Shown here: positions 1-53,772 of the stretch, piece after piece
How the letters are laid out: every line of letters begins with the position of its first letter
How positions within the stretch are numbered: the first letter of the stretch is position 1
Source of the DNA: Sphingomonas sp.
Lineage (GTDB): Bacteria; Pseudomonadota; Alphaproteobacteria; Sphingomonadales; Sphingomonadaceae
Reading direction: 5' to 3'
Length of the DNA: 53,772 nucleotides
Assembly (NCBI GenBank): GCA_019747165.1
Contig: JAIERC010000220.1
Location: 1-53,772, forward strand
Program-made: the position numbers and the translations under genes
The notes under the pieces: generated by a model
Database searches by the model: none
The model's input: only the letters and a program-made list of their open reading frames with translations
What the model was told of the DNA's origin: nothing

Positions 1-74
1 TGAAACCAGCGGTTTGCTAAACCGCCGTACCGGGTTTACTGGTACCGAGGGTTCGAATCCCTCCGTCTCCGCCA
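1..74 (+). tRNA. tRNA-Ser(GCT), 5' end cut by window edge
   Basis: Anticodon arm GCGGT-TTGCTAA-ACCGC, long variable arm GTACCGG..CTGGTAC, T-arm GAGGG-TTCGAAT-CCCTC, encoded CCA ending at 74. Confidence 0.95.
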
Positions 75-251
75 AGGGCTAATCCCTAGCTACCCGGCCT
101 TCTCAGGGTCATTTCGGCGCATTGACGTTCGGGGGCACTCTTCGTCGCTCGACGCTTGGTAAGGAGTGCTGGTGGGCCGGCGTGGACGTGGCTTGGTCTT
201 TTGGGTTTTTGTGTCGGTTGCAGCCCGTTCGCTTCGCGCCAAAACAGCGGG

Positions 252-1397
252 CTATTGATCGGCGGGGTAGCTATGGTCGGCTATGACCCCGACATACCTG
301 CCGCGGGGCCTGATCAATCCGCCTGTGAAATTTTGCTCCATGATATGCGCGCACCAACCGATGGTCCGACCGAGAAGGAAGAGCCTGAACGGTGCCGATA
401 GGGGCAGGCCGAGCGCCTTGACCATCACGGCCATCGCAAAATCCGCATTGGGAAGCGCACCGGTTTGGTCGAGCACGGCGTCTGCTAGTTCCTGCAATTC
501 GTGCGGTGCGTGCAGCCCCTGCAGCATCGGCTGCGCTCGAGGATCGCCCGCAGGGTAGAGGGTGTGGCCAAAGCCCGGCATCGTCCGATCGCGTGATAAC
601 CAGAGCCGGACCGCATCTGGCGCGCCGAGGCGGTCAGCATCCGCCACCATGGCAGCCAGCGCAGCTGCAGCCCCGCCGTGACGCGGCCCTGACAAGGTGC
701 AGAGGCCGGCCAAGATGCAGGCGGGCTGTGATGCGCCGGTGGAAGCAGCGACCCGCGCCGCGAAGGTTGACGCGTTGAGGTCGTGATCCGCCATTAATAT
801 CATCGCCTGGCGCAACCGGTCCGCGACGCCGTCGCCACAATCCCAGCCTTTGGCGAGCCGTTCGTGAAGCGGCCGGTCACCTGGCGCTGCGCCACATACC
901 TGCGCCAGCTGTCCGACGATCGCTGCGGCTTCACGGGCAAGACTGTCTTTACCCCGCCCCAGAATCGGCACGCTGTCCGATGCAATCACCGCCAGCGCTT
1001 CAAAGGCGTTGGACCAGCTGATCGGGCCACTGGCAAAATCGGGTGCGCTTTGCACATCCCACAGAAGCGCTGCCGTGTCTTCCAAGCTTGCCTGCTGGGT
1101 CAGCGCAACAGCATCAACCCCGCGATAATATATTCTACCGCGATGAACATTGGAGACGCTCGTTGTGATTGATGGCTCACCCCATGCCATCGAACTTGCA
1201 GCAATCGACGCTGGCTTTTTGCCGCGCGCCTTTCGGGTCGCCACACCGTCGACATCCTCCACATTGTAGAGGCTGCGGCGCGCATCGTCTGGGTCGGGCA
1301 TCATCCGAATCTGGCCGCGGCTGACATAGGCGTAGAGCGATTGCGGTTTGACCATCAGCCGTTCCAGCGCGGCGTCGCGATTGATCCAGGCGTTCAT
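252..1397 (-). CDS. Citrate synthase-family protein with N-terminal helix-turn-helix
   Basis: N-terminal AALERLMVKPQSLYAYVSRG (excisionase/MerR-like HTH); CS motifs DHDLNASTF, GPRHGG, PGFGHTLY..GDPRA, NADF. Start set at ATG 1397. Confidence 0.85.
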   Translation of the reverse strand: MNAWINRDAALERLMVKPQSLYAYVSRGQIRMMPDPDDARRSLYNVEDVDGVATRKARGKKPASIAASSMAWGEPSITTSVSNVHRGRIYYRGVDAVALTQQASLEDTAALLWDVQSAPDFASGPISWSNAFEALAVIASDSVPILGRGKDSLAREAAAIVGQLAQVCGAAPGDRPLHERLAKGWDCGDGVADRLRQAMILMADHDLNASTFAARVAASTGASQPACILAGLCTLSGPRHGGAAAALAAMVADADRLGAPDAVRLWLSRDRTMPGFGHTLYPAGDPRAQPMLQGLHAPHELQELADAVLDQTGALPNADFAMAVMVKALGLPLSAPFRLFLLGRTIGWCAHIMEQNFTGGLIRPRGRYVGVIADHSYPADQ

Positions 1398-1473
1398 ATT
1401 GATTCTGTCTATCAAGATTGATTGCTCGTGCCAATGCGGCAGGAAAGGGGGGTTCGAAACGACTGGAGCCACC

Positions 1474-2847
1474 ATGACCGATTTAATCGCTCACCTCATT
1501 CTCAAGGACATCTTGGCCGCGCTCAACCTGCCAACGGCATTGGCGAATCGGGTGACCTTTGACGGTTGCGACCGGTTACCCTCTTGTTTGCCCGTCCCCG
1601 ATCTCGCCGTTGCGTCGATCGGGGCTGCCTGTGCGGCGGTCGCGACCCTCGCCGCTGCTGGGGGGCAGGTTGCCCATGTTTCGGTCGATTACCGGCTGGC
1701 TTCGCTTTGGTTCGGCTGGTCAATCCGTCCCGACGGGTGGGCGATGCCATCGCCTTGGGACGCGATCGCTGGGGATTATCAAGCGTGTGACGGTTGGATC
1801 AAGCTTCACACCAATGCGCCACATCACCGCGCTGCCGCGTTGTCTGTGCTGGCGTGCGAACCGACCCGCGAGGCCGTGGCGGTAGCCGTAGCCGCGCGCC
1901 ATGCTGACGCGCTCGAAGCGGCCGTGATCGCCGCTGGGGGCTGTGCGGCAAAATTAATGTCCCCGGCCGAATGGGCGGCACATCCGCAAGGCCTGGCGGT
2001 CGCCAACGAATCGATCGTCCTCTGGAACGATGCGGCGTCCGGCGAACGACGGGACTGGCAGCCTCTGCCGGACCGGCCGCTTGCGGGCATCAGGGTGCTC
2101 GACCTGACCAGGGTCTTGGCGGGTCCGGTCGCGACGCGATTCCTGGCCGGTTTTGGTGCAGAGGTGCTCCGCATCGATCCGCCCGGCTGGGACGAACCTG
2201 GGGTCATTCCGGAAGTGTCGCTTGGTAAACGCTGCGCCCGACTTGATATGCGCCAGCCTGCTGACCGCGACACATTCACTCAATTGCTCGCTGGCGCCGA
2301 TATCCTGGTGCACGGCTACCGGGCCGATGCGCTCGATCGGCTAGGCCTTGGGGCGGCGGCGCGCCAGGTGATCAGGCCAGGGCTGATCGACGTCTCGCTG
2401 AACGCCTATGGCCATGGCGGTCCATGGGCCAACCGGCGCGGCTTCGACAGCCTGGTGCAGTTCTCATCGGGCATCGCCGCCGAGGGCATGACATGGCGTG
2501 GTGCCAACGCCCCGGTGTCGTTGCCGGTTCAGGCGCTTGACCATGCGACCGGCTATCTGATCGCCGCCGCCGCCATCCGTGGCCTGATCGCAAGGCTTTC
2601 GGGGGAGGGATTGACCTGCGCGCGGCTGTCGCTGGCGCGAACCGCAACGCTGCTCAGCGATCACCAGACTTATCCAGACGATCGGTCATTCGTGCCAGCG
2701 CACGAGTCGGACTATGTCAACACGATCGAGCCGACCGATTGGGGACCAGCCCGGCGGTTGCGTCCGCCCGCCGCAATCAATGGCATCCCGATGCAGTGGG
2801 AAAGGCCCGCCGCCAGGCTCGGTTCGTCCACCGCGACCTGGGATTAA
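1474..2847 (+). CDS. Family III CoA-transferase (CaiB/BaiF)
   Basis: PLAGIRVLDLTRVLAGP, RRGFDSLVQ, LDHATGY; GGAG RBS before ATG 1474. Confidence 0.9.
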   Translation: MTDLIAHLILKDILAALNLPTALANRVTFDGCDRLPSCLPVPDLAVASIGAACAAVATLAAAGGQVAHVSVDYRLASLWFGWSIRPDGWAMPSPWDAIAGDYQACDGWIKLHTNAPHHRAAALSVLACEPTREAVAVAVAARHADALEAAVIAAGGCAAKLMSPAEWAAHPQGLAVANESIVLWNDAASGERRDWQPLPDRPLAGIRVLDLTRVLAGPVATRFLAGFGAEVLRIDPPGWDEPGVIPEVSLGKRCARLDMRQPADRDTFTQLLAGADILVHGYRADALDRLGLGAAARQVIRPGLIDVSLNAYGHGGPWANRRGFDSLVQFSSGIAAEGMTWRGANAPVSLPVQALDHATGYLIAAAAIRGLIARLSGEGLTCARLSLARTATLLSDHQTYPDDRSFVPAHESDYVNTIEPTDWGPARRLRPPAAINGIPMQWERPAARLGSSTATWD

Positions 2848-3359
2848 GCGACTGCCGCTGCCATCTCGGCGAGTTTTGCTACCGTATTCATGTTGCGTGC
2901 CGTTCCTCGTTTCTCACCCGGTATGCGCAGCCGGGTGTTGGCCAGGCCGTCCGGATAAAGCACGAACAAGGCGCGGTTCCCCAGGCGCAGTTGCTCGTTC
3001 TTGATCCCCGTCACGCCATCAAACGGATCGGTCGGAAGCGCCACATCCATGAACAACGCCATGACATGATTGCCGGGCGAGTCCGGGAAGGGGTTGCGGG
3101 CGAGGGTGTCGGCGATCTCGGCGGCCGTCCGCACAATCACGCCGACGCTTTTGCCAGCATAGGCATGAAGCTGATCCTCAAGCGCGGATCGCACCTGATC
3201 CTCTGACCCTTCGCTTCCAAAAACCGCATTACCACTGGCGATATAGGTTTTCACCTTCTCAAACCCGGCGGTCGCGCACATTTGCGCCAGCGCGGTCATC
3301 GCCAGTTTACCGGTGCCGCCGACATTTACTGCGCGAAGCAGGGCTACATATCCGGTCAA
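2844..3359 (-). CDS. DUF1697 family protein
   Basis: YVALLRAVNVGG, VKTYIASGN, TARNMNTVAKL. Confidence 0.85.
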   Translation of the reverse strand: MTGYVALLRAVNVGGTGKLAMTALAQMCATAGFEKVKTYIASGNAVFGSEGSEDQVRSALEDQLHAYAGKSVGVIVRTAAEIADTLARNPFPDSPGNHVMALFMDVALPTDPFDGVTGIKNEQLRLGNRALFVLYPDGLANTRLRIPGEKRGTARNMNTVAKLAEMAAAVA

Positions 3360-3509
3360 CTGCGCGCTCCGCTATTTCACGCCCGTTATCATGGGATGCG
3401 CCGCCGCCTCTGTCAGATAACGCAACAGCATTCAGCTAAACTCCGCTATATGTGCCACGCAGCATGGCTTGTTTCAAAGCGCTGCTTACTGGCAGCAGGG
3501 GCGGAGCGG

Positions 3510-4349
3510 TTACTTATCGAGGAGCGGCCGGAATAGCATGGTGTCCGACCAAACCTTCCACAGGAAGGCAACAAAGACCAGTGACCAACAACCAAAGATC
3601 GTCAAGTCAATCACGCGCACACCCATGTATTGGGCGTCAATCAACCCTGGACCGTACCAGAGCGCGAACAGCGCCCAGGCCATTACCAAAAAGCGTAGCT
3701 CGGTTGCACCCATCCCATAATAGGACAGGTGATGGGTCTTGAGGACCAACACCTTCAGATAGGTGAAGCTGGTCATCAGCAGATACATCGAAAGCGCAAG
3801 CTGCGCTGAAAACAGGGTGAAATATGGCGAAAGCCCTAACCCGACGAAGATGAGGGTTTGCGAGATAAGGTCGCAGGAGTGATCAAGGAAATAGCCAAAG
3901 TCCGGCCGCTCGATCTTGCGGTAACGGGCAAGCGTGCCGTCCAGCGAGTCGCCGAGCCAGTTCAGGAAAAGCCCGAGGATTGCGATGGAAACGAACCAGG
4001 GCGAGGCGTTGCAAGCCGCGAATCCGACCAGGACGAGAAGAGCGCCAACCAGGCCGAGGAGTGTTAGCTGATCGGGAGTTACTGCCGACGGGGTCCGCGC
4101 GGCCAGCGACTGCAAGATATTGCGTTCATGGGTCCCCAGAAAGCTGTTGTTCACGCGGACATGATGGACCGGCTTACCTGGTTCCTTATCTGGCGCACCG
4201 TCCTGGATTGGATCTGATTTTGGCGTTGGCTCGCTGCCTTGCTGGGGGAGATTCGACTGAGTTGAAGGAAGCTCAGCCAGAGTCGTCTTACGTTTCGCGC
4301 GCGGAGGTCCCTGATCGGCTCCATCGCTTTGGGAAAGCTTCAACGACAA
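3510..4349 (-). CDS. CDP-alcohol phosphatidyltransferase family protein
   Basis: TPDQLT and DSLDGTLARYRKIERPDFGYFLDHSCD signature; several hydrophobic helices; start uncertain. Confidence 0.88.
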   Translation of the reverse strand: MSLKLSQSDGADQGPPRAKRKTTLAELPSTQSNLPQQGSEPTPKSDPIQDGAPDKEPGKPVHHVRVNNSFLGTHERNILQSLAARTPSAVTPDQLTLLGLVGALLVLVGFAACNASPWFVSIAILGLFLNWLGDSLDGTLARYRKIERPDFGYFLDHSCDLISQTLIFVGLGLSPYFTLFSAQLALSMYLLMTSFTYLKVLVLKTHHLSYYGMGATELRFLVMAWALFALWYGPGLIDAQYMGVRVIDLTIFGCWSLVFVAFLWKVWSDTMLFRPLLDK

Positions 4350-4666
4350 ATCCTCCGCGGATAAACTCTCAGGGCCTCGGCATGGCTTTGCCCGTTTTCG
4401 CTGTTTGTGACGAGTGGCTTATACAATTCTCAGCCGCGTTGTAATAATTTTCGCTGCTGCAGCGCACAATTTGCCCGGCAACGCTAGGGAGCTAAGCCAG
4501 CGGCATTTGTGTCGGCGCGCAATCCGTGCCAACCCACCAGCGAAATCGGAGTGGTCCATATCAGAACCCGCAAGGATTTCCTGTCCCCCAATTCAGTTGT
4601 AAATTATTTCGAACGGCCGACGCTAAATACAAAAGTTCCAATAAATATCCTATTGACGAAAATAAT

Positions 4667-5980
4667 ATGAGTACCGCTATGCGACCCGTTATAGCTTATG
4701 ATGTGATGCGGTTGTTTATTGGCCCAGCATTTCTGACGCCGCGGGGCATAGATAGGGTGGATTTAGCACTCGCCCATTATCTTTTCAGCGATGAATCGAG
4801 TCAGAATATCGGCGTATTGCCAACGCCTATCGGCGTATACGCATTTTCGGCGGCGCAGATCAGGGTCTTTTTGGCGTATATTCAAATATTATGGGCAGAA
4901 GATGTCGGCCCGACGGGCGATGTCCAGTTGCAAGGGCTGGTGAACAAGATCTTACGGCAGCACGATGATGCCTCGCCCGCACCGCCGTCACTGCCCACGC
5001 CATCGCTTGCGTTTCGGGACAAGGTTTGGCGGATGCTGCGCATGCTGTACATGACGGGCTTGTTTCCTCGAGGTTTTGCGGGCCGTGCGGTGCCGGCCAA
5101 CGCCATCTATCTCAACATCGGGCAGCTAGGGCTGGCGATCCCATCCTTCTTCAACTGGCTCGGTAAGCGTCCCGACATTACCCGCGCCATGATGGTCCAC
5201 GATGCGATACCGATTGATTATCCGCATCTGGTTGGGAACAAGGCGCCATTGTATCACCGGCAGATGATCCGCACGGCGGCAGAGCATGCCGATTGCCTGA
5301 TCTTCAATTCCGCCTACACGCGCGCTACCGTAAGCGCCGTGATGCAGGACTTTGGCCGTGGCTTTCCCCCGAGCCTGGTGCGATCGCTGCCCTTGTCATC
5401 GGCCTTTATCGACGTCCAAGCTGATGTCCCCGCGCTCCGCGACAAACGCTATTTTCTGGCCGTCTCAACTATCGAGCCGCGCAAGAATTACGCGTTGATC
5501 CTGCGCATCTGGCAGCGCTTTGTCGCAACCATGGGGCCTACGGCGCCGCATCTCATCATCGTTGGCGCGTTGGGGAACGGCGCTGAAACGATCCTAGAGC
5601 CGTTAAAGTCCGATCCCGCGCTGGCCGAACGGGTTCACCATGTTGCCGGCCTGTCGAGTCCTGCGTTGGCATCGCTCGTGCTGGGGGCTGCGGGCATGTT
5701 GTGCCCCTCTCTTGCAGAAGGCTTTGGCCTGCCCTTGCTAGAGGCGAACGCACTGGGTGTGCCGACCATTGCCTCCGATATTCCGGCCCATCGCGAAGTG
5801 GCAACCGCAACAACGGTCCTATTGCCCACAGACGATGAGGCGGGCTGGGCGCGCGCGATCACGGCGTTGCCTGACGTGACAAAGGGCCGTCCACGAGAAA
5901 TCCCCGCTGCGCTGACCGAATCTGCCTATTGCGCCGACATTGTGGACTTCGTCAGCAACATTCGGGTGCGGGCGACTTAG
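4667..5980 (+). CDS. GT4 (GT-B) glycosyltransferase
   Basis: TPRGIDRV, STIEPRKNY, PSLAEGFGLPLLEA, SDIPAHRE; start set at ATG 4667. Confidence 0.88.
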   Translation: MSTAMRPVIAYDVMRLFIGPAFLTPRGIDRVDLALAHYLFSDESSQNIGVLPTPIGVYAFSAAQIRVFLAYIQILWAEDVGPTGDVQLQGLVNKILRQHDDASPAPPSLPTPSLAFRDKVWRMLRMLYMTGLFPRGFAGRAVPANAIYLNIGQLGLAIPSFFNWLGKRPDITRAMMVHDAIPIDYPHLVGNKAPLYHRQMIRTAAEHADCLIFNSAYTRATVSAVMQDFGRGFPPSLVRSLPLSSAFIDVQADVPALRDKRYFLAVSTIEPRKNYALILRIWQRFVATMGPTAPHLIIVGALGNGAETILEPLKSDPALAERVHHVAGLSSPALASLVLGAAGMLCPSLAEGFGLPLLEANALGVPTIASDIPAHREVATATTVLLPTDDEAGWARAITALPDVTKGRPREIPAALTESAYCADIVDFVSNIRVRAT

Positions 5981-6001
5981 GGTGAAAACCTGCGCAAGGG
6001 T

Positions 6002-6232
6002 TTAGAGCAGCTTAATCGGCTCAGTAGCCCGGGCGCCGGCCAAATAGATCACATCCTTTTTCTGAGGGATGAATTTCTGCGCTCGGAAATAGGTGCAGGG
6101 TTTCAAGATGTTGATGTGGTAGACCGCCGGGTGACCTGTGCCGTCTGGGTTTTTCTCATCCCGGGACTCGAACACCGCTGCACGGTCAGCGAGATTGTCG
6201 TTCGCCCCTCCAATAGGCGCTAGCGCCTCCAT
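6002..6232 (-). pseudogene. C-terminal fragment of an OPX (Wza/BexD-like) polysaccharide export protein
   Basis: AVYHINILKPCTYFRAQKFIPQKKDVIY aligns by eye with AVVYHLNMLKPESYFLAQMYVIKDKDVIL of the 7673-8800 protein. Confidence 0.7.
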
Positions 6233-6365
6233 CCGCGAAACCTAACGGGTGGGAAGATCGCGAAGCTACCGATCATTACTCAATTTACGGTGGCGATAGT
6301 CATCACTAGCTGGCGCTTTGCCGACAGCGTCCAGTTCAAGCTCATCGCAATGGACGAGCGGCACC

Positions 6366-7667
6366 TTAAGCTATTCCCAACTTGGCATATAATTCTTGCA
6401 TGCGCTCCCCAAAGCGCGCGTCGCTGAAATTTTGGGCTTGTTCCAGCCCGGCTTTGCTTAGCTTTTCGCACAGGCCCGGCTCATCTTCGAGTCGCCGGAT
6501 TGCTGCGGCGATGGCGCTGCTCTGATAGGGGTCAACCAGCAACGCAGCGTCGCCGGCAACCTCCGGCAGCGAGGAGGTGGTCGACGTAATCGTCGGCGTA
6601 CCCAATTGCATGCTCTCGAGGACCGGTAGACCAAAGCCCTCGTACAGCGACGGAAATAAAACAGCCTTTGCTGTGCGGATCAGCCGAAAGAGACTGACGC
6701 GCGGCAAATATTGCAGCTGAACGATGCGCTCGCCGAGATTGCGACCATAAACACTACCATCAGCACCGAGCATTCGCGTTTCGCCGGACATTCCCCAGTC
6801 GCGCGAACTAACAATGACCAGCGGTAATGTACTTTGTGACGAAAGATAGCCATCGACAATTCTGCCAATATTTTTCTTTGGGTCTACTGCTCCGAAGAAA
6901 AGATAATATCCTTTCTCCTTCAAGCCAAATGTATTGAGGATGAAGCCGGCGTCCGCTTCCAAAGATCCATTGGCAATTTCAAGGGGCACCGGACTCGATT
7001 GATAAGTATTGGTGACCTTATTTGGATTGGTGTCAGGAAAGATTTCCAAAATGTCACGACGGCTTGCTTCCGAAACCGAAATAATGTGGTCACTCATCGC
7101 CAAGCATCTCGCGATCAACCTATGATAAGACAGTTTATTATCAAGTGTCGCCTGCGGCAGCTTAAGCGGCACCAGATCATGGATTGTGTAGATATTTCGC
7201 GTGTTCTCCAGGCGGATGGGAAGCGGATAGGTCCAGTGCATCACCTCAGGCGGGTTTGGCATGGACACGGTCGTCGTCCGACCAAAATAGACAAAGCGCG
7301 CCCATGCAGCTTCGAATAGCAAAGGGGATGTCCACAGGGCCGAAAAATCGGGCAGCCGGAAGCCAAAGCTTCGCTTATCAACCGCATCGGTAAGCGGAAC
7401 CTGAATCAACCGGCTGGTCGCGCGCGCCTGAACAGTCTTCAGCCCAACCTTGCGGGCAATCTCTCCGGGCTTCAGCCGATGGCCGTGGCCGAAATGATCA
7501 AAGAACAGGATTTCACGCATTTGAGGACGCTTGCCCGCGTCCATACCGAATATCCCTTCAACCTGATGGCCGGCTTGCCGCAGGATCGTCGCCAAGGAAG
7601 CGCCATAATTGGCGACCCCGGTACCATCAACTATTGAAAGATTGAACCCGTCAATCCCAACGCGCAT
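6366..7667 (-). CDS. GT4 glycosyltransferase
   Basis: GTGVANY, TIHDLVPL, GAVDPKKN, FPSLYEGFGLPVLESM, SLPEVAGDAA. Confidence 0.92.
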   Translation of the reverse strand: MRVGIDGFNLSIVDGTGVANYGASLATILRQAGHQVEGIFGMDAGKRPQMREILFFDHFGHGHRLKPGEIARKVGLKTVQARATSRLIQVPLTDAVDKRSFGFRLPDFSALWTSPLLFEAAWARFVYFGRTTTVSMPNPPEVMHWTYPLPIRLENTRNIYTIHDLVPLKLPQATLDNKLSYHRLIARCLAMSDHIISVSEASRRDILEIFPDTNPNKVTNTYQSSPVPLEIANGSLEADAGFILNTFGLKEKGYYLFFGAVDPKKNIGRIVDGYLSSQSTLPLVIVSSRDWGMSGETRMLGADGSVYGRNLGERIVQLQYLPRVSLFRLIRTAKAVLFPSLYEGFGLPVLESMQLGTPTITSTTSSLPEVAGDAALLVDPYQSSAIAAAIRRLEDEPGLCEKLSKAGLEQAQNFSDARFGERMQELYAKLGIA

Positions 7668-7672
7668 GATGT

Positions 7673-8800
7673 TTATCTCAAAAGAAAGAGCGCAGGGAGA
7701 ATCGGATTTATAATCTGCGTTATAAACGTCGCCAGCTTCTGCGGCAAGTTGGACGGTGAGTTAGAGAACAGAATTACGTCCTTGTCCTTAATCACGTACA
7801 TCTGTGCTAGGAAATAGCTTTCCGGCTTCAGCATATTAAGATGATACACCACGGCACGCGGGTTTTCGTCATCTGGTCCCTTCTCCAGCCGAAAAACGTA
7901 AACCCCGCGCGGGTTGGCCCGGCTATCAGACGGTCCGGCCGCGCGAGCCGTTGCTTCGGCGAGACTGACGGCCTTTGCCTCCAATGAAATCTGGCTGACT
8001 TTGTCGGTCGCTCCAAAAACCGTGTAACTCGGTCGCCGCAATACGACTTCCACACGGTCATCGGGCATCAACTCCAGATTGGAAAGTTCTTCGCTTGATA
8101 TCTCGTTCAGCGGCGCCTGCGCGACCTGCGTACCGCGAACAATCTTGATTTCCACATTGTTGACATTGTCAGCGGGACCACCAGCTATCGCTAGCATGTC
8201 CAAGAGCTTCTCGTGCGCTGCAGTCAAGCGATAGCGCCCCGGTTTTACAATCGCGCCGGACATGTAAACTACATTATGTGCAGTATCGGTGATATTGACG
8301 ACGACCTGCGGGCTTTCCGACACGATTTTCAGCCTTCGGCGCAGCTCCTCTGCCAATTTCTCTGGATAAATGCCCGCAGCCCGCACTGTCCCCAGATAGG
8401 GCAGATCAACATTGCCGCCTTCACGGACGACAGCGACAATCTGCTGTGCGCCAGCGGTCGGCGCGCGAATGGCATCAGTGAGATTGGCTTGGCCCGAAAA
8501 CAAACCGACTCCAACCTCAAAAACGAGGATTGACAAGGTGTCGCCCTCGCGGATCATGTCGGCCCGCCCATGCGTCGCATTCGACGACAAGACGCGCATT
8601 TGGGTCACGCCCATGCTCTGTGAAGGCGGCAGCGCTTTGATCAACTGGGGCGTAATGTCGACCACCGTGTAAGGCATCTCGGCATTACTGCGTGCGCCGC
8701 GGAGCACTGCCGACGACGTTGGTCCGCTTGACGGAAGCGTCGCGCAGCCAGCCAATGCCGAGCCCAAAAATATCAAAGCAATCTTCTGAAATCGTCTCAT
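7673..8800 (-). CDS. Capsule export outer-membrane lipoprotein (OPX; BexD/CtrA/Wza-like)
   Basis: Lipoprotein signal MRRFQK...LAGC then LPSSGP; GDTLSI, GNVDLPYLGTVRAAG poly-export motif; SLBB-like repeats. Confidence 0.88.
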   Translation of the reverse strand: MRRFQKIALIFLGSALAGCATLPSSGPTSSAVLRGARSNAEMPYTVVDITPQLIKALPPSQSMGVTQMRVLSSNATHGRADMIREGDTLSILVFEVGVGLFSGQANLTDAIRAPTAGAQQIVAVVREGGNVDLPYLGTVRAAGIYPEKLAEELRRRLKIVSESPQVVVNITDTAHNVVYMSGAIVKPGRYRLTAAHEKLLDMLAIAGGPADNVNNVEIKIVRGTQVAQAPLNEISSEELSNLELMPDDRVEVVLRRPSYTVFGATDKVSQISLEAKAVSLAEATARAAGPSDSRANPRGVYVFRLEKGPDDENPRAVVYHLNMLKPESYFLAQMYVIKDKDVILFSNSPSNLPQKLATFITQIINPILPALFLLR

Positions 8801-8985
8801 TTTGCCCGTGTCTCGAACAGGCGAAGGTTGGCGCCGGCCACCGAAACGAATGGCCGGGACGGCAGCGAGGCGGTTCATCATGCCGAGGCAGATGCCAACT
8901 TTCGATACGAGGCGCAACTCTTTTCCACCGGCATCAAACTGCGAAAAATCGACGAAATTGTGCGAGCTAAATCCGCTAGGCGGCC

Positions 8986-9678
8986 TCAATTCACGTCGAT
9001 TTTCTCCGAGACAGGCGACGGGAGGCGCATTTGTAAAGCATGATGCACCTCATTGGCTTCGGTTGCAGTATCATACATTGTCAATGCGCCCCCATAGAGC
9101 ACGGCCCCACGGGTACAATAACGCTCCAGCGTTCCCGGATCGTGAGAGGTCATGATCAACGCTGCACGATCCCGCCGCGATAGAAGTTCTTCCTCGCACC
9201 GTCGGCGAAAACGCGCATCGCCTACGGACGTCACTTCGTCAACAATGTAGCAATCGAATTCGATCGCGAGCGATACCCCAAAGGCCAGACGAGATATCAT
9301 ACCCGACGAATAGTTGACGACCGGCTGATCCATAAAGACGCCAAGCTGCGCAAAATCCTCGACATATGCAAGGACATCCTTTTCATCCTTTCCATAGATT
9401 CGGGCGATGAACCGCACATTGTCAGCGCCCGACGTCAAGGTTTGGAAACAGTTGGCGAGGCCGATCGGCCATGAGGTTCGCATATTGCGAGTCACTGTGC
9501 CCGCGGTTGGATGTTCGATACCTGCGATTAGCCGCAGCAATGTGGATTTGCCCGCTCCGTTCGCACCGCAAATGCCGAGGCTGTCGCGCGGCTTTATCGC
9601 GAAGTTGAGCCGGTCGAACACCCGGTTGACAAGCCCTAGCGTCCGATATGTTTTCGATACGTCCGTAAACGTGATCAT
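8986..9678 (-). CDS. kpsT: Capsular polysaccharide ABC transporter ATP-binding subunit
   Basis: GANGAGKST, YSSGMISRLAFG, YIVDEVTSVGDARF. Confidence 0.9.
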   Translation of the reverse strand: MITFTDVSKTYRTLGLVNRVFDRLNFAIKPRDSLGICGANGAGKSTLLRLIAGIEHPTAGTVTRNMRTSWPIGLANCFQTLTSGADNVRFIARIYGKDEKDVLAYVEDFAQLGVFMDQPVVNYSSGMISRLAFGVSLAIEFDCYIVDEVTSVGDARFRRRCEEELLSRRDRAALIMTSHDPGTLERYCTRGAVLYGGALTMYDTATEANEVHHALQMRLPSPVSEKIDVN

Positions 9679-9881
9679 CGAGGCAGCCGATCAGTTTTGC
9701 GCATTAGCGATAGCGCCCCTGGGGAGACGGGCGCTTCCTTGACGGTTATATGTCGTCAGCCTCGTACATGCTGCAAGCCCCTTGAGACCACCCCCTTAGA
9801 ATAAATTGTCAACCGCGTTGCGTTTGCCATAGATTGCAAGCTGATCGTGACGTAACGCGCTCGTGATCCAAATCCACATGC

Positions 9882-10811
9882 TTGGCTGCCCTGGCCAAGG
9901 CGATAGCGATGGCCAGGGTGAGTCAGGTTACAAGGATGATATCTCGAATGAAGTCGATCTTTACAAAACCCTCCGTGCCGGTTGCTTTGACGTCTGCGTC
10001 GGTCGCAATTGGCCCGCCGACCTTGGCCAAGCCCGTCTCCCAAGCGTGTACGGCGAACCAGTTCCTTGAAGATGCCTATGCTTACTGGTGCGAGCAGCTT
10101 TTTGAGGGCCAGCGTATGCACCGCAAACAATGGGAATTTTGCTATATCGCGCAGGCACTTTCGCTGGCCGGCGCGCTTAGCCCGGGGCGCTGCGGCGTGG
10201 GTTTCGGGGTCGGAGCAGAGCCGCTGGGCGCCCTGTTTGCGGCGCGAGGCGCAAAGATTGTTGGCACCGACCTAGAACCGGAACAGGCAAAAAGCGATGG
10301 CTGGATCGATACCGATCAGCATGCGTCGGGCAAGCATGCGATGAACGACCGGGGCATTTGCCCTGCCGACCGGTTCGAGCGCAACGTCAGCTTTCGCTTT
10401 GCCGATATGAATGACATCCCGGCCGAGATCGGACATTTCGATTTCTGCTGGTCGGCCTGCGCATTCGAGCATTTGGGGTCAATCAGCAATGGTCATGACT
10501 TCATTCTGAATACAGCGCGCCTGCTCAAGCCTGGCGGGACCAGCGTGCACACGACGGAGCTGAACTGCTCGTCGAATGACGAGACGCTGTCCTCCGGCTC
10601 GACCGTTCTCTTCCGAAGGCGCGATTTTGAAGCGATGGCCGCCGATCTCACGAAGATGGGATTTGAAGTCGCTTTCAATTGGGACTTGGGCGACCAGCCG
10701 CTCGATTATCATGTAGATATGCCGCCATATTCGGAAGATAAACACCTGAAATTACAGCTTGATCGATGGGTGTCTACTTCGTTCGGCCTGATCATTCGTA
10801 AACCTTTGTGA
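9882..10811 (+). CDS. Class I SAM-dependent methyltransferase
   Basis: HRKQWEF, GFGVGAE motif I, FDFCWSACAFEH, LLKPGG; true start may be a downstream ATG. Confidence 0.85.
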   Translation: MAALAKAIAMARVSQVTRMISRMKSIFTKPSVPVALTSASVAIGPPTLAKPVSQACTANQFLEDAYAYWCEQLFEGQRMHRKQWEFCYIAQALSLAGALSPGRCGVGFGVGAEPLGALFAARGAKIVGTDLEPEQAKSDGWIDTDQHASGKHAMNDRGICPADRFERNVSFRFADMNDIPAEIGHFDFCWSACAFEHLGSISNGHDFILNTARLLKPGGTSVHTTELNCSSNDETLSSGSTVLFRRRDFEAMAADLTKMGFEVAFNWDLGDQPLDYHVDMPPYSEDKHLKLQLDRWVSTSFGLIIRKPL

Positions 10812-10854
10812 TAAAATATGGCCAAGTGTTTTATTTATAAGGCAAATAATCTAA

Positions 10855-11955
10855 ATGCGATCAGTTGATCCTTTCTCCTTTTTTGTCGGCCATGAAAGCA
10901 TTATTGCGGGTTTGGGTGGGTCGACGCCTTCCCCCGATCATCGTTACTGCTTTCATACCAACTATCTTGATGTGAAACCTGGTCGGGCGGTGTTTCACGT
11001 AACGATCCATCGACCGCGGGCTAGCTTTGGCGAGCTGAATATTCGGGTTATGGCCCTGCCAACTGAGCGGGATGCGTCGGTTGCAGCGAGTCTGGCCATC
11101 GACCTTGAAGGCGTGGAGGCGCACGATCTCCATCGCGGGCTGCGTTTCTTGGCGGTAGACGGAGTTAAATACGCCCTTTTTGGGTTTGTGAGCGATTCTG
11201 CTGATCTGAAGGCCGAAGCTCTTGATGTTGCGCTCGAGGAGCTAGGCAAGGCGCACTCGCATGCCAAGCCAGCCCTAGGTACCGGCGCTGCGCAACCTAG
11301 GTTGGCGCGCAGTGACCTTAAGAGCATCTCGACGACAAGGCGCTTGTTCGCCGAGCTGGCACCGGCTCCCGATCTGCCATTTGCGCAGCCGATGCAGAAG
11401 TCTGGCGATGCCATGAATCTGCTCGCAACTCGGTGGCCGCACGTAGGTATGGACGGACCGAACACGCTCGACCATTGGAGTAGCTGCATGGCGCTCCAGA
11501 TGCTCGAATTGGTCGGTTTGATCGGGCCTTCCAGCCACGGTCTGCTGGTGGACATAGCGAATGCCGGCTTGATCGAGACATTGAAACTGGGTGGGTGCAG
11601 CGTTGACATGATCGAGCTGGATGCAGAGGACGCAGACTTGCTTGCGCTCAATTATCTGGAGCCCGACTATGATTTCGCTATGGTTATGGCGGCCCAGAAA
11701 TGGCAGGCCGTTGGCGGGTTGGAAATGTTGTGCGAAAGAGTGATGGAGTGCCTTGCCAAGGTCGGTTTCATTCTGATGATTGTCGAGATCGCAGGCGGAG
11801 GAAGCGCCGCGGCGTTTCGCAATCGCATGCAGCAATTGTGTTTGCATTGTATGAGCCTGGGGCATGATGTGATGCAATTAGCTTTTCCCTCCGGGGATGG
11901 GTGGTATCCTCAGACCGGTGCCGCTAGTCGCTTTATTTGGATAGCGCGGAAGTGA
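10855..11955 (+). CDS. Hypothetical protein; C-terminal half is a degenerate paralog of the upstream methyltransferase
   Basis: 366-aa ORF in operon position; W..C...Q.L.L.G...P...G block and terminal F..I.RK shared with 9882-10811. Confidence 0.7.
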   Translation: MRSVDPFSFFVGHESIIAGLGGSTPSPDHRYCFHTNYLDVKPGRAVFHVTIHRPRASFGELNIRVMALPTERDASVAASLAIDLEGVEAHDLHRGLRFLAVDGVKYALFGFVSDSADLKAEALDVALEELGKAHSHAKPALGTGAAQPRLARSDLKSISTTRRLFAELAPAPDLPFAQPMQKSGDAMNLLATRWPHVGMDGPNTLDHWSSCMALQMLELVGLIGPSSHGLLVDIANAGLIETLKLGGCSVDMIELDAEDADLLALNYLEPDYDFAMVMAAQKWQAVGGLEMLCERVMECLAKVGFILMIVEIAGGGSAAAFRNRMQQLCLHCMSLGHDVMQLAFPSGDGWYPQTGAASRFIWIARK

Positions 11956-12758
11956 CCAAAGCTTACGGTACCGCCCGATCCTTCATTGCTGGCTGGCGGA
12001 TCCAGCAATCTGTCATCAGTGCGCTGGCACTGCGAGAGATGCAGACGCGCTACGGGCGTGACAATATTGGCTTTCTTTGGATGGTAGCAGAACCGCTAAT
12101 GCTGGCCAGCGTCATTACCAGTTTGCACCAACTGGCACCAGCCGGCGAGAACGGAGGTAGCATGGCCCCCTTCCCCTTCGCCCTAATTGGCTATTGCGTC
12201 TTTATCATTTTCCGCAACAGCTTCAACCGATCAGAGGGCGCGCTTTATGCGGCTGGAGGGCTCTCCTATCACGTGCAGATAACCCCTTTCGACATCATGG
12301 CATCAAAATCGTTGGTCGAAATGAGCGGCGCAGTGCTTGCTTTTTTGTTGTTGAGCGGCGTCGGCATCATGCTGGGGCTGATGGAATTGCCAGTGCGCCC
12401 CTTGTATCTTTTGGCGGCATTCATCGCGATGGCGCTAATGACTCATGGGATGTGTATGGTCGCCGCGGCGGTCACGTATACAAACCATGTGCTCGGACGC
12501 TTCGTCCACGCGTTCTCCTATTTCATGTTTCCGTTGAGCGGGGCCTTCTTCACGGTGAGCTTTCTGCCGCCATGGGCTCGTCCAGTGATTGTGTGGAACC
12601 CGATGGTGACGATTTTTGAAACTGCGCGTTACGGAATGTTTATCAATGCCACGCCGGCATACATCTATCCCGAATATATCATCGGTTTCATAATGCTCAT
12701 GTGGTGTTGGGGCTTAGTGGTCATTCGGGACGTCAGAAAACACATTCACGTAAGTTAA
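11952..12758 (+). CDS. kpsM: Capsular polysaccharide ABC transporter permease
   Basis: ALALREMQTRYGRDNIGFLW..AEP, SGAFF, WNPM; multiple TM helices; GTG overlaps upstream TGA. Confidence 0.9.
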   Translation: MTKAYGTARSFIAGWRIQQSVISALALREMQTRYGRDNIGFLWMVAEPLMLASVITSLHQLAPAGENGGSMAPFPFALIGYCVFIIFRNSFNRSEGALYAAGGLSYHVQITPFDIMASKSLVEMSGAVLAFLLLSGVGIMLGLMELPVRPLYLLAAFIAMALMTHGMCMVAAAVTYTNHVLGRFVHAFSYFMFPLSGAFFTVSFLPPWARPVIVWNPMVTIFETARYGMFINATPAYIYPEYIIGFIMLMWCWGLVVIRDVRKHIHVS

Positions 12759-12795
12759 AAAACCTGCTGCATCCGGACGCAAGGACAATATAATC

Positions 12796-13959
12796 GTGCT
12801 AGGTATTATAACCCCCAGTATTTCTAATGACCAGAAAGCTGAAAACGTCTGGCGTTTACGTGCAGAAAAGTTGCTGTTTAGCTATCGATATTTTATCCTT
12901 TTTGTTGTCTTGCCGATTGCTGTTCTCGCAACTTATTATTACGTTATTGCGTCGGACCAATACGAGACTTCGGCCGATTTTGTCGTGCGCAAGGCCGATG
13001 TTTCAGGCGCGCAGACGGGGGGAGGCCAGATTTTAGGCTTCAATCTCGGCGGATCTATTGTTTCGTCAGAGGCCTATATGGTCAACGACTATCTGCTTTC
13101 TATCGACGCAGCGGAACGGTTGTCTCGGCAGAACGGGCTGATCGAGCGGTTCACTCGCCCATCGATTGACGTGTTTAGCCGGCTATGGGGAGACAAACCG
13201 TCGCCGGAACGGCTTTTGAAATATTATCGCAAGCACGTTTCGTTTCATGTTGATTCCGAAACCGGCATTACGCAAATGAACGTCCATGCCTTCACCCCCG
13301 GCGATGCTTATGAGATCGGCAATGCACTGCTCCGAATGGGTGAAGAGCAGATCAATCAACTGAATATCCGGACATATCGTGATCAGGTGGCGCATGCGCG
13401 CAGCGAGGCCGAACTGGCGGAAGCAGCTCTAAAATCTGCCGAGCGCGCGCTAACCGACTATCGACGCTCCAATAACGACATCGATCCGGCGGGAAGTGCC
13501 AGGGCACAGGTGTCGCTGGTCAGTAACCTCACCGCGGGATTGACCACAGCACGGGCAAGACTGAGGGCCATGGAGGGCTTAATCAGTCCATCGAGTCCAC
13601 AATATCGGGCGATGGTTTCGCAGATGCGTGCGCTTGAGGCGCAGGTCGCCAGTCAATCAGGACGGATTGCCGGTAACGACAGGTCAATTGCTTCGTCCCT
13701 AGGTGGATATGAGAACTTACAGGTGCAGCAAGAAGCCGCAGTTCGGCGGTACGCTGCAGCCGCCGCTGCTTATGAAACGGCGCGAAGTGAGGCCGTCCGG
13801 AAGAAAACCTATCTCATTAGGATCGTCGATGCCAATCGCGCAGTAAAGCCGCTATACCCGGAACGCGCCAAAATCGTTGGGACAGCCCTGCTCACGCTGG
13901 TTTTCGCCTACGCGATCGGCTGGCTCCTGGTGCAAGGGGTTAGAGAGCATGAGATATGA
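12796..13959 (+). CDS. kpsE: Capsule export inner-membrane protein (PCP-3)
   Basis: N-terminal TM then YYYVIASDQYET, coiled-coil middle, YPER plus C-terminal TM. Confidence 0.88.
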   Translation: MLGIITPSISNDQKAENVWRLRAEKLLFSYRYFILFVVLPIAVLATYYYVIASDQYETSADFVVRKADVSGAQTGGGQILGFNLGGSIVSSEAYMVNDYLLSIDAAERLSRQNGLIERFTRPSIDVFSRLWGDKPSPERLLKYYRKHVSFHVDSETGITQMNVHAFTPGDAYEIGNALLRMGEEQINQLNIRTYRDQVAHARSEAELAEAALKSAERALTDYRRSNNDIDPAGSARAQVSLVSNLTAGLTTARARLRAMEGLISPSSPQYRAMVSQMRALEAQVASQSGRIAGNDRSIASSLGGYENLQVQQEAAVRRYAAAAAAYETARSEAVRKKTYLIRIVDANRAVKPLYPERAKIVGTALLTLVFAYAIGWLLVQGVREHEI

Positions 13960-13979
13960 TGTGAACGAATCCACCGGCG

Positions 13980-14035
13980 TGAACCGCCCCCGCCACGGGC
14001 AGATGGACACCCGAGTTAACTTATCAGCGGCCTGA
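13980..14035 (-). mobile_element. Probable IS3-family terminal remnant
   Basis: TGAACCGCCCC...GGACACCCGAGTTA resembles IS3-family right ends; no transposase attached. Confidence 0.45.
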
Positions 14036-14039
14036 AAAT

Positions 14040-14489
14040 GTGAAGCACGTCGCCGGAAGCCGATGCATGGGGCGCTCACGCGGCGGGCTGACGACCAAAA
14101 TCCATGGGCTGGTCGATGCGCGCGGGCTGCCGATCACGCTCAAGCTGGCGCCCGGTCAGGCGCACGACGGTCGCAGCGCCGCCGACCTGCTTGCGACACT
14201 CGGCAACGGAGATGTGCTCCTTGCCGACCAAGCCTATGACAGCGGCGTGCTCCGCGCCGACATGGCTGCACGCAGTGTCTGGGCGAACGTCAGGGCACTC
14301 CCGAACCGCAAGCAGCGCTTCGCATTCAGCCCGTTACGCTACCGCTACCGCAACTTGGTCGAACGCTTCTTCAGCACGCCCAAACACTTCCGCGCCATCG
14401 CCACCCGCTTCGAAAAGCATGCTGACAACTACCTCGCGCTCGTCAAACTCGTCGCGTCAAAAATCCGGATGCGCTTCATCAGGCGGTAA
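14040..14489 (+). pseudogene. IS5-family (IS427-like) transposase, C-terminal fragment
   Basis: GRSRGGLTTKIH, LADQAYDS, YRYRNLVERFF, RAIATRFEK; N-terminal half missing. Confidence 0.88.
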
Positions 14490-14924
14490 CCTAGAGCGGA
14501 TTCGCTAACCATCGTTCGGTCGATGGCAATTCTGGGTCGCATAGACCCTTACCCCCCCAGCGATGCTGCCCTCTGTCTGAGGCTGCGTGAGAAGCTTTTC
14601 GCCAGCTCTTTAGGGCGCCTCGCATTAGGGTGCCCTTGCTCTTGGGAGCAACGGCGCCGGACATTCAGAACGATCGGCCGAAGGCGCTTTTAAGCCCCAC
14701 ACGCTATGGAGATTCGGCCGAGTGCCGAGACTTGGTTACCTTGGGTGGACGCAGCTTGAAACCTGTTTTGTTTTCGTCCCAATGGGTGGATGCGAACCCC
14801 TAGTCACGCCGGGCCACCGATGCCGACCTAGCCAACGAACGCCGCACCAAAATCAGGTTGCATCCAAAAGCCTTTAACCATAATGTTGCCGTTGGTCATG
14901 CGCAATCAATAGGCCTTCCGGACA

Positions 14925-15599
14925 ATGTCGCTTGAGCAGAACAAACAACCGAGCTTGAAGCCACCCTTCTCCCTTAAAGACAAAAAAGTAGAACGGACGA
15001 AATCCGCGAAGGTATTCGGAGAAATTTTTCGTACAAACTATTGGGGTAGTTCGGAATCAGTGTCTGGGGAGGGTTCCACCTTGGATAATACCTCGGCTAT
15101 TCGTGCGGCCTTGCCACCTTTGATTGAAGCCCTTCATATCCGATCGATCCTGGATATACCATGTGGTGATTTTCACTGGATGAATGCAGTAGGTCTAGAT
15201 CTAGACTATCATGGAGGTGATATTGTCGCAGAACTGGTCGCTCAAAATCAGCAACGATATGGCAGTGAAAAGCGTAGGTTTTCCCATTTAGACGTGCGCA
15301 GTTCATTTTTACCAAAAGTAGATTTGATTTTGGTGCGCGATTGCCTGGTTCACATGCCGACGAGCGATGTCAGGAAGGCAATATCAAATATTCGTCTATC
15401 CGGCGCAAAATGGCTATTGGCGACAACGTTTACGCAACGTTCTGAGAACGATCGCTTGCCCGATTGGCTATGGCGACCGCTGAATATGGAGCTGTCAGAC
15501 TTTGATCTGGGCAAGGCGGACCGGATTATTAGCGAAGAATTTTTCGGCGATGACGGCAAATGGAGCGACAAAAGCTTGGGTCTTTGGCGTATCACTTGA
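14925..15599 (+). CDS. Class I SAM-dependent methyltransferase (visibly AT-rich)
   Basis: WGSSESVSGEGS, ILDIPCGDFHWM, DLILVRDCLVH, WRPLN. Confidence 0.85.
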   Translation: MSLEQNKQPSLKPPFSLKDKKVERTKSAKVFGEIFRTNYWGSSESVSGEGSTLDNTSAIRAALPPLIEALHIRSILDIPCGDFHWMNAVGLDLDYHGGDIVAELVAQNQQRYGSEKRRFSHLDVRSSFLPKVDLILVRDCLVHMPTSDVRKAISNIRLSGAKWLLATTFTQRSENDRLPDWLWRPLNMELSDFDLGKADRIISEEFFGDDGKWSDKSLGLWRIT

Positions 15600-15726
15600 C
15601 CTAAATCAGTGCTCAGATTTAACCAGATGGAGAATCATGCAAACCGGTTAGGTCTGTACTACCTGTCGCGGGCCGATCCTGCGATGTAACTCTAGGAGAC
15701 TGACCCGATCGCCGCCGCCGATGGGC

Positions 15727-16756
15727 TAGAACATTTTGTTTTTAGTCGAACGCATATCCTGAGTTGGTGATGTAGTTTCGGCACTCGTGCGGCGGGAAAA
15801 CATCGAGTAGCTGTCCGATGGGATTCCAGAGAGCGTCGCGGGTTCTGGCGGCGGCCTTTCTGAGCAGCGCCTTGAGTCTGGCGAAGGCCTGCTCGATCGG
15901 GTTGAGGTTTGGGGAGCAGGGCCGCGGGTACAGGAGCTGGCACCGACCGCCCTGAACGCTTCGCGCACGCCCCCGACTTTGTGGCTGGAGAGGTTATCCA
16001 TCACCACGACATCGCCGTGCTTGAGCGAGGGGGCGAGGAACTGTGTGAGATAGGCCTTGAACACCTCGCCGGTCATCGGGCCATCGAGCACGAATGGGGC
16101 AATGATCCTGGTGCTGCGCAGACCCGCGACAAAGGTCGTGGTCGGCCGATGCCCATGCGGCGCGGCGTCGATAAGACGCTGGTCCTTTGGACCCCAGTCG
16201 TAATGCCGGATCATGTGGGTCGCAGCCCCTGTCTCATCGAGAAAGACAAAGGCCCTCGGGTCCATATGGCGCTGCCATATCCGCCACTGAAGACGATGCT
16301 CGGCAACGTCGGCGCGATCCTGCTTGGCGGCCCTTATCGTCTTTTTTTGTGTGACAGGCTGAGATAGCGCAGCCGGGGCCGGATCGTGCCCAGGCAACCA
16401 GGATCAATTCCGCGCGTCAGCAGCTCTTCCCGGATCTTGGCAAGCCTGATGCTCTTGCGCTTTGCCCTCACCTCGCGCAGTGGATCGTTATGGTCGGCAA
16501 GCAAGGGCTTGCGATAGCCGCCGATCTTCGCAGGCGCCGCCGACCTTGTCGCCCGAACCCGTTGCATCAGCTTGATCGCCGCCGAGGCGCTTACATCAAA
16601 GCGCGCCGCCGCCGCCCTTGCCGAACTGCCTTCGTCAACCGCTCGGACCAGCCGTAATCGAAAATCTGACGATAAGGGAGCCGTCATCGTCGCCTCCGTC
16701 GTAACCGGAAGCTTCGAATCAGAAACCGCGAATCCGTGCAATCTCAAAATGCTGTA
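15727..16756 (-). mobile_element. IS630-family element, degenerate (orfA 16334-16687, orfB frameshifted)
   Basis: orfA MTAPLSSDFRLR; orfB FVFLDETG, VVMDNLSSHK; A7 slippery run near 16342-16348; imperfect IRs TAGAACATTTTG / TACAGCATTTTG with TA at both ends. Confidence 0.88.
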
Positions 16757-17754
16757 GCGTTAGCGGACGCGTCGACCTTTGAGCAAATCCACACGCTGGT
16801 CGTTGTGGTCAACTCAAGGGCGCTAAAGCCGCATTCGAGCAAGTCATCGGGAACTGCGTTCATCGCCCGATTGCGGTGAAACTTGTCCACCCGGAATCCC
16901 GCCTCAACAAGGAATTGGCGAACCTGGAACGTGGTGAACTTGTTGAGGCTAGAGCCTTCGCGCAGCGTAAAAAAGCTTTTGTTGTCAAAGTCGTAAGGGA
17001 AGTCGTCGACCGACTTGAGGTGACCCCAAGGCTGGCCTCTTTTGAAGTAAGGACACGTTACGCAGGCGGTAGGATCACGCCGAGCTTCTAAACGCTCGTT
17101 CCATGTCCAAGGCATCGCGCTGAGCAATTTAACCCTGTGGTCAGCAGAAGCGTCGCACTTTTCTGAGCGATCCCAACAGTCCACTCCTTGAAATACTACC
17201 TGCCCCGCGTCTCCGTAAAACCAAAAACCGTGGTCATGCGAACCACACGGAGAATAGTAATTATCGTGAACGTTCATATAAATGCCATCCGTATTCAGAA
17301 TTTTCTGAATTGCGTCGAAACATGCCGGAAGATCGCTGATGTGCTCCGTCACCGTATTTGAAAAAATCAAATCGAATTTAGTATCGAGCTTGATTGGATC
17401 ATCAACGAAATTAACAATCGAAATCTGTTGAAACTCGATAGAATTACAAGAAAGTATCTCCGGAGCAATTGCGCTTTTCGTAACCCAACTATCAATCGCA
17501 ACTATTTCGCTGGCGCCCAAACAAAAGAAAGCTGCCGCAAAGCCGCCAAGACCTGCCTCCCAGTCCAGGACGCGCTTTCCGATGTACATCTTAGGAGAAA
17601 GACAGCCAACCGCCTCATGATATTTCAGGGTAGCGATCTTCCCTTCCACGTCGGCTCTTGTAGCCGGATTCAGAGTATTAAGAAACGCGGTCGCTCTATT
17701 TTGGATTGCCTCGGCTGAAATGAGGTCAAATTGAGGTAGTATAGTCATTGGCAT
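16744..17754 (-). CDS. Class I SAM-dependent methyltransferase with Cys/His-rich insert
   Basis: VLDWEAGLGG, FDLIFSNTVTEH, LNTDG; last codons lie inside the IS630 end. Confidence 0.82.
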   Translation of the reverse strand: MPMTILPQFDLISAEAIQNRATAFLNTLNPATRADVEGKIATLKYHEAVGCLSPKMYIGKRVLDWEAGLGGFAAAFFCLGASEIVAIDSWVTKSAIAPEILSCNSIEFQQISIVNFVDDPIKLDTKFDLIFSNTVTEHISDLPACFDAIQKILNTDGIYMNVHDNYYSPCGSHDHGFWFYGDAGQVVFQGVDCWDRSEKCDASADHRVKLLSAMPWTWNERLEARRDPTACVTCPYFKRGQPWGHLKSVDDFPYDFDNKSFFTLREGSSLNKFTTFQVRQFLVEAGFRVDKFHRNRAMNAVPDDLLECGFSALELTTTTSVWICSKVDASANATAF

Positions 17755-18513
17755 CTTTCAGATGTGGATTCGTTGGGCGCAAAGAACATTATTGCAATAA
17801 AGATTCGTCGAGAGTCGCGGCCGCGGACTACGTTTGGCAAGCGGCGGAACAAGGTTAGCTTTCCATATTTGCCTGCCTCCCGATCGACAACGTGGTTCAT
17901 CTTGACACTTCGGCAGCGTTAAATCTTCGATGCTGATCTCGACGTTTTTCAAGGCGACTTCGATATACCAGAGCAAGGTGTTCAACATGGTCAATTTGTA
18001 CCGAGCGTGCGTTGTCCGGTGCATTAACCATCCCCAGCTGAAGCGCAGCCGCGCCAAATCGACCGTCTGGAACACTTGCCAATCTTGACAGCATTATCGT
18101 CGAGATCCACGGTGTAAAGCAGTGAAACGTTCACTGATTTAGCCTTGCGCGTTCGATGGACCTTCACTTTAGGGACCCCTATGTCCGCGGCGACGATTTT
18201 TCGCGATAGAGCTGTCGGACCAATGTAGCAGTCAGCGGCCGGTGCTGATAGCTAGGTGAATGGCGGTTCAACTTCATGAAATTGGCCCTATGGTCACTCA
18301 CCGCCGAACGACTGGATCAACGCACGACGGTCTAACCCAGATTGCCGGCACAATCGGGCGGAGATCAAGCGACTATGCCACTGACACCGGGGTGCTACCA
18401 CTCGCAAATTGTGTTGACTTGCCGCAAGGGGGTATCGAGAAATACCTCACGTTCAGGATCCGAGGCGGGGTGACCTTCTCGCTCGAACCAATCGTTCAAA
18501 AGGGAGCGTAGAA

Positions 18514-19182
18514 ATGTCGGTGTCACGCAAGGCCGTGATTGCTTCAATGCAGAAGCTTGCCCGGAATGCAACGACGGACGTTAATGCCTCGCCGGGCGTT
18601 GCGCCTGACCTCAGAGTCGATTTTGCCAACCGTGGGCAACTGATCGAATCTTCGCAGCGAGCGGCACTGTCCGACGATAGGTTCATGACGCACGTTAGGT
18701 CCGCCGACAAGATGCGCGACGAAGGCAACTGGGTTGCGGCGGAGGCAGGTTATGCCGCTGCCCTGTCGCTTTATCCTTACGAGCGATCCTATTGGGTTCA
18801 GCTTGCGCACATGGCCAAAGAGCAGGAAAATTTCATGCGGGCGGAAATCGCGTATCGCACAGCATGCGCTCTCGGGGCCCGGCCGCAAGATGTGGTGGAG
18901 CACCTGCAATTCGTGATGGTCCGTCAAAACGCTGACGAGGGCCGGTTTCCAATCCGCTTCTATCGACCCGGGCCGGCCGCGCAGCAGCCTCCCGCGCAGC
19001 CGGACGTAGCTCTGCTCGCCAAGCTGGCTTGGCTTGTCGGCGGCATGGACGACCAAGACATGGTCAAATTGCTTCGCACCAATGCGACCTGTGACGCGCT
19101 ACTTGCGATGATGATCGGTGATCCACGTTTCGAGCGGGCGAACCGCGATTGGATCGAACTTGTCCGGGAAGGCGAACTGTGA
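18514..19182 (+). CDS. TPR-containing hypothetical protein
   Basis: ADKMRDEGNWVAAEAGYAAALSLYP...YWVQLAHMAKE TPR pattern; GGGAG RBS; coupled to next gene. Confidence 0.75.
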   Translation: MSVSRKAVIASMQKLARNATTDVNASPGVAPDLRVDFANRGQLIESSQRAALSDDRFMTHVRSADKMRDEGNWVAAEAGYAAALSLYPYERSYWVQLAHMAKEQENFMRAEIAYRTACALGARPQDVVEHLQFVMVRQNADEGRFPIRFYRPGPAAQQPPAQPDVALLAKLAWLVGGMDDQDMVKLLRTNATCDALLAMMIGDPRFERANRDWIELVREGEL

Positions 19183-21425
19183 CCAGATTTCTGAAAGACG
19201 AAATGGCCCCGTCGGTCTCGATCGTCATCAATACGCTCAATCGGGCGACATTGCTGGGCGATGCCATAAGTGGCGTGTTCCAGCTGGATTACCCGTCGTT
19301 CGAACTGATTGTCGTAAATGGTCCGTCTACGGATAACTCCGAAGCAATCCTTGAAGGCTGGCATGGTAAGATCAAGCATTTACGCTGCAGCGAGGCAAAC
19401 CTGTCGATTTCACGCAATGTCGGGATCGCAGCCGCTGCGGGAGATATTGTGGCATTCCTTGATGACGATGCCGTGCCCCACCCGCGTTGGCTGCGTTATC
19501 TGACGCGCCATTATGCTGACCCGTCGATCGGGGGAGTAGGCGGCTACACGGTCGATAACACAGGAGTGCGCTGGCAGGTCCGCAAGACGATATGCGACCG
19601 ATTCGGTAACGCGATTCTGGTCGATGATTTCTTTAACGAACGCAGCCTTAATTTTGCGGGAACACCGTATTATCCCAGCTTGTTGGGGACAAATTCAAGC
19701 TTTCGCCTTGCCGCCTTGCAGCAAATAGGCGGATTCGACCACATCTTTGCTTACATGCTCGATGAAACCGACGTCTGCCTGCGGCTGGTCGATGCTGGTT
19801 GGCATGTGGTCTACGAGCCGGCAGCGATGATCTTCCACCAGTTCGCCGAGAGCCACACCCGCTCGGCCAATCGCAAGCCGCGGACTCTTTACCCTTCAGT
19901 TGTCAGCAAGACCTATTTCACCAATCGTCACGGCCAAGCTGAAGGGTTGAGCAGCATTGCGAAGGCGCTCGAGGATTTTCGAGACGAACAGTTCAAGGCC
20001 ATTGCGTGGATGGCGGACCATGGTGACATTTCACACCAGCATCGGCTCAGCCTCGACGAAGACGTCAAACAGGGAACCCAGGCGGGCATGAGAGCGAGTT
20101 ACCGAGCCCTTGTAGAGGGCAAGGATCGGGGTGATCTCGCTGTGGCCAGTAAGCCCGCAGAGTTCCTGCCGGTCCAAAAGCAGGCCCGGCTTCGCGTGGC
20201 ACTCGTGTCGCAGGGCCTCCCGCCCGAAAATGACGCTGGAATTGCCCGCTGGACCAGCCTGCTCGCTGCTGGGCTGCGTGACATGGGGCTTGATGTGCAT
20301 ATCATCACGCGGGCCAAAGCTGAGCCAGCGCGAAGTTACCAAAATGGAATTTGGTATCATGAGGTTGCGCGGGACGCTGCCGGTGCGGATGTAATTTCTG
20401 CCAAGTACCAGGTTCCGATGGGTGGCGTTGCCGAATGGATGAGCGCAATCTCTCGCGAAATCGACTTCCTCAAGACATTCGGCCTTGATCTCGTCTCATT
20501 TCCGATCTGGGATCTCGAAGCATTGCCGGTGCTCGATGATCCGGACGTCGCAAGCGTGATCAGCCTCCACACCACTTACGCCCTTGCCCGCCCATACAAG
20601 CCTGAATGGTCCACTAGGATTGTCTATGGACGCAGCTTCGTCGACAAGATGATTGCAGCTGAGGCCAAGGCGCTGGGGTTTGCCCCTGCAATTCTGGCCA
20701 ACAGCAACGCCGTGGTCGTTGAAATCGATGAGGCATACGGAACGCAGATTTCTGACCGTTGCCGCCTCGTTCCGCATGGAACGCATGATATTCTCGCTGA
20801 GGCCGACCTTACGGTCGCCGACAAGATTGCTCGGAAGCGCTCGAACAAAAAGCTTCGCGTGCTCTTCGCCGGACGCTTCGAGCCGCGCAAAGGCTATGAC
20901 CTCGCGCTGCGCATGGCGGCCGCCGTCGCAAGCAAGCAGGCGATTCATTTCGATTTTGCTGGATGCGATCTAACAGAGTCGACGATTCAGTGCGCAAAGG
21001 CCCAAAGCGGCGTCGATCCGAGAAGCCTGCGCAATGCCGTATTTCACGGCGACGTGGATCGGGCCCGGCTCGATCAGCTATTCGTGCAAAGCGATGTCGT
21101 CATCATGCCCAGCCGCTTCGAATCCTTCGGCCTAGTCGCAATCGAAGCCATGGCCGCCGGGTCGCCGGTACTGGCCCTGTCGATCGGCGGGCTCGCCGAG
21201 GTGGTTGAAGATGGCGTTGCGGGGCATCTTTTCCAAAGTGAAAACGAATTCGTCGAAGTTGGTGCGGACATATTGATTCGACTGGCGGACAACCCGCTCG
21301 AACTTGAACGGCTGGCCACGGGTGCGTACAGCCAGTTTCAGGAACGGTTCACCGTCCCTGTAATGGCGCGATTGGTGGCTGAGTTTTTCGGCGAGGTCGT
21401 TACGGCACGGAAGGAACGGAGATGA
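19179..21425 (+). CDS. Bifunctional GT2 + GT4 glycosyltransferase
   Basis: SIVINTLNR, VAFLDDDA, GTNSSFR (GT2); GRFEPRKG, PSRFESFGLVAIEAM (GT4). Confidence 0.9.
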   Translation: MTRFLKDEMAPSVSIVINTLNRATLLGDAISGVFQLDYPSFELIVVNGPSTDNSEAILEGWHGKIKHLRCSEANLSISRNVGIAAAAGDIVAFLDDDAVPHPRWLRYLTRHYADPSIGGVGGYTVDNTGVRWQVRKTICDRFGNAILVDDFFNERSLNFAGTPYYPSLLGTNSSFRLAALQQIGGFDHIFAYMLDETDVCLRLVDAGWHVVYEPAAMIFHQFAESHTRSANRKPRTLYPSVVSKTYFTNRHGQAEGLSSIAKALEDFRDEQFKAIAWMADHGDISHQHRLSLDEDVKQGTQAGMRASYRALVEGKDRGDLAVASKPAEFLPVQKQARLRVALVSQGLPPENDAGIARWTSLLAAGLRDMGLDVHIITRAKAEPARSYQNGIWYHEVARDAAGADVISAKYQVPMGGVAEWMSAISREIDFLKTFGLDLVSFPIWDLEALPVLDDPDVASVISLHTTYALARPYKPEWSTRIVYGRSFVDKMIAAEAKALGFAPAILANSNAVVVEIDEAYGTQISDRCRLVPHGTHDILAEADLTVADKIARKRSNKKLRVLFAGRFEPRKGYDLALRMAAAVASKQAIHFDFAGCDLTESTIQCAKAQSGVDPRSLRNAVFHGDVDRARLDQLFVQSDVVIMPSRFESFGLVAIEAMAAGSPVLALSIGGLAEVVEDGVAGHLFQSENEFVEVGADILIRLADNPLELERLATGAYSQFQERFTVPVMARLVAEFFGEVVTARKERR

Positions 21426-21943
21426 TCGATCGGCGCTGGCTTCAATCGGTCATCTGCCTAGCTGGCGGTGATCTTAGCGGCAAGGATCTGGACCAGCTTT
21501 GCCAGGAGCTTGGCGTGCAGGAGGAAGTCCTCCCGTACCTTTTGCTGACGGCCGGATCCTTTTCTGGCTGGCCCATCACCCAGGCCGCCTTTCGCGGGGC
21601 TGCGAAGGCGGTCACGCGCCCATCCCAGATGCGCGGAGCATCCGCCTTAGGAGCGCTTTCGTCGGCACAGCGGCGGGGCCTTCGACAATCGATAGGCGCT
21701 GTCTTGACGCTTACGCCGGAAGCAACTGGCGATCCGGCGATTGCACCGACCGATATCAACTTGCGGGACGCTGGTGACGATCCGGAGGGTGCATCGACCC
21801 ACATCCGCTTGCAGGCCACTGACGGCGATGCGGAGGCCACACCGATCGACATCCGTTTGCGGGCCACTGACGATATTGCGCGCTTTCGTTCGGCTGCAAG
21901 CGGGCCGAACGCCGAGCCGCAGTTATTCATTTCAAACGAGTAG
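21422..21943 (+). CDS. Hypothetical protein with 16-aa tandem repeats
   Basis: ATG overlaps upstream stop (ATGA); repeats PTDINLRDA / STHIRLQAT / PIDIRLRAT. Confidence 0.6.
   Translation: MIDRRWLQSVICLAGGDLSGKDLDQLCQELGVQEEVLPYLLLTAGSFSGWPITQAAFRGAAKAVTRPSQMRGASALGALSSAQRRGLRQSIGAVLTLTPEATGDPAIAPTDINLRDAGDDPEGASTHIRLQATDGDAEATPIDIRLRATDDIARFRSAASGPNAEPQLFISNE
21743..21874 (+). repeat. Degenerate 48-bp tandem repeat, about 2.7 units
   Basis: Units start at 21743, 21791 and 21839. Confidence 0.7.
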
Positions 21944-21944
21944 C

Positions 21945-22886
21945 ATGAGTATGGCACTTTTTTCACGGATGAAAAACAGCCGGGCCGTTTCGGGATCGGC
22001 CGATGTCGCAAACCGTGATGAAGTTTACTCGCAGCTTATGCAGAAATTGCAGCAAATCGAGCAGAAGATCGACCACGTCTGCGCGCGGGTCGATGAAATG
22101 CGCCTGCTCGTCGGGCCCTTTGCGGTCACGCTGGCGGACGGATCTCTGCTCACCCAGACGGTCCATGGGGTTAAGTTCTTTCTCGATCCGGATGATCTAA
22201 TCATCACACCGCAAATGATCATCTATCGGCAATGGGAAGATGAGTTGTCGGCCTTGTTCCATCGTCTGTGCAACCCGGAAACGGTATTGGTCGATGTCGG
22301 CGCGAATATTGGATATTTCACTGTCCTGGGTGCGAACCTGATCGGTAATCGCAGCACTGGGCAGGTCTTCTCGTTTGAGCCCAATCCAAAGCTCGCAGCG
22401 CTCGCCCGGCGCAACCTGGAAATCAACTGGTCAATGGCTCCCGTTACGTTCCACGAGACAGCGGTTGCGGATTTTTGCGGAAGCGTGACCTTGCACATTC
22501 CTCCCGGCCACGGCGCCAATGCGAGCCTTTCTCCTTCGGATGGGTTTGATTGTGAGGAGCGGGTGGTGTCGTCGGTCCGACTAGACGATGTCCTCCCTGA
22601 AGGGCTCGTGGTCGATCTGCTCAAGGTCGATGTCGAGGGTCATGAGGCTGGCGTTCTGCGCGGCGCCCGTGAAGTGATTGCCCGCAGTCCCAATCTCCAT
22701 CTCGTTATGGAATGGTCGCAGGGGCAAATGCGGCATGCTGGCATCGATCATGCCGAAATCATCGCTATGCTAGATGGCTTCACGCCGCACCGTATCGAAA
22801 TCGGCAGCGATCCGTTGGCGCATCCGGAATCATTCGAGTGGCTAATGGCTCAGGAGTACACCGACGCCCTGTTCGTCCGCCTCTGA
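21945..22886 (+). CDS. FkbM-family methyltransferase
   Basis: VDVGANIGYF, SFEPNP, LLKVDVEGHEAGVLRGA; N-terminal coiled coil. Confidence 0.9.
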   Translation: MSMALFSRMKNSRAVSGSADVANRDEVYSQLMQKLQQIEQKIDHVCARVDEMRLLVGPFAVTLADGSLLTQTVHGVKFFLDPDDLIITPQMIIYRQWEDELSALFHRLCNPETVLVDVGANIGYFTVLGANLIGNRSTGQVFSFEPNPKLAALARRNLEINWSMAPVTFHETAVADFCGSVTLHIPPGHGANASLSPSDGFDCEERVVSSVRLDDVLPEGLVVDLLKVDVEGHEAGVLRGAREVIARSPNLHLVMEWSQGQMRHAGIDHAEIIAMLDGFTPHRIEIGSDPLAHPESFEWLMAQEYTDALFVRL

Positions 22887-23060
22887 AAATCAGGCCCGCC
22901 AATCGGAACCAAATCGGCAATGAGGAGGGCAATCGACGATCGTTTGGATTTTGGACTGCGGCAAGCCGATATGATGACCTGCTGGAATGAAAACGCCAAA
23001 GCTGCTCATGGCAATGTCGATGCCTAATATCCATACTCGCAATGTGGCCTAGATGGATCG

Positions 23061-23366
23061 TTGAAAGGAGGCTTACTTGCTTGGTTGAAAGGTCATGAGA
23101 TGTTCAAGGAAGTCGGTCTGCCCGAAGGCAAGGTGCTGATCCCCGGCGTCGTCGAATGCCAGTCCAATTATATCGAGCATCCCGAGCTGATCGCGCAGCG
23201 GATCGGTCGCTATGCCGATCTGGTCGGCAGAGAGAATGTGATGGCGGGGGTCGATTGCGGTTTTTCGGTGCATGTCGGATCGGGCGGCGTCGATCGCGAC
23301 ATTGTCTGGGCGAAGATGGCGGTACTTGCTGAGGGCGCGCGGATTGCCTCGGCCAGATATTGGTAA
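23061..23366 (+). pseudogene. C-terminal remnant of a cobalamin-independent methionine synthase II (MetE-like) protein
   Basis: KVLIPGVV..SNYIEHPELIAQRI..YADLVGRENVMAGVDCGF..IVWAKM..LAEGARIAS; most of the domain is absent. Confidence 0.8.
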
Positions 23367-23392
23367 CCAATCACCAGTCAGGAAGGCGGGTG

Positions 23393-25477
23393 CTAACGCA
23401 GCCGCACCCCGATCCACAGCCGCCGCGGCGTACCGAGATCAATCGATCCGCCCTGGTTGCGGGTAACCACCGCCGCGTCGAACAAATTCTCAGCGCGGCC
23501 GACCAGGGCGAACCGCTTGCCCAGAGGAATTTCAGCGACCGCATCAAGGGTGGTGGCAGCGGGCAGGACATCGGTTTGCAGATCATCCTCAAACTGTGCG
23601 CCTGTGTATCGGACGGTTGTCGACAGCCGAGGGCCTTGCACCCGTGCCCAACCCAGCGTGGCGCTGAGCGCATGGGCAGCGCTTTGCGCGGAACGCAAGC
23701 CATCAAGCCCCGCTGACAAGCCCGACGCCGATACCCGCGAGTCAGTAAAGGCGTAGGAAGCGTCGAGCGACCACGCACCGCGCACCGCGCGCGCCGTTAC
23801 CTCCAGTCCGCGCGCAACAATGACATCGACATTGCGGCGTTGGCGCAGATTAGGGGCGATCGTCACATTGGCAATCGCGCCCTCGAGGCGATTGTAAAAT
23901 CCAGTGACGCCCATGGTTATGCCGGGCGCGGGGGTGAGATCAATCCCGCCCTCAACGCCGCGCAACCGCTCCAGCCCCAGCGCTGCATTGGCCTGCGTCG
24001 TCACGGGAAAGACGACGAACGGGCGATAGAGTTCATTGAGGGTCGGCAGGCGGAAACCAGTATAGCCCGCCGCGCGCAAGGCGACGGCGTCGCTGGCGTG
24101 GAACAGTGCCCCCAGTCGACCGGTTACTTCGCTACCTTGGCGATTGGCGAAGCGTTGATCGCTGGTGGCCAGCCCGGCGGCATTGCGTTCACGGAAGCTG
24201 CCATCGCTGATCGCCCAGAAATCTCCGCGCGCACCGCCGGTAAGGACAAGGCGGCCGATCGTCCAATCATCTTCCGCGAACAGGCCGAGCGTGCGGGTCG
24301 TGCCCCCCGCGCTGCGCCGCGCCGTCACCAGACCAGTCACCGCGCTATAGGCATCTTCAGCTAATTGCCCATCGGCCACGCGCATGTCCGCGCCGATCCG
24401 CAGCAAATGCACGGTGCTAATTGGTGGGCGCAGTTCGATCTTGCCGCCAATCCCGGTGGCTGGCGTGGCGCGTTGATCGAGCGTCAGTCGAAAGCTGGTC
24501 GCACTGATCACCTTGTTCGTGAAATTGCGTGCCTGCAGATAGGCAAGCGCATCGACATCCCACGCGCCACGATGGACCAGACGGATGCTGGCATCCTGAC
24601 CCTCGGCGCTGCTATCCGCCCCGCGAAACCGCAAGGTGCGATTGTCGTCAAAGATCAGGGCACGAAACTGCACATCGGTTTGCGCCCCAAGCGGTGCCAC
24701 GGCGCGCAGGCCGATCGACCAATCGCGGTAGCGCGCGCGGGCGGTGGCCGGCACGCGCTGGTTGGCCGGCGTCGTGAAATACCCGTCGCCGCGCTCAAAC
24801 CGGCCCGACAGCGTAGCGAACCCACCGCCCAGATCCGGCGAGATGCTCGCCGTCACCTCCTGGGCATTGTCGCTGCCATAAAACAGGCTGCCCGCGACGG
24901 GGGGTAGATCGCGGCGCGCGGCACTGGCCAGCTCGATCGTGCCGGCCACCGCACCCGCGCCAAACGCCCCCGCGCCGCCGCCGCGCGTCACCCGTACCGA
25001 CGACAAACGATCGCCGACCAGTGCGGTGAAGGGCACATGGCCAAAAAAGGGGTCAGCGATCGGTATGCCATCAAGCAACACCAGTGCTCGGCTCGATGCA
25101 TTGCCGCCCAATGCACGCAGCGTCACCCCTTGCGCCGAAGGATTGGCCGATCGACTGTCTGACCGGCGGAATTGCTGAAACCCTGCCACGTCGCGCAACA
25201 CATTTTCGACTCGGCCCGATGCCTCACCGACCAGTCGGTCGCGTCCAATCACTACTGATCCATAGGCCGGTGTGCCTGGCGGCAGCGCCAGGTCGCTGCC
25301 GATGACGATGATGTCATCGGGTGCTGGGGGCGTGTCCCGCGGTGGCGCGCGCTGCGCAAAGCCAGGGGCGCTGCCGACCATTAGGTACGAAGCCGTAACG
25401 AAAAGGCGAAGCGGCGCGGATGCGCCCGCTAACAGCATCCCGCCAAGCCTGCCACGGTGCGCTGACAATGCCCTCAA
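23393..25477 (-). CDS. TonB-dependent receptor
   Basis: DIIVIG TonB-box-like, plug LRALGGNASSRALVLLDGIP, RAENLFD, C-terminal aromatic strand. Confidence 0.9.
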   Translation of the reverse strand: MRALSAHRGRLGGMLLAGASAPLRLFVTASYLMVGSAPGFAQRAPPRDTPPAPDDIIVIGSDLALPPGTPAYGSVVIGRDRLVGEASGRVENVLRDVAGFQQFRRSDSRSANPSAQGVTLRALGGNASSRALVLLDGIPIADPFFGHVPFTALVGDRLSSVRVTRGGGAGAFGAGAVAGTIELASAARRDLPPVAGSLFYGSDNAQEVTASISPDLGGGFATLSGRFERGDGYFTTPANQRVPATARARYRDWSIGLRAVAPLGAQTDVQFRALIFDDNRTLRFRGADSSAEGQDASIRLVHRGAWDVDALAYLQARNFTNKVISATSFRLTLDQRATPATGIGGKIELRPPISTVHLLRIGADMRVADGQLAEDAYSAVTGLVTARRSAGGTTRTLGLFAEDDWTIGRLVLTGGARGDFWAISDGSFRERNAAGLATSDQRFANRQGSEVTGRLGALFHASDAVALRAAGYTGFRLPTLNELYRPFVVFPVTTQANAALGLERLRGVEGGIDLTPAPGITMGVTGFYNRLEGAIANVTIAPNLRQRRNVDVIVARGLEVTARAVRGAWSLDASYAFTDSRVSASGLSAGLDGLRSAQSAAHALSATLGWARVQGPRLSTTVRYTGAQFEDDLQTDVLPAATTLDAVAEIPLGKRFALVGRAENLFDAAVVTRNQGGSIDLGTPRRLWIGVRLR

Positions 25478-26895
25478 ATGCCGTCAATTTGCGGCGGGGC
25501 CACGCGGAGTTGCGCCAATAGCGACTGCACTTCGGAATCGCCCCGCCAACGCGCAGCGATCCGCGCGGTGATGCTTGGCGAGTACCAATGCTCGCCGTGC
25601 ACCTTTGCCACGTGCATTAGCTTAAGCAGTTCGACGCGGTCGCCCATTGATGATGCCCAGAAGGCCGGCACTTCGCGAATGCGCCGCGTTCCAGCGGCCA
25701 GCTGGCGGCTTGCATCGTCGATCAGCACGTGGTGCGCGGTTTTCGGATCCCGAGCGATCGCGGCCTCCAGCGCGACCGACAGTCGGACGGCCTCAGGCTC
25801 GCGGCGCATCGTCGCCATCGCGCGATATTCGCGTGCATAGCCGCGGATATCGCCCAGCCCCATATAAACCCAGGCAAGGCAATTGCTGATCGTCGCGTCG
25901 GCGGGATAGCGTATTTTCAGCTCGGTCATCATGGTCTGGGCTAGCCGGTCGTTGCCAGCTTGCCACTGGGCGCATGCATGTTCGACCGCAATCGCCTGCG
26001 AACCCGGCGCAAGCGAGCGGGCCCGTGTGTACTGACGCTCGGCTGCCTTCGCCGCCCCAAGGTCGGCCAGTATATTGGCGAACCAGAAATGCGTCTGCGC
26101 ATCATTGTCGTCGAGCGCGAGCGCGCGCTTGAAAGCCTCGACTGCGGCGCGCGGTTCATTGTCCCACCAATAATCAATAAAGCCGTTCGCACGATGCGCG
26201 CTCGCCAGATTGGGATCCAGGCTTAATGCCTTTTGCGCTGCAATCCGGGCAATGCCGAACGCCTGCGCATCGCTGACAGCGCCATATTCGCGGTAGATCA
26301 GCCAAGCTTCGGCCAGGCCAGCGCGTGCTGGCGCGAAATCAGGCGCTTCGTCGATTATCTTCTCATAAAGGCGGATTGCTTCCCGAACATCTTCCGGCGT
26401 CCGCCTCGCCCAGACATCGCGCGCAGCGATGTATTTCGCCATCAGCGCGGGCGATGTTCGGCTCGCGCTGCGCGGAGAAGCATAAATAAAGGCAATTGCC
26501 ACAACCGCTAAAGCGATGAGAGCCAGCCACCCGCGGCCAATGCCGACCGCACTGCGCAGGCGCCACCCACCGCCAATTGCGCCCGCGACGGTTGCGGCAT
26601 GAGCGTTTGTCTGCGCCAACTGGCCGCTATCGGCATGTTGCGATCGCCAGGCTTCAAGCTCGCGTTCGATCGCGAAAACCGACTTTTGCTTGCCGCCGGG
26701 CACATAATGGACCGGCAGCCCACGCTCCTTCGCCCAGCGCGCGACCGTCGTTCGGTCTCGTCCGAAAAACGCAGCAATTGCTTTCCAGCCATTCAGCCGT
26801 TTATCTGACCCGGACGCCGGAACTTTAGCCGTAACGCCCGTCGTTGGCTCGTATGTCACGCCTTCAAAACGCGGCACGTTTACCTCGTCAACCAT
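25474..26895 (-). CDS. Membrane-anchored regulator: N-terminal HTH, single TM, TPR repeats
   Basis: RLNGWKAIAAFFGRDRTTVARWAKERGLPV; TM WLALIALAVVAIAFIY; TPR AQKALSLDPNLASAH, FKRALALDDNDAQ. Confidence 0.78.
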   Translation of the reverse strand: MVDEVNVPRFEGVTYEPTTGVTAKVPASGSDKRLNGWKAIAAFFGRDRTTVARWAKERGLPVHYVPGGKQKSVFAIERELEAWRSQHADSGQLAQTNAHAATVAGAIGGGWRLRSAVGIGRGWLALIALAVVAIAFIYASPRSASRTSPALMAKYIAARDVWARRTPEDVREAIRLYEKIIDEAPDFAPARAGLAEAWLIYREYGAVSDAQAFGIARIAAQKALSLDPNLASAHRANGFIDYWWDNEPRAAVEAFKRALALDDNDAQTHFWFANILADLGAAKAAERQYTRARSLAPGSQAIAVEHACAQWQAGNDRLAQTMMTELKIRYPADATISNCLAWVYMGLGDIRGYAREYRAMATMRREPEAVRLSVALEAAIARDPKTAHHVLIDDASRQLAAGTRRIREVPAFWASSMGDRVELLKLMHVAKVHGEHWYSPSITARIAARWRGDSEVQSLLAQLRVAPPQIDGI

Positions 26896-27400
26896 GCGCC
26901 GCCGTCCACTGTCCAGACCATCTATGTCATTGTTCTTGGCGATGTGCTTGGCCCAAAATGGCGCGTGACGACAACGCGCAGTGCGGCATGGCGTGCAGCC
27001 CTGGCCCCATTATCAGCTTCATTATCGTCCGACCCCCCACATCCGGATTAGCGCAGCTCAGTTTCCCTCTGGCCGAGAGCAGCGCCGAACCCGCGCTCGC
27101 CAGCCGTGTAGCAAATTGCGGCACCGCGATTTGCGCCGCCACCCTGCACGCCAGATCGCTGTAATGCCCCACTCATCTAATGTTACGCCTTACGAAGAGA
27201 GTGATCTATGAAATTCGGTGCGCGTGCAACCATGGGAGCCCCAAAGCGCGCCCTTGGCAGCGGTGGTTTCGCGCCACCCGCCGCAATGCCGTTTATCTCG
27301 TGATCACAGAGATGAAGAAGGAAACAGAAATCGGCTGTCGCGTGTGCGCCGTAGGTCTGACTGCCTTGCGAGGACACATACCAGCGACCAAAAGGGCAGC

Positions 27401-28189
27401 ATGGTGATCGTCCCCAACGGCGGTGCAACCGGCCTGGCGGGGTCGATGGCCAGCGCCACTGGCAAAGTCGATGGTCGGGATGAGACGCCATCGACAGCAC
27501 GGCGACAGCTTCCTCGATCAGCGGATTTGCGTGGCGGCAAGCGCGTCAATCGCAATTGGGGCCATATCGGGCCAGGTGTCTTGAAAGCCATTGTTGCGAC
27601 TATTCAGGATGTGCAACGACAAGCAGCTTCCAAATCGCTGATCGACCCGACACCGCTGGTCATTCAATATGGTGACCTGATCATTGCTGGGTTCGCGCCG
27701 CAACGCGCCAAGGCACGCTGGCCTTGCGGTGCGAACGCAGAAAGAGGACCCGCAGCCGGTTTAGGCAAGGGCGGCCCGGCACAGGCTAAGGCCGCAAGCC
27801 CGATCGCCGCGAATGACGGGCCACCGGCAGGAGCGATCGATCTGGGGCTTCAGGTGGGTCCGGTCACGCTGGATCAGTTAAAGGCGCGCTTGGCTGACGG
27901 GCAGCCTTTTTCTTTCTTGTTCCTGCCGGAGGGCGATGCTGCAACCAAATTACAGCCAATGACCGGCAGCGAAACACTTGCCATTAATGACGAATCTGCC
28001 GAAATATATGCCGCCACGGCGGTTGGTTATGATGATCAACAAGAGGCATTCCTTGTGGTGAAGCAGTCTATCGACGCTTTCCACAAAGATTGTGAGATCA
28101 TGATGCTGTCTTATGCCTATTGGGCCCACCCGGTCCTATCGCAGGACGTCTGGACCATTTGGAGCCCAAAGCCTCCAAGATGCGCCTAA
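27401..28189 (+). CDS. Papain-like (C1A) fold protein with catalytic residues replaced
   Basis: LPRSADLR, LDQLKARLADGQPF, AVGYDD, YAY...QDVWTI; start uncertain. Confidence 0.6.
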   Translation: MVIVPNGGATGLAGSMASATGKVDGRDETPSTARRQLPRSADLRGGKRVNRNWGHIGPGVLKAIVATIQDVQRQAASKSLIDPTPLVIQYGDLIIAGFAPQRAKARWPCGANAERGPAAGLGKGGPAQAKAASPIAANDGPPAGAIDLGLQVGPVTLDQLKARLADGQPFSFLFLPEGDAATKLQPMTGSETLAINDESAEIYAATAVGYDDQQEAFLVVKQSIDAFHKDCEIMMLSYAYWAHPVLSQDVWTIWSPKPPRCA

Positions 28190-28405
28190 CGGGGTAATCC
28201 TGCGCGGATATGGCGTCGGCGACTCTGTCCAACGATTAGAAAAGGGAGGGGAAGAGACTTGAAGTTTCGATGTTCCTTTTTTGTAAAATACGGAATTTAA
28301 ATGTAATTTTCTCGAACTGCCCGGGGAAAGAGCATCGGCCAAAAGCTGCTAAAACCAGAAGAAACTACCAAACTCCCGACTATTTTTTGATGATCGGTCC
28401 GCAAA

Positions 28406-28654
28406 ATGACGTTGCAAGACCAGTACCTTGATGGTCGCTCGGCCCGTGATGCTGGTCAGACCTCGCTTGATCTTGTGCGCCAACGCTACAAGGCGGGTGA
28501 GGATGACCTCCTCGCCCTGCTCCGGGCGCAGTCTGCCTACACCAATGCTGACCGTTCAGCGGCCCAGGCCCGCGAAACGGCGCTCGCCTCCTATGCGACT
28601 CTCGTAAAGATATGGGGCTCCGGTTCGGTCAGCGCCGCCTCTGCTGTAGAATAG
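28406..28654 (+). pseudogene. C-terminal fragment of a NodT/OprM-type outer-membrane efflux protein
   Basis: SLDLVRQRYKAGEDDLLALLRAQ...YATLVKIWGSG matches the OMF C-terminal pattern. Confidence 0.7.
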
Positions 28655-28811
28655 CAGAAGGTTCTGGCCATAACCGATCGTTTGTTCATAGAAATATGTT
28701 AATCTTGCTTGCGGACGTGGCCCTTGGGACTGAAGTTATTGGATTGAGATTTCACAATCCTTCTTTGTTGAGAAATCTCTTTGTCGCGCAGCGGACATAT
28801 ATATCTTTTAT

Positions 28812-29339
28812 TTATTTCAACGAAACCGATAGACCCGCAGCGACAAAGAAGACCTTATCGGCGGCTGCTGCGACGCGTTGGTGCAAGCGGCCCGCTTCGT
28901 CCCGAAAACGTCTCGCCAGCGCATTATCGGGCACGATGCCGAGCCCGACCTCATTACTGACGATCACCAGCGGACCGCATGCACCGCCGATGGCAGACAG
29001 GAGGCCATCGCTCGCTTGGGTGATGTCGGCATCTGACAAAAGCAGATTGCTGACCCATAAGGTGAGGCAATCAACGAGCACGACATTTCCTACCACCGCT
29101 TCCTTGCCTATCGCTTCAGCCAGATTGAGCGGGCATTCGACCGTGCGCCAGCGCGGACCGCGATCCGCGCAGTGGCGTGCTATCCGCTCCGTCATTTCTG
29201 CGTCGAAGGGCTGGCCTGTCGCCAGATAGACCGGTGCAACTGCTTGGCTGTCGGCCAAGTTTTCCGCCAGCTCTTGCGCCAACCGGCTTTTGCCTGATCG
29301 CGCCCCACCTAGGAAAAACACGACGTTTGGCCCGGTCAC
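28812..29339 (-). CDS. cobU: Adenosylcobinamide kinase / cobinamide-phosphate guanylyltransferase (CobU/CobP)
   Basis: GGARSGKS, EMTERIARH, LVDCLTLWVSN, VSNEVGLGIVP; GTG with AAGGA RBS. Confidence 0.93.
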   Translation of the reverse strand: MTGPNVVFFLGGARSGKSRLAQELAENLADSQAVAPVYLATGQPFDAEMTERIARHCADRGPRWRTVECPLNLAEAIGKEAVVGNVVLVDCLTLWVSNLLLSDADITQASDGLLSAIGGACGPLVIVSNEVGLGIVPDNALARRFRDEAGRLHQRVAAAADKVFFVAAGLSVSLK

Positions 29340-29375
29340 TCTTGTCCTTTCGCGTCCCGAAGAATATCGACGCCA

Positions 29376-29559
29376 TGCGACAGGTTTCCAGAAATGGAAA
29401 TAATAGGGAACCCGGAAAGCCGATAATTTATCTGCAAGCCGGGGCTGTGCCCGCAACTGTGACCGGAGAGCGGTCGCTCCATATGCCACTGGCGGCCTTG
29501 GCTGCTGGGAAGGCGGAGCGGACGTGATGACCCGGGAGCCAGGAGACCTGCCTGTCGCA
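29376..29559 (+). promoter_or_regulatory. Cobalamin riboswitch
   Basis: P1 TGCGACAGG / CCTGTCGCA, AATAGGGAA, GCCCGCAACTGT, GCCACTG, GGGAAGG, B12 box GAGCCAGGAGACCTGCC; upstream of btuB. Confidence 0.95.
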
Positions 29560-29719
29560 GTCGGTCCTTTGTGCCAACGGGGTGTTTGGCATGATCGGGG
29601 GGAAACCTCGCGTGACGACATCGTTGGAGGTGGCGCGCGTGAGGGTTCGGACCGTTTCGCTCTACAAAAGTCCGTGCCGTTGGCGCGTGCAACCTCGCTT
29701 TGTTCAACAAGGAGGTTCC

Positions 29720-31630
29720 ATGCGTTACCCGTTTATTGTCCTGCTCAGTGCCATCACTCTGTCCTCGCCCGCCTATGCCGATGACCGTCCTGGGGCGGAA
29801 GGGGACGATGCAATCGTCGTCACCGCCAACCGCACCGCACAACCGCTGTCACGCGTCGGCCAGTCGGTCAGCGTCGTCGATGCCGCCGAAATTGCCCGTC
29901 GCCAGACAGCGACTGTTGTCGATATCCTCCGCACGCTGCCCGGCGTTTCGATCGTTCGCAACGGCGGCATTGGCACGGCGACGGGAGTTTTCATTCGCGG
30001 CGCGGAGAGCGACCAGACAGTGACTTTGATCGACGGCGTCAAGCTCAACGATCCGTCGTCCCCGGGCGGGGGCTTTAACTTCGGCAATCTCCTGGTCGGC
30101 AATATCGATCGGATTGAGGTACTGCGCGGATCGCAATCGGTGCTGTGGGGCAGTCAGGCAATTGGGGGGGTCATTAACATGATCACCCGGTCGCCAACCG
30201 ACGCCCTGGCGATCAACGCGCGCGCTGAATATGGCTATCGCAACACCGGGCAGTTGGTTGGCAATATCTCTGGCAAGCTGGGGCCGCTATCGGCGAGCGG
30301 CGGCGGCGGCTATTTTCGAACCGATGGAATCTCTGCCTTTAGCGAAGCGCGAGGTGGCGTCGAGCGCGACGGCTATGAAAATTACGGGGCCAACGCCAAT
30401 CTGAAGCTGGCGCTGAGCGACCAATTTTCGCTCGATGCGCGCGGCTGGTATTCGAATGGCAGCGTTGGAATTGACGGCTTTCCGGCACCGAGCTTTGCTT
30501 TTGCCGATACGCGGGAGATCGCGAAAACGCGGGAGATCGTGGGTTATGCCGGTGGCAATGCCGCTTTTTTTGGCGGTCGGTTCCGCAATCGGCTCGGCTT
30601 TGCCTATACCGACACACGCCGCCGCAACGATGATCAGGGCACCGAGACATTTGCTGCAAATGGCCGCAACGAACGGCTGGAATATCAGGGAGTTTTCGAC
30701 ATTGCCGAAGGTTGGCAGGCGACCGCTGGGTTGGAGCGCGAGACATCGCGCTTTACCTCGTCGAGCTTTGGCGGCGCGCCGACCATAGGCCGGGCCCGCC
30801 TGGACAGTGTCTATGGCCAGCTGGTGGCAACACCGATCGGTGGCCTCACCCTTACCGGCGGGGTCCGGCAGGACGATCATGACCGATTTGGCGGGGCAAC
30901 CACTTTTGGCGCTAGCGGCGTCTTTCTCATCGCCAGAACGGGTCTGACGGTTCGTGCCAGCTATGCGGAGGGGTTCAAGGCACCCTCCTTGTTCCAGTTG
31001 CAAAGCAATTTCGGTAACCAGACGCTACGCCCTGAACGCGCCAGGGGGTGGGATGTGGGCATTACCGAACGCGCGTTGGGCGGCAGACTTGAAGCCGGTA
31101 TCACCTATTTCAGGCGCAACAGCATCGACCTGATCAATTTCATCTCATGCGTGCCGCCATTAACAGGCATTTGCGCTAATCGGCCGTTTGGAACGTACGA
31201 CAATGTCGCGCGCGCTCTGGCCGATGGTATTGAGGTAAGCTTGGCGCTGCACCCGGTCGATGCGCTTCGCGTTCAGGCCAATTACACGTATACTAACGCC
31301 GTCAACCGCTCACCGGGTGACGCGAATTTCGACAAGATTCTGGTCCGTCGGCCGCAGCATAGCGCGACGATGCTCGTCGATTATCGCTGGGGTTTTGGCC
31401 TCACCACTGGGGCTACGCTGACCCATGTTGGATCAAGCTTCGACAATGCCAGCAACAGCCGCAAGCTCGAAGGTTATGTCTTGGCAGATGTACGCCTGTC
31501 CTATCCGGTCACTCCGCGCATTGCGCTCTATGGTCGCATCGAAAACCTGTTCGACGAACGCTATGAGACCGCTTTCCGCTTTGGGCAGCCGGGGCGCGCT
31601 GCCTATATCGGCGCACGGCTGGCCTATTGA
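29720..31630 (+). CDS. btuB: TonB-dependent cobalamin receptor
   Basis: Signal peptide, IVVTANR TonB box, FIRGAESDQTVTLIDG, IENLFDERY; GGAGG RBS; follows B12 riboswitch. Confidence 0.9.
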   Translation: MRYPFIVLLSAITLSSPAYADDRPGAEGDDAIVVTANRTAQPLSRVGQSVSVVDAAEIARRQTATVVDILRTLPGVSIVRNGGIGTATGVFIRGAESDQTVTLIDGVKLNDPSSPGGGFNFGNLLVGNIDRIEVLRGSQSVLWGSQAIGGVINMITRSPTDALAINARAEYGYRNTGQLVGNISGKLGPLSASGGGGYFRTDGISAFSEARGGVERDGYENYGANANLKLALSDQFSLDARGWYSNGSVGIDGFPAPSFAFADTREIAKTREIVGYAGGNAAFFGGRFRNRLGFAYTDTRRRNDDQGTETFAANGRNERLEYQGVFDIAEGWQATAGLERETSRFTSSSFGGAPTIGRARLDSVYGQLVATPIGGLTLTGGVRQDDHDRFGGATTFGASGVFLIARTGLTVRASYAEGFKAPSLFQLQSNFGNQTLRPERARGWDVGITERALGGRLEAGITYFRRNSIDLINFISCVPPLTGICANRPFGTYDNVARALADGIEVSLALHPVDALRVQANYTYTNAVNRSPGDANFDKILVRRPQHSATMLVDYRWGFGLTTGATLTHVGSSFDNASNSRKLEGYVLADVRLSYPVTPRIALYGRIENLFDERYETAFRFGQPGRAAYIGARLAY

Positions 31631-32625
31631 TGGGAATGCCGATCACAACCGCATCTTTTGCCGTTCATGGCGGGCGGCTGGCGCTGGCACGGGCGCAATA
31701 CCCGACACAGCTTGTATGGATCGATTTGTCGACCGGGATCAGTCCATGGGCTTACCCGGCAGCGATCGATGCCGAAAACCTGCGCCGGCTGCCTGAGCCG
31801 GGTGCGCTAGCCATGCTGGAGGCCGCTGCAGCAGCAGTCTTTGGCAGCGATCCGGCTGCAACGGTCGCGGTACCGGGCAGCGACATTGCGCTGCGCTTGA
31901 TCGCCCGACTCATCCCGGCTCGCTCACCCGCGATTCTGGGTCCGGGGTATTCCGGGCATCGCGCGATGTGGCCGGACGCAGCTGTGTTGACCGATCTTGC
32001 CGCTGAGCATAATGATGCGCTTGTCCTTGCCCGCCCTGATAATCCTGACGGCGCGAAGGTTGACCGCGATCTTCTAGCAGACGCGGCGCGGCGTCTGGCC
32101 GCGAAGGGAGGGTGGCTGATCGTCGACGAGGCGTTCGCCGATACCGAAATCGAGCCGGGCATCGCTGCCGCGAAGTGGCCGGGCACGATCGTCCTGCGAT
32201 CGTTTGGCAAGTTTTTCGGGCTGGCAGGCTTGCGGCTTGGCTTCGTCATCGCGCCGCCGGGATTTGCGGCGTCGTTGCGGCAGCTTCTTGGTGACTGGCC
32301 GATCTCCGGTCCGGCGATCGTCATCGGCACCGCCGCCTATCACGACCTTGCCTGGCAAAGCGCCCAACAACGCCGGCTTGGTGACGCAGCGGCGCGACTC
32401 GACAGCGTGCTGAGCGAGGCCGGTTTTGCAATTGCAGGCGGTACACCATGCTTCCGGCTGGTCGATACGCCAGACGCAGCTTTGCTGTTTGAGCATCTGG
32501 CGCATAGGGCGATCTTGACCCGGCCCTTTGCCGACAACCCGCGCCGCCTGCGCGTTGGCCTGCCAGCGTCCGAAACCGAAACCGCTCGGCTCCAGCACGC
32601 CCTTCAGACCGCGAGGATGACATGA
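31630..32625 (+). CDS. cobD: L-threonine-O-3-phosphate decarboxylase (PLP)
   Basis: HGG, WIDLSTGI, LIVDEAFAD, RSFGKFFGLAGLRLGF (CobC in P. denitrificans naming). Confidence 0.88.
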   Translation: MGMPITTASFAVHGGRLALARAQYPTQLVWIDLSTGISPWAYPAAIDAENLRRLPEPGALAMLEAAAAAVFGSDPAATVAVPGSDIALRLIARLIPARSPAILGPGYSGHRAMWPDAAVLTDLAAEHNDALVLARPDNPDGAKVDRDLLADAARRLAAKGGWLIVDEAFADTEIEPGIAAAKWPGTIVLRSFGKFFGLAGLRLGFVIAPPGFAASLRQLLGDWPISGPAIVIGTAAYHDLAWQSAQQRRLGDAAARLDSVLSEAGFAIAGGTPCFRLVDTPDAALLFEHLAHRAILTRPFADNPRRLRVGLPASETETARLQHALQTARMT

Positions 32626-33239
32626 CCAACCCCCATGCACCCGCCGATTTCACCGCCCATAATGCCCGAATGAAGCGCGTGCAGGCGGCCCGCGCCCGTA
32701 TTCAGGCGCGCCACACGCTCGAACGCGGCCTGCTGATTGTCCATACCGGCAATGGCAAAGGCAAATCCTCCTCCGCTTTTGGCATGGCGATCCGCAGTCT
32801 TGGCTGGGGCATGAAGGTTGGCATCGTCCAATATGTGAAGGGCAGTTGGGAAACGGGCGAGAAGACCTTCTTTCAGGCCAATCCTGATCTATTGACCTTC
32901 GAGGTGATGGGCGAAGGCTTTACCTGGGACACCCAGGACCGCGCCCGCGACATCGAAGCTGCACAAGCGGCATGGACGCGGTCAAAAGAACTGATCCTCG
33001 ACCCCAATTATGATTTTGTCATCCTCGATGAACTCAACATTGTGCTGCGCGACGACACGCTGGCGATCGCCGAGATCGTGGATTTTATGAAGGATCGCCC
33101 GCTGACAAAACATATCTGCATCACCGGGCGCAACGCCAAGCCGGAACTGCTTGAGATCGCCGATCTCGTTACCGAGTTTCAGGAGGTAAAGCACCCGTTC
33201 AAGGCTGGGTTCAAGGCGCAGAAGGGGGTCGAATATTGA
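32622..33239 (+). CDS. cobO: Corrinoid adenosyltransferase (CobO/BtuR)
   Basis: HTGNGKGKSSSAFG, GEGFTW, ILDELN, KHPFKAGFKAQKGVEY. Confidence 0.95.
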   Translation: MTNPHAPADFTAHNARMKRVQAARARIQARHTLERGLLIVHTGNGKGKSSSAFGMAIRSLGWGMKVGIVQYVKGSWETGEKTFFQANPDLLTFEVMGEGFTWDTQDRARDIEAAQAAWTRSKELILDPNYDFVILDELNIVLRDDTLAIAEIVDFMKDRPLTKHICITGRNAKPELLEIADLVTEFQEVKHPFKAGFKAQKGVEY

Positions 33240-34069
33240 TCCGTATCTTCGCTTGCTTGTTGTCGTTGGCGGCAACGTCTTGCTCGGCCGCGCTTGGTTC
33301 ACCCGAGCACAAGAGCGGTGCCAACGGCCTGCGTATCGTATCGATCAATCCCTGCGTGGATTCGATATTGATGCACGTTGCCGACCATAGCCAGATTGCG
33401 GGCATCAGCCATTATTCTCAGGATCCGCGCGCTACCTCGATCCCGATCGCCCAGGCGATGCAGTTCAAGGCCACATCGGGCACGGCAGAGGAAGTGGTCG
33501 CGCTCGCACCCGATCTGGTCATCGCCGGGGCTCATGTCGCACCGTCGACAATCGCGGCTCTCAAGCGGATGCACATTGCCCTGCTTCAGCTCAGCGTCCC
33601 GGAAACTATCGCTGAGAATCGCGACCAGATTACTCAGATTGCGAAAGCGATTGGCCATGCCGATCGCGGCAAGCAGCTAAACGCGCGGATCGATGCCGCG
33701 ATTGCGGCAGCGCACACCACGCAGCCGACCATCCCGGCGTTGATCTGGCAGGGTGGCGGTCTGGTACCGGGAGACGGCACACTGGCCAGCGTCTTGCTGC
33801 AGCGCGCGGGTTTTCACAATCTGAGCGGTGATTATGGCCTGAAGAAATGGGATGTTCTGCCGCTGGAATATCTCGTCGCCAGGTCACCGCGCGTGCTGTT
33901 TACGGTTGGCGATGACACAGGCTTGGATCGCATGGTGAGCCATCCCGTCATCGGGCAACTCTCCGGCAATATCGCGCTTCGCCCCTATCCGGAACGGTTG
34001 CTGCACTGTGGCGGGCCAACAATTATCGACGCGGTGGCCGAACTTGCCAGGGCAAGGCGCAGCTTGTGA
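33236..34069 (+). CDS. btuF: Corrinoid ABC transporter substrate-binding protein
   Basis: RIVSINPCVDSIL, EEVVALAPDLV; operon context. Confidence 0.82.
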   Translation: MIRIFACLLSLAATSCSAALGSPEHKSGANGLRIVSINPCVDSILMHVADHSQIAGISHYSQDPRATSIPIAQAMQFKATSGTAEEVVALAPDLVIAGAHVAPSTIAALKRMHIALLQLSVPETIAENRDQITQIAKAIGHADRGKQLNARIDAAIAAAHTTQPTIPALIWQGGGLVPGDGTLASVLLQRAGFHNLSGDYGLKKWDVLPLEYLVARSPRVLFTVGDDTGLDRMVSHPVIGQLSGNIALRPYPERLLHCGGPTIIDAVAELARARRSL

Positions 34070-35031
34070 CGGCGCGGGCGACCTGGGCACTAACCCTCGC
34101 GCTGATCGTGGCGATGGGGCTGTCGTTGATCGCGGGCAAAGTCTGGGTCCCGCCCGCGATCCTTGGCAGTCATGACCCCCGCGCGTTGATCATCATGGAA
34201 TTGCGCCTGCCGCGGACGTTGCTGGCGGCGCTGGTCGGTGCGGCGCTGGGCATGTCTGGCGCGGCAATGCAGGGCTATTTGCGCAATCCGCTGGCAGATC
34301 CCGGCCTGTTCGGCGTCTCCGCGGGCGCAGCGCTTGGAGCGGTGATTTCATTGTTCTTTGGCTATGCCGCGCAAGCGTGGCTATTGCCAATCTTCGCGCT
34401 GACGGGCGCGCTGGCGGCGATGGCGTTGCTCGCGCTGCTGGTTGGCCGGTCAGGGAGCTTGATCGTCTTCACGCTCGGCGGCGTGATCCTCTCGAGTATC
34501 GCGGGGTCGATGACCGCGCTCGCGATCAGTCTGGCGCCGACACCTTTTGCAACATCGCAGATCGTTACCTGGCTGATGGGGGCATTGACCGATCGGAGCT
34601 GGGACGATGTGCGGATCGCCCTGCCGCTGATTGTGATCGGCGTCGCGCTGCTCGCGGCGACCGCGCGTTCGCTCGACGTGCTCACGCTGGGAGAGCCCGC
34701 CGCGCGATCGATGGGGGTTGATCCGTTGCGCCTGCAGTTGTTGATCATCGGGGGCGTGGGGTTGTGCGTGGGTGCGTCGGTGGCGGCGGCCGGGATCATC
34801 GGCTTTGTCGGCCTGATCGTGCCGCATCTTGTTCGCCCCTTTGTCGGTCATCGGCCATCGGCCGTGCTGCTCCCTTCGGCAATCGCCGGTGCTCTGCTGC
34901 TGGTGGTGGCCGACAGCATCGTGCGCGCCGCACCCACCGTCAGCGAGTTGCGCCTCGGCATTGCGATGTCGATGCTCGGCGGGCCGTTTTTTCTAATACT
35001 GCTGCTCCGGATGCGGCGGCAATTGCCATGA
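34066..35031 (+). CDS. btuC: Corrinoid ABC transporter permease (FecCD family)
   Basis: LRLPRTLL, QGYLRNPLADP, GIIGFVGLIVPH. Confidence 0.85.
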   Translation: MTARATWALTLALIVAMGLSLIAGKVWVPPAILGSHDPRALIIMELRLPRTLLAALVGAALGMSGAAMQGYLRNPLADPGLFGVSAGAALGAVISLFFGYAAQAWLLPIFALTGALAAMALLALLVGRSGSLIVFTLGGVILSSIAGSMTALAISLAPTPFATSQIVTWLMGALTDRSWDDVRIALPLIVIGVALLAATARSLDVLTLGEPAARSMGVDPLRLQLLIIGGVGLCVGASVAAAGIIGFVGLIVPHLVRPFVGHRPSAVLLPSAIAGALLLVVADSIVRAAPTVSELRLGIAMSMLGGPFFLILLLRMRRQLP

Positions 35032-35798
35032 GCCTGATCACGCGTAACCTGTCGCTGATGCTCGGCGGCGCACAAGTGCTCGATCGCGTCGACACGTGCT
35101 TTGAGCGCGGCCGCGTTACCGCCATTCTCGGCCCCAATGGTGCGGGCAAATCGAGCCTGCTCAGCTGCCTGGTCGGACTACGCCTGCCGGATAGCGGCGC
35201 CGTGGCGCTTGACGGCACGCCGCGTACACAGATCGATCGCCGCGACCTTGCCCGCCGGATCGGCTATCTGCCGCAGACTGCCGACGTGCATTGGGATGTC
35301 GATGTCGAGACGCTGGTCGCGCTTGGCCGCTTTCCCCATCGCGGACGCTGGGGCGCCAATGATGCGGATCGCAGCGCGATCGCCGCCGCAATGGCAGCGA
35401 CCGATGTAACGGGCCTGGCGGGACGCATTGTCAACACGCTGTCAGGTGGCGAGCGGGGCCGCGCCTTGCTCGCACGCGTCCTTGCGGGCACGCCGGAATG
35501 GCTGCTCGCCGACGAACCGCTGGCGAGCCTTGACCCGGCGCATCAGCTCGATGTTCTCGATTGCCTACGGGCCACCGCAGGGCAAGGTGCCGGGGTCATT
35601 GTCGTCCTCCACGATCTCAATCAGGCAGCACGCGTGGCCGATGACGTTGTGCTGATGCGGCGCGGCCGCGTGATTGCCCATGGCCCGCCCGATGCCGTGC
35701 TGACACCCGATCGTATCGCTGAAACATATGGCGTCTCTTCCTTTGTCGGGCACACGCCCGACGGCCAACGGTTCCTGATCGCGACGGCGCGCGCGTGA
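35028..35798 (+). CDS. btuD: Corrinoid ABC transporter ATPase
   Basis: GPNGAGKS, LSGGE, LADEP, LHDLN. Confidence 0.85.
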   Translation: MSLITRNLSLMLGGAQVLDRVDTCFERGRVTAILGPNGAGKSSLLSCLVGLRLPDSGAVALDGTPRTQIDRRDLARRIGYLPQTADVHWDVDVETLVALGRFPHRGRWGANDADRSAIAAAMAATDVTGLAGRIVNTLSGGERGRALLARVLAGTPEWLLADEPLASLDPAHQLDVLDCLRATAGQGAGVIVVLHDLNQAARVADDVVLMRRGRVIAHGPPDAVLTPDRIAETYGVSSFVGHTPDGQRFLIATARA

Positions 35799-36721
35799 AC
35801 GATCGGGCCGCCCAGCTCATGGCCGCGCTCATGATAGAGGCAGTGATTGGCTATCCGGCTTGGCTGTTTGCCGCAATCGGACATCCCGTAACCTGGACAG
35901 GCGGCTTGATCGCCGGGTTAGACGCAAATTGGAACATCGGATCGAGCGTGAGGCGCAGGGCAATGGGGATCGCAGCCGTTAGCGTCATTGTTGCCGCATC
36001 CGGCGGCTTTGGCTGGGCTATCACGGCTGCAGTCGGGGACGGGTGGTCGGTGATCTTGCTTGTCCTCGTTGCGACCACCGCGCTGGCCCAGCGCAGCCTT
36101 CACGATCATGTCGCCGCAGTCGCGCGGCCCCTTGCTGCCGCAGACCTGCCCGCCGCCCGGGTCGCGGTATCGACCATCGTCGGACGCGATACGCAGGCCC
36201 TAAACGAGAATGACGTTAGCGTTGCGGCGATCGAAGGCCTGGCCGAAAGCTTTTGCGATGGCGTCATTGCGCCTGCCTTCTGGTTCTTCATTGCCGGATT
36301 GCCCGGATTGCTGGTCTGCAAGGCGATCAATACGGCCGATTCGATGATCGGGCATCGCGATACACGCTACCGCGACTTCGGTTGGGCCGCTGCGCGTGCG
36401 GATGATCTGGTGATGCTGGTGCCGGCACGCCTTTCGGGGATGCTGCTCGCGGCTGCCGGGCGCGGCGGGCTGGCGGTGATGTGGCGCGATGCCGGCAAGC
36501 ATGCCTCCCCCAATGGCGGCTGGCCCGAGGCGGCGATGGCAGGCGTGCTGCGGCGGCGGCTCGGCGGCCCGGTAAGCTATGAGGGCGAGCCGAGCGACCG
36601 TGCCTGGCTTGGCGATGGCCCCGCGCCCGACGCTGCCGATCTGGCAAAGGCGCTGGTGATTTATCGCCATGCTTGCCTGCTGCTCTGGGTCATTGTCGGG
36701 GGCATCGCATGGCTGTGGTGA
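35795..36721 (+). CDS. cbiB: Adenosylcobinamide-phosphate synthase
   Basis: [47 protein letters not shown]. Confidence 0.92.
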
Positions 36722-38169
36722 TGCTGCAGGGCACCGGCTCGGATGTCGGCAAATCGGTGCTGGTCGCCGGGCTCTGCCGCCTGTTCGCCAATCGCGGCCG
36801 TAAAGTCCTGCCGTTCAAGCCACAAAATATGTCCAACAATGCCGCCGTCACCGAGGAGGGCGGCGAAATTGGCCGCGCCCAGGCACTTCAGGCGCTTGCC
36901 TGTCGTGTCCCGCCAAGCACTGATATGAACCCGGTGTTGATCAAGCCGCAATCTGACACTGGCGCACAAATCGTCGTCCATGGCCGCGTCATCGGCCAAT
37001 GGGGTGCGGGCGATTATCAGGAGCGAAAGGGCGTGCTGCTCGACGCTGTGATGGCGAGCTATAGCCGTCTGCGCGAGCGTGCCGACCTTGTGATAGTCGA
37101 GGGTGCCGGTAGCCCAGCGGAGATCAATCTTCGGCGCGGCGACATTGCCAATATGGGTTTCGCGCGCGCGGCTGGAGTGCCGGTAGTCCTTGTTGGTGAC
37201 ATCGATCGCGGCGGCATTATCGCCTCGATCGTGGGGACCAAGGCGGTCATCGATCCGGATGACGCCGCGATGATCAAGGGCTTTTTGATCAACAAGTTTC
37301 GCGGTGACCCGCGCCTGTTCGACGATGGCTATGCCGAAATCGCGCGGCGCACTGGCTGGCCGGGACTGGGCGTGGTGCCATGGATTGCCGCCGCACGGCA
37401 GCTGCCCGCCGAGGATGCGGTGGTGCTCGATACGACTGCGGCGCACGACGGCGGGGTGACTATTGCCGTGCCCCTGCTTTCACGCATTGCCAATTTCGAT
37501 GATTTTGATCCGCTGATTCAAGAGCCCGCCGTCCGGCTGGTCTTCGTGCCGCCCGGCCAGCCGATCCCGGCGGAGGCCGCGCTGATCATCCTGCCAGGGA
37601 CCAAGGCGACCATCGCCGATCTCGCTTTCCTGCGGGCACAAGGGTGGGATATCGATATTGCCGCGCACGTCCGACGCGGCGGACACCTGCTTGGGATTTG
37701 TGGTGGCTATCAGATGCTGGGCGCGCATATTTCAGATGCAGACGGCATTGAAGGCCCGGCGCAACGCGTCGCCGGGCTCGGCCACCTCCCCATCGAAACC
37801 CGCCTTACCGGGGACAAGCGCCTGACCGCGACCAAAGGCACGAGCATCGCTGATAACGCCTGCTTTTCCGGTTATGAAATCCATGTTGGCCGTACTACTG
37901 TCTCGCCGGGTACGGCGCCGCTTTTACGGTTGACCAATGGCACAACGGATGGCGCGGTCAGTGCTAATGGCCGCATTGCTGGGTGCTACATCCACGGTCT
38001 TTTCGATGACCCGGCGCAGCGCGCGGCATGGCTCAAGCGGATCGGCGTCGCGTCAGACGGCGTGGCGCAATCCGTTCGCGTCGATGCCGCACTTGATGCG
38101 CTGGCGTTAGCGCTCGAGGCGCATGTCGACATCGAACGGTTACAGGCAATCGCAGGGATAGACGCATGA
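36709..38169 (+). CDS. cobQ: Cobyric acid synthase
   Basis: [51 protein letters not shown]. Confidence 0.95.
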
Positions 38170-39173
38170 TCGACATCGCTACCGCCTGGGCGCATCTGGA
38201 TGCACTTGCCAAGCCGCAGCGCAGCCTTGGCCGACTGGAAGCACTCGCGGCGCGTTTGGCGGTCGTCCAGCAGCGGCTAGACCCTGAGACCAAACCGCGG
38301 GCGATCACGCTTTTTGCCGCTGATCACGGGGTCGTGGCGCAAGGCGTTTCGGCCTGGCCATCGGCGGTGACTGGGCTGATGATGGGCACAATCATCAGCG
38401 GACGGGCAAGCAGTGCGGCGTTGGCAACCGCGCAAGGTTGCACGCTGCGGCTCGTCGATGTCGGCGCACTTGCGCCGCCGCCCGAACCATGGCCCGATCA
38501 TTTTCGCCTAGCCGCTGTCGCGTCGGGTACGGCCGACTTGTCGCAAGGGCCAGCGATGACGATCGACCAGTTCGACCGTGCATGGGCCATCGGCGCCGAA
38601 GAGGCCGAGCGCGCTCTTGCGGCGGGCAATCATATCCTGCTCACAGGCGAGATGGGGATTGGCAACACCACGCCAGCCGCTTGCCTGACTGCCCTGCTGA
38701 CCGGCATTGCGGTCGATGTTGCGGTCGGGCGCGGGGCCGGGGCGGACGATACGGTGCTCGCTATCAAGCGACAGATCGTTGCCGATGCCGTCGCCCGCGC
38801 CAACGCCGTGCTGCCGCACGATCCGCGGGCGGCGATCGCGGCTGTTGCAGGGTTCGAGATTGTCGCCATGGCGGGTTTCTTTGCGGCTGGTGCCGCCGCG
38901 GGTGCGACTTTGCTGCTTGATGGGTATGTTGCCACCGCAGGCGCACTGATCGCAGAACGCCTTGTGCCCGGCACCGCGAAACAGATCATCGCCGCCCACC
39001 GTTCTGCAGAACCGGGTCATGGCGCAGCGCTCGTCCATCTCGGGCTCGAACCGCTGCTCGATTGGGAAATGCGGCTGGGCGAAGGCACTGGGGCGCTGGT
39101 CGCGTTGCCGCTGCTCGACAGCGCCGCCGCTCTCCTGCGCAACGTCGCGCGGTTGGCGGATCTCGGCGTCTAA
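38166..39173 (+). CDS. cobT: Nicotinate-nucleotide--dimethylbenzimidazole phosphoribosyltransferase
   Basis: [34 protein letters not shown]. Confidence 0.94.
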
Positions 39174-39967
39174 TGGCTGGTCGCTGTCCATCCTGGGCAC
39201 CCCCCTTGTTGGCGGTGCAGTTTCTTACCCGACTCCCCGTGCCCGCGACCGACCGGCTCTCAGCGGACGCCGTGCGCACCGGGCTGACGCGCGCGGTTGG
39301 GTGGTTTCCGCTCGTCGGCGCGCTGATCGGCGCGGTCACGGCAACATCGGTAATTGGCGCCATGGCGATCTGGCCGGTGCCCGTTGCGGTCATGCTTGCG
39401 CTGGCCATCGAAGCGCTGTTGACGGGCGCTTTTCACGAAGATGCGGTTGCCGACTTTTGCGATGCATTTGGCGGCGGCCAGACGGCAGAAGACGTGCGCC
39501 GAATCATGAAGGACAGCCGCATCGGCAGCTATGGCACGGTCGGGCTGGTGTTGGCTCTTGGCCTGCGCGCGACATTGATGGTCACTGTGCTCGAGCGCTT
39601 CGATCCGCTTTCGGCGGCTCTTGTCATCACAGCATCGGCCTGTTTCGGACGCTGGCTGATTGTCGCCCTGATGGTCAGTGTGAACCCGGCACCGAGTGGC
39701 ACTGGCCTTACCAAGGACATTACCGCAGGCGCGGGCTTGCGCAGCTTGGCTTTGGCATCTCTGCTCGCCCTGCCGGTCCTCATTCCCTTCGCCCTTCATG
39801 CACCGCTTGCAATGATCGGGATCCTGGCGGTCAGCTTGGCTTTCCTGCTGTGGTTTCGTGCCTTCCTTCTCCGCCGGATTGGCGGGAGTACGGGCGACTG
39901 CCTCGGCTTCGCGGCCTATGTCGGTCAACTTCTGCTGCTCCTGGCGGCGGCAGCGGTCGCGCCATGA
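39173..39967 (+). CDS. cobS: Cobalamin synthase
   Basis: QFLTRLP, TGAFHEDAVADFCD, IMKDSRIGSYG, IGGSTGDCLG. Confidence 0.93.
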   Translation: MAGRCPSWAPPLLAVQFLTRLPVPATDRLSADAVRTGLTRAVGWFPLVGALIGAVTATSVIGAMAIWPVPVAVMLALAIEALLTGAFHEDAVADFCDAFGGGQTAEDVRRIMKDSRIGSYGTVGLVLALGLRATLMVTVLERFDPLSAALVITASACFGRWLIVALMVSVNPAPSGTGLTKDITAGAGLRSLALASLLALPVLIPFALHAPLAMIGILAVSLAFLLWFRAFLLRRIGGSTGDCLGFAAYVGQLLLLLAAAAVAP

Positions 39968-40524
39968 CTGCCGCACTCCTGATGGTGCGCCACACAGCGG
40001 TCGCGCGACACTGGAAAGGACGCTGCTATGGGGTAAGCGATGTTGGCCTATCCCGCGCTGGCGCTGCGCATGCCCGAGCGCTCGCACCGATATTTGCGGC
40101 ATGGCGTCCTGACATAGTGATCCATTCCGATCTGCGTCGAACGCGCATGCTCGCGCTTCAGGTTGCCGCGATCGCAAAGGTTGACGCTGTTGCCGACGCC
40201 AGTTGGCGAGAGCGGGATTTCGGCGATTGGGAAGGAAAGAGCTGGCTGGCAATTTACCGCAGCACCGGCAATGCCATGGACGGGATGATCACTGCGCCCG
40301 ACAGTTTTCGCCCGGGCGGCGGCGAGACAACGACGGAACTGGCAGACCGCATATCGGATGCTATCGCCCGATTGACCGCGCAGCGTATCGTCATCGTCAC
40401 TCATGGCGGGCCGATTGCAGCAGCCCAAGGAAGATCAGCCGGCCTGCCCGAACGTGCCTGGTTGGCGCTGGTGCCGCGTAATGGTGAAACCTGGGAGCGG
40501 CCCGCAAACGCAAGTTCTTGTTGA
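39964..40524 (+). CDS. cobC: Histidine phosphatase, probable adenosylcobalamin-phosphate/alpha-ribazole phosphatase
   Basis: VRHT, SDLRRT, ERDFGDWEG, VTHGG; last gene of the cob operon. Confidence 0.8.
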   Translation: MTAALLMVRHTAVARHWKGRCYGVSDVGLSRAGAAHARALAPIFAAWRPDIVIHSDLRRTRMLALQVAAIAKVDAVADASWRERDFGDWEGKSWLAIYRSTGNAMDGMITAPDSFRPGGGETTTELADRISDAIARLTAQRIVIVTHGGPIAAAQGRSAGLPERAWLALVPRNGETWERPANASSC

Positions 40525-40558
40525 AAGCAGCGATCTGAAACTGGCCCTTTCCCGCCAG

Positions 40559-41194
40559 GGTGTTGTCAGTCTACAGTGAACTCGTCTCCGTGAGCTGCAC
40601 CCTGTTTGTGGTCCCGTGTCCGACCTCCGGCTTCTGGGTATTGCAGAGCATCTTCATCGCCGCTTTGTACGATGCTGGGCCATCGCTGACGATCGTCTCA
40701 GGAGAGCCGTTGCGCTTCAGCGCCTTCTTCATGAAGCGCAAAGCTGCCTCCTTGTCGCGGGTCTTGGTGATGTAGCTTTCGAGGATCTCGCCGTCCTGAT
40801 CAACCGCGCGCCAGAGATCGACCCATGCGCCATTCAGGTTGGCTTCGCCGCCCTTCGGGTCACGTACATCTCGTCCAGGTGCCATCGCCAATGGCGAAAC
40901 CCGCGCATCCGACTGATTCTTGGCCGCTGAATGTCGCCAGCGAACATTGGCCCAAACCGGTTCCACCACATCCGCACGGTCTCATGACACAGGTCGATGC
41001 CGCGCTCGAAAAGCAGATCCTTGACGTTCCGCAGCGATAGCGGGAACCGCACATGCATCAGCACCACAAGCCGGATCACCTCCGGCGACGAGTTGAAACA
41101 GCGAAAAGGGGAGGGAGGTCTGGCTCTGGATTTCCGGCTCATTAGCGCCCGCTAGCAGTCCCGTCGCTGACTGCCACATTGGTTTGACAGCGCC
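40559..41194 (-). mobile_element. IS6-family element, internally deleted and frameshifted
   Basis: IRs GGTGTTGTCAG / TTGACAGCGCC; RFPLSLRNV, WHLDEMYV, LWRAVD, IVSDG. Confidence 0.88.
40841..40860 (-). repeat. 20-bp double mini-hairpin insert, copy A
   Basis: GGCTTCGCCGCCCTTCGGGT between DEMYV and NLNG codons of the IS6 transposase. Confidence 0.9.
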
Positions 41195-41389
41195 CGGGCG
41201 GCTAGTCACATCGCGCAATCACAGTTTGGAAGAGACGTGCATCTCAGCTGCGCCTAACGAAGACTCCGCTTCTACATCCCTGGCACGGCACGCTTGCGCG
41301 GCGAGAAATGCCAATGCCTAATAGGAAAACGGTCGGTTGCTTGCTTTCATAGTACCGTTTGCCATTTGCGCAGCTAACTGATCCTCAGG

Positions 41390-42709
41390 ATGGGCGATAA
41401 TCAGGATATTGCTGCGCCACCGTCGCTGCGTCAGGATCTCGATGGCCCGGTGGATGCCGGGTTCGTTTATGCCAATCTCCGGCGCAACACAGTCGCTAAC
41501 TTTGCCCATGGCATGCTGGGGATGACCGGATTTCGGCTGATTGCGGCGCCAACCTTCGTGCCCAGCTACATCTTCATGCTGACGGGGTCGAGCTTTGCGG
41601 TCGGACTGGCGCAGGCCGTCCAGCAGGCGGGTTCGGTGATCTCGCCGATGCGCAGCGCCAGCGCGATCGAGGACAAGCTCCTCATCATGCCCTATGCCCG
41701 CCGTACCGGGATCGCGATGCGGATGCCGCTGGCGGTAATCGCGCTGACCGGTTGGTTCCTAGGCGGCCATTCGTCGATGAACTGGCTGCTGGCGGCAATC
41801 ACCATCGCTGCCTTATTTGTTTTTGGCTATTTCTCCGGCGCGCAACGGGTTGCGTTCCAAATGTTGATGGCCAAGGTGATCCCTTTGAAATTGCGCGGCC
41901 GGTTGCAAGGCTGGCGCAATTTCTGTGGCGGTGCCATCGCCGCTCTTTTGAGCTGGTGGGCCGGATCCACGCTGATTGAGCACAATGTTCTCGGTAACGG
42001 GTACGCCACGACATTTGCGATCAGTTTCGTGCTGACCAGCCTGGGCCTGACGATTCTGGTGCTGATGCTTCGCGAACCTGAAAGCCGGTTGCGCCGGCCA
42101 ACAATGTTGCTGCGCCACCGGCTACGCGAATTGCCCAAGCTCCTCGAAAACAGAGACTACCAGGAATTTCTGCGTGCTCAGCTGGTGGCGATGATTGGGC
42201 GCACGGCGATCGCCTTTTGCATCCTTTATGCAGGTGGCAGGATGCACCTGACGGGAGCGACATTGGGGTTTCTTAGTTTTGCGTTCCTCGGTGCCGACAC
42301 GGTGTCAAACGTGGCCTGGGGAGCAATTGGTGACCGTCGCGGGTTCCGGATCGTGCTGCTATTGGCGCTCTCGCTGTGGGTCGTTGGCTATGCGATGATA
42401 TTGGCGGCAACCAGCCTTGCAGGGTTCATCGCCGCATTTGCGGCCCTTGGCGCGGCCATCAGCGGGTACACGATCGCCGCACAGACGTTGGTGCTTGAGT
42501 TCGGACGGCATGAGGACATCCCGATGCGGCTGGCGCTTTCGGCCACGGTTGAAACCAGTGTCGCCTCGATTGGCCCGCTCATCGGTGGGGCAGTTGCCGC
42601 GCTGATCGGCTTTCGTCCGCTGATCGAATTTTCGATGGCGGTAATGGTGATGGCGGTAATCATCGTCTGGTGGCGCGTGGGCGAACCCCGTCAGTTCCCA
42701 GCAAAATAG
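41390..42709 (+). CDS. MFS transporter
   Basis: Multiple hydrophobic helices, WGAIGDRRGFR loop motif. Confidence 0.85.
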   Translation: MGDNQDIAAPPSLRQDLDGPVDAGFVYANLRRNTVANFAHGMLGMTGFRLIAAPTFVPSYIFMLTGSSFAVGLAQAVQQAGSVISPMRSASAIEDKLLIMPYARRTGIAMRMPLAVIALTGWFLGGHSSMNWLLAAITIAALFVFGYFSGAQRVAFQMLMAKVIPLKLRGRLQGWRNFCGGAIAALLSWWAGSTLIEHNVLGNGYATTFAISFVLTSLGLTILVLMLREPESRLRRPTMLLRHRLRELPKLLENRDYQEFLRAQLVAMIGRTAIAFCILYAGGRMHLTGATLGFLSFAFLGADTVSNVAWGAIGDRRGFRIVLLLALSLWVVGYAMILAATSLAGFIAAFAALGAAISGYTIAAQTLVLEFGRHEDIPMRLALSATVETSVASIGPLIGGAVAALIGFRPLIEFSMAVMVMAVIIVWWRVGEPRQFPAK

Positions 42710-42951
42710 CCAGAATTGGCTCGCTTTTCAGCTGATTTCTGGTTTCGAAATTCAGATTTTTGGACGATCCGACTGTGGATTGGTGTTCAACGTGAAACGC
42801 TATCAATGTCTTCCTAGACATTGATAGAGAAGGATTTTTACTGGCATCCAATCGTAAAATGGGCGCCGCTTGGGACCCGGCACGCCAAAACTGATTGCGA
42901 AAGGCGCATGCTGGCGTCGACTAAGCCTGATCTTCGTTATTTCTCGCCAGA

Positions 42952-45774
42952 TTATTGTGTTCCGGCGTTTGTCAGTGTGCTGCTTAGCATCTCTTCACGG
43001 CCCTGACGCAAATCAGCCCCGCTGCGGGTGCGCGGCTCCGGTCCGGTGCCCAGCCCGCGCCACAAGGCCGAGTTGAACGCTGCGGTGTCCAGCGTGTCTT
43101 CGGTACGAAAATTCTGGCCCTTCATCGCCGCCGCCCAATAAGCGGCGGTATGTGGTGGGCGGATCGCGGCGACTTTGGGGACAACGAATCGGTCAGCGGT
43201 GATCGGGAGTTGCGTGCTGCGCAGCACCTCTGCGGCGACCGCGCGGTAATCCCAGCTTGTCTGATTGAGGTCGAAGATATCGGCCATTGGCGCGGCCATG
43301 GCGTCATTCAGCCCCAGGGGTTCGATCCCCAGCACCCCCTCGATTGTGCGCAACATGCTGACCGTTGTGTACCGGGTCGATACCAAAGCGCGTTGGCGGA
43401 CATAGGGTCCGACGACAAAGGCAATGCTGCGACGGGCATCGACATGGTCGGTGCCGTTTTGGGCATCATCCTCAATCACAAAGACCAAGGTTGAATCCTT
43501 GAACTTGCTCTGTGCGATCCGCTCAACGACCATGCCGACCGAATAATCATTGTCGGCCATCTGCGTTTCGACGGTGTTCACGCCGTCAACGCCCTCGGCA
43601 AAATCGCCGAAATGGTCGTGTGACAGGCGCAGCAAAGTCAATGCGGGCATCGCATCTGCAGCTTCCTGCTGTGCAAATTCGCGCTCCCATTCGAGAACGC
43701 GCCAGTAATCGGGCAGTTTTTGGTCAAAACCCCGGAAATAGGGGTCGCTGCGATCGGCAAGCGCGATCGATGCCGGGGTGTAGATTCGCCTACCTTCCTT
43801 GAAGGGATCGCGGATCACCGGCACGGCGCCAGGGTCCTTGCTGTCATAAACCGACGCATCGGCAAAGCCATAGTTGCGCACGCTGAGGCCAGCACGCAGC
43901 GCCGCGTCCCACAAGAAACCCTGACCGGGTTCATTGTCGCTGTCGCCATCGGGAGCGGTCAGCAAGGCGTGGCCAGGCAGAATATCATCGTCATCGGGGA
44001 TCGCGGGATTTGCCATTCGCCGAGCTTCTTTGCTCAGGCTGGTCGCCACATTGCGATCGAGCTGTTCGGCCTCATAGGCAAGGCCGCGCTGCGCATAATT
44101 TACCGGGGCGGTCTTTTCTAACAGGTCGGGCACCCGCCCCGCCGTCGTCCAGGTCCATCCGGTGCTCGATTGCTCCCCGCTGTCATAGAAATTGTCGAGC
44201 GTCACGAAATTTGTCGCCAGCGCGTGATGGTTGGGTGCCAGTGCTGCGCCCAATATGGCCAGTTTGGGATCACCATTGCCGACAGGCAAGTCACCCAGCA
44301 CCTGATCATAAGTGCGGTTTTCCTTGACGATAAAAATGACGTGTTTGATGCGCTCGCGCACCGCGGCCATCGTTGCATCCGCAGCAGCGCGTGCTGCATC
44401 ATTGTCGAGACCGATATTCTTTGCCACTTGTCGCGTGGTGCTGGCCAACGCCGCCGTGCCCGGCATCGGGAAGTGCAGCAGCCCGGCCTTTTCCAACTGG
44501 AAGATATATTGGTTTGCCGCCCCGCAAGCGGTGGGCTGCGCCTTTACAACGGCCAGTTTGGGCGCACAGCCAAGCGGATTGGGACCGGGCACGCTTTTGC
44601 GGTTAACAACAAAAACCCGGCTGCCATCGGCACTTGTCGCGACTGCAGACGGATACCAGCCGGTTGGCACCAACCCATCAACGCGCGCACCCTTTGCCAT
44701 GGGCGTCACCATCGCAACGGCATTCACGCCGCCATAGGTGACAAGCAGCCGATGATTGGGGGTCATCGCCAAGCCGTTGGGGTTCAGCCCCTTGGGCAAC
44801 GTGCCCGCATCAATGGCATCGGGCAGGCCCAGGCGCGGTTCAGCGATCAGCCGGTCGGTCACGGTGTTGATCATCGCCAGCCGGTCAGCATTGTCCTCGG
44901 TGGCATAAAGACGCTTTGATACGGGATCGATCAGCAGCGCCGTCGGCTCACCGATCGTGGCGATACGGTGGACGACGGCCATCCGGTCCGCGCCCACGCT
45001 CAGCTTCACAATTTGGCGGTCGCGCGGGGCTGAAACATAAGCGCTGTTTGCCCCTGCCCAAATGACCGCAAAGGGAAACTCACCGCCCGCAACGCCTTTC
45101 GCCGCGGGATCGATCTTGCCTGGGCGCAAATCCTGTTCGGCGATCACCCGTTTGCCGTCGAGATCAACCAGGCTGATTGAGTCGTTATAATAATTTGCAA
45201 CCAGGGCGCGGTGGCCATCCGGGCTGACCGCGACCCCGGCCGCTTGCGGCTTTACATCGGCGCCATTGCCCGCCTTGTGACCCAGCTTGATCGCAGGTGT
45301 GCTCTCCGTAAAGCCCGCCGCGCCGCGGGCGAAAACATGGACGTTATCGTCCACCCCGCCACCGACGATGAATCCTTGGCCGTTGGGTGTCCAGGCAATG
45401 CCCGAATAGCTGTTGGGTATCATCAGCGTTTGATCGAGCGTGCTGCCCTTCGCGTCGATGCGGTAAACGAAAATATATTGTTGCGATTGAAGCAGGCTGA
45501 TCGTGCCCTTGGCATCATTGACGCGGTTGAAGCCGCTGGTGAGCACCAACATGCGCGTTTTGTCTGGGCTGACCGCGATTGCGGCGGCGCCGTCTGCAAC
45601 ATAATCGGGGATTGGTCCGGCATGCGCGACGAGCGGCTCAAAATGTGCGCCAGGTGCAGCGAGCGGGGTCAATGCCTGACCGGTCGGCAGGTGCTGGGGC
45701 GCGTCGGAAGCGGCGGCCGCGCTGGTGCCAAGCAGGCTGAACGCCGATGCGCCGATGAAGATGGCGATTTTCAC
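42952..45774 (-). CDS. Secreted YncE/YVTN beta-propeller + phosphoesterase (alkaline phosphatase superfamily) protein
   Basis: Signal peptide VKIAIF..AAAA; propeller repeats VAVSPDG, VPTGWYP; IKHVIFIVKENRTYDQVLGD, EDDAQNGTDHVDARRS. Confidence 0.87.
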   Translation of the reverse strand: MKIAIFIGASAFSLLGTSAAAASDAPQHLPTGQALTPLAAPGAHFEPLVAHAGPIPDYVADGAAAIAVSPDKTRMLVLTSGFNRVNDAKGTISLLQSQQYIFVYRIDAKGSTLDQTLMIPNSYSGIAWTPNGQGFIVGGGVDDNVHVFARGAAGFTESTPAIKLGHKAGNGADVKPQAAGVAVSPDGHRALVANYYNDSISLVDLDGKRVIAEQDLRPGKIDPAAKGVAGGEFPFAVIWAGANSAYVSAPRDRQIVKLSVGADRMAVVHRIATIGEPTALLIDPVSKRLYATEDNADRLAMINTVTDRLIAEPRLGLPDAIDAGTLPKGLNPNGLAMTPNHRLLVTYGGVNAVAMVTPMAKGARVDGLVPTGWYPSAVATSADGSRVFVVNRKSVPGPNPLGCAPKLAVVKAQPTACGAANQYIFQLEKAGLLHFPMPGTAALASTTRQVAKNIGLDNDAARAAADATMAAVRERIKHVIFIVKENRTYDQVLGDLPVGNGDPKLAILGAALAPNHHALATNFVTLDNFYDSGEQSSTGWTWTTAGRVPDLLEKTAPVNYAQRGLAYEAEQLDRNVATSLSKEARRMANPAIPDDDDILPGHALLTAPDGDSDNEPGQGFLWDAALRAGLSVRNYGFADASVYDSKDPGAVPVIRDPFKEGRRIYTPASIALADRSDPYFRGFDQKLPDYWRVLEWEREFAQQEAADAMPALTLLRLSHDHFGDFAEGVDGVNTVETQMADNDYSVGMVVERIAQSKFKDSTLVFVIEDDAQNGTDHVDARRSIAFVVGPYVRQRALVSTRYTTVSMLRTIEGVLGIEPLGLNDAMAAPMADIFDLNQTSWDYRAVAAEVLRSTQLPITADRFVVPKVAAIRPPHTAAYWAAAMKGQNFRTEDTLDTAAFNSALWRGLGTGPEPRTRSGADLRQGREEMLSSTLTNAGTQ

Positions 45775-46230
45775 TGCAACGGCTCCCCAGACTTTTGAGC
45801 AACAGGACTTATCACTGCGACGATGTCGATTACATGACAAAAGATCGCGCCGCCCAGCAGGGCATCTTCCTGCACCCCAAAGATCGGGGCATTTGCGCTG
45901 CCCGTGCACTTGGCTGCGTCCCAAGAAAAGCAGCATCGTGACCGGTTGGGGGGCGCCGTATGGCCACATTTCCCCATCGCTTTGATCGTCCGGAATGGCG
46001 TTACGCAAACCAAGGGCCCTTACCTCGCGGACATCGCCCTCGCCCTCGCGGTGAACACCATCGTGGCGCGAAGGATTGCATTGCGCTTTGGCTGTTCCCC
46101 CCGATCGTCGCTCACTCAATGCTGTCCATCTTTTCTCGGTTCACTGTCCGTTGAAAAGAAGTTGCTCTGCGACCGGCGTGGTTTCAGGCAAATAGCAATA
46201 TGCCCAGACCGGCTGGGATTGCGAAGACTA

Positions 46231-49200
46231 TTAGGGGAACCCCACAACTCGCGTCGGCGCGCCCTGATAGCGGGTGCCGGCGTTCAAGGCCTCGGCCTTC
46301 ATGATCACGCTTCCCGCGCCGACATGGGCATCCTTGCCGACCACCGCTCCGTATAGCGGCACCGTGCCCGCGCAAACCGTCGAGCCGGCCTCAAATTTTA
46401 CCGGGCCGACCTTCAGGACGCGGTCTTCGAATGTGTGGGCTTGGTAGCTGGCGCAGGCGGTGGCGTGGTCGCCTACTTCGATCATGTCGGGATCGACGAC
46501 CTGGCTGAATTGCGGGCCTAGCACCGCGCGTTTGCCGATCTTGAGGCCCATCAGGCGCAAATATGGAGGCAGGAGGAACGTGCCCTCGAGCCAGTCGAGT
46601 GGGACGCGGGCGAGCTTTTGCCAGCACACATAGAAATAGTCCCAGCGGCTACACCAGCACGACCACAGCGCGTGCTGCGCGGGTTTGACGCGGCCAATCA
46701 GGCACCATTTGATCACGATGACAGAGAGCGCGGAGAGCATGATTGGGGTGAGCGTGGCGAGGGGGAGGACGACGAGGGCGAACGTTACGCTGCTGGTTGT
46801 TGCCTCGCCGCGCGCGATCAGGCCGTACCACAGTGTACCGAGCAGCAGCGGCGGGATCGGCAGCAGAAAGCGCGCGGTCTCCCACATCACGCGGTTCACA
46901 TAGCGGAGCGTCGAGGGCTTGTGTGTCAGGCTGATGTCGCTCGCCATTTCGACCACTTCGCGGCGGGGGAGGTCGAAGCTGGGGTGACCGAAGCGGGCAT
47001 GGCCGCTGGTGATTTTCGTGTCATCGGCCACGGTACAGACGCCAATCAGGATGTCGTCGGGCAGGTGCGATCCGGCGGGGATGACCGCATGGTTCCCGAG
47101 GAAGGTGTGGCGGCCGAGACTGGTCTGGGCGAGCGTAACCGTGCCTTGCCGGACCTTTGCGCCGCCGAGGTAGATGCCGTCGGCGAAGAAGGTTTCTTCG
47201 CCGATCGTGACCAGTTCGGGCACCACGTCGATGATCGTGCTGATTTCGCAATCGCGGCCCAGATCCATGCCCGCCAGTCGCAACCAGTGCGGCCAGTAGA
47301 GCGTGCCCGAAAGCCATTGACCACTGGCGGTGAGCATCGCGCTCTTCATCCAGACGCGCAAGTACGCGCTACTCCAGCGGGGGATTGTACCGGGGCGGAC
47401 GCGCCCCAAAGCGCGCATCATCAGCGCCGAGGCGACTAACGTAAGCGGGGTGGTAAGGACGGTGACACCCAGGATCACCGCCGCCACGCGGGAGGCGAAA
47501 TCGGGCGCGTAGAACCAACGCCACAGCATGTTGGGGGCAATATCCGCCGCGTGCGCGGCGCCGATCAGTATCGCCTCGGTGGGGAGAGCGACCACAAGCG
47601 CAAGCAGGGCTTCAGCGCCGAGCAGCCGCGCGCCATAGCCGAACGGGGTGAGCGTGGCGGCCGGTCGGGTGATCGCGGGGAGCGGCGGAACGGGGCCGAT
47701 CGAACGCGCGGGCACGCCGTCCCAAACTTCGCCCGCCGACACGTGCATCCCTGGGTTGAGTGCCGAAAGCGCGGTGACCACGCTGCCCGCGCCTATGGTC
47801 ACATCGCCGCAGACGATGGCGCGTGATTCAAGGCTCGCTCGGGCCTCCAGCGTGATCGGCCCGACCACGATATCGCCGCGATCGAGTTCGACGAGGCTCA
47901 ACACGCAATCCTGCGCTATCGCCACATCATCGCCTAATGTCAGCAAGTCCCACCCACCGCGGCGCAAATCCACGCCGCGGTGGATGTGAACGCGGTCACC
48001 GATCTGCGCGCCGAGCGCGCGCAGGGCCACGATCTGCAAGGCGCTGCCCTGGATCAGCGGCCATGGCACCACCCGCGCGGCGAGCAGGACGAGCCAGTGA
48101 CGCAAGTAATATGCGCTCCACACCGGCGCACGGATCGGGCGGTAGGTACCGATCACCAGCCGCTTGACTGCGACCGCGAACAGGATTGATCCGGGAATAT
48201 AGGCGGCCAACGCCAGCGCGGTGATGATCGGGAACAGCACGATCATCTCGCTAAGGCTGAAGCGCGCGAACAGCGCCGGGATCAGCTTGAATGCGGCGAG
48301 GTAACCACCCCACGAAGCGACAGTAACCACCGCCCAAAGCGCGGGTAATTGCACGCAGTTGGCGAGCAGCACATTGGCCTTGCCGTGGCGGACCAGCGGG
48401 GCTTCATCCTCGTCCTCGCTGGTGCCGCCGCCCGCTGCGATTAGTTCGGCTAATGCGCGGATCGTGCGTGCTTCGTAGATGTCGCTAACGGTGACGCGCA
48501 CGGTTTCGGGGTGATCGCGCAACAGCGTGACCAGCATCGCCGCACGCAAGGAATCGCCGCCGAGGCCCTCGAAAAAATCCTCCACCACCGAGGGCGGGGC
48601 GGCGCGCGCCAGAACATCGGCGGCGGCATCAGCGATCAAGGTCTCGAGAGCGCCCTCAGGGGCGACGGCCTCGCCGGTCTCGGGTTCCGTGCCGATGTTG
48701 AGCACGGGCAGCAGTCGGCGGTCGAGCTTGCCCGCCACGCTCACCGGCAGCGCGTCGATCAGCCCGATCCGCTGCGGCACCATGTAATGCGGCAGCGTCT
48801 CGGTCAGCGTGGCGCGCAAACCTTCGGTGTCGGGCGGCGAGGCGGGATCGCTCGGCACGACATGCGCGACCAGTGCGGCGCCGCCCGGGCGATCTTGCAT
48901 CGTCACCGCTGCCGCGCGCACCCCAGGCAGGGCAGCCAGCCGCGCCTCAATCTCGCCCAGTTCAACCCGGTAGCCGCGGATCTTGACCTGTGCGTCGATG
49001 CGACCGTGGTAGTGTAATTCGCCGCTGACGGGATCCAGGTGCACCAAATCGCCGGTGCGGTAAACGCGACCATAGCGCGGGTGATCAACGAACTTTTCGG
49101 CGGTTAGTTCGGGCCGGTTGCGGTAGCCGCGCGCCAGACCGACGCCCGCCATGCACAATTCGCCGTGGGTCCCGCTCGGCACTTCAGCCAGCGCATCATC

Positions 49201-50241
49201 GAGCACCAGCGCGGTCATGCCCGGCACCGCCCGCCCGATCGTAACCGGTGCGTCCGGCGTCACGTCGCCGCGCACGCAGGTCACTGCGCATTCGGTTGGG
49301 CCGTAACCGTTGACCATGCGCTTTGCCTTCGACCATGTCGCTGCGACGTCGTCGGGCAGTGCCTCTCCGCCAACGTAAAGCAGCCTGAGATCGGGCAGTT
49401 CGCGCTGTGGGTCCGTGCACCCGGTGGCGCGCAGCAACGTCGGCGGCGGAGTCAGCGCAGTCGCGCGTTCGCTGCGCAGCCAGCCGACCAGATCGGGGCC
49501 AAGCCGGGCCGTGGCATCGTCCATCGCCAGCAGCGTCGCACCGCTGGCCAGTGCCATCCAAATCTCCTCGACCGAGCTGTCGTAAGCGGGCGAGGAACCC
49601 TGCACCACGCGGTCGCCCGGGCCGAGGCCGAAAAACCGCGTATCGCCCGCAACCAGATTGGCGATCGCGCGATGCTCGATCATCACGCCCTTTGGCTTGC
49701 CGGTCGTACCCGAAGTATAGATCACATAAGCTAGGCTGTCGGGCCGGATGTCGGCCGGGCAGGGCGCGCGGTCAGGGCTTTTGGCGAAGACCGCGATATC
49801 GTGGACCAGTCCTTCCGATAGGCCGATCAAACGCAATTGCGCAGCACCTTCAGCATCGCTGAGCACCAGCGGGCTGGCGGCATCTTCGATCACCTCGCGC
49901 TTGCGCGCGTCGGGGAAGGCCGGATCGAGGCAGGTATAAGCCGCACCCGAGCGTTGCACCGCCAGTTGCGCGATCCACAGCCACACCGTCCCGCGCGACA
50001 GCAGCAGCGCCACGATTGGCTCGTCGAGCCCCGCGATCCGCGCAGCGATCCGCTCGGCCAACGCCTGCACGCGCGCGTCGAGCTCGGCGTAAGTCAACGT
50101 CTGCCGATCGGGCCGCCCACGCCCCGGCGGCACGTCGATCGCCAACGCGTGCGGATGCCGCGCCACGCTGGCAGCGAGGACTTGCGGCAGCAGCGGGTGC
50201 GCGGCTTCGCGGGCCTCCTGGTCGAGGGCAATGGTGGCCAT
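46231..50241 (-). CDS. Pls/PosA-like single-module membrane NRPS (A-T plus three TM/hexapeptide-repeat terminal domains)
   Basis: YVIYTSGTTGKPKG, NGYGPTE, YRTGDL, GRIDAQVKIRGYRVELGEIE; T domain DFFEGLGGDSL; three blocks with W.R..G..IG motifs and TM pairs; no C or TE domain. Confidence 0.9.
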   Translation of the reverse strand: MATIALDQEAREAAHPLLPQVLAASVARHPHALAIDVPPGRGRPDRQTLTYAELDARVQALAERIAARIAGLDEPIVALLLSRGTVWLWIAQLAVQRSGAAYTCLDPAFPDARKREVIEDAASPLVLSDAEGAAQLRLIGLSEGLVHDIAVFAKSPDRAPCPADIRPDSLAYVIYTSGTTGKPKGVMIEHRAIANLVAGDTRFFGLGPGDRVVQGSSPAYDSSVEEIWMALASGATLLAMDDATARLGPDLVGWLRSERATALTPPPTLLRATGCTDPQRELPDLRLLYVGGEALPDDVAATWSKAKRMVNGYGPTECAVTCVRGDVTPDAPVTIGRAVPGMTALVLDDALAEVPSGTHGELCMAGVGLARGYRNRPELTAEKFVDHPRYGRVYRTGDLVHLDPVSGELHYHGRIDAQVKIRGYRVELGEIEARLAALPGVRAAAVTMQDRPGGAALVAHVVPSDPASPPDTEGLRATLTETLPHYMVPQRIGLIDALPVSVAGKLDRRLLPVLNIGTEPETGEAVAPEGALETLIADAAADVLARAAPPSVVEDFFEGLGGDSLRAAMLVTLLRDHPETVRVTVSDIYEARTIRALAELIAAGGGTSEDEDEAPLVRHGKANVLLANCVQLPALWAVVTVASWGGYLAAFKLIPALFARFSLSEMIVLFPIITALALAAYIPGSILFAVAVKRLVIGTYRPIRAPVWSAYYLRHWLVLLAARVVPWPLIQGSALQIVALRALGAQIGDRVHIHRGVDLRRGGWDLLTLGDDVAIAQDCVLSLVELDRGDIVVGPITLEARASLESRAIVCGDVTIGAGSVVTALSALNPGMHVSAGEVWDGVPARSIGPVPPLPAITRPAATLTPFGYGARLLGAEALLALVVALPTEAILIGAAHAADIAPNMLWRWFYAPDFASRVAAVILGVTVLTTPLTLVASALMMRALGRVRPGTIPRWSSAYLRVWMKSAMLTASGQWLSGTLYWPHWLRLAGMDLGRDCEISTIIDVVPELVTIGEETFFADGIYLGGAKVRQGTVTLAQTSLGRHTFLGNHAVIPAGSHLPDDILIGVCTVADDTKITSGHARFGHPSFDLPRREVVEMASDISLTHKPSTLRYVNRVMWETARFLLPIPPLLLGTLWYGLIARGEATTSSVTFALVVLPLATLTPIMLSALSVIVIKWCLIGRVKPAQHALWSCWCSRWDYFYVCWQKLARVPLDWLEGTFLLPPYLRLMGLKIGKRAVLGPQFSQVVDPDMIEVGDHATACASYQAHTFEDRVLKVGPVKFEAGSTVCAGTVPLYGAVVGKDAHVGAGSVIMKAEALNAGTRYQGAPTRVVGFP

Positions 50242-50358
50242 GCGGCAAAAGTCCAAGTTCATCGGCCGCCGCTCTGCCGCGCCCTGCCGATCCGATCATG
50301 CCCGTTGTCATAGCGCTGCCACTCGCCCGGTCAATCACGGGCATGATCCCGCGCGCTT

Positions 50359-50790
50359 GGTGCTGTCAGTGCGATGCAAACCCGTCTCAACACGATGCAG
50401 ATCGGGCTTTGAGGGCGACGTTCAGCTGGCAAGCGACTGCCACTCGGTCAGTGCGGCTGAGCGGCGCTTCTTGAAGGTTTGGCGATCGACGATGTGGCCT
50501 TTAAAACTGGCCTGAAGGGCGGCGAAGCCAATTAATTATAGACATTAGAGTGCCAGCGCTAATTTCGAAAACCCCGCATCCCGCCGATACAGCGTTACAG
50601 TCCCTCGCTCTCGACCGTCGGGCCAACGCGATTCTACCGGAAGCTTATGGTCTGATGGCTCAAATCGATTCCGCGCTCGAACAGCAAATCCTTGATGTTT
50701 CGCACCGACAGCGGAAATCGCACGTTCATCATGCCGACCAGCCGGATGACTTCGAGTGGCGAGCCGAAGCACTGGAAAAGGCCAGTGCGC
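50359..50790 (-). mobile_element. IS6-family remnant, heavily degraded with central deletion
   Basis: IR GGTGCTGTCAG at 50359; 50359-50545 parallels 52738-52925; 50546-50790 parallels the IS6 5' part. Confidence 0.8.
50510..50529 (+). repeat. 20-bp double mini-hairpin insert, copy B (2 substitutions)
   Basis: GCCTGAAGGGCGGCGAAGCC at the same transposase site as copy C. Confidence 0.8.
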
Positions 50791-50791
50791 C

Positions 50792-52663
50792 TCAATAAGC
50801 CAATGCACAGCCGTCAGCACGCATCTCGCTCGCCGCTGCATAGACCCTTGTATCGCCGTCCATCCGGCGCTCGACGCATTCGTAGCGACCGAACCCACCG
50901 TCCGGCTCGCCGATCGTCCAACCAAGCTCTGCTAAGCGCTGCTGCGTGGCAAGCGGCACCCCTGATTCTAATCGCAGTAACCCGCGCGGACCAAGGCCCG
51001 ACGCATCCTCCCCCATCGACTGGGACGATCCCTCGTGATGCCAGCGCGGTGAATCACCCGCCGACTGGATTTCCAGGCCGTAATCGACACGGTTCGCAAT
51101 AATCTGCGTTTGGCCTTGAGGCTGCATGTCGCCGCCCATCACGCCAAAGCTCATCCACGGATCGACGCCACGTGTCGCAAAGCCCGGGATAATCGTTTGG
51201 AACGGTCGCTTGCCGGGGGCGTAGATATTGGGATGCCCGTCCTGGAGACTGAAAAGCTGCCCGCGATCCTGAAACATGAAGCCCAAGCCGTCTGCGACAA
51301 GACCTGATCCCATACCACGAAAGTTCGACTGGATCATCGACACCATCATGCCATCCTTGTCGGCGCAACTGAAATATGTGGTGTCGCCATGGCTTGGGGC
51401 TTGCCCAGGATAGACTGGGTCGAGGATGCGGTCGAGCCGGATCAATTTCGCACGCTCTTTCGCATAGTCTTTAGAAATCAGCCATTCGACCGGCACCTTG
51501 CTGAAATGCGGGTCGGCGTAAAAGCGCGCACGATCCTCATACGCAAGTCGCTTTGCCTCTGCCTGAAGATGGATCGACAAAGGGGATTGGAAACCTGCGC
51601 CGCCGAGATCGAACGTCTCCAATATGTTGAGCATTTGGAGCGTCGCAATCCCTTGCGTATTCGCGCCGAGCGCCAGAACATCCACGCCCCGATAGTTTGT
51701 TTTGTGCGGCTCGATCCATTCTGATCGATGTGCCGCCAAATCCTCGGCCCGCAGCCAGCCGCCGATCCGCTTGAAGTATCGATCGATCACCTGCGCAATG
51801 TCGCCCCGGTAGAACGCATCGCACCCGCCCGCCGCGATCGCTCGATAGGTGCGGGCTAAATCAGGATTGCGGAATACCTGCCCTGCCGCAGGGCCTTTGC
51901 CGTCCGAGAGGCCGTAGGTCTTGAGCGCGTTGGTGGTTTCCTCGATGCCGCTGCCCGGCTTGCGGAACGCGGCCATGCTTTGTCGGATATAATGGGCTAT
52001 GATGTCGGGCACTGGCGCACCAGCTTCGGCATGGGCAATCGCGGGCGCGAACAATTCAGCCCATGGCAGTCGACCGTGTCGTTTGTGCATGGTCCACCAT
52101 GCATCGACCGCGCCGGGCACGGACACCGCCACGGCACCGAGAGGCGGCAATGCGCCGCCGCGCGCACGGGAACGGACTATGTCTAGGCTGAGGCCCATCG
52201 GCGACGCGCCTGACCCGGCCAATCCCTCGACCTTGCGCTGCTTTGGGTCCCAGATCATCGCATAGGCATCACCGCCAATGCCGCATGCTGTCGGTTCCAG
52301 AAAACCCAGACAGGCGTTGATGGCGATCGCTGCATCCACTGCGGACCCGCCACGGCGAAGGATGTCGATCCCTGCCTGTGTCGCTAGGGGATGCGCAGTA
52401 CCCGCTGCCCCGTTCAATCCATATGCGGCCGTTCGGGACGCGAAGCTGGCGCCAACTGGTCGGTTGCCGGCGCTGACGTCGGGTCGGAGAAAACGGTCTT
52501 CGCCGGTGGTCCAGCGATGAGGCAGCCCGGAAACGCCGGTCGGGGAGGCTGCAGCCGCCCCTGGACCCTGCAGTTGAGGGCCGGTCTGAGGAGATTGTGC
52601 CAACGACATTCCGGGTATGAGCGCCGCACCCGGCAGCGTGGCAAGAAATGTACGACGATGCAT
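50792..52663 (-). CDS. ggt: Gamma-glutamyltransferase-family Ntn hydrolase with Tat signal
   Basis: MHRRTFL Tat motif; GGSAVDAAIA, GIGGD, VSVPGAV, nucleophile GDTTYF, PGKRPFQTI, GVMGGDMQPQG. Confidence 0.9.
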   Translation of the reverse strand: MHRRTFLATLPGAALIPGMSLAQSPQTGPQLQGPGAAAASPTGVSGLPHRWTTGEDRFLRPDVSAGNRPVGASFASRTAAYGLNGAAGTAHPLATQAGIDILRRGGSAVDAAIAINACLGFLEPTACGIGGDAYAMIWDPKQRKVEGLAGSGASPMGLSLDIVRSRARGGALPPLGAVAVSVPGAVDAWWTMHKRHGRLPWAELFAPAIAHAEAGAPVPDIIAHYIRQSMAAFRKPGSGIEETTNALKTYGLSDGKGPAAGQVFRNPDLARTYRAIAAGGCDAFYRGDIAQVIDRYFKRIGGWLRAEDLAAHRSEWIEPHKTNYRGVDVLALGANTQGIATLQMLNILETFDLGGAGFQSPLSIHLQAEAKRLAYEDRARFYADPHFSKVPVEWLISKDYAKERAKLIRLDRILDPVYPGQAPSHGDTTYFSCADKDGMMVSMIQSNFRGMGSGLVADGLGFMFQDRGQLFSLQDGHPNIYAPGKRPFQTIIPGFATRGVDPWMSFGVMGGDMQPQGQTQIIANRVDYGLEIQSAGDSPRWHHEGSSQSMGEDASGLGPRGLLRLESGVPLATQQRLAELGWTIGEPDGGFGRYECVERRMDGDTRVYAAASEMRADGCALAY

Positions 52664-52888
52664 GATGGAGGCCCCCGCTGCAGCAAAGCGATCTTTGCGC
52701 TCCGCGCCCGCTTCCGCAAGAGGGTACAAGGATGATCGGTGCTGTCAGTCTTGTGCGAACTCGTCTCTCGACGATGCAGATCGGGCTTTGAGGGCGACGT
52801 TCGGCTGGCGAACGACTGCTACTCGGCCAGTGCGGTTGAGCGGCGTTGCCTGAAGGTTTGGCGATCGACGATGTGGCGTTCAAGATTG

Positions 52889-52908
52889 ACCCGAAGGGCG
52901 GCGAAGCC
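52889..52908 (+). repeat. 20-bp double mini-hairpin insert, copy C
   Basis: ACCCGAAGGGCGGCGAAGCC splits the Phe codon of HNQ-F-NLERH, antisense to the transposase. Confidence 0.9.
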
Positions 52909-53261
52909 AACTGATTATGGACGGTGGCGTGGACCGAGGCGAACTTTTGCAGCGTCTTCATTCGCCTGAACCGGAGCATCGCGCGCTCGCTTCGTCGGAA
53001 GGGAAGGTGACTGTTCTCGACCCGATTGTTCGCCCATCGGCCAATCTCGTGACGATCCAGATTCCCCAATTCGCGCATGGCGGCGGGGTAGGATTTTAGC
53101 CCGTCAGTGACGATCGTTTCAGCCTGCCCATAGCGCTTCAGCGCCTTCTTCATGAAGGCGAGTGCCGCTGATTTATCCCGCTTTTTCGTGACGTAGCTCT
53201 CGAGGATTTCGCCTTCGTGATCGACGGCCCGCCAGAGGTAAACCATCTCCCCATTCAGGTT

Positions 53262-53281
53262 GGCTTCGCCGCCCTTCGGGT
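53262..53281 (-). repeat. 20-bp double mini-hairpin insert, copy D
   Basis: Identical to copy A, same site (DEMCV^NLNGE). Confidence 0.9.
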
Positions 53282-53697
53282 CACGCACATCTCGTCCAGG
53301 TGCCAACGTCGATGACGAGACCCGCGCATCCGACTGATCCGTTGCCGCCTGATGTCGCAAGCGAACATTGGCCCAAACTGATTCCACCACATCCGAACGG
53401 TTTCATGACACAGGTCGATCCCGCGCTCGAATAGCATGTCCGCGACATTTCGCAGCGACAGCGGGAAGCGCACATACATCATCACCACCAGCCGGATCAC
53501 TTCGGGCACGAGATGAAACAGCGAAAAGGCGAGGGAGGCTTAGCTCTCGATTTGCGGCTCATTCGCGTCCGCTATCAGCACCGCCAGCCGACTGCCACAT
53601 TGGTCTGACAGCGCCTTTGCAGCGTCAGGTTTTTTGGGGAGCGATTATGGGAACAATCCCCAAGGAAGTAATTTTATCTAATAAAATCAATGGCAGA

Positions 53698-53772
53698 TGG
53701 CGGAGCGGGAGGGATTCGAACCCTCGATACGCTTTTGACGTATACTCACTTTCCAGGCGAGCGCCTTCGACC
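53698..53772 (-). tRNA. tRNA-Ser(GGA), 5' end cut by window edge
   Basis: Reverse strand: CTCGC-CTGGAAA-GTGAG anticodon arm, long variable arm ATACG..CGTAT, GAGGG-TTCGAAT-CCCTC, CCA. Confidence 0.95.

Follow-up and report, generated by a model that had tools for sequence, protein, structure and literature searches.

A 20-base double-hairpin insert that overwrites its target base in transposase genes and REP-like repeats is a likely very small mobile element

Small dispersed repeats (SDRs) are said to be double stem-loops with compensatory changes and nesting, paired stem changes being reported for SDR4-6. As a class they measure about 20-27 nt. SDR1-8 of the Nostocaceae are about 20 bases long, apparently mobile and lodged in other repeats (Elhai et al. 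2008, Genome Res 18:1484; accessible passages of PMC5861425, PMC4390886, PMC2884548 and PMC3116915). Insertion of SDR5 is precise, between bases 3 and 4 of HIP1 (PMC4390886, same passages). In the accessible passages of the literature searched, no enzyme is named that moves SDRs. A second relevant system comprises the Ssn GIY-YIG single-stranded DNA nucleases and the CGTC-tagged REPs and Ssn-related motifs (Di Nocera 2013, PMC3733652; Chenal 2025, PMC11893778; accessible passages). Ssn cleaves next to its own hairpin and accepts changes in the loop; the passages of PMC11893778 describe no joining activity.

Here, we describe an insert for which the SDRs appear to be the closest known relatives, as compared by description rather than by sequence. 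Like them, it is about 20 nt, dispersed, placed precisely inside a short motif and lodged in other repeats. Filled and empty alleles show insertion into other repeats or mobile DNA, and two small stem-loops are kept through paired changes in sibling inserts. Unlike them, it has alphaproteobacterial hosts, a YGAAG target, an overwritten target base and low copy number, lies in insertion sequences (IS) at 44 of 75 site clusters among the matches listed, and leans towards single-stranded DNA rather than RNA. Named carriers are mainly Sphingomonadales and Caulobacterales rather than Nostocaceae, to which SDRs were originally described as confined; hence, we class the insert as SDR-like rather than as a member of SDR1-8 proper. 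It shares with the CGTC-REP/Ssn system single-stranded DNA hairpin biology and many REP-like hosts of this type, but is a passenger there, with no CGTC/TGTC tag or 8-9-bp stem. As with REP/REPIN-RAYT and IS200/IS605 elements, there is no target duplication, the target word is short and handling as hairpin-dependent single-stranded DNA seems probable (Quentin 2018, PMC6006769, accessible passages). However, the insert has no GTAG tag or flanked Y1 gene and is intragenic in IS. Its GAAG is split and the G replaced, whereas IS200/IS605 inserts 3′ of an intact tetra- or pentanucleotide target. MITEs and REP-targeting IS110-family elements are similarly non-autonomous and found in other mobile DNA and REPs; the insert differs in being five to ten times smaller, with no terminal inverted repeats, duplication or autonomous partner found. 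A preliminary description had not recognised a described element. For the exact sequence this stands: no paper in the literature searched contains the 19-21-mers or describes this element (subscription journals lay mostly outside the search). The kind, on the other hand, closely resembles the cyanobacterial SDRs.

The window is the whole 53,772-nucleotide stretch analysed. A search of it found the 20-mer exactly at 40841-40860 (-), 52889-52908 (+) and 53262-53281 (-), with a two-mismatch copy at 50510-50529 (+), against a chance expectation of 0.02 matches. All four copies are thus where they had been reported. They lie within three IS6 remnants, as follows.

40559..41194 (-): IS6-family copy, both ends present, internal 3′ deletion, site 1 filled
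40838..40861 (-): filled IS6 site 1; G-A, hairpin CCC-GAA-GGG, C, hairpin GGC-GAA-GCC, A-A-C; 20 added bases plus overwritten C at 40838
50359..50781 (-): remnant of a decayed IS6-family copy, with a filled site 2; left boundary is approximate
50509..50532 (+): site 2 of the decayed IS6 copy, filled and itself decayed; two changes in the 20-mer, ends AAT
52738..53615 (-): full-length IS6-family copy, both terminal inverted repeats, two inserts
52888..52911 (+): filled IS6 site 2, antisense orientation, within the HNHFN motif close to the C-terminus
53259..53282 (-): filled IS6 site 1, in transposase sense orientation, 3 codons past WHLDE

The copy at 52738..53615 also has an additional frameshift near its 5′ end and a late stop. 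In the source genome (2.68 Mb, 72% complete) these four copies are the only ones at two or fewer mismatches. At the gathering score, an Rfam scan of the window returned a cobalamin riboswitch, two tRNA fragments and nothing else; the insert matches no family. A check on reads had been proposed, and in the third IS6 copy both inserts are spanned by contigs from other public runs, the comparison leaving aside runs X3, X6, X7 and X9-X20. Gap-free contigs bridge site 1 (run X1 record 5, 53196-53393) and site 2 (run X4 record 16, 52855-53202), this support coming from assembled contigs rather than raw reads. Hence, the inserts are not an assembly artefact.

Comparison of filled and empty alleles defined the footprint. 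At IS6 site 1, all 30 empty genome alleles read AAG, AAA or CGG and none AAC, while AAC is present in 20 of 21 filled alleles. At site 2, CAG occurs in 0/29 empty and 6/6 filled alleles. Empty relatives part from the window sequence at 53259; six contigs of run X8 match it through 53258 and then read CTTCAC in place of GTT. A single contig (run X2) is an empty allele carrying AAC. Precise loss of the 20 bases at a later time would produce such an allele, but it could be a natural variant. The insertion event adds 20 bases at YGA^A(G/A) with no duplication, and the following G usually becomes C (at +4). The insert keeps one orientation relative to GAAG, whichever strand of the host gene carries that word. 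The originally proposed target, TG^AAC, is therefore not that of the empty alleles. Removing 20 nt restores the frame, as had been noted, but the event is not a clean insertion: the target base is overwritten and a K to N or H to Q change remains.

The same footprint was seen more widely. Among the matches listed, 88 sites have an empty homolog that agrees at 18 or more of the 21 flank bases. Where the best empty homolog reads GAAG, the product is AAC or TAC in 61 of 68 cases and AAG in three; where it reads GAAA (n=7), the product is AAA in four and AAC in three. Per site cluster the ratios are 20:2 for GAAG and 3:4 for GAAA (Fisher p=0.018; 29 cluster-level cases, empty homologs mostly 75-95% identical). 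An orthologous REP reads GAAA in one Sphingobium strain and GA+19+AAC in another. One ACC variant (right) and one ACCG variant (left) were seen, too few to support a two-base staggered exchange of a 20-nt circle. Apart from Y at -1 and codon bias, target flanks show no consensus. IS targets share no common stem, and no pre-formed hairpin was seen at them, pairing being as in control YGAAG sites (42 clusters against 219 controls). Integron G^TT crossover and IS91-type insertion were ruled out, the target word being split and changed.

The matches listed hold 185 distinct filled sites, which group into 75 site clusters. IS elements, from at least seven families, account for 44 of these clusters and REP-like palindromes for 28; the other three are in host genes, where matches are confined to 3′ ends. 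Confinement to IS6 thus held for the source genome; elsewhere there are many non-IS6 hosts, and the idea of an IS6-specific parasite is not supported. Isolates among the named carrier records include Sphingobium, Novosphingobium and Caulobacter. Each genome has 1-12 copies. Among plasmids, only four Sphingobium megaplasmid records match; two patterns gave no match in viral_contigs, and the phage collection gave only partial chance matches. Separately, the 19-mer core also occurs amid heptamer tandem repeats of a cyanobacterial contig.

On a tree of 49 IS6 rows, of which 16 are filled, 10 label changes are needed and at least four are forced. This, together with the 75 site clusters, shows that insertion was repeated and independent; the same IS6 nucleotide was struck again and again. 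Individual IS were also struck two or more times (L145, L240, L164, L253 and this window). The earlier suggestion of a minimal mobile unit whose writing enzyme is encoded elsewhere is supported. That the insert is nearly confined to IS and REP DNA probably reflects survival in part and real preference in part.

The insert folds as two 3-bp GAA hairpins, as first described, with a stability close to that of shuffled sequences under standard parameters (z about 0). The stability of such hairpins is a matter of published GNA-loop chemistry, and GNA triloops are a DNA-specific motif. The loops vary only as GNA. At 220 sites among the matches listed, the two loop-middle positions have 14 and 60 variants and all others at most two, counts inflated by a search pattern that allowed N only there. 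In a separate, unbiased search, the second loop middle is where 8 of 12 one-mismatch loci with GA..AA context vary. Other paired stems occur in sibling inserts (four stem-1 and three stem-2 variants, all with GNA loops); pairing was a requirement of the search that found these, L285 excepted, which lies at the same IS6 nucleotide. In one REP host the fold is a three-way junction, and at two loci (L245, L255) two micro-inserts are piled in tandem at one site. Across 34 Pfam-typed clusters, 17 are sense and 17 antisense to the transposase frame, which rules out translational bypass. The GNA-only loop variation, the siblings with other paired stems and this even orientation point to a single-stranded DNA route, as the hairpins had suggested.

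On balance, we favour the following reading: an SDR-type, very small mobile element of 20 bases, inserted as a double hairpin at GAAG of transposase genes or REP-like repeats, with the last G usually becoming C, and probably mobilised in single-stranded form by an enzyme whose gene lies elsewhere. It is likely to be one of the smallest mobile DNA units. Briefly, one target strand would be opened after GA and about 22 bases ending in AAC (or TAC) joined on. Two exonuclease-resistant GNA hairpins would fold the insert into a compact bulge, and its 3′ end would take the place of the target AG. C:C mismatches are poorly recognised by mismatch repair; one left at GAAG would be poorly seen, so that the C is kept. 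At GAAA, a C:T mismatch would often be corrected back. Replication would then fix the product, which in REP stems would be a neat three-way junction closed by a new G:C pair. The 3′ pairing in the proposed intermediate would be weak, one base pair plus a mismatch. No single-stranded or circular intermediate appeared among the contigs compared. The model accounts neither for the lack of a common stem at IS targets nor for the use of only 2 of the 8-13 YGAAG sites at each IS6 locus.

More speculatively, this could be a natural flap-writing system, a reading we hold to be improbable. Its enzyme would nick YGA^AG, with a preference for transposase genes and REPs, and would write a fixed 22-base double-hairpin strand with a repair-evading terminal C:C mismatch. 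It would be a prime-editing-like DNA writer that frameshifts many unrelated transposon families, and the engine behind SDR-like micro-elements across bacteria.

An RNA intermediate, reportedly suggested for SDRs, would involve a small RNA with the element sequence, reverse-transcribed onto a nick. Target-primed reverse transcription is expected to leave the same 3′ flap with overwrite, and RVT_1 is present in 3/5 carriers. However, there is none in the source genome or in G383, a complete genome with five filled IS6 sites. The reverse transcriptases found differ among themselves and adjoin no template-like copy, the GNA triloops are DNA-specific and transcribed-strand bias is absent. We consider this route unlikely.

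There is a rather low probability that the insert is the footprint of a larger element, for example IS110-like, that inserted at GAAG and then lost its interior. IS110-like elements target REPs and other IS, and REPs with many IS families are typical of such safe-harbour targeting; target-base replacement is typical of staggered recombination. IS110 genes occur in 4/5 genomes tested, the source genome included, but were not found in complete G383, and one IS110 non-coding end (K27) is itself a target. In the source genome the first hairpin occurs only in the three exact copies, with no half-site outside full copies. No long insert was found at IS6 site 1 in 17 regions where BLAST alignments broke nearby; these proved to be truncated copies, simple empty alleles or copies with other insertions farther along. 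Longer elements that begin or end with the insert, a search for which had been proposed, were thus seen in neither place, and the matches listed hold no longer parent with the same ends and no autonomous IS110-family element.

A slim chance attaches to a host-side system that disables transposons by stamping a frameshift tag into transposase genes. Among the matches listed, 114/185 sites are in IS, although IS hold 53 of the 13,856 YGAAG sites in the source genome (other non-coding DNA holds 1,721; crude gene calls). Eleven of the 16 filled IS6 rows are otherwise stop-free, and the multiply struck IS would also fit. Conversely, 68/185 of the listed sites lie in REP-like repeats, where there is nothing to disable, and four identical filled IS3 copies in one genome (G287) show that filled IS still spread. 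Of 29 non-self loci across 400 family genomes, only 20 are true elements, whereas a general defence would have to be much commoner. No guide source was found.

The original proposal, clean insertion of a 20-nt unit at TG^AAC of IS6 by an HUH enzyme (IS200/IS605, RAYT, IS91), is very unlikely, being already largely refuted for target and host range. The lack of duplication, which held at filled sites, the hairpins and the one empty AAC allele are in its favour. However, the overwritten target base does not fit a single HUH cut-and-join, and empty alleles and non-IS6 hosts speak against it. Y1_Tnp was not found in the source genome and is present in 1/5 carriers and 3/5 further carriers (4/11 in total), and the three intact-looking Y1 genes examined have unrelated terminal repeats. 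There is thus no positive evidence for HUH involvement; an HUH enzyme with a flap step is possible. Assembly artefact or chance is refuted: the genome is a fragmented MAG and some of the exact 19-mer matches in GTDB fall in coding sequence by chance, but contigs of other runs bridge the inserts, copies occur in complete isolate genomes and chromids, and a reversed-pattern control gave 4 matches against 46.

The search for an enzyme extended to other families. GIY-YIG is present in 5/5 genomes, with a single long-frame match in complete G383; in the source genome, a 105-aa GIY-YIG frame lies between inverted CGTC-type repeats. DUF559 occurs in 5/5 carriers but is uninformative because it is present in 347/401 family genomes. 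No element copy lies beside the Y1, reverse transcriptase, IS110, GIY-YIG or DUF559 genes scanned, except in an IS66 adjoining an IS110 (L454). Among Y1, reverse transcriptase, IS110, Ssn and DUF559, tested in carrier genomes, none stood out as an enzyme co-occurring with the insert. The HUH, IS110 and reverse transcriptase genes whose co-occurrence was to be checked were each not found in some carriers.

Cyanobacterial SDRs were reportedly described in 2008, and how 20-base elements move is said to have been open since. New in this family are the definition of a target, the overwriting footprint, a strong bias towards transposases and hosts that can be cultured. The favoured SDR-type element offers testable handles in its YGAAG target, the target-base-dependent G to C change at +4, two hot-spot nucleotides of a common IS6 and those hosts. 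As a tool, an enzyme able to write a short, fixed oligonucleotide at a word of 5 bases would be of interest. If the transposase bias is true targeting, this would be an undescribed way for a selfish element or a host to erode many IS families.

The 20-base double hairpin is present at all four places named in the preliminary description (chance expectation 0.02). The insert is real. The window, contig C521, belongs to an assembly of 2.68 Mb that is 72% complete; a search of the whole assembly, allowing up to two mismatches, found no further 20-mer. Three IS6-family remnants house all four copies.

40559-41194, minus strand, IS6-family remnant housing an insert
50359-about 50781, minus strand, IS6-family remnant housing an insert
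52738-53615, minus strand, IS6-family remnant housing two inserts

Both inserts of the third remnant are bridged gap-free by contigs of independent public sequencing runs, which supports the assembly. Two direct-orientation IS6 copies (50359-53615) flank a gene labelled by eye as gamma-glutamyltransferase-like. A 2,365-base contig (runs X1 and X2) connects 52922 back to 52400; a circular IS6-plus-gene unit is possible, as is assembly collapse. At 18211-18252, a stretch of 42 bases standing alone matches the left end of IS6.

Partial tRNA genes occupy both contig ends (1-71 and 53701-53772; Rfam). By eye, these are different serine tRNAs. Capsule-export, glycosyltransferase and IS genes lie in the intervening 54 kb, which resembles an island. 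A cobalamin riboswitch (29365-29569; Rfam, 121 bits) precedes genes for a TonB receptor and cobalamin salvage. The NRPS-like protein at 46231-50262 (1343 aa) has a single module plus membrane and repeat domains, and it resembles poly-amino-acid synthetases. The ARAGORN tRNA-Pro call at 44726-44805, within a long ORF and with no Rfam match, is probably false.

A clean 20-nt insertion at TG^AAC had been proposed. Empty alleles contradict this and point to GAAG as the target. At site 1, the sense position in IS6, empty alleles of related genomes have GTG-AAG in 21 of 30 cases and another K/R codon in the remainder; AAC occurs in 0/30 empty but 20/21 filled alleles. At site 2, the antisense position, CAG is found in 0/29 empty and 6/6 filled alleles. 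Six contigs of run X8 match the window up to 53258; from there they carry the empty allele, CTTCAC, in place of the window's GTT. Across all loci, an empty homolog identical at 18 or more of 21 flank bases was available for 88 filled sites. Where this homolog has GAAG (n=68), the filled product is AAC or TAC in 61 and AAG is retained in 3. For GAAA (n=7), AAA is retained in 4 and AAC appears in 3. Counting each site cluster once, the ratio of changed to kept is 20:2 for GAAG versus 3:4 for GAAA (p=0.018). A sibling insert, with other paired stems, separates GAAA from GA+19+AAC in the orthologous REP of two Sphingobium strains. Hence, the event inserts 20 bases behind GA, and C usually overwrites the +4 base, the last of GAAG or GAAA. 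One contig of run X2 counts against this reading: it is an empty allele, yet has AAC. This may be the scar of a precise loss or a natural variant.

Insertion is repeated and site-specific. In an IS6 tree of 49 rows, built with the insert left out, the 16 filled rows require 10 label changes, at least 4 of them forced by strong branches. Apart from the insert, eleven of these 16 read through 199 codons without a stop. Empty IS6 loci offer 8-13 YGAAG sites each (five loci). However, insertions land on two positions only (20 and 8 sites). Folding and flank comparison found no shared stem or longer consensus accounting for the pair. In the complete genome G287, the insert frameshifts four IS3 copies that are 100% identical (L393, L395, L397 and L399). 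No intact near-identical copy was found there, the closest other being 84% identical. Four identical filled copies indicate that a filled IS can still spread. The stretch between two inserts of one IS can be deleted (L390, L110). In the site-2 lineage (L270, L065, L082, L247, L269), synonymous to non-synonymous codon changes number 197:124 upstream of the insert and 41:68 downstream in the old frame, both counts being pairwise and not independent. From its codons, this lineage may have remained active after gaining a new C-terminus.

We identified 185 distinct filled sites in 75 site clusters. Confinement to IS6, as initially described, holds for the window's own genome; elsewhere, many IS families and REP-like palindromes are hosts. 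IS elements host 44 clusters (114 sites). With 50 of the 75 clusters tested, a frame abutting the insert gives a Pfam match (transposase, integrase-core or transposase-type HTH) in 34. Six further IS clusters have such a match nearby in the locus and 4 were typed by eye. IS3 is the commonest IS host (28 clusters), alongside IS6, IS5, IS256, IS66, IS110 and IS630/IS481-like elements; family names below Pfam level were assigned by reading. REP-like palindromes, typed by eye, account for 28 clusters (68 sites). Only 10 of 27 folded have z below -2.5, and a few may be ordinary spacers. Host genes supply three clusters. Two are in the last codons of Ppx/GppA and GNAT genes; the third, in frame, is probably a chance match.

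By crude gene calls, the window's genome contains 12,082 coding and 1,721 non-coding YGAAG sites, with 53 in IS. For one host type, every one of its 78 REP sites is empty. Survival alone predicts many ordinary intergenic insertions, and these are nearly missing. Some real preference for IS/REP DNA is likely, but hitch-hiking on mobile hosts also inflates the sampled IS/REP share.

Within the window's family, 30 of 400 genomes match with one mismatch allowed, against 4 matches for a reversed-pattern control. The GA..AA context is present in 20 of the 29 non-self loci listed; those without it are mostly chance coding matches. Among other genomes drawn across the class, 1/400 matches. GTDB contigs contain at least 119 loci and metagenomes at least 120. 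Among the matches listed, most named carriers that show the full context belong to Sphingomonadales or Caulobacterales. Pattern scans of viral contigs did not find the element.

Within the insert, variation is centred on the middle positions of the two GNA loops, partly by search design; in an unbiased family scan, 8 of 12 one-mismatch loci with the GA..AA context vary at the second loop middle. It is always the GAAG-reading strand that bears the GNA loops, and orientation relative to the transposase frame is 17:17. GNA mini-hairpins in DNA are specially stable. By standard energies, the hairpins are not marked stable (z about 0). In a REP-stem host, folding of the product gives a three-way junction, which the new G:C pair closes. 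Siblings with AAC/GTT, ACC/GGT, GCC/GGC, CGC/GCG or AGC/GCT stems were encountered, without being looked for, at these IS and REP loci; one of them occupies IS6 site 1. A longer sibling family (L006, L021, L042, L009) has a 4-bp second stem and a TAC or AAC end. Its members occupy GAAG sites of IS3/IS481-like elements, likewise replacing target bases. Other ssDNA structures use this pair of hairpins too: outside any GA..AAC context, the 19-base core sits in what looks by eye like an integron attC site (L149:301-319) and among the heptamer tandem repeats of a cyanobacterial contig (L140:301-319). Between L392 and L403, versions of one REP dimer, there is also a second change, in which an unrelated 28-base hairpin module takes the place of a 4-base loop.

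Target, size, overwrite, recurrence and GNA conservation are observed properties of the insert. As to mechanism, we infer that a one-strand event at YGA^ adds about 22 bases, which the hairpins would compact. The 3' end of the added strand would take the place of AG. At GAAG, the resulting C:C mismatch would evade repair; at GAAA, a C:T mismatch would often be corrected. Replication would then fix the product. For the strand, transferred DNA is favoured over a reverse-transcribed product.

No co-occurring enzyme was found among Y1_Tnp, RVT_1, IS110, GIY-YIG and DUF559 in the carrier genomes examined. Y1_Tnp is present in 4/11 carriers, RVT_1 in 3/6 and IS110 in 4/5 genomes; no small GIY-YIG was found in G383, a complete carrier genome, and DUF559 is near-universal in the window's family. 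Such tests are weak because insert carriers need not carry the enzyme. Unrelated terminal repeats flank the three Y1_Tnp genes examined, as in subclass 2.1 of PMC6006769. On contig C96 of the window's genome (L336), a small GIY-YIG (Ssn-like) gene lies between inverted CGTC-type repeats.

By the membership tests applied, the insert does not qualify as REP/RAYT, IS200/IS605, CGTC-REP/Ssn or MITE. The insert sequence is absent from the literature searched and matches no Rfam family. It works like the small dispersed repeat (SDR) elements of Nostocaceae (Elhai et al. 2008), as later papers describe them. We conclude that the insert itself is new and that its kind, SDR-like, is already known and mechanistically unexplained. 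The footprint of this insert is unusually informative.

What the first reader, a model, noticed from the sequence alone, without database searches (positions are those of the whole stretch)
46231..52663. Pls-like membrane NRPS next to a Tat-exported GGT: candidate poly(amino acid) synthesis and anchoring/turnover system
Seen: co-oriented ggt then NRPS, separated only by an IS6 remnant and about 120 bp. The NRPS has A-T and three TM-linked terminal domains, no C or TE; its A4 region reads AYDSSVEEIW. Established: this architecture is that of epsilon-poly-L-lysine synthetase, which makes isopeptide homopolymers in actinomycetes; the GGT-family enzyme CapD anchors and cleaves the poly-gamma-glutamate capsule of B. 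anthracis. Inference: an alphaproteobacterial polyamide of unknown monomer with a periplasmic transpeptidase/depolymerase. No PPTase is in the window, and the IS may have uncoupled or merely juxtaposed the genes.
Basis: partly seen in the sequence, partly recalled or inferred. Interest (0 to 1): 0.72.

Follow-up and report, generated by a model that had tools for sequence, protein, structure and literature searches.

The report
Polylysine-type synthetase; neighbouring GGT is coincidental
An intact membrane enzyme of the polylysine-synthetase family likely strings a bulky positively charged amino acid (best guess S-methylmethionine, untested) into a polymer nobody has yet isolated, while the neighbouring gamma-glutamyltransferase gene was likely dropped next to it by insertion elements and is not its partner.

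Summary
In detail: an intact Pls/PosA-type synthetase (A-T plus six predicted TM helices and three beta-helices; 46231-50262) lies behind an IS6 remnant and a Tat-signal ggt (50792-52663). The proposed CapD-like coupling is not supported. No GGT occurs in 179 Pls-family loci. In the 17 genus genomes with both genes they are never adjacent. IS6 pieces bracket ggt, and homology with the closest relative ends 14 bp before the IS. The GGT resembles the lid-loop-less 2NLZ clade, not CapD. The synthetase pocket (DSETYGGVTK) matches 9 of 10 positions of the uncharacterised Bdellovibrionales homologue that weakly activates Arg and no known diamino acid. The recurring partner of this branch is a small SET methyltransferase (13 of 13 copies adjacent in Pseudonocardiaceae); the scan found this pair before on other DNA. 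New here: that SET's closest solved structure is BurB, which makes S-methylmethionine. My leading monomer guess is therefore S-methylmethionine (about 0.3), ahead of Arg and N-methyl-lysine. The cognate SET was not found in this genome (72% complete) or in most sphingomonads carrying the synthetase, which weakens the guess.

The parts
46231..50262 (-). Pls/PosA-family single-module membrane NRPS, 1343 aa (start may be Met8 at 50241)
   Evidence: dN/dS 0.13 against L084
48727..50172 (-). Adenylation domain (aa 31-512); pocket D228 S229 E232 T271 Y296 G298 G319 V327 T328 K512
   Evidence: (alignment to PosA 8G97 and Pls 7WEW)
48439..48636 (-). Thiolation (PCP) domain, aa 543-608, GGDSL with Ser571
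46255..48300 (-). Terminal polymerising domain (TIGR02353): three predicted TM-helix pairs and three beta-helices
50263..50345 (-). Upstream stretch shared with the closest relative L084; homology ends 14 bp before the IS6 end
50359..50781 (.). IS6 remnant: one terminal repeat plus an internally deleted transposase fragment; no second terminal repeat found
50792..52663 (-). GGT-family N-terminal-nucleophile hydrolase, 623 aa, predicted Tat signal, nucleophile Thr428, no lid loop; unrelated passenger gene (inferred)
52738..53615 (.). IS6 copy with both terminal repeats and a split transposase
40559..41194 (.). Third IS6 copy, same orientation, internally deleted; bounds the MFS-phosphoesterase-NRPS block
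53701..53772 (-). Partial tRNA gene at the contig end, a possible island integration site (inferred)

Best explanation
The window encodes an intact Pls/PosA-family membrane synthetase that likely activates one bulky cationic amino acid (best guess S-methyl-L-methionine, untested) and would chain it into a cationic homopolymer, while the adjacent ggt is a likely unrelated periplasmic hydrolase gene placed there by IS6 elements. Steps: (1) Shown: A-T-terminal-domain architecture, intact catalytic motifs, purifying selection. (2) Shown: the pocket keeps Asp (alpha-amine) and Glu (side-chain cation), has Gly where PosA has Thr304, and carries Tyr at position 5; it matches Bdello_A at 9 of 10 positions. 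(3) Inferred: the substrate is a cation with few hydrogen-bond partners. (4) Shown for other members of the branch: the dedicated partner is a small SET methyltransferase whose profile is closest to BurB. Inferred: it makes S-methylmethionine (SMM) from Met. (5) Inferred: sphingomonads without that SET take SMM up or make it by another enzyme. (6) Inferred from Pls/PosA: the terminal domain polymerises the T-bound monomer at the membrane; with SMM the links would be alpha-peptide bonds. Monomer odds: SMM 0.3, Arg 0.2, N-methyl-lysine 0.2, other 0.3. Odds that ggt is unrelated: about 0.9.
For: GGT unlinked: 0 hits with two GGT queries in 179 Pls-family loci, 2.58 Mb; 32 of the 44 loci of this branch had at least 2.9 kb upstream. 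The window GGT query finds the orthologue in 4 of 4 control loci. ggt orthologues occur in 58 of 400 genus genomes, Pls-like genes in 62 of 400. Of the 17 with both, 7 have them at least 265 kb apart on one contig and 10 on different contigs. DNA homology with L084 stops at 50345 and ggt homology is confined to its CDS. GC3 is 0.80 for the NRPS and 0.66 for ggt. Pocket; 109 of 120 top homologues read DSECYGGVT, the Bdello_A code of PMC10522769 (text parts 1-5 of 8). SET link: 14 of 44 branch loci against 0 of 134 other Pls loci; 13 of 13 copies adjacent in 12 of 201 Pseudonocardiaceae genomes, with no strong SET hit lacking the NRPS or the reverse. Same-clade SETs lie unlinked in G430, G432 and G433, and related ones in G426 and G428. 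BurB is the top PDB hit of the SET profile (E 9e-17 against 3e-12) and of the G426 SET (1.5e-10 against 2.5e-5). BurB makes SMM from Met in vitro (PMC7496086, passages).
Against: No cognate SET was found in G000 (72% complete; only a membrane-SET fusion outside that clade), in any of the 9 same-genus genomes of this branch, in 19 of 23 Novosphingobium genomes carrying the branch, or in G431. The linked SET is confined to one 16-row subclade, not the window's (quick tree). One single linked SET (L086) scores BurB level with histone methyltransferases (1.6e-7 against 1e-7), so BurB may rank first only as a small bacterial SET. All known products of the family are isopeptides of diamino acids, whereas SMM has only an alpha-amine. 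No Sfp-type PPTase was found in G000; the only PF01648 hit is AcpS-like in a pdxJ context. TIGR02353 scores below its cut-off. The GGT lacks a lid loop, and such GGTs can take polymeric substrates (PMC8062742, passages).
Confidence: 0.55

Rival explanations
1. One reading: the GGT anchors or depolymerises the NRPS polymer in the periplasm, as CapD does for poly-gamma-glutamate.
For: Co-orientation 529 bp apart, and the arrangement recurs in strain-level contigs of other runs. Tat-type leader. Lid-loop-less GGTs can accept polymers (PMC8062742 passages).
Against: 0 of 179 loci and 0 of 17 shared genomes are linked. Only 2 of 9 same-branch genus genomes carry the ggt orthologue (Fisher p 0.62). 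IS6 on both sides. CapD is a distant hit. The pocket is cation-type, not Glu-type.
Confidence: 0.06
2. The monomer is L-arginine or a similar guanidinium amino acid, available in every cell; the SET is optional tailoring in one subclade.
For: Bdello_A, with the consensus code of this branch, activates Arg modestly (PMC10522769). This explains why SET-less sphingomonads keep the gene under selection.
Against: The authors call the activity modest and suggest a larger analogue. It does not explain the 13 of 13 SET coupling. Non-alpha polymerisation of Arg is called improbable in bioRxiv 10.64898/2026.04.09.717421 (passages).
Confidence: 0.2
3. The SET is a lysine N-methyltransferase; the monomer is N-epsilon-methyl-lysine, or amines of the polymer are methylated after synthesis.
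For: SET domains typically methylate lysine. A SET tailors lysine in epichloecyclins (PMC10540207 passages), and FlvH acts on lysine in flavunoidine synthesis (PMC8902786 passage; that FlvH is a SET is recalled). Gly for Thr leaves room for a methyl. A secondary epsilon-amine keeps the isopeptide logic.
Against: The SET profile prefers BurB and shares its Q-x5-H and Y-x-[ST]-T-E motifs. A supply of methyl-lysine in SET-less genomes is unexplained.
Confidence: 0.2
4. In this genome the synthetase is an orphan: intact but silent or unprimed after IS6 cut its upstream region.
For: The IS end is 96 bp from the start. No promoter consensus upstream. No Sfp-type PPTase or cognate SET found.
Against: 83 bp of upstream DNA is shared with L084. 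The ORF is intact with dN/dS 0.13. The genome is only 72% complete.
Confidence: 0.2

Closest known systems
Bdello_A, the Bdellovibrionales CHPA-synthetase homologue (Patel and Gulick 2023, PMC10522769)
   Same: Pocket DSECYGGVTK against DSETYGGVTK here; the differing position does not touch substrate in PosA. 109 of 120 top homologues carry the exact code.
   Different: Only its A domain was assayed (modest Arg activation); no product is known. Its sequence was not compared directly here.
epsilon-poly-L-lysine synthetase Pls (Streptomyces albulus; A domain 7WEW) and delta-poly-L-ornithine synthetase PosA (Acinetobacter baumannii; 8G95-8G98)
   Same: A-T-terminal-domain architecture, six TM helices, three beta-helices, conserved Asp and Glu; top PDB hits of the pocket region.
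   Different: Positions 2, 4, 5, 7 and 9 differ from PosA (DMEHNGTVSK), and the amine-binding Thr is replaced by Gly. TIGR02353 is below its cut-off.
BurB, SET-domain methionine S-methyltransferase (PDB 9L4T; PMC7496086)
   Same: Closest solved structure of the SET family coupled to this synthetase branch, with shared motifs.
   Different: Distant similarity only, activity untested. BurB feeds DMSP synthesis, not a polymer. This SET is not encoded in the window.
Bacillus halodurans GGT-family 'cephalosporin acylase' (2NLZ) and Thermoplasma acidophilum GGT (2I3O)
   Same: Top PDB hits of the window GGT, with no lid loop.
   Different: The window enzyme has a predicted Tat leader; its substrate is unknown.
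CapD (Bacillus anthracis, 3G9K)
   Same: Same N-terminal-nucleophile GGT superfamily.
   Different: Weak hit (E 6e-28). CapD acts on poly-gamma-glutamate. No conserved link of this ggt to any polymer synthetase was found.

Membership tests
Pls/PosA (CHPA, NAPAA) synthetases | Single module A-T with no C or TE domain | tested here: met
Pls/PosA (CHPA, NAPAA) synthetases | Terminal domain of three TM pairs and three beta-helix repeats | tested here: met
   (prediction)
Pls/PosA (CHPA, NAPAA) synthetases | TIGR02353 score above the curated cut-off | tested here: not met
   382 bits against 423.1, profile covered 19-694 of 695, E 5.6e-114; a divergent branch
Pls/PosA (CHPA, NAPAA) synthetases | Asp and Glu at pocket positions 1 and 3 | tested here: met
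   D228, E232
Pls/PosA (CHPA, NAPAA) synthetases | Makes an isopeptide homopolymer of a diamino acid | not testable with these tools
   Needs assay; the pocket differs from the codes PMC10522769 prints for PosA and the beta-lysine enzyme
Bdello_A-type branch | Pocket code DSE[CT]YGGVTK and placement in that clade | tested here: met
   (42-row clade, support 100, quick tree; Bdello_A itself not in the tree)
SET + Pls two-gene unit | Small SET gene directly upstream of the synthetase | tested here: not met
   None in the window; G000 holds only an unlinked membrane-SET fusion of another clade
CapD-type polymer anchoring/depolymerising system | Conserved linkage of the GGT to the polymer synthetase | tested here: not met
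CapD-type polymer anchoring/depolymerising system | GGT closest to CapD | tested here: not met
CapD-type polymer anchoring/depolymerising system | Activity on the polymer | not testable with these tools
   bench assay needed
Lid-loop-less GGT clade (2NLZ/2I3O type) | Thr nucleophile, no lid loop, best hits in that clade | tested here: met
BurB-type methionine S-methyltransferase (branch partner, not in window) | BurB as nearest characterised relative | tested here: inconclusive
   Top hit for the profile and the G426 SET; tie for L086

The most novel reading that the evidence does not exclude
This widespread synthetase branch polymerises S-methylmethionine into a natural polysulfonium peptide. 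A BurB-like SET supplies the monomer where the two genes travel together, and sphingomonads use scavenged S-methylmethionine. That would be a new class of bacterial cationic polymer and a new sink in the organosulfur cycle.
Probability: 0.27. Interest if true: 0.85.

Novelty: new variant of a known kind. Interest (0 to 1): 0.5.

Why it matters
Patel and Gulick left open what the DSECYGGVTK branch of polylysine-type synthetases makes. The branch is common: at least 1284 homologues passed E 1e-50 (only the top 120 were typed for pocket code), and it spans several phyla. The BurB resemblance of its partner gives one cheap, specific test, S-methylmethionine activation. It is also useful to retire the GGT link, which is an insertion-element accident in one species.

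Tried and rejected
GGT linkage: none, as above; also 0 hits in 46 short-flank loci L310-L355 (weak, 1.5 kb flanks). Conserved neighbours in the sphingomonad subclade: only lineage-specific synteny, no shared partner. The membrane-SET fusion as partner: present in 181 of 400 genus genomes and 6 of 9 branch genomes, Fisher p 0.31, and closer to histone methyltransferases than to BurB; rejected. The 181 includes unpublished G169 and G337; unpublished G562 is only among the weak SET hits, and no main claim rests on these three. Promoter and terminator scan: chance level. ARAGORN tRNA-Pro at 44726-44805 lies inside an ORF and Rfam does not confirm it. Expression: no RNA holder listed. PF02574 in G000 does not tell MmuM from split MetH, so it is uninformative on SMM use. 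The beta-propeller gene upstream in L084 has no Pfam or PDB hit. Pocket geometry could not be inspected on the model; pocket residues come from alignment. The careful tree did not finish, so one search is the quick tree; 3 of the 44 branch loci with short A-domain matches were left out. The PosA supplement search gave no hits and one file was unreadable, so I could not check whether SMM or methyl-lysines were in the Bdello_A panel. Searches for a paper on a SET with a Pls-type enzyme found none; the listings showed no such title. No paper on the BurB structure was read. No complex prediction was run.
Full report
Observation. The window is one whole contig (G000:C521) of a fragmented 2.68-Mb genome, 72% complete; named relatives suggest a sphingomonad (inference). 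The NRPS at 46231-50262 (-) has A, T and TIGR02353 domains and no C or TE. TIGR02353 covers 19-694 of 695 positions but scores 382 bits, below the 423-bit cut-off. Hydropathy gives three pairs of hydrophobic segments. The AlphaFold model of the terminal 698 residues (pLDDT 91.7, pTM 0.90) shows three helix pairs with beta-helix-type regions, matching left-handed beta-helix acyltransferases, as predicted for PosA in PMC10522769 (read: text parts 1-5 of 8). The gene is under purifying selection against its closest relative L084 (dN 0.089, dS 0.68). The ggt at 50792-52663 (-) has a twin-arginine leader and Thr428 as nucleophile.

The IS context. Three IS6 copies of the same orientation lie at 40559-41194, 50359-50781 and 52738-53615, so ggt is bracketed. 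DNA homology with L084 (Novosphingobium, 81.5%) runs from 46237 to 50345 and ends 14 bp before the IS end; L084 has a divergent beta-propeller-like gene there and no ggt. Homology of ggt with 11 orthologue loci is confined to its coding region. GC3 is 0.80 for the NRPS and 0.66 for ggt. Contigs of runs X1 and X5 bridge each junction separately, and X3 the IS-ggt junction. The arrangement is therefore real at strain level, though no contig spans both junctions and one run may be the source.

Linkage test. Two GGT queries found nothing in 179 Pls-family loci (2.58 Mb); 32 of the 44 loci of this branch had at least 2.9 kb upstream. In 400 genus genomes the ggt orthologue occurs in 58 and a Pls-like gene in 62 (9 of this branch, 53 of a distant one). 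Seventeen have both: 7 at least 265 kb apart on one contig, 10 on different contigs, where adjacency across a contig break is not strictly excluded. Only 2 of the 9 branch genomes carry the ggt (p 0.62). The GGT's best solved relatives are 2NLZ (E 3e-113) and 2I3O; CapD scores 6e-28. I conclude the pairing is an IS-made accident.

The pocket. Alignment to PosA and Pls gives D228 S229 E232 T271 Y296 G298 G319 V327 T328 K512. Of 120 top homologues, 109 read DSECYGGVT and 5 DSETYGGVT. [quoted passage not shown] Position 4, where the window differs, does not contact substrate in PosA. The Glu implies a cationic side chain; Gly for Thr and a Tyr suggest a bulkier cation with few hydrogen bonds (inference).

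The real partner of the branch. Clustering of neighbours showed a small SET-domain gene (PF00856) directly upstream in 14 of 44 branch loci and in 0 of 134 other Pls loci. In 201 Pseudonocardiaceae genomes, strong SET hits (E below 1e-50) and the branch synthetase occur in the same 12 genomes, 13 copies each, every pair adjacent (G425 contributed to the SET profile, and kin are not independent). The linked form maps to one 16-row subclade spanning Actinomycetota, Armatimonadota and Spirochaetota; the window sits in a separate sphingomonad subclade (quick tree). Of the six genomes with an unlinked synthetase or no adjacent SET that I checked, three (G430, G432, G433) hold a same-clade SET elsewhere, two (G426, G428) a related one, and G431 none. 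In Novosphingobium the branch is in 23 of 151 genomes and a stand-alone SET (E at most 1e-22) in 5, of which 4 are carriers (p 0.002, kin not independent); 19 carriers have none. None of the 9 carriers in the window's genus, nor G000, has it. I found the pair before looking it up; earlier scan notes e1-4847054 and e1-9992761 report it on other DNA, and e1-717763 the Bdello_A link.

What the SET may make. The SET profile's best solved structure is BurB (9L4T, E 9e-17; next 3e-12), sharing the family's invariant Gln, His and Thr-Glu positions. The G426 SET also ranks BurB first. G000's membrane-SET ranks histone enzymes first, and L086 alone gives a tie. BurB converts Met and SAM to S-methylmethionine, and a sulfonium-accepting A domain with an acidic pocket residue is known from the same pathway (PMC7496086, passages); BurB and MmtN are listed as bacterial Met S-methyltransferases in PMC11306096 (passages). 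SMM is an alpha-amino acid with a permanent cation and no hydrogen-bond donors, which fits the pocket and would make Arg a weak mimic (inference). That SMM is an environmental metabolite that sphingomonads could take up is recalled, not tested. No earlier scan note matched these words, and paper searches for a SET with a Pls-type enzyme found none.

Caveats. The monomer is not shown. An SMM polymer would break the family's isopeptide rule. The cognate SET is mostly missing in sphingomonads. No Sfp-type PPTase was found in G000 (the PF01648 hit is AcpS-like). One PosA supplement file was unreadable, which bears on whether SMM was already tested. Counts include unpublished G169 and G337, and includes unpublished G562; no main claim rests on them.

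Verdict. The NRPS-GGT system is not real. The synthetase is a member of a known family, in a branch flagged in 2023 whose product is unknown, and the BurB lead makes that question directly testable. Interest 0.5; new variant of a known kind.

Noticed in passing
L062-L071; 53 of 400 genus genomes: A second, distant Pls branch with a PosA-like code (DMEHNGTVT in 10 of 10 loci typed), with a PPTase-like gene directly downstream in 7 of 10: likely poly-ornithine synthetases in sphingomonads. G426 carries both branches.
   Followed up: partly
G000:C498:3-1187 (L243): A membrane-domain plus SET-domain fusion of about 390 aa, with SET hits in 181 of 400 genus genomes; function unexplained.
   Followed up: partly
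L095, L097-L099, L164: A Gemmataceae/Planctomycetota sub-branch has a distinct pocket, DSE[ASC]HGDV[VT], with an extra acid residue, suggesting yet another monomer.
   Followed up: no
L117, L137, L173, L174: Methanotrichaceae and metagenome Pls homologues with code DFEGEGTIT.
   Followed up: no
window 1-71 and 53701-53772: The contig begins and ends in partial tRNA genes pointing inward, so much of it may be island DNA.
   Followed up: no
window 4526-22883: Capsule-type polysaccharide cluster: glycosyltransferases, ABC-2 export, polysaccharide export protein, FkbM and other methyltransferases, with transposase remnants and lower GC.
   Followed up: no
window 29365-40524: Cobalamin riboswitch (29365-29569) ahead of a TonB receptor, ABC uptake genes and cobinamide salvage genes (cobO, cobD, cobQ, cobT, cobS families).
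   Followed up: no
window 41390-46119: MFS gene and a beta-propeller/phosphoesterase gene share the IS6-bounded block with the NRPS but are not found beside any homologue checked.
   Followed up: partly
L103, L105, L106: In these loci the synthetase is followed by an ABC transporter and a further gene, with a peptidase MA-like hit in L103 and L106: a possible export and turnover module.
   Followed up: no
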